DNA of 64,000 bases from Antedon mediterranea (lineage: Eukaryota; Animalia; Echinodermata). Of the stretch, positions 1-64,000 are shown one piece after another. The translations under genes and the position numbers were made by a program. The notes under the pieces were generated by a model. That model saw nothing but the letters and a program-made list of their open reading frames with translations, made no database searches and was not told where the DNA came from. How positions within the stretch are numbered: position 1 is the stretch's first letter; each line of letters opens with the position of its first letter. The stretch covers positions 11,013,888-11,077,887 of the forward strand of contig NC_092676.1 in NCBI RefSeq assembly GCF_964355755.1, given 5' to 3'.

Positions 1-659
1 TTCTCGAATTCTAAGGAATTCAGCCAAGTCAAGCTAGCCGAGGCTAAGTTGCTCTTTATTTATAAAGATACGTTGCAATTCGTTGTCTTTGTTTACTTGT
101 AAACAAGGCAGAAATACCGATATATATATATCGTTTTAATTTGACTTGATACGTTGAAAACACGAGCCAGAAATATTTTTCTTCACCGGAAGTTCACCGG
201 CAGATTGTGTAGGCAACAACAGAACCAGTCAGGCGTATCACCATAACAAAGACTAGTTACGCTGGGTTAGTAGGCTGCTAGACGGTATTTGTGTGTCTGT
301 TAGACAGGTGTTTTGCCCGCCAATATGCCAAAACAAGAGTGCGTTCAGTGCAGGGGCCCGCGTTCAAGTGTGAAGTAGGATCGCCACATGCGATGCATTA
401 ACTGCCGTACGTGTAACGTTTGTGCTGGACTCCAGAAAATGGCTACAGCATCGAATTCATGACCCCCCGGTGAGCGGGGGCGCTCAATCGACAAGAATAT
501 CACCAGAGCCTTTAAAGAAATGTGCGCTCCTGGACGGCCTCACTTCTCTGATTCAGAAAGGAGCAGTAGAACCAGTCGACGAACGATGTGCCATATCGGG
601 ACAGAAGTCGACCATCTTCCTCACAGAAAAAAAGACACGCGATTGGCGACCTATCTTAA

Positions 660-2227
660 AGGGGGATTCTGGGTTTAAAATTGCTTTTAAATATCGTTTA
701 TTTATTAAATAAAAAATATTATAACAATATAGACATGTCAGAATGAAGAAGTAATAACGAGAAATTAAAAAAAATTAAATTTCATATACATTTTAGGGTA
801 AATTCATGAAAAATCTGTTTTTCAGCAGCTTAGGGAAGCTCATTAATATTCATGAGATATTCACAAAATCACGTCATCAGTGGATTCCAAACTCGCGACG
901 TCAAGCTTGTACGTTGTGTTCTCTCTCTCCTCTGTCAAACGACGACCACCCGATCATTGTGAAATACATTTTTTGTAGATTTGCTAGCTAATTTAGTACA
1001 GATTACGGAGTCATAAATTATACTATTTTTATACCTCGAATTAATAATAATAGTACAGATCGTATATCGGCTTCACGTACTAGGCTAGGCCTAGCCTAAA
1101 TCATTTTATTCATGCCGGGGTGAGAGCCATTTCTGACTAGAGATTCCATGCCACGATAGCTACGTTAAAACATTGGGGCCATCATTCATGGGCCTAGCTA
1201 TATAGCCTATTACTAAACGATTGGCCCATAAATAACAAAACTCAGTGGATTCCAAACCCATCCTATCAACCAAACTCCTAAACAATCTAAACCTAAAACG
1301 TTCTACAAAAATCGGCTGTAAATATTGAGGCAAAACAAGGTCCGATCGCCGTCGTCCGCACGTATGGTGTCCCGATCGTCTAATAAGTAGGCCTAGTTTA
1401 CTCTAAAAAAAAGCGGATACTGCATCAAGCAAGTAGACCGGTAGTAGGAAGGAGACCTAGCCTAGCCTAGCCGATCCGACCCAGTTAAAAATTGAGCTAG
1501 CTAGTGTAGTAGACCCTATGCGAATTGATACTACCAGGCCTTTTACTTAGGCTACACTTGTTAAAATTAGCAATACTGTACTTATGTTTACAAATATTCC
1601 AACTCTCTCATTCGAGCTATATTATCTATACCATTCCGGTAGGTTGAGTCAACCTTCAATCAAATACTGTACATCGTTCATGTTGTGATTATAGACGGGG
1701 TATACTCGACCCGACCAGTTTGGTATTGTATACTGTATCTGCTTATCACGTGACGATGCCAGGCATGGGCAGAGAGAGCACGTGTATCGTCGTCTCGCTC
1801 TCCTCGCTCAGCAGGAATGTATACGTTACGCTTCATTGATTTTTAAGGCTTTCCCTAAAGTCAGTGCGAAAATCGGCAAACGTAAAGTGCAAACTTATCT
1901 AATTTTTCACTGTTTTGATGGATTTTCATAGAAAATTGACTTTATAAATGGGAAGACCGACTAAAATTACATCAGATAAGTATAATTTTACAAAAGTAAT
2001 TGATATGGTTAATGATAACGAGTCGTCGGAAGATTGACCATTTCACGAATTTCCTATTCTGTAACCACAGTGTGATTTTGCCGTAGCTGCACTTGTAATC
2101 TGGCCTCATTTCACAGCCTTCGTTCTGCTTCACTGGGCGCTTATATAAATTGAAACTTTTACCGTTCAAGAGACAAACAAATATATTTTACATTTTTTAC
2201 TATTCATTTTAAACCCGGAACCCCCCT
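660..2227. mobile_element. Non-autonomous TTAA-targeting DNA transposon (Kolobok-like)
   Basis: TIR AGGGGGATTCTGGGTTTAAAA / TTTTAAACCCGGAACCCCCCT, with TTAA at 656-659 and 2228-2231. Removal restores the DIRS RT frame DWRPILNLRSLNK. Purine (AG) termini favour Kolobok over piggyBac. Confidence 0.85.
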
Positions 2228-2231
2228 TTAA

Positions 2232-3045
2232 ACCTGAGGAGTTTAAACAAGCGGCTCCAGAGGTTCCGGATGGAGACTCTCATCCATCCTACTGGGGCTA
2301 AGACGAGGAGACTGGGCAGCCTCGATAGATCTGAAAGACGCTTACTAAGAGTGTTCATGTATCTCGACGATTGGTTGGTCGTGGCCCAGTCCAGGGACAG
2401 ACTGATGAGCAGTCTGCAATATGTCCTTCTCGTTACAGAACAGGCAGGTTTCTATGTCAAAAGTCGTGTCAGTGCCGACTCAATCCCCGATATACCTCGG
2501 AGCACAGATAAATCTTGTGACAGGCTTGGCGTGTCCATCCTAACAACGCATAGTGTCTGCAATGAGTGCAGTACGCAATCTAATATCTGCTCGTGCTCCG
2601 ACGGCTTACGAATGGCTCAGAGCACTGGGTTGTTTTAGTTCCATATTGCCGGCTGCACCTGCTGGCTTATTACCGACCGCAAATAGACTCCCTACACAAA
2701 GAGGTCTCGTCGAATGCATTCATTCAGACGCATCTCAAATGGTGGCTGGTGGAAGGCAGGTTGACTGTGGGAATGCCAATTCAAAAATCTTTACCGGACG
2801 TCCGTATAGATACAGACGCAACCGAGACAGGCTGGGGCCGTTGCTCCAAGGCACTTCGCGCATCCAGCGTTTGGACGGTCGAGGAGGCACGCTCCCACAT
2901 CAACCTCCTAGAACTCTGGGCAGTCGAAAGAACCCTGAAGGCCCTTCGACCTCACGTGACCGGTCGTCTTGTCCTTATCCATTCCGACAATTCAACGGTG
3001 GTAGCATATATAAATCGTCGAGGGGAACGAAGTCCCCGACGTTAA
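2232..3045 (+). pseudogene. DIRS reverse transcriptase/RNase H remnant
   Basis: YLDD in ORF 2270-2638; DIRS-type RNase H motifs in ORF 2593-3045. Confidence 0.85.
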
Positions 3046-3218
3046 ATGTTTTCACCTGTGGACACTGACGTTGTGGTGCATAGACAACAACATCACACTC
3101 TCGGCTGCCCACAGCGACCTGCTCTACAATCATCCCCTGCGTTTTTCAGTTCGAGAGGATCTACTGACGCAGGGCCAAGCTCTGTTCTCTCTACAGGACC
3201 TACAATCCCTGTGCCTGT

Positions 3219-4081
3219 ATGGCCATTGTCAGGGATCAGCTCCGAGACTCAGGCATTCTGGATGGCCCTGCCGCCCTCGTGGCGAAATCTCATCGGGAAT
3301 CTACTCTTACCGTCTACAATAGCCAATTAAAGCATTTCTTTACATGGTGCAGGCGCCAACAAAAAGAGCCAGGGTCGGTTACCCTCGGTCAAGTATGCGC
3401 CTTCCTGCATTACCTATTTGAGTCAGGTCTTCAGGTCCGCACCATTTCAGGCTATAGGTCTGCCATTGGGGCAGTGACACCAACACTTAAAGACGGTTCT
3501 ACTATGTCGTCATCCCCCGTTATCACTCAGCTGATACGAGGAATGTTCAGAGAACGACTTCCAGTCAAGGTCTTGATTCCTCAATGGGATGTTAACGTCG
3601 TCCTAGCCGCTCTTACACGCCCCCCCATTCGAGCCGATGAGTAAGGCTACTCTTTATAACCTCTCGCTGAAAACGGCGTTCCTGCTCGCATTATCATCTT
3701 GCAAACGCTGAGGCGAGTTGCAAGCTCTTTACCTTAGAACCAGGTCATGTGAGGTTTGAGCGGGGCTGCGTGAAGCTAGTGTTTAGGAAAGATTTTCTGG
3801 CCAAGACACAGACCTTAAAATATTCGCCGCCGGCTGTGTTTGTCCCCACCATCACATCTTTTTAGGCGGTTGACGGAGACAAACTTTGGTGCCCAGTGAG
3901 GGCCCTCAAGTGGTATATCCACTGCACTAAGACAATTAGAGACGGAGTGTCTCACCTTTTTGCCGCTTCTGTTCCTCCGCACCACGCTTCCGCTAAGTCG
4001 ACCATTGCGAAATGGATCGTATCAACTATTCAAAACCCTTACACTTCCTCAGACACACCGCCACCAGACAAGAGGTCTTGA
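3219..4081 (+). pseudogene. DIRS tyrosine recombinase remnant
   Basis: N-terminal YR-like domain (STLTVYNSQLKHFFTWC, GLQVRTISGYRSAI, WDVNVVL) and downstream CPVRALKWY; interrupted. Confidence 0.8.
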
Positions 4082-5900
4082 GAAATGATGACGGTATTAC
4101 GTGGGAGTGGTCCCATGAGAGGGTGCTATAGCGGACTGTCCCATTTATCATGGAGGTGAGCTACCGCAAAATTCTTCTTTTCGTAATTGTTTCGCACTTC
4201 GTGGAAAAGGGCTTATGTCGGGTTTATCCAGGTAAGCGGCACTCATAAACTACCAACACCATTTCTGGTTTGTGTAACCAAAGACAATAAAAAAAAAAAG
4301 CAGAAAAATAGCACGAGTAACTGCTAGTATTTGTATAATATATTAGGGCAGCGTTCTTCAACCTCCTTTTCTGACCCAACATTGCGTATTTGAGCTTACA
4401 GTACAACCCCCTGCCACCCCCAACAACCCCCCCCCCCCCCTGTGGCAAAGCGAATTTTGTCAAATCCTGATTATATCATTCCATGATCAACTTCATTCAT
4501 TCACTGTTGAGATCAAGAGCAGACTGTAATCGAAATCAAGATCGATATATCCTTGGGCTAGAATATCAAGATAGGAACGCAGGAAAGCTTGTCGAGCGCA
4601 TAAAGACATCGTATATTTGCGCTATATAAATCTATCTATTATTATCATTATTATGGTTAGTGATTTGATTTGATTTGATCCAGATTGAAAACGAACTGCC
4701 TGTACACAGATATCTAGATGTGCTAACCATCGAGTGTGTAACAGTAAACAGTCTTTACAGTTATATTAACTTTCAAAATGACATATTCTGTCAAAGTAAT
4801 TATTACTGACAAGAAATATCATTATGCTATAAATAGTAGTACATCACTTTCAGTATGTACTTAAGCATGTACAAGTTTTTTGTATGTTCTAATCACTCCC
4901 TCTCGTTTATAATTTTGTATTCATTATAGTTTCAGAAATAGAAGTGTCTTTTTCTCAAAGCAAACCTTCTATTAGTATTAAATTATAAAGAAAATTAAAT
5001 TTGAGCCTTCTCAAATAAGAATCCTACTTCACACACCATTACTAATAATAGATTATCGGTTATATGCATCAACAATCTCTGCGTTTGTTACGGCGGAACA
5101 GCACGCGCACCACAGATATCAAATTGATACGCCCTCATCTTTCTTATATAAAATATAAAATTTCATGACAAAAACAGTTTGAATAAATGTTTACAGTGGT
5201 GAATTGTACCTATTTTGTTTTTTTAATTTTTTTTATTTACGGAATGCACTGTATAAATTATATACAGTGAGCAAAAAAGAAATTACAAGATTCATCTTTT
5301 ATTCACATTTTTAACATGATGATATTAAAATGAAACAATAAAAATAAAAATTGAAAAAATGCATATTTTTTTTGCGTAGCGTGCTATTTTTAACATTAAC
5401 ACAAAATTGCTCAATATATGAAGTGTACTTTTGGAAAGTTTCATTGAAAAATATTTTTGATCAACCTTTAAATTTCATAAAATCGCGCGTAACTTAATCT
5501 GCTCCACTTTGAAGTCATATAACAAAGATACAAGATCAAAGGATGTATTAAAATTGAATAAACCCAAAACAGAATATAAAAAAAAAAGTTTTTCATATCA
5601 TGGTGCTAGTTTATGGAATACTCTAAAAAAAACATTTCAAAATGCCACAAATTTAAATACTTTCAAAAAATTATTGGTGTGATTTATTATTTATTTTGTA
5701 CTCTTATCACAAATGTAATTAAGGTTTCTGTTCATATATTTTTGTTCTCTAATTTGTTATTTTTAAAATTTGTTATTTTTAAAATTTGTTATTTTTAAAT
5801 GTGTAATGTATTTACTGTTAGTTGATCACGGCCTTGTAGAAGAACATCTTTATGGTAACACAAGCTTTTCCGTGTTAAAATAAAGTATTTATTATTATTA

Positions 5901-7497
5901 TTAGGTGATCATTTAGAATAAAATGATCACCTATTGTTATTGTACAAAATCTTTATTATTATTATTGTTATTATTCTTCTTTCTGTACACTTTTGTTTAG
6001 CAATTATCTCAAAAAGTTGAATAACAATGATCACAAAAATTTCACAATGTCTTTCAAATACTTTAACTTAGCCATAATAATCTTTTCAGCGTGATCACTC
6101 AACCATGACGTCACGTATACGCGATTTTGTGAAATCACATTATCAATCATATGTCCATAATTGATTATCACATATTTATGAAATTCACTACACGTAAATT
6201 TCAGATCAAGGTAAAAAATATTAGCAAATAAAAACTCGCGCTTCTCAAGGTCATGCACGTGAAATCGCGCGTAAAGATTTTAAAAAGCTCAAAATTAGGT
6301 TTTGATCAATTTAGAGTATGAATTAGGCCAATTGCGTGTTTAAAAAAATTACTGCGCAAAAATACGTTTTTGCGCACGCAATCCTTAAAAAGCGTAAAAA
6401 ATAAAATGTGATGTATACATCACATTCTACACACAATCCTTAGTACATTCTCCGATTTTGAGTCCAGTCCGACTTAAAATAACGGTATACGAGCACGTTA
6501 AACATGACAAAATGCGCACATTAATTGTACAAAAGTGCTAAAAATGGTAAAAAGTAGGGCCCTTTTAAAATGAATATAACTCTTCAGAATGGAAGATGAC
6601 CCCCAATTTTTTTAACTTAATATGGAAGCCAATGAGTTGTAGATATAAATGTATATACACATTAGACGTACAAAATGGTATGACGTCATCAAATGGCCAC
6701 TTGAATTTAAAAATTATTAATTTTTATCTTTTTGTGTGGGTTATCACATTCAATAGAGCGCATCTCCGTTATTTGAACCCAATTTTAGCTCAACTTTTAG
6801 TATGTGCTTGCTCAATTAATTATCTTTCTCATGAGTTGTCAACATTTTCATTTTGATGACGTCATCATGCGTAAAAACTTGAATAACCTAGGTCGTGTAT
6901 TTTCAGCTACACCATACATTTGAATATCTTACAGCTCTTCAGAATTAAAGGTGACCTTGAAGATTATAACTTATTATGAAAGCTGATAAAATGTAGATAT
7001 GAATTCATATAAAAATTAAGCCTATCGGATGTTGTGACGTTATCTTATGGCCAGTTGAAGTTAAAAAGTAGTTTTTAAATTTCTTTAGTTGAAGTTATAC
7101 AAATTTCAAAGAGCGCGCATTGCGCTTCTACGTGTCAAATTCTCTTCCAATCCTTATATTTATTTGCTCAATTCATTATCTTTCGAAATTTTCATCTTTG
7201 AGTTTATTTTGATAATTCCATCATACCAAAAATTTAGAACACGATGTGGGTCCCGTAATTTCACCTATGCTACACTGTATATAGATATACAGTATATACT
7301 GTACATATTGTATATGAAACATAATAGGTACAACTCAACTCAGTGCTATAAGTGTATATGCAACATGTCATAGGATGGCGTACATCAACTTTTTACGATC
7401 GTATGTTAACGTACGTGCATGTTTAAAAAATGTTAATTTCATTAAAATAATAAAAATGATCACCTATAATTCGTCAAAGTGACGAATTAAATTCTAG
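5901..7497 (+). mobile_element. Helentron/DINE-like non-autonomous rolling-circle element, copy 1
   Basis: 5' palindromic subterminal repeat TAGGTGATCATTT..AAATGATCACCTA and a TTA microsatellite. 3' AAATGATCACCTA followed by hairpin AATTCGTCA-AAG-TGACGAATT and CTAG end. Related copy at 58695-60208. Confidence 0.75.
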
Positions 7498-8034
7498 TTA
7501 TTATTATTCCTGCACATCTACAGTTAGATGTCAATTTTCTGACAAAGTTAACAATGTTAGGTTGAGTTAGCGATACAGCTGCAACAAAATTCGTGGAAAG
7601 AAAGTAGAATAAGATAGAAGAAAAAAAAGATCCTGACAATAACAAGGGGTTATCCGCAAATTGCAGATAGCCAAAAATCCAAGTTGAAATTTAGTGTGAA
7701 ATAATAATTGTGAAATTAATCTATTTTTGTTTTTAGTTTGAATTGGCCAAGTTGCTTAATACTTGCATGTGCATGATAGTCTTGCAGTTAGGGTCCCCTT
7801 CAACTAGTTGGATAATACTACTTTTACTGCCAAACAGAGATATTCGTGTTTAGAAACATCGCTTGACTGCCGGTGGATATTTTCTTATTGTGGTGTCTTT
7901 CACAAAATTGTGAATATCTCGACTTTCATGCACGAAATTACGGAAAACTCAAAAAGTGAAACCATTTTCTATGTCTTGAAATCTGTCATTTGATCTTTAA
8001 TGATTTTAATAATCAAAACTAAGCTATGTTCGCT

Positions 8035-9679
8035 CATGGATTAAAGAATAGAAGGATATGCATCGACGTGAGATCAAGGGTTCCTTGACTCTCGCCGACA
8101 GACCGCGGACCGCCCACAATGTTACAGTTTAATTAACCGCATGGTAACAACGAAACGGTCGCGTGCCTAATATATTGTTTACTGCACATGTGCAACGACA
8201 TTTAACCTTGTTGTTGACTACGCTTCTTTCGCGCGTTCTTTGTTGCACTGTATGTATTCATACATATTTGAACAGTATAATCAGTGGCGTAACGGCTATG
8301 TGCGCTCACTGGCTAAACCGAAGCTTGGGGCCCATGAGCAGTGCCCAGAGGAACAGGCATAAAATATGTCGAAAATGCTAAAAACGTCCGAGGCCTCGAT
8401 CTTTGAAACTTGGAGGGCCACTTAGGTTTCCTAAGTGGCTTCAGGCCTCTGCCTCACGCCACTGAGTATAATTTTTATTGAAAACAGTTATTAAATTACA
8501 TTGTATGTTATTGTGAAGACCCTAGTGTAGGCCTACTACATCAATATACCAGATAAAAACAATACTATATTGTTATTGGCTTAGAATTGTAGATGCTATA
8601 ATTGTAATTAGTATAGGTTTCTGCCGCGATTGATCTACGCTAATGTTTTTATGACATTAAAGTAGCATTTTATGACCTGTAGTAGCCCTACATCTGAGAC
8701 AATAACTATTTATTTGTTGTCTCAGCCTACATACATGTAAAATTATAAAATCAGCAAGGATACTAGGCCTAGGCCTTCTAGGCTTACTAGTAACCTATAT
8801 GATTTGCCGACATTGATACTGCCTAGTAGGCCTAGGCTAATCTTAAGTGTAGTAGATACAACGTGTAATCATGATCTATATACTCACCGTTGTCTTACTT
8901 CTTGTGTGAATAATAATAGGTACTTTGTTTGTTCGTGATTAAGTTTGCCCTGCGTGTACTTTTCAAAACGACCGCTAGGTAACGAATCTAAACTATACAT
9001 AGCCAGCCAATCCCGGATCAGGGATCGCTGTTTTCATTCAATTAGACCCGGTGATTGGATGTGATGTGGATGACGTAACCACTAGCCAATCACCAGGCAC
9101 TACAATTTAAATATAATCACATCGATAATTAAGGAGATTTATGAAGAAACCACTGCTTAATAGCCATATATTAAAAACACGATTGTTGTATGGGTGAACA
9201 CCGGCCACGCTAACAACATACATGGTCAAGTGCATAATTTAATATTCTATAGATTAACGCAATTTTTAATGACAGAAGATGGCAGGCAAATAATGATAAT
9301 TCAAATATAAAAATTGCATATTTTATTACTATTACCAACTACTTAAAATTACCAGTCGTAAGAAAGTGAACTTTTCGTAGTCCGATTGTGATGAAACTAA
9401 AACAGAATTATTCAGCAATATATTTTGTTGTCAATTAATCATCGACGCAGACATGTCAATAGAACATTCAGACTGCGCATACGATTTCTACATGGTTACG
9501 TTTTGGTCTCAAGAAATGTAACAGTTGATTCGCAGCGTTTTAGAGAGGGCCGCGGTTAGAGACACGGAGTTCAATGAGCGTGTTTGTTTGATTGGCAGCA
9601 GTGCTTTAGTATAGGCAAGCGCGTTGTAAAATCGTTTGATGTCACCGTCGATGCATATCCTTCTATTCTTTAATCCATG
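8035..9679. mobile_element. Non-autonomous P-element-like DNA transposon
   Basis: ~34-bp TIR CATGGATTAAAGAATAGAAGGATATGCATCGACG; 7-bp TSD GTTCGCT (8028-8034, 9680-9686). Confidence 0.75.
8282..8464. mobile_element. hAT-like MITE nested in the P-like element
   Basis: TIR CAGTGGCGT/ACGCCACTG; 8-bp TSD AGTATAAT (8274-8281, 8465-8472). Confidence 0.8.
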
Positions 9680-11162
9680 GTTCGCTGTATTCTTATCTTA
9701 GTCTAATTTACCTCCGCCAAGGAAGTATATGTAGTCGATTGTGTGTATTTGTTTGTTAGCAGGATTACTCAAAAAGTAATTGCATAATCTTTACCAAAAT
9801 GAAAATACAGATACATATCTGTCAAGGACCATTCCATTAAATTTTGGAGGCAATCTGGACCAGTGTCCCAATTCTTTTCAATTTTCAAAAGCCGGTGAGC
9901 AGTCTCAAAGTAACAAGTAAACTGAAATTTCTTTTCAAATTCACCTGTTTGTTTTTGGCGTTGTTGGTCTATTGTTAGTCAACTGAAACTATATTGTTAG
10001 TTGAAAGACTGGTTACATAACCATTACACCAAATTCGCATACACATTTTTGTAGTGAAATTAGCTTAATCACACATAGCATTAAGACACAACAGTTAAAA
10101 AAATTTGTTTTTTTCCGGTGAAATATCATGTAGGAGAATATATAGGTTTACAGCAATGAAACATTCAATAAACAATTTGTTTTGTTAAAATAAAATACAA
10201 TATAATGTACTGTAACTAAAAAATAACCACTCAAATAAATAAAACCCTGCACAAATGTGTAAGTCCTTGTTCGATCCCTTACTTTTACCTAATAATTATA
10301 TTGTTATCACAATTATTAATTTGCTTGAAATTGGTTGTTTTTATTTTCCTCTCTGCATGTTTACCTACCTGTCTGTCTGATTCAACCTTCACCTGCACAT
10401 CTTCTTTATGGCTGTTATCCGGTCTTCTTCCCTTGTGGTAGGTACCTTCATATAATATATATTCCAAGGAACCAGTATAGTTTATGGTACATCCAATTTT
10501 TTTAGTTGCATGAAATTAAAAGGCATAACATATATTAGATTGTCTCAAATGTTTACATCTCGTAAATTCCAAATTTGCAAAATACTGTTTGGAGCAACGA
10601 TAAATATACATTTTTTACTACAGAAAACAAACAATTCAATAAAATCGTTTTTTTAACTTTCTTTTATATGAGTATGGTAACATTAACACTGTTAAAAACC
10701 TTGGAAAAAACATTATCCCCTGCTCTCTGTCAGTATTGAAAGCATTATCTTGAGACATTAAGGATATAATGTCTCCTGAAAAAAAATGTTTTTGTTGAAT
10801 ATGCCATTTTAATGTCATCTAATGCCTATTAGATGGCCCTTTATTTTGCACGTTTTTTTGGTTAGCATTATGTTAAATGTAACCAAATTTAAGAAAAAAA
10901 CAGTGACAAATTGCAATGTACTTTCAACTGATACTACTGTAAAAAGGCAAGAAAATGATGTCACCGGTTAAATTGTATTTGAATAATGATTTATTATGGA
11001 CTAGAAAGTTCACTGCAGATATTGTCTGTGAATAAACACCTTGCACAGATACAGATATCTAGAATAATCTTTACATATGAACTTTGCACGAAACTTCAGT
11101 TAATTGTGCAACAAAATGCTATATATGAGTGCAATTTATCATTTTTTTGTTGTGTTTTATAG

Positions 11163-11847
11163 CACGTCACCCATGTTCTTCCGAAACAGCGCAGGAAACC
11201 AACTACATCAACAGGCTCACCAAAAACTTCAAGGCCTTTATCGGATGGTGATATTCAAGAAGATATTTATACACGTTCAAAAACACCTTTACCAACTCCA
11301 GAAGAAATAGCTCGACAAAATGTACTGCCATCAGCTGTTGTCAGCATTGATGTCACAGGATGTAGCTTTCAGCGGATGTCCAGCCTTCGTAGGTTTGATT
11401 CAAAGAAAAATAAAAGATCTAGCCTACGAAGGCGGACAATCGGAGGTACAGCTGCACCATCAATTGACCAGTACAGTGCTTTGCCAATTGTCGGCCTAGA
11501 TTTAAATCAAGATAATTTATCAAAGACTCAAAGCTTAGATAGAAGTTTAATTCTAAGGCGACAATCCTTCAATGATGGACAGTATGCTATTGTTCAGCCA
11601 ATTGGAACGAGGAAACGACCCTTTTCGCTACGTTTACAAAAACGTCCAAAATCACTTGGAAAATATGAAGTAGTTCCTGAAGGAAAGCATGTCGATTTTC
11701 ATGGAAATGGAACAAGTACTGTAGTCAGACGAAGTAATAAACGTGAAGAAGGTACCCGGAAAGGAATCCGAGTAACTATGCCTGATCATCATGAAACACC
11801 TACAAGTTGTCAAAGCTGTGAAACCCTACCTCCTTACAATTCAGCAG
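11163..11847 (+). CDS. NHS/NHSL family (Nance-Horan syndrome-like actin regulator), internal exon
   Basis: AG acceptor at 11161-62. Frame contains PLPTPEEIARQ..VVSIDVTGCSFQRMSSLRR..RRRTIGG, matching the NHS-family motif LPTPEE..VVPINITG..F.RQASLRR..RRKTITG. Phase-1 GT donor at 11848. Confidence 0.8.
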
Positions 11848-12110
11848 GTAATGATTTCAGAAAAATGTGTACTTTTTAATTTGAGCAGGAATGATAATCA
11901 AAAAATAGGTATTGCATTGATTCTGTTTGCAGCTTATTGCCAAACAGATAGTTAAGAACTTAATTGTTATTACAAAATAAAGATCCAGAAAGTTTTGTCT
12001 TTGCATTTCAACACTTTAATATTGTGTGTTCTTTATGTATATTAAAACAATCATTGTATACAATATATTGTATTTACTTTACTTATTTTAAATTTTGGTT
12101 TTTTTTAAAG

Positions 12111-13235
12111 ATTCATTGAATAGTGCCCTTGAAAAAGGCTGGTCCGAATCTTCACCAGTTCGTCCAAAATCTATGGAACTGGATCGAAAATATTTGCAAG
12201 TTGGAAAGATCCCAAAGTCTGCATCAGCTGAGCACATTAAAAGGAATGGTGCATATCCGCTAAATAAAACCAACTCTTCAACCATGATGGAAAATGTATC
12301 CAGATCTCCAAAAAAGAATGTTGCTGAAAACAGTTATATAACAACTCATCATTCCCATACATTAGATGCTAATGTAAAGCTAAGATCGAGTAATCGACGT
12401 CAAGATGAGAGACAATCAAGTTCAGGAAATTGGAGTGAATCAGACAGTAATAGAAATTCTCTACAATCTGATACCAATCAATCATGGATTTCGGATGCCT
12501 CTAGCTCAATGATCTCCACTTGTGACTCGGCCGTCTCTATGAATTGTCCAGAAAAGTCACAGAGTCCAGAGCATGATAGGAGTTCTTCTGATGTCAGTCA
12601 AGCATCTGATTCAACAATAACCAACAATGGGAGTCAAGAAAGATTAGACATTTCTGCTAACAAAAATATAGATAGTTCACAAACAGAAGTTAATTTGAAC
12701 ATAACACATATGGACACTGAATCTTGGCTTCAGTCAGTTGGAGTGATGCATCCTGTACTAGAGAAAGCTTTTGGAAACCAGGCACCCATGCAAAAATATG
12801 ACTATGATCCAGCTATATTGTCAGACACATGTAGTTCTTCATTAACTTCAATAGATAAATTTGAAAATTCAAGTGATATTTCTGATGATTTAGAATTTTA
12901 TTTAGGCCAGTCGGGAAGTGATGTATTTGATTCTAGCAATTCTCTTTGTTCGATTGATACTGATGGTTATTGGACATCTATGCATTCTGATTGTGGTTTA
13001 CCAAGTATGAGCCGTAGACAACCAAAATACATGCCTCCAGCTTCTATTCCAATTGGATATACTTCAGAAGAATCAGAGTCAGGTTCAAGACACTCAACTC
13101 GTACGCCTCCAAGAAGAACAAGTCCAAAGATGCGCTTAAGAAAGAAGAAGAATGGTTCTCCGGCATCTGAGAGAGGTAACAATTCTCCTAAGACACTTCC
13201 TGGTGTTGTATCTCCAAATTCAGGCACAGATAAAG
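12111..13235 (+). CDS. NHS/NHSL family, internal exon
   Basis: Poly-T/AG acceptor, phase 1 to phase 1. NHS-type motifs SSSGNWS and DGYWTSMHSDCGL. GT at 13236. Confidence 0.8.
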
Positions 13236-13570
13236 GTATTGTGATTTTTTTTGTAAATGAAAGTAAATTAGAATACTACTTATACAATCATCTGAATTCC
13301 AATAAAATGTCTGTATATTATCAGGTTAAACTTTAATTAAGAAAGAAATGATGTTGTTCATTTAGCACTTTGAAAGTGGCAAAAACATGAAATTATAATA
13401 TATGTCCAAACAGGTGGACATATAATACTCTAATTTTGAAAACATTAACATTTTATAGTTTCATAATAATGTAATTAGTGCACTTATTATACCCTATTAG
13501 GAAATTGATCGAACATTGGAATATAAACATGAAAAATGCTTAATATATACTTTGCGTTTTTTTTTTAAAG

Positions 13571-16500
13571 GAACAAAAGTCAGGCCAACCAGCCTAAAGC
13601 TACCAACCAGTGGCCCACTGTCTCCCAATAGCAGGAGTTCATCACCTGGATGTTCTGATACAACCTCAGATGCCAGTAGTTATGATCTCCCAGAACCAAT
13701 GAGGACTCCTACCAGTGGGGGACTGTACACAATCTGTTTCACAGGTAGTATGCATCTGGATGACATGATAAAATGTACATCAGAAAGAACGCAGCAGTAC
13801 ACAGATAGATCAAATTCACCAAGTTCAGTATCTTCAGCAAGCTACGATGATTCTCCAAACAACACTCTCACAAGAGGCAGTAGCATGTTGATGCAAACTT
13901 CAACACAAACTGCATCAGAATCATTGACACAAACATCTACAATACCTGTTGACAATCCCACCCATAGTGACCTTTGGAAAGAATTTGAAAATAGAAGTAT
14001 AGTTGAGAATTTTGAAGAGATTCCTCCTGGAAACCAAAACAGTGCATCAAAAATTAGTGAAGACCACCAAACAACTACACAATTGGTTAGAGCCACAAAG
14101 ACAGAGGACCAGCTTAGTCCAAGAAAAAGCTACTATGATCATCGATATGGAATTTTTGTTGTAGAAACACCAGAACACCATGAGAATATAGCATCACCAC
14201 CATTGTCTGCTGATAATGGAAAATATAATGTAACAAAAGACACATCTGATGGAACAACATGTTTCACTTTGACAACTGATGGGAAATATTTAGTTAAACC
14301 TAAGTCAAGCATTCCCACTCAAGAAAAAGTATCCAATGGCGGAAGACTTAGCCCTCCAAAGTTTGTAACACCATCGCCAAGGCTACAAAGAAAGACTGTC
14401 ATGACAACTGATTTAGATAGAGTATTGGAATGGAATGAAACAAGCTGTGGTCAGCCTGTTGTAATGGTTACAAAAACAAACCAACGGAAACCAAAGGAGC
14501 CCAGTAGACCTGCCATTAGCCAAGCTTCTACATCACAGATTGAAAAGTCGTCTCACAATTCAACATTACAGAATACTCTTCAAGAAAGAACAGAACCTAG
14601 TAACAAATCAAATGATATCTGGAAACGAAAGCTATCAGATGAAAAAAGAACAGAGACCGATATCGTTTGGCAAAAGCAGAGTCCTACACAAATGAGAGCA
14701 AATAAAATTATCAACAAAGATGTTCCAGATATAGCAAGTCCAAATGGATTTGGATCTGAAGGTTATGATACAATTAAACGATCACCTAGGCAAAAACAGC
14801 CTTCCACTAATTCTCAAACAAAATATACATCTGAGAGCATTCATGTTTCAATACCAACAATCCATTTTGGTGACAATTATACTCCTCTTCAGACAACTAT
14901 AAATACAAACCAGAACATAGCCAATCTTCAACAAAGTGATCAGCATGTTGAACAACCTAATTTTCTTGTTAACAATAATGACATTCAAAAGTCTACTAAT
15001 AATGGTCTCTTAAATATAAGTACTTCACCAAATCAAATTTCAGATGCACATATATCAAGTACACAGAATGAAGTAACTCATCAGAGTCCACTAGCATCAC
15101 CAGTCAAAGGTGATCGTACCTTGTTAGATTCCCCAGATTCAGATATTAACTCAGTCCAGAGTTCACCTTGCAATGCCTTGCCTGCAATAAATAATACTCT
15201 ATGTTCTAATCCAGAGCCAAGTCCGTCTGGGTCACCTGTAAAAAACAAAGACAATTTAGAAAGCAAACAAATAAAATCAAATTCAAATGCTACTAATAAC
15301 AGTACATTAAAAGAAATTAAGCAACCACCAATGATACACATACAACTACCTGGAACGAACCAAATTCTTCAGAGTGATAGCTACATTGAATTTGAAACTG
15401 GTTTTGGGATATCTAGTGACAAATTGTCAGGAAATGTATACTCATCGCTACACCAATCAAGGCGACATGACATATTTGTACAAGCAGAACCAAGTTTACA
15501 GTTGATATCACCAGTTGAAAAGAAAGCAAAAAATGATTCAAAAAATTCATTTAGAAACTCATATAAAGAAGAGCTTCAAAACAGTAACAATGACCCTGAT
15601 TTGGCAATTATTAGAGCTGCTGGAAAGATAGAACACGTCAGGCAACTAAGTATTACACCTCCTAAAACTAAACAGGATCAATCAAGTCACAGGATACCTT
15701 GTGAAATTAATTTTATAAATGGACTTGAAGCATCTAAATATCATAGTCCTTCAAAGAGAAGTGAGCAAGACAGTTCACCTAGACCCAATCGTAATAATAG
15801 TAATCATGTAGAGGAAGGAACACCATCATCTCCAACACAATATGTATTTGATCCGCACCGAAAACCTACTTTTTCAATTTTAAAGAAAAGGAATGGAGAG
15901 TCAGATAAATATTTTAAAAGTACTAGGAAAGAACGTTTATCGTTTTTGCAAGCAAGTAAACACAAGGTTAACGTTAAAAATGAAGATCTTTATAGAAAAG
16001 CTGTTATGGCATCTTTAAGCAATGCAAAGGGACCATTTGGATCTGATAACTCCATTAATTTGAATTCTATACCAACACGAGGTATCACATTTTCAGATAC
16101 AGTTATTGTTGATCATACTCCAGTCAAAGTTTGTCAGGTGTCTGGAAAGCCTCAGACATCCCTTGAAGATTTTCGGTTTCTTCTTCAACAACAATCTCTT
16201 TCACCTAGAACAGAATCGGCAGCTTCTGCCCTTAATGTCAGTGGTAAGAATAACCGGCACAATGCTACAGAATTACTAGTGAAGTCTGCATATATGGATC
16301 GTAGTCAGGTGAATGGATTCCCAGAAACTTCAGGTGGAATTAAAGTAGTTTCAATGTTTGACAGGAAGTTTATGGATGGGTCTGGAAATAGTAATTTAAA
16401 ATTTATACCAAACCCACCATCACTTGAATCTCCAACAGAAGGAACAAAGAATTTTCCAATGTTGTCTATTGAAGACTTGAAATGTCAGTCTAGACAGTCC

Positions 16501-16833
16501 TTACCTATTCCACCTCCAGATGCAACATTTAATTGGTTAAAAGGAGTTACTGCTTCTTCATCAGTGCCAGATAGGCCATCACCTGGTCCGTCAAGATCTC
16601 TACTCATGGAGGAGATAAGAAGGCAATCTGGATCAGTATCACGTCTGGTTGCAATTAATCACATAGATCAACAAGTAGATAAAAAGCAAACACTATCTGG
16701 GAATGAGAATGATGGCGGAAAACCTGAATTTCATGGTTTGTTTAATTCAATTTCAACTAAAGTCAAGAGATTGCCATTAGCAGAGAATGTGACAGAAAGT
16801 GAACATGAATATCCAACAGATGCATGGGATTGA
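13571..16833 (+). CDS. NHS/NHSL family, large Ser/Pro/Thr-rich terminal coding exon
   Basis: AG at 13569-70, phase 1 compatible with the upstream donor; uninterrupted ~3.26 kb frame ending TDAWD-TGA. Confidence 0.75.
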
Positions 16834-17617
16834 AGTGGTCCATCAACAATTCTATAAAGTAATTGAAAGTACCACATGTTTCTTGTATTATTTTTATTTT
16901 AATTGTGTTTTAACAGTTATCATAGAAAATTTTGTTTAAACACAAACAGTCCAGTCTAAATATAATTGGAAGGAAGATAAAGTATGTATCATAATTGATT
17001 TCAAATACAGTAATGTGACAAGCAGGATAATTTTAAATTCAATTATGTTATGTGTTATTCAAATGAAACTAACGGTGCCCAATATTGTGAATGTATAATG
17101 AGCCAAATTAATGTAAAACTATAAACGCATTATCTTAAAGTTCCATTGTGAAATAAGGTGCACAATAAATAGGATTAGGTGTATGTTTTTCATTATTTTT
17201 AGAATAATGAAGAAAAATGGTGTATAAATAATTAATAAATTTAATTTTCTAATTGCCTTTTAAACTCCACAAAAAGAATCTTTACTATTAAGGCTAGTAT
17301 TAAATCTGTTGATTATTGTTATTTTATCAAATGTCCCTAGTAATAGTAAATAAATGTTTTGTAAACATACTGTTAAAACTTCCCTTAAAACCCACTATAA
17401 TTGTCAGTACATACATTTCTCTAGTTCTTTTCTTGCACTGTTTAATATTAACATGATTTGCATTTTGTTAAAAATATTTCTACTTTCTAACCACACTTAA
17501 TTAAATACAATTACATTAATTCCACCACAATACAACACTGTAATTCATATGATCCAAGAAGTATTAGTTTATATTTTTTTTGTTTTGATCCTCCAACTAC
17601 AATAAAAGCATAGCAAC

Positions 17618-17750
17618 AACAAAGTAGAGAAACATCAACAGCAGAGAAACATCAACGGCAATGAAACATCAACAGCAGAGAAACATCAACAGCAATGAAA
17701 CATCAAAAGCAGAGAAACATCAACAGCAGAGAAGCATCAAAAGCAGAAAA
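17618..17750. repeat. 17-bp minisatellite (GAAACATCAACAGCAGA-like)
   Basis: About 7 degenerate tandem units visible. Confidence 0.8.
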
Positions 17751-17890
17751 TTGTTTTAGGCAAATTGGAAAGCAAATTAAACACAAGCACAAAAACTGTT
17801 TAGTTGACAGTCCATTGAGCACCAGTTTATTAGAATATGAATGCTGCACATACCAAACTCTGGTGTTATATTTACATGTAATCTTTCATA

Positions 17891-19217
17891 TTACATAAAA
17901 TTTCTTTTTGAACAACCAAAGATAGTATAAGCGAACTTACAGTACGTTTCGAAACCTATCAGGTTTCATTCTCAACTGGCGTTTCATCGTCTAGCGTTGT
18001 TAATCCCATGACGACGATGAGTTGGTATAGCGTCACCAATAGGTCCAAAAGGACGTGCCCCCCCCCCCCCCCCTTCTCCAATAGTTGATCATAAATGTGT
18101 GACAATTCGTGGGCTCCTTCATCTCTGTTCATGATTTTTCCATGTTTTCTGATGTTGATCGACTCTTTTATTTGCCTTTTTTGAGTGTTGCATTCTTTCT
18201 CAAGGATAGCAGCGTTCCAATCAATGAGGTGATTGTGTTGTAGTGCATGATCTGTTATTGCGGATTTATGTATGATTGATGATGTAGACGATCTTTGAGC
18301 CCTGGTTAAAATCCCTCCCGTGTTGTTTTCTGTGTCTGTGCGATGTTCTTTTATGCGTGTTTTTAAAGCCCTCCCTGTTTCCCCTATGTAAGCTTCGGGA
18401 CAGTTCAAACATTGTAGTTTGTAGATGCAACCGCATACTTGGTCTTTTTCGATGCGGTCTTTCGGATGAACGAGGTTTTGCCTGATCTTATTAGATGGGA
18501 TGAAAAAGGTGTCAATTTGATGTTGGTTGAAAATTCTTTTTATGCGTTCAGACAGACCTTTAGTGTATGGGATCCCGATGTTACAACGTGACTTATCTGT
18601 AGTAGATGTTGTACCTTTGCTGCGATTTTGATCAAGCTGTCGTTGCTGTTTTTGGAGTCGTTGTTTTTCTACCTTCTTGAATGTCCAATCTGGGTAGTCG
18701 CATTTCTTCAAAGCCTGTCTGATGTGATCCATTTCCTGTTTCTGTCCTTCAGGTTTTGAAACTATGTTTTCACATCTGTCCACACGCGTATTAATAACAC
18801 TGAGTTTGTGTTGTAATGGGTGATTTGACTTGAAATTTAAATACTGATCTGTGTGTGTCGGTTTTCTGTAGACTGAAGTTGTTAATGATCGGTTGCTTTG
18901 TAGTGTTATGAGAATGTCCAAAAAAGGAATGGTGGTGTTGGACATGCATTCGGTGGTGGATTTAATGTTTTGGGTAGTATCAATGTTGTTTAAGTGAGTG
19001 TTTAGATCGGGGCACGTCCTTTTGGACCTATTGGTGGCGCTATACCAACTCATCGTCGTCATGTGATTAACAACGCTAGACTCGACGATGAAACGCCAGT
19101 TGAGAATGAAACCTGATAGGTTTCGAAACGTACTGTAAGTTCGCTTATACTATCTTTGGTTGTTCAAAAAGAAATTTTATGTAATACCTATTCCACAACC
19201 AGATGAAATTCTTCTAA
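17891..19217 (-). mobile_element. 5'-truncated Penelope-like element with inverted pseudo-LTR
   Basis: RT thumb (PFLDILI, VYRKPTHTDQYL) and GIY-YIG (CIYKLQC..YIGETGR) in ORF 17959-19062. ~170-bp inverted repeat 17889-18060 / 19009-19186. 12-bp TSD TAATCTTTCATA (17879-17890, 19218-19229). Confidence 0.9.
19097..19135 (+). ncRNA. Penelope-type minimal hammerhead ribozyme motif (mirror copy on - strand at 17940-17978)
   Basis: CAG-TTGAGAAT-GAAACCT/GAT/AGGTTTC-GAAA-CGTA-CTG: variant core, stem II hairpin, GAAA and palindromic ACGT. Confidence 0.6.
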
Positions 19218-20096
19218 TAATCTTTCATAGTCATTCCAATTATTTAATTTTTGTTTATATTTAATTTAATTTATATGGTAGCAAATTAAATGTTTATAGT
19301 CCATTTACAGTGCTCATATGCAAAAATGTATTTTATTTGCATATTAATATTCAGGTGGATAACAAAACTAAAACTACTGTATCTGTATATTGGGGAAAAC
19401 CATGTTTAAACTTCCAAACGCCAGATGTTTCAGGAGGACAATCCATAACTTTTAATAATAAGTATATAGTAGTATTGTGATCACTTTTGTGCAATGAATC
19501 AGTACATAATTATATGTGGTGATGATGACACATATTCATAAAATCTACATCATCTTTTTGAGGTCATGTGGATATGTTACTTAAATTACTTGGATATTCC
19601 CAAAATGATGATAAACTAAAGTTGTTCAAATTGCAATGTTGTGTTCTACTCAAAACAGTTTTCAGTGCAATTGTAAGTTTAAAGTTATTATCTATTTCCC
19701 ATTAAAAGTGCAGAATATCCAGAATATCATAAACTGTGTGCTGTTTGTAAATACAAAAAATGACATGCTATTAAATTAGTAAGTACATATAGAATATTGA
19801 CCGAAATATAATTTTAAAAAAAAACCTTGATGTGAAACTGGTTGTGGACATGCTTGTGCAAAATATTTTTTATTTTGGAGGTTGTAGTCCAATCTATTAG
19901 TGATATATTGTATTGTATAACTATGTGTCCAAAAGTCACCAGTACTACAAACCAGACCTTTATATTGGGCCTACTTCAATGTTCATGCCTCTAGACAATA
20001 AAAGTATGTCAATATTTAAATATACTGTACATTGGTATTTCAGTCCTTTGACTTTCAAAAGCTTACAGATAATTTACAATGATTGTTTTTTTAGTA

Positions 20097-20285
20097 CAGT
20101 CAACTCTCCCAATACCGGACACATTTGGGCCGGCCAAATAAGTCTGGTTTTCCGGAAAGTCTGGTATCATTCGGAATGTGTTTTTAATGGTAAATATAAA
20201 TTTGGGACCTTTTGGTCCTCAAAAAAAGTCTAGTATTGGGAGAGTTTCTGGTTTTCAGAGAGTCCGGTATTGGGAGAGTTGACTG
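20097..20285. mobile_element. Tc1/mariner/pogo-type MITE
   Basis: TIR CAGTCAACTCTCCCAATACCGGAC with TA flanks (20095-96, 20286-87). Confidence 0.85.
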
Positions 20286-22540
20286 TACATGTAGTTATAA
20301 TATTCCGATATTTATTGTGCAATTTATAAATATTAAGAAGTGTAATTTGTTGTAATTTTGAATGTTAACTTCTTTTGACTAAATTAATACAAAATATGGA
20401 AGTATTTTTAATAATGTGTTACTGCTAATTACCATTAAAAGGGGAATTGCTGAGTTTAAAATCATTATTGTTTAATAAGAAAATATGAGCATACAACCAC
20501 ATAACTCCTCGGTGAAAATAAGACTGTTCAGTGGCTACATGTTTTCATTTGTTAGAGAAGATAAAATAAAAATATAACCTTCAATTATCAAGTTTTACAT
20601 TATTACTATTACTACCAAAGACATGTTAAGGTCTTCTCTCATTATGCAGCTCCTTCTGTTTCACTAATGTTGGAAGACTAGTGACAGTATTCAATGTGGT
20701 ATAAGTTATATTTTGTGATAAACAATAACAATTTTGATCATAGAGAGGTACCCAATAGGACAACAAGTATGAATGTTAGTGTAGAAAGCATTATTCATGT
20801 ATAATCACTGTTGCAATTTCTATTTTATTTTGACAAAAATATGTACTTTGTTATACATTTTATATTAGCACAATATATTGATTTTATTACAGTGTAGATG
20901 GTAGCAAGAATTACATTGAGTAATTTCTGATAATTTATTATTGTTTTAATTAGAAAATTTAAAGATCTTCATGAAGATCAACATTTAGCTATGGTCGGTA
21001 ATTAGTAACTAATATCTGTGCTATTTAAACATGATTCAATTTTAGTAGATTTGAATGTTATCTCTATATTTTATACGAATAATAATATCTGAAGCGTGGT
21101 GTTTAAAGCATGTATTAGTGTAGTAAGTAATTCTTAAGACTATTATACTATCTACATATTATACAATCATTTGAAATATAGTTCCATTGTAAAAGAAAGC
21201 TTCAAGATTTGCCAACAATTCCTTTCTGGTAATAAGCACACAAAATTGCCTTATTAATAAAGAACAATATACATTGGTCAAGTTGGTAATTGGTTAAATT
21301 ATAGTTTTGTAGATATTTTGGTCAATAGTCTCAACACTGTAGAAAGAAACCACACTCCGGACTCTCGGATCAGTGGTAGTATTTTTAGTAAAATCTTTTT
21401 AAAGAAATGTTTGATAATGTGATTAAGGTGTCAAAATGAATAGAGACAATGCTCCGTTTCGGTCTATTGGAGATACATTTACCAAGTTTTGATTTTTTTT
21501 TCCCATCTACTATCATTCCTTGTAGATATTTTAACAAAAATTGTAAATATAATTGTTAACTATACAATATATTGACATTTTATTGTGTGTGATATTTTTT
21601 GTCTATGTTGTTAATTTCCAAAGAAATCAATTACGGTAATAATATTTAAAAATAAACTGTATGTTGTATGAATAAATATGTAAACAGTTAATATAAATTT
21701 ATGTATAGATATAGTCGATTTTATGCAAGCTTAATTGTAAATCATGTTATAAACTATAGTGATAAATGTATCTATAGGGCTATTGATAGAATGTTTGATA
21801 TCCATATCACAGCGATTAGAAGTAAGAGATTATGTAATCTAATTGTGAAATGCATTTAAACATCGTATCTTCGTATCTCAAAGATTACCTGAGATTTATT
21901 TTATTAGATTTGTCTTGTTTTTAACTTATTTAAGCACTTTGTTTACATTATGATTTAAGTTATGTTATTTACTTATTTTTATCTTGGGCCATTTTTAATT
22001 CTTGTATAGTTGAATAGTACTGTATACAGTACTTTTTGAATATAAAGAAGTCCTGTAGAAGAGTTTACTCGAATAGGAGAAAATAAAGGATACGGATCAA
22101 TACGTTGTTTGATAATATGTTTGAATGCTGTATTGTCACTTTAGGCCATAGTAAAATACAATAAAAATAGTGTTGTGCTTAAAAGAAATATTTGCACCTC
22201 TAATCTATATTGACAACAGGACATACATTAAGCGTGAGGTAACTTATTATCGACCGATGATTTTGTCATGGCTTTTCTGGGCATTGATTTTATTGAAATG
22301 TTAATATTTTTGGTTTTCCGCACTTTTCTATCTTATTCTTAATTCTTTCCCAGAATTTTGTTCCACGTGTATCTCAAATTTTTGTGGACATAACATCGTT
22401 CATGATGTGCAGGAAACGTTGTTATATGACGTTAGAGTCGCGCAGCGTAAGTTATGGTTGCTCATAAATTCTGAGCAAAAATATGGAGCAACTTTTGACA
22501 TGATAAAAATGGCGAGCTACGCAAAAAATTACGCGAGTAC

Positions 22541-22646
22541 GGTAGTTGTCCTAGAGGGTAGTTGTCCTAGGGGGTAGTTGTCCTAAGAGGGTGGTTGTCC
22601 AGGGGGTTATTGTCCGGGTGGTAGTTGTCCAGGGGGTAGTTGTCCT
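22541..22646. repeat. 15-17-bp tandem repeat GGTAGTTGTCCTAGGG
   Basis: About 7 units; the same motif recurs at 23750-23980. Confidence 0.8.
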
Positions 22647-23749
22647 CTTTGATCAAGCACCCTCTCTGTTAACACGATCACATTAAGTTGAAGACAATTT
22701 TTCGTATTTTTCCGTCACCGATTTCCATCCTAACACAACATTTTTACAAGTAGTACAAAATTAATTTCTAATCAATTTCGCGTTCATTTTAGGTCATTTT
22801 GAGCATTTCAAATTTGTTTAATTTTTGCGTTTTGCGTACGCGCTGGTGCGCACAAATTTGTTTTTCATACAACCTGTAGTAGATTTCATTCATTTTGATT
22901 AACGTTAATTCCAAAATAACGACGCATGTACACGTTAAACTTTAATAATCGTGTGCTAAATAATAGGGAACTTAATGAAAATTTGTGCAAAAATATACCT
23001 ATTTTTAATCAGTTATAGCTCCTCATGATGGCTGGTTACCCAATTTTTTAACCCGAACTCGTCAAAGTGACGAGTTCAAATCTAGTTTACTGTTTAAAAT
23101 TGTATTTTCAGTATTCGTATAGAAAGGATTTCTTTTCAAAATACAAAGAGGTCTTTAAATGATTATAGGTGTCGAAATACTGGTATAGGCCCGATTAAAG
23201 TAAATTGGAAGGCTAATCCATGTATTGCGCTATACGACAAATGGTGGACGCACATTTTGATCATGAATGATTATTATAAAACACTAATTGTTTAAATAAT
23301 CCATTTCTTGTAATGGGAATCGTTGATGGTACCAACGAACTTGTTTTGATAGTGAAAACTATTACAAGTTCCCCTTTTCAATGTATTTATTTTGAAAGGT
23401 TAATTAGAACTAGATTCTAGTTGGGGTAGCAAAGTGCTCATTTAGCCGTTAAAACGCTGTATTTAGTCGCGTGCAACGCGACTCTACAGGTCACTATGTC
23501 GGTCGGTTGATCGGTAAACACTAACTTGAGCACGCGACTGCCATGTATTATGGCCTTTAGTTCAACTGCTATGCCCCTAGGACAACAACACCCTCTTAAC
23601 AACCACACCAATATCATGACATCTACATCTCGTTCACACACAATTTGATTTTACAATATAATTGGCACCAAAGGAAGCAGCTTGTTAATTTGGTTGCCAA
23701 TCGTAGTTGTCCAAAGCTGTTGTTGTAATTTTCCTAGTGTGTAGTAAGA

Positions 23750-23980
23750 GGGTAGTTTTCCTAGGGGGTAGTTTTCCTAGGGGTTAGTTTTCCTAGGGGG
23801 TAATTGTCCTAGAGGGTACTTGTCCTAGAGGGTAGTTGTCCTAGGGGATAATTGTCCTAGGGGGTAGTTTAGTTTAGTTTAGTTATAATGGGAAAGTTTA
23901 GGCGAGTGCCTTTTTAACCCCGTATCAACTACATTGTGTCGATGCGATTCTTGAAGGTGTTAGGGGGGTAGTTGTCCTAG
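23750..23980. repeat. GGTAGTTGTCCTAGGG tandem repeat, second block
   Basis: About 8 units, interrupted near 23870-23960. Confidence 0.75.
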
Positions 23981-25074
23981 TAGGGTGATGATGATGACGT
24001 TATCAAACAAAAACTTGAAGATGACAATTTCGGAAGATAATGAATTTAACAAATAAATATAAGATTTGGAAGAAAATTTGGCACGTAGAAGCGCAGTGCG
24101 CCCTATTTAAAAATTGTTTAACTTTGACGAATAGATGAAAAAAACTACTTTTTAACTTCAACTGGCCATTATGATAACGTCACAACATCCGATAGGCTTA
24201 ATTTTTATATGAATTCATATCTACATTTCATCAGCTTTCATAATAAGTTATAATAACCAACCAACCTTTAATTCTGAAGACCTGCAAGATATCCAAATAT
24301 ACGGCGTGTGCATGTTCTGCATAGAAATTAACTACTGTAACAATAGCTAGAACTAGCTGATTAAAAGTTGAAGATTTCATGTCTAAGTGGCTGTAATGTA
24401 CCGATTTACAATACAAATAAGTGAGAGAGACAAGTTCTGTTATAGTTGAAAGCTACAACTGAAGTGTTTATTCTTTATTCTACTATATATAATAATATAT
24501 GTAATGGGTAATTAATCTGTCAAGGTGGAATGTTTAGTGGTCTCAGCAGAGGGTCTACTTTAGCCATTAGTGACCATTAAGTAGCCAAGGATTAGGAGTA
24601 TAGAAGTGGGTTAACATAATATATATGGCAACAGGTGAAGGAAGTATAAATAAATGGTAGCAAGTAAAACAATTCTAAGCTATTTATTTATAATTTGATT
24701 AAAGCACTCACTTTAAATGTATATGGTATAATGCACTGTATAAAGTAAAATATAAGATAAAAATTTTAAATTTCCAGTAATAATGTCCATAAAAGTTTCT
24801 ATATTTCAGTTATTAAGAATGTCCATATCTTTCCGGCGGTTTTCTATCGCGAGTAAGGTATACTCTTCGCTGAGCAGTCATAAGCTGTGCTTCGACAGTT
24901 GATTGTGATGTTTCCACTGTTCTATTTGGATTAATGAGCATTGGAGGTAATTTTGCAGGATCATCTTTGTTATTTAAGCTGTTTTTCCTGAGGTTGAACA
25001 GGCCTATAACGCTTCCTGATATGGTCGGCATGACGACGACAAACTCGTCCATCTTCTAGTTTTATCTTGAATGA

Positions 25075-27507
25075 GATATATAGATATAGATATCGATTGG
25101 TCAGTAGTTACCTCTATCGGAGATGTAAATGAAGCTCTGTATAAATTTAATGCATTACTTTTGGCTGCTATTGATTCCATTGCCCCCCTTAAAAACATTA
25201 GGATGAAACAAAGAACGGAACCATGGTTAACTAGAGAAATATTACAAGACATTGAAACCAGAGATAAATTATTAAATATGTATAATAAAAACAAGAATAA
25301 TACCGACTTATTAATACAATTTCGCAAACTAAGAAATAAAATACAGCGTGATATAAATAAAGCTAAATCAAATCATTTGTTAAACAAGGCTGAAGAAAAT
25401 AAAAATAACCCTAAAAAATTATGGAAAATGTTTAAAGGTCTAGGCTATAGTAATACATCTAAGGATAGTGATAAAACGGTTATTGACCTGCCCAATGGTA
25501 CTAAATGTTTCGACCCAGCCAAAATTGCTTCTTGCTTCAACGAATATTTTACTACTATTGCAGCCAATTTGGTCAGTAAACTTCCATCCCCTAAGAATGT
25601 GTATGACTGTGCGTCGTCCAAACTTAAGGATTTCTATAGAACCGTTAGTGGCAATAACTTTATGCTCAACTCAGTGGACGAAGACTTTATATATAGTGAA
25701 TTAAACAAACTTAATGCGACAAAAAGCACGGGTGTCGATAAGATACCTCTCCGCTTCATAAAAGATGGGGCTGAAATTCTAAAAGTTCCCATTACCTACA
25801 TAATTAATTTATCAATTAGTACCAGTACAGTCCCAGAAGACATGAAAAAGGCCAAGGTCATACCTCTTTATAAAAAAAGGTAGTAGAACCGATATTGGAA
25901 ACTATCGCCCTATAAGTATACTCAGTACAATGTCTAAAATTTTAGAGAAGGCTGTTTTTATTCAAATCGAAAAATACCTTACTGAAAACAACGTATTGTA
26001 TAAATATCAATCTGGATTTCGAGCTGCCGTCTCTACTGACACATGTTTGATAGACTTAGTTGATTCCCTTAAAACCCAAACTTCTAAGGGAAATTTCTCG
26101 GGTATGGTGTTGGTCGATTTAAAGAAGGCATTTGACACTGTAGATCATGACATTTTATGTAATAAGCTTAAATTAATGGGTATTGGATCTATTGAATGGT
26201 TCAAATCTTACTTATCAATAAGAAAGCAAATAGTAACTGTTGATGATCATCAATCTTGTACTGTTACATGCGGGGTTCCTCAAGGAAGTATCCTTGGACC
26301 CCTTTTGTTCTTATGTTTTGTTAATGACATGGTAACTTGTATTGATCCTGATTGTAAACTCCTTCTATACGCTGATGACAGTGCAATTGTTTATTCACAC
26401 AGAAATCCAGATATTATTTCTAAGAAGCTAGGGTCAACACTAGACTCCTTGTGTGATTGGCTTGTAGACAATAAATTAACAATTAACCTGGATAAAACTG
26501 AGTGTATACTATTTGGTTCTAAGAGAAAAACTAAACATGTTAACAATTTTAATGTCTCAACAAATGGTAACAATATCAACACTAGTAATTGTGTCAAGTA
26601 TCTGCAGGGTATTGAAATTGATCAAAATTTAACGTGTTCTGAATATGCATGTAAAACCATTGAGAAAATTAATAATAGGCTTAAGTTTATGTACCGCCAA
26701 CGTAAGATACTAAGTTGTAAGAATCGTAAACTATTATGCTCTGCTCTCATCCAATGTGTTTTTGATTATGCTGCATCTTCTTGGTTCTGTGGAACCAGTA
26801 AAGCTATCCAAAGAAAACTACAAATTGCTCAAAACAAAATGGTTAGACTCATAAAAGGAGTTGAACCCAGAAGACATATAGGTGCTGATCAATTAGACGA
26901 TTATGGATTGTTAAATGTAAAATATCGAGTAAAGTTCTTGCAAATTAGCCAAGTTCATAAAATATTTATGGGCAGAAGTGCTTCATACCTAAACGAAAAC
27001 TTTCGTAGAGTTAATAACTTACATGGTCACTTCACTCGTGGTAGTAAACTCAATTTTGTTGTACCTAAAGTCCAAGGCATAGAATGTAATACATTCTATT
27101 TTAATGCAATCAGAGAATGGAATAACCTTCCTGACTATATTAAACAAATTTCCAACACATATAAATTTAAAACTGAATTGAAACAATATTACAAAATTAA
27201 ACATAGATAAATTATTATTGTGCCATTATATCAGATGTTTTGTTTATATGCTTATTATGAACCCCGTCTTATAATGTTTGTTTTGTTAAAATTATAATTA
27301 CTATCTTTTTAGGGACCACATTGGAATTAAGTTGTTTTACTTTAAACGACTTTATGTGTTTTCCCGTGCATCGTCAGACTTCATTAATCCCGCCATTTTT
27401 ATTTGCTTTTTTAATGTATATTAATATTTAAGGTGATTATATATATTATTGATGTATTTTTAATGTTATTTATTGAGATGCCAAATAAATTAAAGAAAGA
27501 AAGAAAG
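25075..27507 (+). mobile_element. 5'-truncated CR1/L2-group LINE inserted in the Gypsy integrase tail
   Basis: ORF2 fragments 25071-25883 and 25930-27210 (KAFD, GVPQGSILGP, YADD, WNNLP), frameshift at an A-run near 25875. AATAAA then (GAAA)n tail. Confidence 0.88.
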
Positions 27508-27608
27508 ATGGGACCGGATTTTAATATTATTGTTCCGGGTAACCATTTTGAATTTTGTCCTCTAAAGTTCTTTATATACACCTGTAATTGGACCTGGGGA
27601 GCCGGGAC

Positions 27609-28507
27609 GCGATTTTTTTTTTCGTACATAAGTTGGGGGCCCCCTCATGAAACGTCACAAAATAAACATGAATACTTCATCATTTAAATGTTCTTGTTCC
27701 GTGTGCACCCAAGCGTATAGCAACCAGAAGTGATTACAGTTTACACAAGTGCGGTACGATTCTAGGCCTATCTCCGCTGTGGTTGCCGCGTGCGATTTCA
27801 TAATAGAATAGCGGCGTTTTGTGTAGATTGTCGAAATAATCAGCCTTTAGTTTATGGTGTTTTTAATATAATTTATTACTAAAGAATTACGTGTTAAAAT
27901 TATAGTTTCTATTGATACTATTAGGCCTAATTACTAGTCTCTAAACCCATGTCTATTCTAGTAGTAGCTGTGTTGGTGTGTGTGACGTGTGTGTTAGTTT
28001 AGTTATGACACAGTCAGAGTAATAAGTCAGCAAAATTAAACAATAAACATTACACAAAAATACATTTTTTATTCTCGTGGGTCTAATCTTCCCATCTCAT
28101 GTGTTGATATACGCGCATTTTTTAAGTTCCTTTGAGTACATGCATATTGTTTGATAATAAAATAGCAGAATTAAAAAATTACAGCACACAAATTATACAC
28201 ATTCTTTATTCTTGTGGGTCTAAGCTTTCTTTGGGCTATGTCCAATGAATTACTACTTAGTTTAATGTCTTGCCTAGCAGCTGTCGATTAGCCTCGACTC
28301 GAAGAAGAGTGCGCGAAGGCAATCACGTGAATTGACTTAAAATCCTAGGCCTACTGTAGAAAGTATCGTATCGCAGTTGTGTAATCACTTCTTGTTGCTA
28401 TACGCTTGGGTGCACACGGAACAACAAATTGAACTGATGAATTATTCATGTTTATTTTGTGACGTTTCATGAGGGGTCCCCAACTTATGTACGAAAAAAA
28501 AAATCGC
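27609..28507. mobile_element. Mutator-like MITE with long TIRs
   Basis: ~130-bp TIR starting GCGATTTTTTTTTTCGTACATAAG; 9-bp TSD AGCCGGGAC (27600-08, 28508-16). Confidence 0.75.
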
Positions 28508-29046
28508 AGCCGGGACGCCCTCTATACCAATGAGTATAACCAAGGAACACAAACACTTGAGTACGGGTACTTCTTTGTCTTTATTCCAAAGCGGTAAAAC
28601 TGCAAACAAACATAATCGATACATAGTCTAGTCACAAACATCATGAATAAAATGATTAATGGATTTAAATAGTAAATATGTCAGAATGGTGAAATATTAC
28701 ATTCTCTACAAACAGAGATTATCAACTGTTTGCAAACTTCAATTCCTTACAATAAAGTTTAGCGTTACGCATAACACACTTCAGTTACATCAAAACCTAT
28801 GAACAATCGAATGTAAACATAATAACAGATTATTACAAATAAACTTACAGAGTGTGACTCAACATAATACGGATTCAATCTGAGGAAGCTTCGGGAAATA
28901 ATGTCTAAAAAGAAACATATTATCACTAAATAATAACGTTGGTAAACACCGCCCTCAATCTCTAAACTAACTCATAAATATTCATGACTAAGAAAAATCG
29001 GCGAGTGGAGGTCCTTTAGCAGAAGCTATAAATGACCAGAAACTAA

Positions 29047-30157
29047 GGGCCTGTTCAGACCTACGGAGTTATGCTTTCGTATTGTACGCGGCGTACAAGT
29101 CCATAGGTCTGAACCAGGAAAAGATTAGTGGAAGCCACCTCGTACGACACTGATATTTCGTACGCTACGAAAGCTCAAGGTATGAGTTTAGTGGACGTCG
29201 CCACATCACATCGTGACATGTGCTCCTCATCGCGTATAGCCAAGCTGATCCATTTGTTGTGATCGGTGAACGTGCGAAAAAATCATACCTTTTGTTGTTA
29301 CCCTATACAGTATTATTATTATTATATTAATTAATTTAAAATGTCATCAAAGCGTGCGCATTGACGAGAAACCGAAGTAAAATACCTTATTTCATTGTGG
29401 GGAAGCCCTGAGTTCAGAGATCGGTTGGAAGTGAAAAACTGGCGTAAAAGCACCGGCGGCAACAAGATGTCTGTGTTCAACGACATGGCGGACACGTTAG
29501 CAGATGGGCCATCCTCATAAAGAAGGATTTAATATCCAAACGAAATTGAAGTGGTCGTCGTATAAAGCGGCAAAAGACCGAGTAAATAAATCTGGAGCCG
29601 GTGCAAGTACGGGATTTGAACATTTTTCTGCCATAAATGATATTTTAGGTCATAGACCAAATATAAACCCAAACCCAAAAACGATCGGCTGGTTGGTATG
29701 CCTGACAACCAATCGATAATGCCGAGCCCAAGTGTTTGGTCTAGGCCTGTAACTTCTAAACCAACCACTACTACTTTTAATAACAACGAAGGTAGGTCTA
29801 TGCGTGCGTTAGAATTTGGTTAATCGCCAGCGAGTGATATCATATCCATTTGTAACGCAACTTCGTTGCACTTGTGGTATTCGATTGGGAACTTTCGTTG
29901 TCAACGTAAAGATTCGTTGAGTACTTTTTGTATTCGAATTGTAAATTTGTGCTCTACAGAAAGTCATTCGAATAGAAAACGTTGACAACGAAAGCTTTTT
30001 CGTTAAGAACAATCTCAAACGCTCAAATAGTACTCCGTTAAAGAAGTACTCAACGGAAAAACTGTACTCAACGGTGAAGGTCTAAATCGAATACGACAAT
30101 TAAAATATGACCTTGGCTGTGATACGAAAGCATAACTCCGTAGGTCTGAACATACCC
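29047..30157 (+). mobile_element. Non-autonomous PIF/Harbinger element with Myb/SANT remnant
   Basis: TIR GGGCCTGTTCAGACCTACGGAGTTATGCTTTCGTAT; TAA TSD (29044-46, 30158-60). Broken Myb/SANT-like frame from 29341 (MSSKRAH*RETEVKYLISLWG). Confidence 0.85.
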
Positions 30158-30601
30158 TAAGAAAATTATACGATTAAATTATAACCTTCTAGTGCTTAAA
30201 ATATATATGGATAAACGCTAGTTGTATTTTAGGCTTAACATACGGCATACAGTGCTAACATATGGCATACAACGTTAACATAGGTGTACATTCTTCGTTA
30301 ACAACAACAACGACGAGCCACACCTTGTCATCCTCGTGGTAACATGTTGGACCAAAGATCCATAACATTCTTCTAATATAATAAGTAACAGCTAACAAAA
30401 TAACAACTATCAGATTCTAAGGTAAAAACATAACTACTATATATAGGTTCCGAAACTCACCAGAAAACATAAAGACGGTGATAAACACAGGTAACTTTGC
30501 ATAATTTGTTAAAAAGAACATAACCTTGCGGTCGGTAGAGCTAACCTTAGTTGACCCCAGAGGGCGCTACGATCAATAAAACTCCTCAAACGGACAGCAC
30601 A

Positions 30602-33600
30602 ACACCTCCTCCCCTTCTACAAAAGTGCGTTCTTTTGCATGACGACCATGGGCTAATTTCTGTTTTTCAAGGGTGTAAAAGATCAAATGCGTTTTCAAAT
30701 TTCGACCGTTAAGTAATTCTGCTGGTGTTTTGCCAGTTGTGCTATGAGGTGTATTTCTATATTTAAATAGTAATCTTGTGACTTTTGTTTCGGTAGATCC
30801 GTCTTTCAAACGTTTCATTGCTTCTTTAAATGTGCGTACAGCACGTTCCGCAAGACCATTCGATGATGGGTGATATGGGGCTGTTAAAGAATGTCTTATT
30901 CCATTTCGCTTTATGAATGTGTGAAATTCATCACTGGTGAAACATGTTTCACTGTCGGATACTATTTTATCTGGCAATCCATGCGATGCAAATATAAGCC
31001 TGAGCTTATCCACTGTGGTATTTGTCGTTGAGGAATTTACCGGAATTACCTCAAGCCATTTTGAGTATGCGTCGACAAGTATTAAAAAACATTTTTCCCA
31101 TAAATGGTCCAGCATAGTCGATGTGTAATCGTGACCATGGTCTATTTGACCAATTCAATAGGTGCAATGGTTCTTTAGGTGGTAAAGTTCGATTGGATTG
31201 GCATGTATCGCACTGTTTTGTCCTTAATTTGTTTGTCCATATTAGGCCACCATAACGAATCCCGAGCAAAACTTTTCATTCTGACAATTCCAGGATGACC
31301 GTCATGTAGTGCTTGTAGCAACTGTTTTCTACCAGGCTGTGGAACAACAATTCTATTTCCCCACAAAATACATCCATCTTGTGTAGAGAGTTCTCTTTGT
31401 CGGATCCAAGATGGTTGCAAGTTTTCAATTTTTGGATTAGTATTGGGCCAACCCTTTTCAATGTAGTAAAGAACTCGAGAAAGTGTTGGATCTTTAACTG
31501 TCCAACCTGTAATATCTGCTGTGGAAACTGGAGATTGGTTCATTGAATCCATCAATAGAACAGTTTCGGCAGCTTGTGTGGAATTGATTCTGGTTTTCCT
31601 GGCAATAGTAATCTGCTTAAGGCATCCGCATTGGCATGGGACTTTGTCGGTTTGAATCTTAATGTATATTTGTATGTACCTAATTTCAGCGCCCAACGTT
31701 GGATTCTAGCTGATGCTTGGCTAGGCACAAGTCTGTCCTCATTAATAAGACCCAGCAATGGCTTATGGTCTGTTACCAATGTGAAATGTCACCATAAATG
31801 TAAGAATGAAATCGGGTTACTCCGAAAACGCATGCAAAACCTTCTTTCTCAATTTGCGAATACTTTTTTCCGCTTCTGCAAGTGTTCTAGATGCAAATGC
31901 GATCGGTCTTTTTGTACCGTCACTTAGTCGATGTGCTAACACAGCCCCAATTCCATATTGAGATGCATCACACGGTAGTATTATTTCCTTTTTTGGATCA
32001 TAATGTGCAAGTACTCTGGAGGAAAGTAGCAATTCATTTGATTTATCAAAAGTAGATTTTTCTAAATGTGTCTAGTTCCAAGCTTTATCCTTACGAAGTA
32101 AGGCATATAACGGAGCAAGCGTGTTGGATACGTTTGGTAAAAACTTTCCATAATAAGATAACAATCCCAAATAAGCTCTCAGTTCTGTCAAGTTTTGAGG
32201 CGCTGGAGCATCTTTAATTGCTCTCACTTTGGCGTTTGTGGGATGCAATTCCTCTTTGTCGATCGTGTGTCCCAAATAATCTACAGATTTAACCATAAAA
32301 ACACACTTTTTTTTAGACGAAGTCCAGCATCTGCCAGTCGATTTAGGACGGTTTCAAGAGTTTTGGAGTAATTTTTTCCTGTAATTAATATATCGTCCAG
32401 GTATACTGTAACACCTTTAATTCCTTGTAATAGTCTTTCCATGACACGCTGGAAAATTGCTGGTGCTGAAGATACTCCAAACGGCAACCGTGTTTATTGG
32501 TAAAGTCCCTTTTGAGTGTTGATTACAACATATTTTCGAGAATCTTTGTCTAAGAGTAATTGTTGGTACGCTTGTGACATGTCCAATTTAGTAAATTTTT
32601 CTCCGTTAGCTAACGATGAAAAGATATCTTCAATCCTGGGCAAAGGATACTGATCAACTTTGGCTGGTTTATTTACAGTAATTTTGTAGTCACCACAGAT
32701 CCTAACGGTAGATTTATCCGCCTTAAGTACCGGAACTATTGGTGCAACGCAGTCTGAAAACTGTATAGGTTCAATAATGCCTTCTCGTTGTAAGCGATCA
32801 AGTACGTCATCTACTTTCTGTCGCAAAGCATACGGAACATTTCTGGCTTTGCAAAATGTTGGCATTGTCTCTTTATCAACGTAAATTTTTGCTTCAGTAC
32901 CCTTAAGGGTACCTAGTTCGTCTCTAAATATTTCTTGGTATTAACCAAGCAGTGAACTTAAATCTAATTGGTTTATTACCTTGATTTTTTGCCAGTCCAA
33001 CTTTATAAACTGAAGCCAGTCTCGACCAATTAGGGTAGGTCCATCTGTTCGCACAATCGTTAATAGTAATATTGTAGTAGTACTCTGGTATGTAACTTCA
33101 GCATTAATTTTACCAAAAACATCCATTATTTGTCCAGTGTGTGTACGTAGCTTAATTGACGATGGTTCAAGTTCTCTTTTAGGCCATAATTGCCTAAATT
33201 TTGTCTGCGACATTATTGATACCGAGGCTCCTGTGTCAATTTCCATTTCAGTATCCAAACCATCTAACAGTATCTTAACTTTCATAGGTGGAAGACTAGA
33301 CATGGTCTTTATTCCAAATAATTCTTCATACATTTCTGTACGTAGCTATGTTTGCTTGGTTCATCGCTTGTTGGCTCATCTGCCACAACATTTTTAACCG
33401 TTTGGGGCTTCCCCTTTTTTTGCTAAGACAAACAAATTGAATGTGTCCTACCTTGTTACAATAATGGCAAGTTGTTTACTTAAAATAACATTTGTCTGGC
33501 AAATGGTTATTCTTTCCACAGCGAAAACATCGTTTCGACTTCTTATCTGTATTTGATGTAAATTTTGACTTCTTTTTGTAAGCAATCTTGTTTACTGCGC

Positions 33601-34120
33601 CAGATCTCTTACATTTCTTGTTGCAGTCTCGATGCTAGTTGCAATTTCAACAGCTTTTTTCCAGTGTCAGTGCTTTTTCTGCAAAAAGACTTCTTTGAAT
33701 TCCGTTATTACGGACGCCACAAACTAGACGATCTCGTAACATTGTATTGAGCGAGGCTCCCAAGTTACAGAATTCTGCCAGCGATCAAAGTGATGCCATA
33801 AATTCAGGCACTGTTTCATTATCACGTCGAAGGCGTGAGTTGAATTTGTATTGCTGTACAATTTCACTTGGCACTAACTGGACTGTGATGCCCATTCACA
33901 GCTGTTACCAGCTCATCGAATGTTTTATCCTTGGGTTTTTTCTGGTGTAACCAAATTTCGTAACAGCTTATAAGATGATGGGCCAATAACTGTTCGCAGC
34001 TTGTTTCTTCTCCTCTGTAGTAATTTCGTTTGCCTCGAAATACAAGTCTAAACGCTCAACATACTGTGACCAATCTTACCTTCCTTCAATAAATTCTTCA
34101 ATTTTGCCAATAAGGGTCAT
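30602..34120 (-). pseudogene. Gypsy gag-pol, heavily frameshifted
   Basis: ATG at 34120 (MTLIGKIEEF..WSQYVERL), zinc-knuckle-like region ~33440-33530, and PR, RT, RH, IN fragments (LHDGHPGIVRMK, VDAYSKW, YHPSSNGLAERAV). Confidence 0.9.
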
Positions 34121-34699
34121 TCTCGTCACCAGTGTAATGTACCGATTTACAATACAAATAAGTGAGAGAGAGAGACAAGTTCTGTTATAGTTGAAAGCTA
34201 GCACTGAAGTGTTTATTCTTTATTCTACATCTACTATATATAATAACAATATATGTAATGGGTAATTAATCTGTCAAGGTGCAATGTTTAGTGGTCTCAG
34301 CAGAGGGTCTACTTTAGCCATTAGTGACCAAGTATTAGGAGTATAGAAGTGGGTTAACATAATATATATGGCAACAGGTGAATGGAAGTATAAATAAATG
34401 GAAGCAAGTAATATTACTCAAGTTCAATACATTACAGTGGCGAAGCTATTTCTAACCTTCATCTCTCAAGAGCCCTATGTGATGCAAATGGGTACCTATT
34501 AAAGGCAAATAAAGCCAATGCCTCGAAGGTCTTTAAAACAATGTATCCTGATGCTTTTGACAGTAAACTAAGGTTTCTAGCATAGGGAGTCTAGTATACA
34601 TAATAGATGGTATGTTTATAATCAATAGTGATCCACTTTCATCGTATACAAACATAAAATAATACATCCAGTTTTTTTATGATATGTGGGTAAATTCTA

Positions 34700-35720
34700 T
34701 TATTAGGTTTTATGATGCTAGCTACAGAGGTTCACATGCTCTTTGATGATCAAAATAGACAAGGAGTTAGCCCTAAAGATTTTAAACGAGCTACTGTAGA
34801 CGCGATAAACATAACAACAGTGATGAAGTTCAATATGATGGTTTCGAGTTGACAAAGTGACAAAGTGTCCATCTAGATGAGCAACATTTATAGGTGTTAG
34901 GAGCAACAAGCGTCTTCTTGTCACATTAAAATCAAGGCAATTTTTGAAATTGACGTTGGTTACATCTGGTGGATTTGATGGCGAGCATAGAGACAGGGCA
35001 TTTGCTTCTAGGAACGGCGAGGCTGTTAGTTGTTCTTAATACAAAAACAGCCATGAAGAATTGATAGCAGGGTATGGTGTGGTAGGGTATGTATTTACAG
35101 TCCAGATAGGAATACATTTCATGTAGGGTTGCCTTTATTACAACATTTGACTGGCAAAGAAATGCTTGTAATTAACTTTAAATTTAAATAATCCTGAATA
35201 TTTGAACCTCAACAAATTGAGTGCAGTCACTCAATTCATCTTTAGATACACAGGCACTCGGTAGTAACTTACCGAAAGACACAGCTTTTTATGAAAATTG
35301 TTTACATTGTTTGTGGTTGTGACTTTGTGTCCTTCTTTATTCAAAGATGACTTTTTTCTCTAGAACAGGTTAACATTGATAGCTGTGAGGAATGTCTACT
35401 TGCTTTTTATAGATTTGTAGGAGCTGTGTATTTCCATTGACATCGTAGTGCTTTCAAACAGGACAGTCCGTCAAATCTATTTGATGATATTACAGATAAG
35501 TGTGAAGGGATTACAGGACATGTAACTTTTGTTAACAACATAAGAAATGCTACATTCCATATTATTTCTTCCGAGAGTGAATGGATGCCAACATCTGAAG
35601 CTTGACGCTTCCATTGGTTAGGCTTCATGGTCAACTTGTGGACAGAAGCATTTGAATGTAATCCAGCTTCTTTAGACGAAGTTTGGACGGTCTGTGCAGG
35701 ATGGTAATGTATTGACAAAT
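34700..35720 (-). pseudogene. Possible YqaJ/lambda-exonuclease transposon ORF remnant (ISL2EU-like)
   Basis: Degenerate fragments SC..LRCQW and a frameshifted (L)E.KCP; many disruptions. Confidence 0.3.
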
Positions 35721-37484
35721 TGACAAAATATACTGTAGCCTTTGATTGCCCTTGTTTTGGCCTAACCTACCACTAGTAATTTTTTTTCTTGCACTATTTT
35801 TAATACCGGTTGGAGCCAATTTAGTCTGGAAAATCTTTTTAGAAAAACCTGCTTGAGAACACTGAAATTAATTAAACGGTAACATTAAAAATATAAAGTT
35901 AAAAAAAACACATTTAAAACATTGATATTCTTAGTTTGATCATTTTTACCTCCATTGTTTGATAGTCATATACCTTATATAATAATTGTGCAATGTTTGA
36001 TATTGGCAATTTTAAAATTAAAACAACTGTTTGAAACTTTAATATTCTTTGTAAGCTCTGTCTACACTATCAAACTTTGTGATAAAAAATGTGATGTACC
36101 TGTATGTGAACATGTTAATGTCTTTTGGGAGGCATCCTTTCATCATTTTGTTATGGTTTTATATTAATAAGGAATTTAACGTTAAAACAGCCGTTTTTTA
36201 AGTTGGTAGGTGTAATGATATGTCAAATGAATAAAATATTAAATGAAAAAACACGATTTTGTGAGAGATGAGTAGTAAAATAAGTTGGCCTAGCCCTCAT
36301 AGAGGGCGTTTGAGGGGATGACATTAGTTAATCCTATTATAATTAATACAATGGTAAACAATGGTAAGGGAGTAAGACAATGGAGTTGTTATTTAATTTG
36401 AAAAAGACAATGGTTAACGATGGTAAGGAAGTAAGACAATAGAGTTGTTTGGTTTTGGAAGTTAATCAATGACAATATTAAAAAGACAAGAATATAATGA
36501 AGTGATATTTAAGTATGTCTTTATTGAACTATACTATTTCCTTTTAAAATAAAACAAAAAGGAGGTAAAGAGGGACGCTACTATTTTAATGTGTATAAAT
36601 ATAGGGTAAAATTTATACTGAACTCATCAGTATCAGTTTTCAAAGCGTTGTAAGTTATTTGATCCGGATATTATAACAATGACTAAAACATCGGCCTAGT
36701 CAGTCGTGATTATAATATTGGTTAACAATGGAGGTAGTATAAGACAATAGAGAATATCATTTCACTAGAATTGTTATATAGAATTGTTATATATTAATAT
36801 ACATTATAATATAAAATTATTAAATAATAAATAAAAAATATTTGGTGATGATTTAGTCGTTTGTGATGAGAACAAATGGTTTACAATGGTTGAAGTCAAT
36901 AGGTGTTATGTTTCGGATATAATAATACAATGGTTAACATTGGGTAAGGAAGTAAAAGATTGTTGTAAGATTTGAATTAGTCATGTACTTGGCGGTATTT
37001 TTAAAAAGGGGTACAATAAAAGATGCACCTGGTTTAATTAAAACAACGTAACAACATAAGTTATTTGATCAGGATATTATAACAATGACTAAAACAAAAA
37101 GTTAAGAGAATTTAGTACAGTTTTCATCAGTATGAACTTCTACAAACCAACAGCTGATTACGCCGATTCTAAATTAGCTGATAAGGCTAAGGCTACTATG
37201 CAGCGAGTTATGAGAAAACGGTTTGATCTTCGATGATCTTGGATCGGAAATTTTTTAAATTGAATGACATTGGGGAAGCTACTTAATGAAACAAAAGATA
37301 CACGGCGCTTCGACACAATGTTCCGACAGGAAATACAACAATGACAATTGGCTGAAACAAATTTGGTAAATGCCGAATGTAATCTTTTGACTGTATATAA
37401 CTCTCGAATATTTTGTAATATTTACCTCATTCTACAACGCTACAGAGCTCGACAAGACAGACAAAAAACCAACAACTAGTTACT

Positions 37485-38214
37485 ATGGGTTCCGTGATTG
37501 AAATCATTGATCTTACTATGGACTCTGATGTCGAAGAAGAAGTTATATATATATAAGCAGTGATTCAAAATTTGAAGACGAAGACATACTAGCTATGACT
37601 GGTGCCTATTTTACAGCAAAGGAGGAGGAAGAGATGAGGGAAGAGATGGGGGATATGACGTGTTTAATGGCGATTCAACCCCACCTCCAATGAACGTTGA
37701 TTTCAATAATGTATCTAATACTGAAGAAGACGAACATTATAGATCGAGAATAATTTCTGAAGAGGAGAGGATTGTATACGATGACACGTCATCGGTAGTT
37801 GACTACCACCTATTTCTGGCAAGAAAAGCCGATGTAGAAGATGAGGTAGAAGATGAGGTGTTTGCGGAAGAGTACCTGAACCCTGTGCTGGAGGCGGAGA
37901 TTAAGAAAGAAACTACCGAACTTGAGTACAAAGAGATAATGAGAACAATTGAGAAGGTTTTCATAGAAGAATTTATATTCATTCTGAAGGACATGGTTGA
38001 ACGTTATAACTTTCACGGCTCAAGATATGAACAACTCCTAACATTTTTTCGACCAATTCTGGCATTGCAACTTGTGGACAATAGCGCTACTCATTTTGAA
38101 TGGGCGCTAAACTACTTTCATTTACGTTGTATCAATGTTGATGCGTTCGATAAAGCCATAAAGTTGATTACAAATGATTCAGAACTTTTTAATAAGATTC
38201 TTTACCAATTGTAA
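37485..38214 (+). CDS. Acidic orphan Polinton protein with SIM-like motifs (frameshifted 5' part plus 184-aa ORF); mirror copy 45394-46121 (-)
   Basis: MGSVIEIIDLTMDSDVEEEVIYISSDSEFEDED overlaps the 184-aa acidic/helical ORF in another frame. Confidence 0.55.
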
Positions 38215-38468
38215 TTTGTACAAATTAAAAATAATATCTTAACACTTTTTTAATTAATGTTACATAATTTTGTAATTCTTATTTCTTTTCGGTAAATTTA
38301 TTATTATTATGGTTGTAAATTATATTGAAATAGAATGTGTGTTAAAATAAAGGTTGTGTTTTTTCTTTTAAAAGCAAAAACAACGAAAATGAAATTTGAT
38401 CTTTGCGTGTTATTTAAGTATCTGATTTATTTTTTTAATTTTCATTTGGGTGAATGAGAGTAATGAGT

Positions 38469-38700
38469 ATGAATGAGTACTTAAGAAAAGTATATTACAA
38501 TTCTAAGCATCCTGATAGTTTTGGTGGTGTGGACCGACTTTATCAAAATGTAAAAGACGATTTAAATATTACCAAGAGACAAGTTCAAGACTGACTGAGC
38601 AAGCAAGATACATATACATTACACAAATCCATTCAACGTAAATTCAAACAAAACTGGGTACTTGTAAGTGCTATTGATGAACAATGGGGAATGGATTTGG
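38469..38700 (+). pseudogene. Polinton retroviral-like integrase N-terminal fragment; mirror ~44915-45140 (-)
   Basis: MNEYLRKVYYNSKHPDSFGGVDRLY...VQD*LSKQDTYTLHK..IDEQWGMDL, typical of Polinton integrase N-termini. The in-frame TGA is shared by both arms. Confidence 0.8.
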
Positions 38701-38727
38701 AAAAATAACGTTTTATAAAATTTGATT

Positions 38728-38890
38728 CAGACAAACTGTTTGCAAAATCAAAGGTTTGACTCTAGATTTCCAAAAATCAAAGGAAGTCAATTTTGAAATA
38801 GTTGGTAGCATGGTACGAGGAATCGGACTGGAAAAAATAACAACAACTAATCCTAACAAAATAACCCGTAAACCAAAATCTCACTTAATA
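38728..38890 (+). pseudogene. Polinton protein-primed DNA polymerase B C-terminal fragment; mirror ~44727-44890 (-)
   Basis: RQTVCKIKGLTLDFQKSKEVNFEIV..ITTTNPNKITR resembles the Polinton pPolB TVCKVRGFTLN..INF motif. Confidence 0.7.
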
Positions 38891-40274
38891 TTTATTTTTT
38901 ATTAGAAATTTGTAAAAGTAGTTACCCTATTTTAATTCATGGTAAATTTATTTTTCGAATTAATTTAATTTGTTTTATTTTCTGTTGAATTTTTATTATT
39001 ATTATGTTTGTAAAGTGTATTGCAATAGATTTGTTTAATAAAATAAATAAATTAATTATGTTTTGACTTAATTTATGTCAGTGTAAATTTTGTAAAAGTA
39101 GTTTTCCTATTTTAATTCATGATAAGTTTATTTCATGACTTTACTTAATTTTTTCTTTTCTGTTAAAGTAGAATGTGTATTGAAATACATTTTGTTTTTT
39201 AACATCAACAACAAAAAAATGAAATTTTATCTTTGCGTGTTGTTTAATTCGTGTATGATGTTTTTCTAATTTATTTATACAAAAAAAAAAGAAAACAAGT
39301 TTTTGAATTTGTTAAATGTAATTGCAAACATACATAATAAATTATTGCAATTAAAAATTATATTTTGTAAAGTGTATTACAATAGAATGTGTATTGAAAT
39401 ACATTTTGTTTTTAACATCAACAACAAAAATGAAATTTGATCTTTGCGTGTTGTTTAACTCGTGTATGAAGTTTTTGAATTTGTTAAATGTAATTGCAAA
39501 CATACATATTAAATGATTGTGATTAAAAATATTCTGTTTACTTTTTATTTTTTATTTTAAACAGTAGTATTTTTAACAGTAGTTATATTTTATATATAAT
39601 AAGTAATATTACAAAAATAAACATACAAAATGTATAAAGCATAGACTTATTAAATTTAAATACACTTTCTTTATTTCAAAATGAATTTCATTTTATACGT
39701 GTTTTCAATTTTAAATCTTTTAAGAAAGACACAATACGTACTGATATAAAAACGCACACAAAAGAAAACAAATTTGAGACGCACGGTTTGTAACGACACT
39801 TTCAATAAGAAGGCATATTATAAATGTATTTTTACCAAATTTATAAAGTAAATGCTTATTATTGAGAAATATACATTTTAGATAAATGATAACACATCTA
39901 AAATTAATTAGAGAGATCAATACAATATGGTGTTCATAATAATTTGTTTTTGATGACTAGAGGAAACATCTGAAGACATTCAACGAAAAACAAGCGTTAT
40001 CACCATACCAGTCACTAAGAATGCTACTATTCTGAAGAAAAAAACATCTCCCTTCCTACACAGAAACAAATTCTGAACGAAAATAAAAAATAAAAAAATA
40101 AAAAATAATTAGTAAACAAAACACGCGCATTATAAATAAAATGAATAATTTAAGAATATTTGTTAAACTACCCACGAACAAAAAACGAAACATACTAACC
40201 GATTCATCGTCATTACGAAGTTCAAATAACGAAAACTTTTCCTTGAAAAATCCACAGGAGACACGTTTTACATT

Positions 40275-40556
40275 TTATAACTGCAATTCAGTGTCACATT
40301 GTGTCGCAACACATGTACATACAACGAGTCCTGTCACAAGTCTGCCGACATTTATTTTTCTATCGCTCATCATTTGTTCTAATACATAATACAGCGCTTC
40401 CAAAGAAATATCTTTACACAATTCTAACACATTAAAATTGTTTTCCAACTCTTTACAAGCACGAATAGTACTCTGGAGGATGGGTGAATCCAAAACAACT
40501 AACCCCGTCAATTTATATTCGATGTATGCTAAAACTACTTCCTCTAAATCAACCAT
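40275..40556 (-). CDS. Bcl-2-like protein, left arm
   Basis: From ATG 40556: BH4-like DLEEVVLAYIEYKL, BH3-like ILQSTIRACKELE, BH1-like VLEQMMSDRKINVGRLV. Confidence 0.65.
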   Translation of the reverse strand: MVDLEEVVLAYIEYKLTGLVVLDSPILQSTIRACKELENNFNVLELCKDISLEALYYVLEQMMSDRKINVGRLVTGLVVCTCVATQCDTELQL

Positions 40557-41906
40557 AACGCTCGACAAAACAAATGATAATGGATGTATAATTACCAAGA
40601 AAGTTACAACTTAAAACCTTTATTTTTGCTTTTAAAAAGAAGTTGTAACATAGAAACTAATTTTGTCAGGAAATTTGTTTTTATTATTTATGTGATTTAT
40701 TTGTGTTTAGAAAGTTACAACATTAACATTTAATTTGGTAAAAAAATGTGAATATACGGATCCGATTGTAATTTTTAATCCTTAGTATAGTGAGAGATTT
40801 TATAAACAAAAAAAGAGCGAACGGAAATTAATGATTGCAGATTAGACATATAGTAGAAATGGATTGAAATTGGAAATCTACATGATCAAAGAAAAGAAAC
40901 CCATTGTTCCGACAGAAGCTAATGACATTTACAAAGGATGACACACTTTGAATTGAGTAAATACCGTATAACATAATTAAATTTTGTCAAGATAGTTGTC
41001 AAAAAGAAATAAAATATATTATACTGAATTTACTTTGTACATTTATTTAATTTAGGCCGTAATTAGGTTTGTTGTTCATTTATGATTGTGACAAAAAAAA
41101 AATACATACTAATAAAACAGCTATAGGCCTATAAAAAAAGTTTAAAAAAATAATGATTCAGTGTTATAATTTTATTTACCTGTCATTATGTTAATAAAAC
41201 ATATTCTAAATTTAATTTATGTCATGTTAGATATATTTTCAAGGACATTTGTTACATACAAATAATTTTGTAAAGAAATTTGTTAAGAAGTTTGTTTCAT
41301 AAAAATATTTGTGAAGATAAATTTATTACATAAAAATAATTTTGTAAAGAAATTTGTTACATAAATTTATTTTTACAAGAAGTTTGTAACAGAAAATTAT
41401 TTTGCAAAGAATTAGTTGCATCAATTGATTTTATCAAACGTATGTAACATAAAAAAATTATGTTGTTGAATAAAATATTTTGTAATTCAGTCCATTTGCT
41501 CAGTAGTTTGTTTAAGTCTTGTTTGTGTAATATTCTTGTAAATAAAAGAATTTATTTTTAACCTTTGTAATTATTTTGTAAATATCATTTATGCATTTTT
41601 TTTGTCGTAAATAATTGAATTTATTTATACTTTTTGTACGGGAATCAATATTTGTTTATAAATTTAATTATTATTATAGATTTCTTCTTTATTTAGTATG
41701 TCGATTAATTTCAGATTCAGAAACATGTTACACAAGAAACAAAAATTGTCATGAAATTCGTTACATAAAAAATAATTTATCAAGAATTTTTTTTTACATA
41801 AATTTTAATTTATCATTAATTTTGTTATAAAATTTATTTTGTCATTAAATTTGTTAGATAAAAAATAGTTGTTTCATGATTCTAGTTCCTTTTGTTCAGT
41901 ACTTAT

Positions 41907-42000
41907 ATGGAAATTCAAGTTAAGAATGCAATGACAATGACTGGGTGTTTAGCGTGATTAGCGGACCGCTTTCCTCCGGTAAATCGGTATTTGTTAACAA
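41907..42000 (+). pseudogene. Packaging ATPase N-terminal fragment (Walker A) in the palindrome spacer
   Basis: TCAGT then ATG MEIQVKNAMT, frameshift, then VISGPLSSGKSVFV (GxxxxGKS at 41963-41986), truncated where the right arm begins. Confidence 0.65.
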
Positions 42001-43097
42001 TATTGATTCCCGTACAAAAAGTATAAATAAATAAAATTATTTACGAAAAAAAAATGCATAAATGATATTTACAAAATAATTACAAAGATTAAAAATACAT
42101 TCTTTTATTTACAAGAATATTAAACAAACAAGACTTAACAACTTAAACAAACTACTGAGCAAATGGACTGAATTACAAAATATTTTATTCAACAACATAA
42201 TTTTTTTATGTTACATACGTTTGATAAAATCAATAGATGCAACTAATTCTTTGCAAAATAATTTTCTGTTACAAACTTCTTGTAAAAATAAATTTATGTA
42301 ACAAATTTCTTTACAAAATTATTTTTATGTAACAAATTTATCTTCACAAATATTTTTATGAAACAAACTTCTTAACAAATTTCTTTACAAAATTATTTGT
42401 ATGTAACAAATGTCCTTGAAAATATATCTAACATGACATAAATTAAATTTAGAATATGTTTTATTAACATAATGACAGGTAAATAAAATTATAACACTGA
42501 ATCATTATTTTTTTAAACTTTTTTTATAGGCCTATAGCTGTTTTATTAGTATGTATTTTTTTTTGTCACAATCATAAATGAACAACAAACCTAATTACGG
42601 CCTAAGTTAAATAAATGTACAAAGTAAATTCAGTATAATATATTTTATTTATTTTTGACAACTATCTTGACAAAATTTAATTATGTTATACTGTATTTAC
42701 TCAATTCAAAGTGTGTCATCCTTTGTAAATGTCATTAGCTTCTGTCGGAACAATGGGTTTCTTTTCTTTGATCATGTAGATTTCCAATTTCAATCCATTT
42801 CTATATGTCTAATCTGCAATCATTAATTTCCGTTCGCTCTTTTTTTGTTTATAAAATCTCTCACTATACTAAGGATTAAAAATTACAATCGGATCCGTAT
42901 ATTCACATTTTTTTACCAAATTAAATGTTAATGTTGTAACTTTCTAAACACAAATAAATCACATAAATAATAAAAACACATTTCCTGACAAAATTAGTTT
43001 CTATGTTACAACTTCTTTTTAAAAACAAAAATAAAGGTTTTAAGTTGTAACTTTCTTGGTAATTATACATCCATTATCATTTGTTTTGTCGAGCGTT

Positions 43098-43379
43098 ATG
43101 GTTGATTTAGAGGAAGTAGTTTTAGCATACATTGAATATAAATTGACGGGGTTAGTTGTTTTGGATTCACCCATCCTCCAGAGTACTATTCGTGCTTGTA
43201 AAGAGTTGGAAAACAATTTTAATGTGTTAGAATTGTGTAAAGATATTTCTTTGGAAGCGCTGTATTATGTATTAGAACAAATGATGAGCGATAGAAAAAT
43301 AAATGTCGGCAGACTTGTGACAGGACTCGTTGTATGTACATGTGTTGCGACACAATGTGACACTGAATTGCAGTTATAA
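43098..43379 (+). CDS. Bcl-2-like protein, right arm (identical protein)
   Basis: Mirror of 40275-40556. Confidence 0.65.
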   Translation: MVDLEEVVLAYIEYKLTGLVVLDSPILQSTIRACKELENNFNVLELCKDISLEALYYVLEQMMSDRKINVGRLVTGLVVCTCVATQCDTELQL

Positions 43380-46300
43380 AATGTAAAACGTGTCTCCTGT
43401 GGATTTTTCAAGGAAAAGTTTTCGTTATTTGAACTTCTTAATGACGATGAATCGGTTAGTATGAAATATTCTTAAATTATTCACTTTATTTATAATGCGC
43501 GTGTTTTGTTTACTAATTGCTTTTTATTTTTTTATTTTTTATTTTCGTTCAGAATTTGTTTCTGTGTAGGAAGGGAGATGTTTTTTTTCAGAATAGTAGC
43601 ATTCTTAGTGACTGGTATGGTGTTAACGCTTGTTTTTTGTTGAATGTCTTCAGATGTTTCCTCTAGTCATCAAAAACAAATTATTATGAACACCATATTG
43701 TATTGATCTCTCTAATTAATTTTAGAAGTGTTATCATTTATCTAAAATGTATATTTCTCAATAATAAGCATTTACTTTATAAATTTGGTAAAAATACATT
43801 TATAATATGCCTTCTTATTGAAAGTGTCGTTACAAACCGTGCGTCTCAAATTTGTTTTCTTTTGTGTGCGTTTTTATATCAGTACGTATTGTGTCTTTCT
43901 TAAAAGATTTAAAATTGAAAACACGTATAAAATGAAATTCATTTTGAAATAAAGAAATTGTATTTAAATTTAATAAGTCTATACATTTTGTATGTTTATT
44001 TTTGTAATATTACTTATTATATATAAAATATAACTACTGTTAAAAATACCACTGTTTAAAATAAAAAATAAAAAGTAAACAGAATATTTTTAATCACAAT
44101 CATTTAATATGTATGTTTGCAATTACATTTAACAAATTCAAAAACTTCATACACGAGTTAAACAACACGCAAAGATCAAATTTCATTTTTGTTGTTGATG
44201 TTAAAAACAAAATGTATTTCAATACACATTCTATTGTAATACACTTTACAAAATAAAATTTTTAATCGCAATCATTTATTATGTATGTTTGCAATTACAT
44301 TTAACAAATTCAAAAACTTGTTTTTTTTTTTTTTTGTATAAATAAATTAGAAAAACGTCATACACGAATTAAACAACACACAAAGATAAAATTTCATTTT
44401 TTTGTTGTTGATGTTAAAAAACAAAATGTATTTCAATACACATTCTACTTTAACAGAAAAGAAAAAATTAAGTAAAGTCATAAAATAAACTTATCATGAA
44501 TTAAAATAGGAAAACTACTTTTACAAAATTTACACTGACATAAATTAAGTCAAAACATAATTAATTTATTTATTTTATTAAACAAATCTATTGCAATACA
44601 CTTTACAAACATAATAATAATACAAATTCAACAGAAAATAAAACAAATTAAATTAATTCGAAAAATAAATTTACCATGAATTAAAATAGGGTAACTACTT
44701 TTACAAATTTCTAATAAAAAATAAATATTAAGTGAGATTTTGGTTTACGGGTTATTTTGTTAGGATTAGTTGTTGTTATTTTTTCCAGTCCGATTCCTCG
44801 TACCATGCTACCAACTATTTCAAAATTGACTTCCTTTGATTTTTGGAATTCTAGAGTCAAACCTTTGATTTTGCAAACAGTTTGTCTGAATCAAATTTTA
44901 TACACGTTATTTTTCCAAATCCATTCCCCATTGTTCATCAATAGCACTTACAAGTACCCAGTTTTGTTTGAATTTACGTTGAATGGATGTGTGTAATGTA
45001 TATGTATCTTGCTTGCTCAGTCAGTCTTGAACTTGTCTCTTGGTAATATTTAAATCGTCTTTTTGATAAAGTCGGTCCACACCACCTAAACTATCAGGAT
45101 GCTTAGGATCGTAATATACTTTTCTTAAGTACTCATTCATACTCATTACTCTCATTCACCCAAATGAAAATTTAAAAATAAATCAAATACTTAAATAACA
45201 CGCAAAGATCAAATTCCATTTTCGTTGTTGTTGCTTTTAAAAGAAAAAACACAACCTTTATTTTAACACACATTCTATTTCAATATAATTTACAACCATA
45301 ATAATAATAAATTTACCGAAAAGAAATAAGAATTACAAAATTATGTAACATTAATTAAAAAAGTGTTAAGATATTATTTTTAATTTGTACAAATTACAAT
45401 TGGTAAAGAATCTTATTAAAAAGTTCTGAATCATTTGTAATCAACTTTATGGCTTTATCGAACGCATCAACATTGATACAACGTAAATGAAAGTAGTTTA
45501 GCGCCCATTCAAAATGAGTAGCGCTATTGTCCACAAGTTGCAATGCCAGAATTGGTCGAAAAAATGTTAGGAGTTGTTCATATGTTGAGCCGTGAAAGTT
45601 ATAACGTTCAACCATGTCCTTCAGAATGAATATAAATTCTTCTATGAAAACCTTCTCAATTGTTCTCATTATCTCTTTGTACTCAAGTTCGGTAGTTTCT
45701 TTCTTAATCTCCGCCTCCAGCACAGGGTTCAGGTACTCTTCCGCAAACACCTCATCTTCTACCTCATCTTCTACATCGGCTTTTCTTGCCAGAAATAGGT
45801 GGTAGTCAACTACCGATGACGTGTCATCGTATACAATCCTCTCCTCTTTAGAAATTATTCTCGATCTATAATGTTCGTCTTCTTCAGTATTAGATACATT
45901 ATTGAAATCAACGTTCATTGGAGGTGGAGTTGAATCGCCATTAAACACGTCATATTCCCCATCTCTTCCCTCATCTCTTCCTCCTCCTTTGCTGTAAAAT
46001 AGGCACCAGTCATAGCTAGTATGTCTTCGTCTTCAAATTCTGAATCACTGCTTATATATATAACTTCTTCTTCGACATCAGAGTCCATAGTAAGATCAAT
46101 GATTTCAATCACGGAACCCATAGTAACTAGTTTTTTTTTTTTTTTGTCTGTCTTGTCGAGCTCTGTAGCGTTGTAGAATGAGGTAAATATTACAAAATAT
46201 TCGAGAGTTATATACAGTCAAAAGATTACATTCGGCATTTACCAAATTTGTTTCAGCCAATTGTCATTGTTGTATTTCCTGTCGGAACATTGTGTCGAAG

Positions 46301-47911
46301 CGCCGTGTATCTTTTGTTTCATTAAGTAGCTTCCCCAATGTCATTCAATTTAAAAAATTTCCGATCCAAGATCATCGAAGATCAAACCGTTTTCTCATAA
46401 CTCGCTGCATAGTAGCCTTAGCCTTATCAGCTAATTTAGAATCGGCGTAATCAGCTGTTGGTTTGTAGAAGTTCATACTGATGAAAACTGTACTAAATTC
46501 TCTTAACTTTTTGTTTTAGTCATTGTTATAATATCCTGATCAAATAACTTATGTTGTTACGTTGTTTTAATTAAACCAGGTGCATCTTTTATTGTACCCC
46601 TTTTTAAAAATACCGCCAAGTACATGACTAATTCAAATCTTACAACAATCTTTTACTTCCTTACCCAATGTTAACCATTGTATTATTATATCCGAAACAT
46701 AACACCTATTGACTTCAACCATTGTAAACCATTCGTTCTCATCACAAACGACTAAATCATCACCAAATATTTTTTATTTATTATTTAATAATTTTATATT
46801 ATAATGTATATTAATATATAACAATTCTAGTGAAATGATATTCTCTATTGTCTTATACTACCTCCATTGTTAACCAATATTATAATCACGACTGACTAGG
46901 CCGATGTTTTAGTCATTGTTATAATATCCGGATCAAATAACTTACAACGCTTTGAAAACTGATACTGATGAGTTCAGTATACATTTTACCCTATATTTAT
47001 ACACATTAAAATAATGTATGCATGATGTCAGTAGCGTCCCTCTTTACCTCCTTTTTGTTTTATTTTAAAAGGAAACAAAGAATTCTCTATGTAAAACGTA
47101 AACCATTTAAATGAAAATGAAAGTTAATTTAAAGTTAGAAATAATAATTATTTGTTTTACTTTTTTTTTGAAAAATAGTGAAACTTAACATCTTGCTTCA
47201 CGTTACACCAATCATTCATTGCGAATCCCCATTGTTAAAATTTTCCGGAAGAAATTAAGTACATGTTGGTATAGTTCAATAAAGACATACTTAAATATCA
47301 CTTCATTATATTCTTGTCTTTTTATTATTGTCATTGATTAACTTCCAAAACCAAACAACTCTATTGTCTTACTTCCTTACCATCGTTAACCATTGTCTTT
47401 TTCAAATTAAATAACAACTCCATTGTCTTACTTCCTTACCATTGTTTACCATTGTATTAATTATAATAGGATTAACTAATGTCATCCCCTCAAACGCCCT
47501 CTATGAGGGCTGGGCCAACTTATTTTACTACTGAGATGCTACTTCATTAGCCAAGCGCGACACATCCCTCCTATGTTTAAATATAAACCTTAGGATAGGT
47601 TTCGATATAATAATAAATATATATAATATAATATAATATATAATATAATTTTAATAATATAATTTTGATGTCAAAGTTCAAATTTAGCCAATTACAACAA
47701 TGTGTTATATTAATGTATTATAACCAATTTATTGGAGCATAATTTGGTCTTTTATTACTTTTTCATGGTAAAAAAATTCGAAGGGTCAAAGGTCAATATA
47801 TATATATATATACCAATCAAATAATTTAACTATAAAAAAACCCAATAAAATCTAACAAATAACATAAAATGTGACGACCCAAAGCAGATCACATAATGTC
47901 GTCAGTTGGCA

Positions 47912-48905
47912 CATGGATTAAAGAATAGAAGGATATGCATCGACGGTGACATCAAACGATTATCCAACGCGCTTGCCTATAAAGCACTGCTGCCAATCAA
48001 ACAAACACGATCATTGAACTCCGTGTCTCTAACCGCGGCCCTCTATAGAACGCTGCGAATCAACTGTTTTTTAGAACAAAACGTAGCCATGTAGAAATCG
48101 TATGCCCAGTCTGATTGTTCTATTGACATGTCTGCGTCGATGATAAATTGACAACAACAATATATTTCTGAACAATTCTGTTTTAATTTCCTCACAATCG
48201 GACTACGGAAAGTTCACTTTCTTACGACCGGTAATTTTAAGTAGTTGGTAATATTAATAAGATATGCAATTTTTATATTTGAATTATCATATTGACCTTC
48301 CACCTCCTGCCATTAAAATTAATCTATTGAATATTAAATTATGCATTTCACCATGTATGTTTTTACCGTGTCTTGTGGTCTCAAGTACAACAAACGTGTT
48401 TTTACTATATGGCTAAGCCGTGGTTACTTCATAAATCTCCTTAATTATCGATGTGATTATATTTAAATTGTAGTGCCTGGTGATTGGCTAGTGGATATGT
48501 CATCCACATCACATTCAATCACCGGGCTTAATTGAATGAAAACTGCGATACCTGACCCGAGATTGGCTGGCTATGTATAGTTGCGATACCTTGTCTAATA
48601 CTGTATTATTATTCACACAAGAATTAGACAACGATGAGTATAGATCATGATTACACGTTGGAGCTACTACACTTAAGATTAGCCTACAGTACCAATAGGC
48701 CTGCCTAGGCCTATATCAATGTCGGCAAATCATAGGGTTTACTAGTAAGCCTAGAAAGCCTGGGCCTAGTATCCTTGGTGATTTTGTAATTTTACATGTA
48801 GGCTGAGATAACAACTAGTTGTTGTCTCAGATGTAGGGCTACTACAGGTCATAAAATGCTACTTTAAGGTCATAAAAACATTAGCGTAGATCAATCGCAG
48901 CAGAT
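47912..48905. mobile_element. Second, partial copy of the P-like element (inverted relative to 8035-9679)
   Basis: Starts with the same CATGGATTAAAGAATAGAAGG TIR and aligns by eye to the reverse complement of ~8620-9679. Confidence 0.75.
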
Positions 48906-49513
48906 TTCGAACATGGCAACATTAATGTTTTTTAAACCCAAATGGTACTACAATTTACAAACAATCTTGTAATTACATTTATTAATAATCTTGTAATATA
49001 TCTGGGAGATCGTTTAATTTGAATTCAGAAAAGTTATATTAAAGTTTTGTTCGTCGCCATTGCAGATAGCGCAAAAAATATTCAATTCAATTCAATTCAA
49101 TTCACATTTATTTACTCATCGTTTATAAATACAGTTTCATAGCATAAATGATGGCAAGGATCCTGCATAGAGAAGTTTACACTTCTGTTTTCGCAGGACC
49201 CTTTTACATAAAAAACATAAAACAATAAACACAACATAATAGATACAAAATAAAAAAAAAAAAACATTTCCTATATACATTTTAGAGTTGTTCATCATCA
49301 AAAAGCGATACTGTTTTTCTAACATGATTATTTATACATTTTGTCTTAAAAAAGAAGATATTCAGTTTATTACTTCCAGTACATGTGGATTCTTTCTATA
49401 TATATTATAGCAAAAGTATGAATACATATAATATAAAACAGGCTATGTGTGTATACTCGCACACACCAACACAACGCATAATATATGCATCTATATTTTA
49501 TGAGTGAAGCATT

Positions 49514-52500
49514 TTAAGTTCTGTAATTCAATAAAATGTCTCTTTTTACATATTTTTTTAGTATTTTATAATTTTTGTTAACAATATCTAAGTGATTTCT
49601 ACAGAGCTCGTTCCATAGTTTTGGTCCGTGAATACTGATAAAATGTTGACCAGACGTTAACCTAGAGTATGGTTGTTTTACGCTACAAATATTTCGAAGA
49701 TTATGGGTAGTATTTCTGGGTAAAACATTGCTTTTAATCTGGGCCATGAAACCTAGGACGGTAACTCTGTTGATATCTTGTATGTTAAGTATATTTAATT
49801 GCTTAAACAGTGGCTCAGAATGTTGCCATGGCTTTTTAAATAAAATTATTCTAGCAGCCTTTTTCTGGAGTTTAAGAAGGGATTCTAGTGTACTATCATA
49901 TGTACTGCCCCAAATAATGTTTCCATACTGAAGGTGCGGTAGAATTAATGTATTATACAAATTTGTTAAAATATAATTAGGAAAAAAATGTCTAGTTTTT
50001 ATCAATATTCCAATAGACCTAGCGGTTATTTTGCTAATAAGCCTTATATGATTTTTCCAGCAAAGGTTCTCATTTATTACAACCCCAAGAAATGTTACAT
50101 TTTTTTGTTGTTCTAAAGTAATGTTATTCATTTTCAATTCAATGTTGGTTGTAATAATACGCCTTTGGGCAGTTTTAAAGATTACGTAATTTGTTTTGCT
50201 GGTGTTTAATAAAAGTTTATTAGCTTTGAACCACATATTAATTCTATCTAGTTCCACATTCATAGTGTTTGCCAATGCGTTCAGGTTATTTCCACACTTG
50301 AATCCTGTTGTATCATCGGCAAAGCTAATTAATTCAATTTGTGTACTTGAGTTACATATTTCGTTTACATATACAAGAAACAACAAAGGTCCCAAAACGG
50401 ACCCTTGTGGAACACCAATACTAGTCTCCTTAATATTAGACGAAGTACCATTTATAAAAACATATTGCTTTCGTGATTTTAAGTAGTTACTGAACCATTT
50501 TAGTGTAACACCTCTTATACCATAGTGGAATAGCTTGTTCAGTAATATACTGTGGTCAATAATATCAAATGCCTTTGACAAATCCATAAATGTGGCAATT
50601 ACGAACTCTTTGTTTTCAAATGCCTTTAGTATTTTGTGGATCAGATCAATTATAGCGTGGGAGGTTGAATGATTGTTTCGGAAGCCGTATTGCCAATCAT
50701 TTAGTATATTGTAAGTTTTAAAGTAATTATACAATCTGGAATGGACTATCTTTTCAAAGATTTTAGAGAAAATTGGTAGTAGTGATATCGGGCGATAATT
50801 CGAGGCTAAATGACGGTCCCCTTTTTTGTATATGGGAATTACTTTTGCAATTTTTATCTGTTCCGGTATTGAGCCGGAGTGAAGAGATACGTTAAATATA
50901 TAAGTCAAGGGCTTTACAATAGCATCACCAACTGCCTTGATCACCTTTGGTGAAATATCATCAAAACCAGGTGTTTTGTTTGCATCAAGTGATTGAATCA
51001 CTTTTAACACTTCCTCCTCATTTACATGGTAGAAAAACATAGAGTTACTTTGCCTGTTTAGCAGGTTATCAGAGTATTGTGCCGTTGATGGCTCAATACT
51101 GTCTCGTACCTTGAGACCAACATTAATAAAATAATCGTTAATGTGGTTTGCAATAGGCTCACAACCCTCTATGAGTTTGTCACCAGATGTAAAAGTGGAT
51201 GGAACATTATTTTTGCCTCCACCTGGATTTATAATATCATTTATAATATTCCATGTTTTTATTTTATTTCCTTTAGTATTGTTAAAAACATTTTCATAAT
51301 ATGATTTCTTTGCCTTTTTGCATGTACGCATAAATGACTTATTAAACTCTTTATAAATATCCTTATTTTTAGACGAGGGATGTTTTATAAATTTGTTGTA
51401 CAACGCATGTTTTCTTTTGCTAGACTTTAAGAGTCTTGAGCTCATCCATGGTTGTTTGAACTTTTTATACTTTTTGTGATTTTCTTGAACTTTTTCTTTT
51501 TTTTAAAAGTTTTTATTATATAATTTTTTGAAAGTGTTGATAAAAGCATTGTAAGCATCATCAGGGTTTGTCCTTACATATACATCAGCCCAATCAACAG
51601 GTAATAAGTCATTATATAGTTTATTTATGTTTCTTTCGTTTATTGCATATTTATGAGGTTCTATATTACCGGTTTTTACTTTAATATGTTTGTCGGGCAC
51701 GGAGTGGATAATTTGGTATACCGGTAAATGATCAGATATGTCTGAGATTAGTATACCAGATAACATTTGTTCAGAAAGTGTATTGGAGAAAATGTTATCA
51801 ATTAATGAAGATGTGTTGTTTTGTATTCTAGTGGGTCTTGAAATCGATGGGTAGAAGGAATGCGACATCATTACTTCTAGAAAATTATTTACAAAATCAA
51901 TCGATGCATGCTTAAGTAAATTAATGTTAAAATCACCCATAATGTGGCATGATTTTCCCTCGATATCAATAGTATTAAGAATATCGTCTAGTGATCTATT
52001 AAAAAGTTCTATATTCGAATCGGGAGGTCTATATATTATACCAACAATCGTATTGTTACATTTTTTTTCAATTATTTCAATAAACATACATTCACAAGAT
52101 TCAATAAATAGATCTTTTCTTTCTTTTATGTCAATTGTAGCAGAAACAAACATACCAACTCCCCCTCCTTTACGGTTCTTTCTATCTAATGCGAGGAAGT
52201 CATAGCTCGGTAAATATGGTTTGCACGATGTATTGTTTAACCATGTTTCCGATATACCAATAACTGTAAAGGGGTGGTTGATTAAGTTTAGATATGTAGT
52301 TAGTTCACCAATGTGTTTATTGATACTTCGAATATTATAGTGAAGAAATGAGTAGCCAATATTTTTTAATTTCTTCACAGATTCATTCAAGTCATATGGA
52401 CTCATATAAGAACATGTCTCAATAGCATTTAGTTTGTTTCTGACACTATATTCAATGAATTCGTCATGGTCATTATTACCATTATCAATAGATATTGGAT

Positions 52501-52564
52501 TAAATAGTATATCCATTGGATTTGATATTTCGTTTTCATCACCGTTATTTTTATTGTTATCCAT
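49514..52564 (-). CDS. LINE ORF2: APE endonuclease plus RT (one frameshift at an A-run near 51500)
   Basis: HYNIRS, ISETWL, IYRPP, MGDFN and SDHLP in ORF 51503-52564; YRPISLL, KAFD, GVPQGS and FADD in ORF 49514-51445. Confidence 0.9.
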
Positions 52565-52790
52565 GCTTTGATTTGGTATGTTTATTGATTGTATTTGTCT
52601 ATAAAAAACTATTTTAATTAATATAATTTATAATACTATGCTTATGTCTACTGCTTAATTTCAGTTACAATAACTTTCTGAATTTGTGTTACCTTACAAT
52701 TGTTGAAATTTGTGGTAACGTGGTCTACCTCTTCCCGTGTTAGCTTTTCTGCGAGATAGATCTAGAACGTTTTCAACTTTGTATCTGACA

Positions 52791-54211
52791 TTACTGGCCA
52801 ATAGGCTGTGTGTCGACCAGCTCGCCGTTTCGTAAGAAGTTGCTATTGTCGCAGAATGTTAGGTTTGGTATTTTGTCTGTGCGTATCTTGTGCTTTATAC
52901 ATGAGTTTGCTATTTCAACTCTGAAATTTAGTGGGCCTGCTCGTGGTAAGCCATGTGATATCAAACATTTAGTGTCTGGATGTTTTGTGGCATACTCACT
53001 GACTGTGTTGTATAGCGTTTCTGCGCACTTTTCTGGAGCTGATTCCTTTACAGAGTTAGTTATTTCGTGGATTACTATACAGTCGAGTGTTTCGTGGATT
53101 TCATCGAGTGCATTTCCAATTTGGTCATTAGTGTATGCGTGTGTAATGCTTACATCTGCTTTTGGTAAAATACGACTTGCTTCGACTTTTTTTAAGTGCG
53201 AATTTCCTAATAGTAATACAGATGGTTTCTTGCTTTCGTAGGCTCGATGTGTGTCATTATTTTTCATTAGACTTTCTGCATACGACAATTTCTGACTGTC
53301 TTTTTTTGAGTTAACAGTTTGGAAGTCTGACGCGTCGATGGCTACCTGGGTTCGTTTTGCTTCGTACGCGTACTCCCTTGCTTTTTCTGTTTCGTGTATT
53401 GCTGTCTGTAGTTTGTCCTGGAGATTTGTTATTTGTTTATCTTTCTGCAGGATCATATCGTTGTTTCGCTTGACATCAATGAAAGCATTAGCTGTTAGTT
53501 TGTTTTCTCTTTTTGTTTTTTGATTTTTTCTTTCATTTTTTCCATTTCTACCTTATTTCTTGTAGGCCGGTAGCGTTGGGTTGTCTGTTGTTTTCTGTGT
53601 ACTTTAGCTCCTGTCTTAGGAGTTTTATTTCAGCCTTTAGTTTGGTGTTTTCAATGAGGTTGTTGTTACTTTTTTATTTAGTTCATGTCGCAGACATTCT
53701 ATTTCTTTTTTCATTGACTCACTGTTTATGAGAAGTTGTTTTTTTCCTGGGTCTTGGTCACTTCATTGGTTGAATCAGGTTTCTTTTTGGTCAGCCTTTC
53801 ATCAATATATCTTAAACGTTGGTCAAAAACTAAGATAGTCTCTGTTAGAGTTGATAGTATGCTAGGAATACGTTTGCACACTAAGCATATCCATGGGCCT
53901 TTTTTTCCTTTTGCGTCTGCACATGTCCTGTGGTACTGCTTTGAACAAAGAGTACATGCTATTGTGTTTTCGTTTTTTCCTGTTGAATCACACCCTGCTA
54001 TACATTCTATTGTGCCTCTTTCTTCCACAAGGTATTGTTCAAGTTTATTTTTAACTGGATTTTGTGTGGTAGAGACCGGTGACAGTATCGGAGGCGATTT
54101 CGTTGAGTTGTTGTAAACAGGATCTGGAGAAACCGGTGATAATACCGGGGGCGATTTCATTGATTGAAATAATTCAATCAAGTCAGCGCTATCATTTGGT
54201 GACAATGCCAT
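52791..54211 (-). pseudogene. LINE ORF1 (PHD finger, coiled coil, SGNH esterase-like), interrupted
   Basis: CIAGC..CTLCSKQYHRTC..WICLVC (C4HC3); VLLLGNSH and HEITN esterase-like blocks. Confidence 0.8.
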
Positions 54212-55849
54212 TGTTTGTGCTTGCTTAGGTGTGACGACCGCGTTTGGATTTGAACCTTGACGATCAAGATTATGTTGTTCAAATTAAGTAAAGCTTTAGA
54301 AAAAACTCAGTTACAGCACTTTTTTGTATATAAAATAGTATTTTAGACGGTCGTATAACAATCAGCACTAGTTGAGTTGTAGTTTGCTTTGTAGACGATA
54401 TAATAAATCGCGAAGTTTAAGCCTATGCAATACGTAGTCCACCGTACAATAGGCCTACTTGGCTCGTCTTGGTTGGCGTCCCTAGTTACCGGTGGGTGGC
54501 AACCAGTGTACTTGTGGCGCGAAGGCCTAGCTGATCAAGATTTTGAGAAGAATGGTTTTGACTTACAAATTATAGATTTTTGTCGTTTTCTTCAATCAAT
54601 AACGATTTTTTGTTAGTTTATGAGCTGTTTCACGTCAAATATATCCAAAAAAGCCGGAAATTAGTCCCTTTTAGAGTCGGTTTGGTGTAGAGAAAAAAAA
54701 TCGGATCTTTGCTGTGTGACGCCACCAACCGCAGTTGATAAATAAAAATATTTATTATATTGATAAATAAAATATTAATCACGCCACCAAGATAAGAGCG
54801 CGCGAAAGCATAGCCAACAAGGTCACTAAAGGTTGTTGAGCATGTACAGTAAACAATATATTAGGCAAGCGGCAGTTTCGTTGTTAAGCATGGTTAGTTG
54901 ATATTTAGTAAGATCTAATAATTTTCGGCCCTTCCCACTGCTATTGTCAATAATTATCTTTTTACGTTCGTTGGCTAGTAAGATGATCGGAATATCAGTA
55001 TCACCGGAACTGGAACGCACTACACAGATAGTGAGATTACCAGAGTTTTCATCAAGAGCATGGTAGGTCAGATAAGATCTTTTTGTATCAGCTTCAATAT
55101 GGTCGCTGGACAAAGATGGTACTTCTGTGCAACTGTTTGATGTTATCTTCGTACAAATATTTCCCATTGCAAAGTTCGGTCCACAAGAAGACTGGCCCCT
55201 TCTTCACAAGAAACCTTCTCAATAAGCTCCATCATTCTTTCTTTATTTCTACCATTGCACATAAACTGTAAGTATACTCTAATAGCGCTCGTCCGTGGAG
55301 ATCCACAGATTTATTTAAAATAACCAATAAAAATCACAGTTTGCAAATAATATAATTTAACTGAAATTCACTCTATTCACAGAAAATCATTGCGAGATCA
55401 TCCTCCGCCATGGTTTTGGTAAACGTTGCCAGTGTTATGGCATCATACGTCCACTCGCACCCATGTCCAGAGAGCGAACGGCACAATGCCACTAAACAAG
55501 TTCTCAAATTTGGCAGTCGACGTACCAGCATGTGCATATAATAAACATGACGTCACTTGGTAGAAGTTGACATAGTCGAAGTGAAAATCTAAAAGTTCCT
55601 ATTGTAAATCAGGGGATCAGCAATTACAAAACTACATATATATATATATATATATATTGTATGTCTGATTGCTCCGTTGACATGTACAGTATGCGTCGAG
55701 GATTAATTGACGACAAAAATGTATTGCTGAGCAATTTTTTTTAATTTCATGAAAATCTGAAACCAGGAAGTTCCCTTTCTTACAACCATGCTTTGAGTAT
55801 CAAAATATGCAATGTTTATATTATTTGCATTATCATTTTGTTCGTAAAA

Positions 55850-56625
55850 CTTCTAAAGCTATACGGGTTTGCTGTCTGGTTCTAGATCGAATTAGTAAAA
55901 GGATAAATATTGCGTCTGAAATATCCAGATGAACTAGTAACAACAACCATACAGAACTTTAAACCAACAGAGAGCAATAACAACACTTCAGAAGGCGAAA
56001 CAGATAATAAAACCGAAATACCAGTGCGAATCATCCTGCCATTCTAAGACCAGAAATCTGCGAACTCCGTCAAGCGACAACTATGCCAACTAAGTCACAA
56101 GATAAACAAAAACATTGTCCCTGTATTCATAAGTAAAAAAGTTAAAGATAACATTAGGAAAGTTGAAAAGAAACCAACTATTATAAGTCAATAATGTGGT
56201 GTGTATAAATTTAAATGTGATTTGTTTGATGCAAGTTATGTTGGATATACATGCCGACACCTCTACCAACACATTGTTGTGAACATAGTAGATGCTTAAT
56301 AGGACAGCATTTAAAGGATCATAACGTGATTTGTTAATCCAAGTAAAATTAATTCATGTTTTAGTATACTTAGAAAATGCAAAAACTAATTTGACTGCCT
56401 TATCTATGAAATGTTGTATATCAGACAATTAAAACCTAGTCTGAATAAACAAAGTGACTCTGTAAAAGCTAAGCTTTTCATTTGACAGGATAGTCTTTTG
56501 TTATTTAAACTTTGACCCTTGGCTTGTGCTATTTAATTAGTTGGTATTTTAAATTTATTCATTGGACTTGATAATGACCCCATGATGGAGTCGAAACGTC
56601 GTTCTTTTTTAAGCGTTATTTTATA
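55850..56625 (+). mobile_element. Penelope-like 3' remnant A
   Basis: Decayed GIY-YIG region (VYKFKCDL..YVGYTCRHL, CLIYEMLYI, DSVKAKLF) followed by CTTGATAATGAC..GTCGAAACGTC at 56567-56600. Confidence 0.75.
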
Positions 56626-56859
56626 TTATGTAAATATTGTTTCATACGTATAATACTTTAGCTCACAATTTGTAGTTTTCAGACAAAAATCAAAACGCCG
56701 ACTGGTGGACTAACATAAACAAGAAATATTTCTTCCAAAAAACGCCGCTCGACTTGAACTATTGTTCTTTCTTCACAAATAGGATTTATTATCAATTATT
56801 AGTTTGATCCTTGTACGGTAGTTACTTGTTGTAACACGGTTACTAAACAACTTAAACAA

Positions 56860-57420
56860 CTTAGTGCGAAGATTGAAAATGATATTTTACCAGTATTTAC
56901 TAGTCGTAAGATAGGTGACACCTTAAAACCTAAAGAAATGAAACCCAGAATCATTAATTCACAATGCGTTGTGTAGAAATTTCAATGTGGTTTGTGTGAT
57001 ACAAACTATGTCGGTTACACTTGCCGACACCTTTACAAACGCATTAATGAACATAACAAAAGTATTATAGGTGATCACCTAAAACAACATGGCATAACTG
57101 GTGATATCTCAGAATACTTTAGAGTCTTATCTAAATGCAACAATAAGTTTGATTGCCTAATTAAGGAGATGTTGTGGATCAAAGAGATAAAACCTACATT
57201 CAATAAACAATCGGATTCCATCAAAGCTAAATTGTTTATCTAACTCAGTAGGAGGAGCTAATTACTTAATTAGCCCTCAATTAGCATTTCCTGTCACCAA
57301 CTTTGGTGCTTAGTGCACATAATTATTATTGTTTTGTATTCACTTGATCTTGAAAATTGTTCTATGATGGTACCGAAACGTCGATCTCTCTTTTTGTCAT
57401 TACATTTTATATTGAAATTA
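56860..57420 (+). mobile_element. Penelope-like 3' remnant B
   Basis: ORF 56992-57243 (YVGYTCRHL..CLIKEMLWI..DSIKAKLF) plus CTTGAAAAT..CCGAAACGTC at 57349-57382. Confidence 0.75.
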
Positions 57421-58694
57421 TATAGTAAAGGTCTTTTAATTCGTAATAATTGAACTGTAAACATAATTCTTTTGAGTGTTTGTTTATTTACATAATTATC
57501 ATATCATTCCCTTCAGATCAACTATTTTTTATTTTCATTACATCTAACCAAACACGTAACAAAAGTGGTTAAAATATCTTATCATCTAACACGTACGGCC
57601 GTACGCGCTAGATTGTTTTTGTAGTTGAGCCTCTCATGACCTGGGATTTGTATGTCTTCCTACGCTAAGATTATATAGTTCCACATGCCATGTGCTTTTT
57701 TCCCTAAAATATATTTCCCAAAAGCCCCGTTTTTTTTCTTGATATGAGGCCTTTATTATTCAAATTTTTTAAAGAAAAAGCACACATACCATAAAAAGTA
57801 TCCATGTATTTCATTTTTTGGAACAGAATATTCCGTGAGGCTCAACTACAAAACCACCATTTTGTGATATGATGTCATCGTAAGCCAATCAAAGCTGAGC
57901 TTTCTCGTGATTGTCTTTGCTCACGGTTGAATGATTTTGGATTCTGGCTGATTTGATTGGTGGATGCGAATCACCCGCAGCGGAATGTTTTCTCTCGCGC
58001 GTGTACCATGAAGTCGATCATACGGTCTCTCTGATCGTTACTACACAAAGTTAGAGCAATGAATTTGTCCGAATTCCGTTAAGTAAACAACTTTATATAT
58101 TTTATAAGCATTTAATAACATGTTTTATTGATATTTCCAATGGTGATATATAAAATAAATTACTAAAAAATGTAATTATATGTAATTATTTTAACCAAAA
58201 ATTAGAATTGTCGACTGAGGCCGCAAATTGTTTTATTTTCGGCGATGTTTTAGACCCTATATTTCGAAAACTACAAGTCAGATTTTCGTGATTCTTTCTT
58301 TATTGTAATATTAATACAGCATACTATGCAATTCTAGAACATATATTGATCAGGTGTATGTACAGGTAATGACACTAATTTTGTCGGCAAATTGGCAATT
58401 CCCGCCCCCCCCCCCCCCCCAACTTCAAAATCCTGGATACGCCACTGAATGATATTATACATTCTTTATTCTCGTGGGTCTAATCTTTCCATCTCATGTG
58501 TTCATATACGCAACAGATGTGTAACAGCAACCGTTCTTCTTTTGAACGATCCGAACAGGCAGGGGAGCAAGAGAGAGAGCTAGCTAAGGCCTAGGAGTAC
58601 AGTGTAGATGCATGGTAGATGCAGGTACGTGGTGATGTGTGTGAAGAAGAATACGCGAAGGCAATCACGTGAATTGTGAACAACTAATGAATTA

Positions 58695-60208
58695 TTAGGT
58701 GATCATTTAGAATAAAATGATCACCTATTCTTATTGTATAAAATCTTTAATTAAATGTCAATCACAAATATTTCAGAATATCTTTAAAATAATTTAATTT
58801 AGTCATAGTTAGCTTTTCAGCGTTATCACTTATCCGTGACGTCATTTATACGCCATTTTGTGAAATCACATTATTAATCATATCTCCATAACTCTTTATC
58901 ACATATCAATAAAATTCACTATACGTAAAATTCAGGTAAAGGGTAAAAATATTAGCCAATAAAATGCACGCGCACGTAGCGTCATGCGCGTAAAATCGCG
59001 CGTTAAAAATTTAAAAAGCTCAAAATTAAGTTTTGATCAATTTAGAGCATGAATTAGGCCATTTGCGAGTTTCAAAAAATTACTGCGCAAAAAAAAATTG
59101 TGCGCGCGCGATACTTAAAAAGCCTAAAAAATATGATTTTTACAAATCGCATTCTACTCACTATCCTTAGTACATTTACCAAATTTGAGTCTGTCCCGAC
59201 TTAAAATGGCGCTATACGAGCAGGTTAAAAATTACAAAATGCGCAAATAAATTGCATCAAAGTGCTGAAAATGATGAAAAATAAGGTATTTTTAAAATGA
59301 AAATACTTCTTCAGAATGCACGATGACCCCCATTTTTTTTTTTACGTATTCTGGAAGCCATTGAGTTGTAGATATGAATTCATGTACACATTTTACGTAC
59401 AAAATGTTGTGAGGTCATAAAATGGCCACTTGAATTTAAAATTAAGTTTTTTTTCTCTTTCGTCATATTTGATCACATTCAATAGAACGCATCTCTATTA
59501 TTTTGTGCCCGATTTCGCTCAAATTTTAGTATGTAATTACTCAATTAATTGACTTTCTCATGACTTGCCACTATTTTTATTTTGATGACGTCATCACGCA
59601 TAAAAACTTGAATAACTTAGGTCGTGTAATTTCAACTTCGCCGTAAATTTGAATATCTTACAACTCTTCAGAATTGAAGGTTACCTTGATGATTAGAATT
59701 TATTATGGAAGCTGATGAAATGTAGATATGAATTCATATAAAAATCAAGCCTATCGAATGTTGTGACGTTAACATATGGCCAGATGAAGTTAAAAAGTAG
59801 TTTTTTCATCTTTTTCGTCAAAGTTATACAAATTTCAAAGAGCGCGCACAGCGCTTCTACGTGCCAGATTCTCTTCCAATTCTTACATTTAATTGCTCAA
59901 TTCATTATCTTTCGAAATTGTCATCTTCGAGTTTATTTTGATAATTCCATCATACCAAAAAATTAGAACATGATGTGTGTCCCGTAATTTCACCTATGCT
60001 ACACTGTATATAGATATACAGTATATACTGTACATATTGTATATGGCATATAATGGGCACAACTCAGCACTATAAGCATATAATAGGATGGTATACATCA
60101 ACATTTTTTGATCGTATGTTAACGTACGTGCATGTTTTAAAAAAATAATTCAGTAAAAGGATAAAAATGATCACCTATATTTCGTCAAAGTGACGAATTA
60201 AATTCTAG
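58695..60208 (+). mobile_element. Helentron/DINE-like element, copy 2
   Basis: Same termini and hairpin as 5901-7497. Inserted at a TT within a Mutator-like MITE arm (GAATTATT^CATGTTTATT, intact at 28439-28456). Confidence 0.75.
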
Positions 60209-60824
60209 TTCATGTTTATTTTGTGACGTTACATAAGGGGTCTCCAACTTATGTACGAAAAAAAAATCGCGACCCGGCAAACATACTCTAGGGATAATGA
60301 CGCAAAATTAAAAGTTAATATTTTTCAAACAAATTATACATTAGTATTTTGTATCTATATTATAATAAAAAAATAATTATGAAAATCCGACTTGTAGTTT
60401 TCGAAATAAATAAGATCTAAAACATCGCTGAAAAATGCGCCCTCAGTCGGCAATTATATGAACTACGTCATTTTTCGATAAAATAGCGACATAAAAATAA
60501 TTACAGTTTTTAGTAATATACTCTCTTTTCCCAAACATTCTTTAGGTCGTTGGACCTATAAATTGGTCGAGTTTACAAATTCTCATTTCTGTCAGCTGTA
60601 GTAAGTTAAAGCTTCGCGTGTGGTAACTGCTTCTGAATGCTTATGTCCTCGGAGAATATAGCTGAATGTAGCTGTAGTAACACTGTACCAATAATTGTTC
60701 AGTCAGAGAATGGGGTGGATGAATAATAATGAAAAGATTTAAAACACTTTGTGTGCACTGTCAATATTTATTCTGCGTATGTGATACATTATTAGCTGCT
60801 TCAAAATTAAACACCAAACATTAA

Positions 60825-61155
60825 AGATGTATTGTCTCCCTGAAAAAATAATTCTTAAACAATTTTTTGTTGAATATGCCATTTTAATGTCACCTAATAG
60901 TTATCCACTTTGACCAACAATTGGATCGAAAAAAAAAATTTTTTTTCTAAAAAAACTGTAATTTAAAGCAACAATTAGTCAAATTGGCTGCCAGCCAATG
61001 GGTTTGTGGTTGAATTTAACTATTTATTTTGTCATTTTATAAGTGAAAGCATTAATTCACGGAAGTGATTAACTTTATTAAAACTTCAAAATAATATATT
61101 CAAAGTCCGATTTTATTAATCTTTATACTTCATGTTTTTAGGGGACAATACATCT
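60825..61155. mobile_element. TTAA-flanked MITE (Kolobok-like)
   Basis: TTAA-AGATGTATTGTC..GACAATACATCT-TTAA; a partial relative lies at ~10760-10825. Confidence 0.75.
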
Positions 61156-62159
61156 TTAAGCAATGCTTATCAATAATGGTAAAGATCTATTAATTAATGT
61201 AAATGTGTTTACAATGCGAAAAGTAATGAACTTATTCATTATTAATACATTCAAATGAATGTTTCAGTTATAGGCCTAATTATAATACCAAATTTGTTCC
61301 GGAACTGGACTTGCCGTATGATCTTTCGAAACCTTTAAGATTATACATATGAGAGAGTACATGTTAACAGTTTTTTTTTTAAAGTGATTATATTGTCAGA
61401 AAAAATCTAAGCAAGTATTTGTTATGCAAACAATTCTTTTTTTACGCAAAGAGTTTTTGAAGCATGACATGATATGCCTGAAGATATTATCTCAGCTCAG
61501 TCTCTATTAATGTTTTTTAAAAACCGCTTGGACAATTTCTGGAGAGAATAAGATATGGGATCTAATAGAATAAAACCTAAACAAACCCCATATGTTTAAT
61601 CTTTAATCTAATTTAATTAACATTATGATGAGTAATTGCTTTGTGTATATAATTTTCTCTGCTGCTGAGAAGACATTTCAAATAACAAAACCAAAACGAA
61701 CGAAATATTAATTAGTTAAATGTTATGCAATAAAGGAAAGGATAACTACAATTCTTAAACATCTTCAACAAATGATTGTTTCGGGTATTAATACGGTACA
61801 TCATGCTTGAATGTTTGCATTGCGTTGTTAGATGCTATCTGTAAAAAAAGTAAAACGTGAATTGTTTTAAATGTGATGGAAGATAAATGTTTTATGCGAT
61901 GTTGTACAAAAGCCACCCTTTCCTGACGGACTGTATTAATTCAAGCTTCAACGGTGAAGCCTGTTTTGCAGAAAATCTACAAATTCCAGCACTGGTCTTA
62001 CAATTGATTATTTGTCTGGTCCACAGGTCACCATCTCGGACATTCTCCCCTCAACCACTAAATATTCAGGTTTGACATCCGTAAAGCAGGATGCTGCTCC
62101 AGTAGTTAAAGATGTGCTTAATGATAACTGTCTTATGAACAGTTTCGTATTAAATATGA

Positions 62160-63010
62160 TATACGTTTGGCTTCCTTGACATACCATGATATAATTGTAG
62201 CTATTCCTAAAATATGGAGAGATGCCATGCAATCTAAGAACTATGATATAATTTTAAAACAAAAAAGTGAAGTAATTATAGCATCGGATTTAAAATTAAT
62301 AACAAAACTTGCATACACATTAATAATTAATCGTATTAGTACTCTTATCTCCCGCATACCTGTATCAAATTGGAAAACGAATTTTTACATATAGCTGACT
62401 GGGATGTGTTATATAAATTAACATACAAAAGTACAATAGACACGACAAGACTGATATATTTTCAGTACAAAATATTAAATTGTTCTTGACTACAAATGTT
62501 TTACTAAAAAAAGATTCTTTTAAGGAAGAGCCAGGGTGTTTGCAATATCTTTTTTGGAAATGCAAAAATTAATATCATTTTGGAAAGACGTCCAACTCTG
62601 GTTGAACAATAGAAATATGAAAATAGTTTTTAATGCAAAAATTATATTATTGGATTTTCCAAAACTTTCTGTAATAAATTTCATTATTTCGATAGGAAAA
62701 TACTATATTTATAGATGTAAATGGAGAAATATAGCAGTAACACTAAAATATTTCCTAGTCGAACTAAAATATCTCCAAAATATGGAATGGCACATTGCAC
62801 AAAAAAGGATAAAATAGATATGCACTTGAAAAAGTGGTTACATATCGGACAGAATGGGTAGTTGAAAACCAATGTTAGGTAATAGCTCGAAATCTGATCG
62901 CTTATATATTTTTTACATATTCACATTTGGTTATTGGTTAATGTATAGTATTATGTAAGTTGTGTATATATGGTGTTTTTGTGGGTTTTTTTAAACTGAA
63001 AACAAAGTTA
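62160..63010 (+). mobile_element. L1/Tx1-type LINE 3' remnant
   Basis: IVAIPKIWR and FWKDVQLWL..INFIISIGKYYIYRCK resemble the C-terminal region of Tx1/L1 ORF2; decayed. Confidence 0.55.
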
Positions 63011-63345
63011 TTAAAGACATACTGTTTTTGGTACCATGAAATATGAAATCAATAATTAAAATAAAAAACGGATGCTGCCCAAAAAATTTGCAAAATACGG
63101 CTTTAATTAACTTGCTTTTTTAATTGTCGTAACAAACTGGTGTATTTAGTATCTAGTAATTTTATTACTGTAGCTTATTAGCCGTGGCACTAAGTGGGTT
63201 AGGCAGTGTTGGCGAATATTTATGACTATACCAAAATAACCTAAGCATTTACGCTTGAAGTTTTTATAAAAAAGTTACCATCACACACTTACAAATACCT
63301 TAGACCTTTGTGATTTAACTTTCTTTTAATGATTATAATTTTTAC

Positions 63346-63964
63346 CTGGACAAAAATCTTCATTTGAACAACTTCTATGTTCTTCAGATGACCCAATGCA
63401 ATGTGTACCACCACAAAATGCTGAAGTTACTTCACTCCGAGTTCTTGATTGTGAACCACCACTCCCACAAGTTACAGAACATGATGACCAGTTTTGCCAG
63501 TCACTCCAAACACAATTAACCTGATCTTCATCGACGCACTGTCTCGATTCTGTAGGTGATCCACTGCTGCAATCCGTGCCTCCACATACTGCCGATGTCT
63601 TCACACGTGTTCTTGTTGATGTACCCATTCCGCAAGAAACAGAACAGGCTGCCCATTCCTGCCAGTTTCCCCAAACACAATTTACTGAATTTCCAGGATT
63701 ACAAGTTCTTGTTTCGTATGATGGTCCACTACATCCTCCTCCGCCACATGATGCATGGACTCTAATAGTCCGGCTTCTCGATTGTATTCCTCCGCTTCCG
63801 CAGGTTATTGAACAAGATGACCATGCTTGCCAGCTGTTCCACTGGCAGTTTCCTGGACTGCACGATCGTCTACGTCGTCTACGTCGTCTAACTCTAAAAC
63901 CCGCGTCAACGAGTAGTAATTCTAATACAACTAAGCATACCAAAAATACCAGAGTAGCTTGCAT
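63346..63964 (-). CDS. Secreted thrombospondin type-1 repeat protein, first coding exon (signal peptide, poly-Arg, 3 TSP1)
   Basis: Acceptor just upstream of ATG 63964; MQATLVFLVCLVVLELLLVDAG; three WxxWxxWxxCSxxCG..R.R repeats; phase-1 GT donor at 63345. Confidence 0.85.
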
Positions 63965-64000
63965 TTCTCTAAAAAAAAAACAAGAAAACAAAAATGTAAC

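What the first reader, a model, noticed from the sequence alone, without database searches (positions are those of the whole stretch)
36271..47532. Polinton integrated as an 11 kb near-perfect palindrome, resembling a snap-back/copy-back defective viral genome
Seen: AGTAGT termini, intact 6-bp TSD GAGATG, and ~5.4-5.5 kb inverted arms around a ~350 bp spacer, with all internal ORFs duplicated head to head. Known: Polintons have AG/AGT-repeat termini, 6-bp TSDs and TIRs normally far shorter than these arms, and are thought to replicate by protein-primed strand displacement. Inference: the polymerase folded back and recopied the left half. This made a molecule with two functional ends that a helper integrase inserted, analogous to snap-back defective genomes of linear DNA viruses. 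The intact TSD argues the palindrome existed before integration. It could be a non-autonomous Polinton satellite family.
Basis: partly seen in the sequence, partly recalled or inferred. Interest (0 to 1): 0.9.

Follow-up and report, generated by a model that had tools for sequence, protein, structure and literature searches.

The report
Folded-back defective Polinton, junction mapped
This 11-kb stretch is a mirror-image DNA element made of two copies of the left part of a broken virus-like Polinton transposon; its relatives read on past the turning point, so it likely formed when copying stopped, folded back and recopied the same strand, and it is likely a fossil trace of how these elements replicate.

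Summary
The palindrome is real: arms 36271-41649 and 42002-47532 (1.0% substitutions, 15 indels), 352-bp spacer, AGTAGT//ACTACT ends, 6-bp TSD GAGATG. It is Polinton-derived but was already defective. Each arm holds an integrase start fused to a pPolB end, a Bcl-2-like ORF and an orphan ORF. The spacer ends in an ATPase Walker-A remnant.

Contigs from another individual show a multi-copy family with the same deletion, and some of them read on past 42001 in the ATPase frame. So the left arm plus spacer is the parent and the right arm is a fold-back copy, not a natural long TIR. Both arms share letters absent from those contigs, so they come from one template.

Not shown: that the palindrome formed before integration (TIR-primed repair in place also keeps the TSD), or that other copies share this junction (no junction-spanning contig was listed).

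Seven literature searches found no report of whole-element palindromic Polintons. This scan noted such elements in other genomes before (five unchecked notes). This case adds a mapped turning point inside a gene.

The parts
36265..36270 (+). left target-site duplication GAGATG
36271..41649 (+). left arm: parent-polarity part of a deleted Polinton, begins AGTAGT
   Evidence: continuous with the spacer in relatives
37690..38214 (+). 174-aa orphan ORF, open in both arms (copy 45394-45918, minus strand)
   Evidence: no relatives; model pLDDT 41
38469..38705 (+). N-terminal ~78 codons of a Polinton-type rve/chromo integrase with an in-frame stop; catalytic core absent
   Evidence: 77% to P0001, 49% to P0002 (rve + Chromo)
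38729..38872 (+). C-terminal remnant of pPolB, joined to the integrase start by a large internal deletion
   Evidence: matches residues 849-895 of the 970-aa DNA_pol_B_2 ORF of L005 (E 2e-5) and others; a contig of run X1 bridges this join
40275..40556 (-). 93-aa Bcl-2-like ORF, identical protein in both arms (copy 43098-43379, plus strand)
   Evidence: Pfam Bcl-2 E 1e-3, below the cut-off; Atlas 0.90 to Bcl-2 clusters; FPV039 E 0.19; Foldseek top rows Bcl-2 family, all E>0.6
41252..41432 (.). degenerate 31-bp AT-rich tandem array in the arm (copy 42195-42386)
41650..42001 (+). single-copy spacer (loop of the fold-back), with AT-rich repeats and the ATPase remnant
41930..42001 (+). 5' remnant of a packaging-ATPase-like frame with a Walker A motif, cut at the junction
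   Evidence: motif seen; best matches are L005/L002 Pox_A32-type ORFs, 57% over 14 aa, E 0.1-0.2, not significant alone; relatives read on in this frame
41989..42002 (.). fold-back junction 42001/42002: 13-nt imperfect match (11 of 13, one gap) to the reverse complement of 41650-41663; 10-bp perfect palindrome at 41991-42000
   Evidence: sequence; loose ends behind 42001 in X6 and X9
42002..47532 (-). right arm: inverted copy of the left arm, ends ACTACT
47533..47538 (+). right target-site duplication GAGATG

Best explanation
The element is a whole-element palindrome derived from an already deleted, multi-copy Polinton family, and it likely arose when protein-primed copying stopped inside the ATPase gene, folded back about 350 nt and recopied the strand to its own end, after which a helper Polinton's integrase likely inserted it. 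Steps: (1) shown: the arms carry an integrase-start/pPolB-end fusion that the family shares; (2) shown: relatives continue past 42001, so the left arm plus spacer is the original and the right arm is the copy; (3) shown on listed sites: both arms come from one template; (4) inferred: the 3' end re-annealed at a weak AT-rich microhomology and was extended to the terminus, which gives two identical origins and integrase ends; (5) inferred: this happened outside the chromosome, with pPolB and integrase supplied in trans; (6) shown: the arms have since drifted 1.0% apart.
For: Ends (AGT)2//(ACT)2 and a 6-bp TSD match the Maverick signature (PMC8097293 passages). Published TIRs are 46-1,447 bp or 100-1,500 bp (PMC10748475), against 5.4 kb here. 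Integrase and pPolB remnants. Loose ends behind 42001 in both runs of sample S6 (1 contig in X6, 2 in X9). Read by eye, the X6 one keeps the ATPase frame for the 10 codons shown; the X9 one has a stop. Of 24 listed left-arm sites where the window differs from the contigs, 20 are shared by both arms. Of the 13 where the window letter is essentially absent from X9 (98% or more other), 9 are shared. Precedent for template switching by a protein-primed polymerase: subgenomic Phi29 molecules in vivo (PMC4974454 passage). Definition of snap-back/copy-back genomes: PMC13506859 passage.
Against: No contig bridging 42001/42002 is listed or 19 (22 of 441 pieces shown). Only one record per run overran the ends, probably at the flank end. 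Sample S6 differs homozygously from the window in the flank (33683), so it is another individual and may lack this insertion; multiplication of the palindrome is not shown. Depth does not decide: X9 arm about 7,300-8,600, spacer 3,657 at 41884 and 6,234 at 41962, and some arm sites also drop to about 3,600. The junction microhomology is weak (-5.6 kcal/mol; a chance site at 41079 scores -7.6). The ATPase label rests on a motif and context, not on a significant alignment. No autonomous helper with the same ends was seen: no genome is held.
Confidence: 0.62

Rival explanations
1. The palindrome formed in the chromosome after an ordinary copy had integrated. A break was repaired by the right TIR invading the left TIR, copying 5.4 kb inward and rejoining by microhomology at 42001, which keeps the TSD.
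For: The TSD would survive (inference). Nine arm-shared letters are absent from the other individual's contigs, as expected of an old genomic copy used as template. No second copy of the junction was seen.
Against: It needs a 5.4-kb repair tract ending at weak microhomology. Shared private letters also follow if an old genomic copy was excised, folded back and re-integrated. Five scan notes report palindromic Polinton-ended elements in other genomes, three or more as large families; these are unchecked leads only.
Confidence: 0.23
2. Two family copies lay head to head (one inserted inverted into the other), and deletions then removed the middle and one end.
For: The family is multi-copy in the species, and nested Polintons rearrange loci (PMC11414722 passages).
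Against: The arms share 9 of 13 listed letters that are absent from the family's contigs, so they come from one template. Later arm-to-arm conversion could mask two origins, but the differences are only weakly clustered (P=0.05 for the longest identical tract, P=0.10 for dispersion).
Confidence: 0.07
3. The parent naturally has about 5.4-kb TIRs, and this is a simple internal deletion derivative.
For: Copies that fold back further along the element cannot be excluded; arm depth exceeds ATPase-end depth by about 1.2-1.6 in X9.
Against: The arms contain gene remnants, and the junction cuts a reading frame that relatives continue. In 44 of 63 metagenome Polinton loci long enough to test, the longest inverted match was 649 bp (these loci were selected for an intact integrase).
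Confidence: 0.05
4. The palindrome is an assembly or chimeric fold-back-read artefact.
For: No read spanning the junction was seen.
Against: The arms differ at 54 substitutions and 15 indels. At 4 listed sites the right arm, and at 3 the left arm, carries the letter found in the other individual's contigs, so the differences are evolutionary. The repeat stops exactly at the termini, with distinct flanks and a TSD.
Confidence: 0.03

Closest known systems
Polintons/Mavericks (adintoviruses) of animals
   Same: (AGT)2//(ACT)2 ends, 6-bp TSD, remnants of rve-chromo integrase, pPolB and an ATPase-like frame; Bcl-2-like accessory genes are reported in adintoviruses (PMC8502044 passage).
   Different: No intact core gene; the inverted repeat is 5.4 kb (96% of the element) against 46-1,500 bp; genes lie inside the repeat.
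Defective or non-autonomous Polinton/PLV remnants that keep TIRs and TSDs
   Same: Internally deleted, keeps ends and TSD, would need proteins in trans (10.64898/2026.07.28.741278 passage); most vertebrate Mavericks are degraded.
   Different: Those keep two different sides between short TIRs; here one side replaces the other as an inverted copy.
Snap-back/copy-back defective viral genomes; Phi29 subgenomic molecules; self-complementary truncated AAV genomes
   Same: One terminus plus adjacent sequence copied back on itself through a template switch, giving two functional ends around a short loop (passages). Adenovirus incomplete-particle DNA with duplicated left ends is recalled only (Daniell 1976 not held).
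   Different: Those are seen as replicating or packaged molecules; this is an integrated germline fossil, and no extrachromosomal or packaged form is shown.
Foldback transposons (FB, Galileo)
   Same: Very long inverted arms with internal tandem repeats (recalled).
   Different: The ends, 6-bp TSD and gene remnants are Polinton-type; no cut-and-paste transposase was seen in the element.

Membership tests
Polinton/Maverick (autonomous) | (AGT)2//(ACT)2 or (AG)3//(CT)3 ends | tested here: met
   AGTAGT / ACTACT (motif)
Polinton/Maverick (autonomous) | 6-bp TSD | tested here: met
   GAGATG on both sides
Polinton/Maverick (autonomous) | TIRs of about 50-1,500 bp | tested here: not met
   arms of 5,379 and 5,531 bp
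Polinton/Maverick (autonomous) | intact integrase and pPolB | tested here: not met
   only the integrase N-terminus and the pPolB C-terminus, fused
Polinton/Maverick (autonomous) | ATPase, protease and capsid genes | tested here: not met
   5 of 35 ORFs from loci L002, L005 and L017 hit the element, all integrase or pPolB; ATPase is a Walker-A remnant only
Non-autonomous Polinton derivative | Polinton ancestry with core genes lost and ends kept | tested here: met
Non-autonomous Polinton derivative | multi-copy family sharing the deletion | tested here: met
   X9 contig depth about 7,300-8,600 in the arms against 220-320 for flank contigs; contigs cross the integrase/pPolB join in X6, X9 and X1 (depth is only a rough guide)
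Non-autonomous Polinton derivative | autonomous partner with the same ends in the genome | not testable with these tools
   no genome held; no match elsewhere in the window
Snap-back/copy-back defective genome | one end copied back on itself around a short loop, with the parent reading through the turning point | tested here: met
   352-bp spacer; read-through relatives at 42001
Snap-back/copy-back defective genome | made by the element's own polymerase during replication | not testable with these tools
   inferred; repair in the chromosome is not excluded
Snap-back/copy-back defective genome | propagates as a palindrome with a helper (same junction at several sites) | tested here: inconclusive
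   no junction-spanning contig listed; depth ratios 1.2-2.5 and not reliable

The most novel reading that the evidence does not exclude
Animal Polintons throw off snap-back defective genomes by pPolB template switching, and these integrate and spread as palindromic satellites. This copy catches the event with its turning point inside the ATPase gene and its read-through parent family still in the species: a second-order parasite (a snap-back of a deletion defective) and fossil evidence of strand-displacement replication with self-priming.
Probability: 0.45. Interest if true: 0.8.

Novelty: new variant of a known kind. Interest (0 to 1): 0.62.

Why it matters
In the papers read here, Polinton replication is a model and virions have not been observed. 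A copy-back product with a mapped turning point, a known polarity and a surviving read-through parent is the kind of molecule that protein-primed strand-displacement replication would leave. It makes that model testable from genomes alone, by comparing junction positions, loop sizes, microhomology and which end is copied across many palindromes. It would also extend the defective-interfering-genome idea to integrating DNA viruses of animals, and it shows one route to multi-kilobase palindromes in animal genomes. If it formed by repair in place, it is a local curiosity of much lower interest.

Tried and rejected
No whole genome is held, so no genome-wide copy search was possible.

The 174-aa ORF found no relative in Pfam, the 5.8-billion-protein search (30 candidates, 0 hits) or the 1.84-billion representative search. 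The Atlas did not answer for it, and its single-sequence model was unusable (pLDDT 41). The Bcl-2-like ORF had no homologue by word search. Its model was low-confidence (pLDDT 48), so the Foldseek rows are only a weak echo.

Three viral-contig scans found nothing. My first reading of 38740-38830 as the integrase chromodomain end (note) was wrong: it is the pPolB C-terminus.

A 2:1 arm-to-spacer depth ratio at 41884 looked like evidence for a palindromic family. I rejected it because arm sites 37027 and 39135 drop as low, and X6 depth follows GC content. Run X1 has no cover over the spacer, and X2 little cover; absence in contigs proves nothing.

The test for patchy arm-to-arm conversion was borderline. 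[quoted passage not shown] Repbase entries could not be searched, so a prior description there cannot be excluded.

Full report
OBSERVATION. Self-BLAST shows one inverted repeat that begins exactly at 36271 and ends at 47532. With the junction placed as described below, the arms are 36271-41649 (5,379 bp) and 42002-47532 (5,531 bp) around a 352-bp spacer. They differ by 54 substitutions in 5,313 aligned columns (1.0%) and 15 indel events, including 191 bp found only in the right arm. The ends are AGTAGT and ACTACT. GAGATG lies on both sides (chance about 1.8e-4), and the flanks are unrelated beyond it. The host is an animal-like, 33% GC genome with an NHS-like gene and many retroelements nearby. 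No whole genome is held.

POLINTON ANCESTRY, ALREADY DEFECTIVE. Six-frame reading shows a broken frame at 38469-38705. Read through with X at its stop, it matches the N-terminus of rve and rve-chromo integrases (77% and 49%; 2 hits among 7 candidates). I fetched 63 metagenome loci with this integrase type and searched their 1,321 ORFs against the element. Hits fell in only two places: the integrase start, and 38729-38872. The second matches the C-terminal end of pPolB (residues 849-895 of a 970-aa DNA_pol_B_2 ORF). So the integrase start is joined to the polymerase end, and both catalytic cores are gone. Of 35 ORFs from three reference loci, 5 hit the element, all integrase or pPolB. At 41930-42001 a Walker-A motif in the context typical of the packaging ATPase is cut off by the right arm. 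Its best matches are the Pox_A32-type ORFs of the reference loci, but only at E 0.1-0.2. Two ORFs stay open in both arms. One is a 93-aa Bcl-2-like protein: four weak signals agree, none decisive, and Bcl2 homologues are reported in adintoviruses (PMC8502044, passage). The other is a 174-aa orphan.

RELATIVES IN SEQUENCING RUNS. Nine runs were listed and four were laid, all as contigs. Runs X6 and X9 (one sample) differ homozygously from the window at flank position 33683, so they come from another individual. In X9, arm contigs have depth about 7,300-8,600 against 220-320 for flank contigs, so the family is multi-copy, roughly 25-30 arm copies per diploid genome if depth is taken at face value (the tool warns that it is no copy number). 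Contigs cross the integrase/pPolB join in X6 and X9, and one X1 contig (another organism label) bridges 38526-38885. The deletion is therefore a family trait. On the stretch 41664-43100, both X6 (1 contig) and X9 (2 contigs) have loose ends behind 42001 (15 of 69 loose-end rows shown). These relatives leave the window's sequence exactly where the right arm begins. Read by eye, the X6 letters keep the ATPase frame for the 10 codons shown, and the X9 letters contain a stop. This fixes the polarity: left arm plus spacer is parental, and the right arm is the added copy. At the junction, 41989-42001 matches the reverse complement of 41650-41663 at 11 of 13 positions with one gap, and 41991-42000 is a perfect 10-bp palindrome. 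The pairing is weak (-5.6 kcal/mol) and not the best site on the arm (-7.6 at 41079).

ONE TEMPLATE. One search showed 40 of 345 variant rows. I used the 24 in the left arm and left out 11 flank rows, 2 spacer rows and 3 rows where the other letter was under 10% in X6 and X9. At 20 of the 24, both arms carry the same letter against the contigs. At the 13 where the window letter is essentially absent from X9, 9 are shared and 4 are private to the left arm. Of 5 right-arm rows taken (those near 100% in both runs), 3 are private to the right arm and 2 are shared. The arms therefore descend from one molecule that had already diverged from the family, and have since drifted apart. This argues against an artefact and against two independent copies. 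Arm differences are only weakly clustered (P=0.05 and 0.10), so there is little sign of patchy conversion.

WHAT IS NOT SHOWN. No contig bridging 42001/42002 is listed (22 of 441 pieces shown; no strand-switch joint listed in either call). Depth ratios of arm to spacer run from about 1.2 to 2.5 and are confounded by lost variants and GC bias. So I cannot say whether other copies are palindromes. No helper element was seen.

MECHANISM. Best reading (0.62): a genomic copy of the deleted family was excised and copied by a helper's pPolB from the left end. Synthesis stopped at 42001, the 3' end re-annealed about 350 nt back and was extended to the terminus, and the resulting hairpin with identical ends was duplicated and inserted by the helper's integrase. 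The excision, TIR-annealing, pPolB and integrase model is cited for Polintons in 10.64898/2026.07.28.741278 (passage). Template switching gives subgenomic molecules in protein-primed Phi29 (PMC4974454, passage) and self-complementary truncated genomes in AAV vectors (PMC7397707, passages). Rivals: repair in place (0.23), two nested copies (0.07), natural long TIRs (0.05), artefact (0.03).

COMPARISON AND NOVELTY. It works like a snap-back defective genome (definition: PMC13506859, passage) and is a non-autonomous Polinton derivative. It is not an autonomous Polinton. Published TIRs are 46-1,447 bp (PMC8097293, passages), 100-1,500 bp (PMC10748475, passages) and 584 bp in Anolis (PMC3014272, passages). 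In 44 of 63 fetched loci long enough to test, the longest inverted match was 649 bp. Seven full-text searches for palindromic, fold-back or non-autonomous Polintons listed no paper describing a whole-element palindrome. I saw those as listings, plus passages of the papers cited and of PMC6431247, PMC11414722, PMC8504770 and PMC5033970. No supplements were read, and the founding paper and Repbase were not available, so prior mention there is possible. This scan has five unchecked notes on palindromic Polinton-ended elements in other genomes, mostly gene-less and some in families of hundreds, and none on this sequence or genome. I treat them as leads. What this case adds from its own evidence is gene remnants and read-through relatives that locate and orient the turning point.

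VERDICT. Observation confirmed; interpretation partly supported; new variant of a known kind; interest 0.62.

Noticed in passing
window 36635-41479, run X1 (organism A): A run with another organism label holds the arms at about 96-97% identity, including the integrase/pPolB join, but has little cover of the unique flank and none of the spacer. The defective family may be shared between species or have moved between them.
   Followed up: partly
window 36052-36097: A short, very high-copy repeat about 170 bp left of the insertion (bin depth above 100,000 in X9, hundreds of loose ends); not identified.
   Followed up: no
window 11163-16833 (+): Exons of an NHS-like host gene (Pfam NHS hits for 2 of 3 frames tested).
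   Followed up: partly
window 17889-19186: An ORF on the minus strand that looks like a Penelope RT-end/GIY-YIG (label recalled), flanked by a 178-bp inverted repeat at 96%.
   Followed up: no
window 2213-3644; 25071-27210; 30573-33345; 49514-52627: Retroelement frames that look like DIRS/tyrosine-recombinase, LINE RT, gypsy and a nearly intact endonuclease-plus-RT LINE (labels recalled from the translations).
   Followed up: no
window 37690-38214 and 40275-40556: These two accessory ORFs stay open in both arms while every core-gene remnant is broken. This hints at retention in the defective family but was not tested for selection.
   Followed up: partly
window 40740-40960 and 37100-37690 (+): Decayed coding-like stretches with stops and no match among the 1,321 reference ORFs.
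   Followed up: partly
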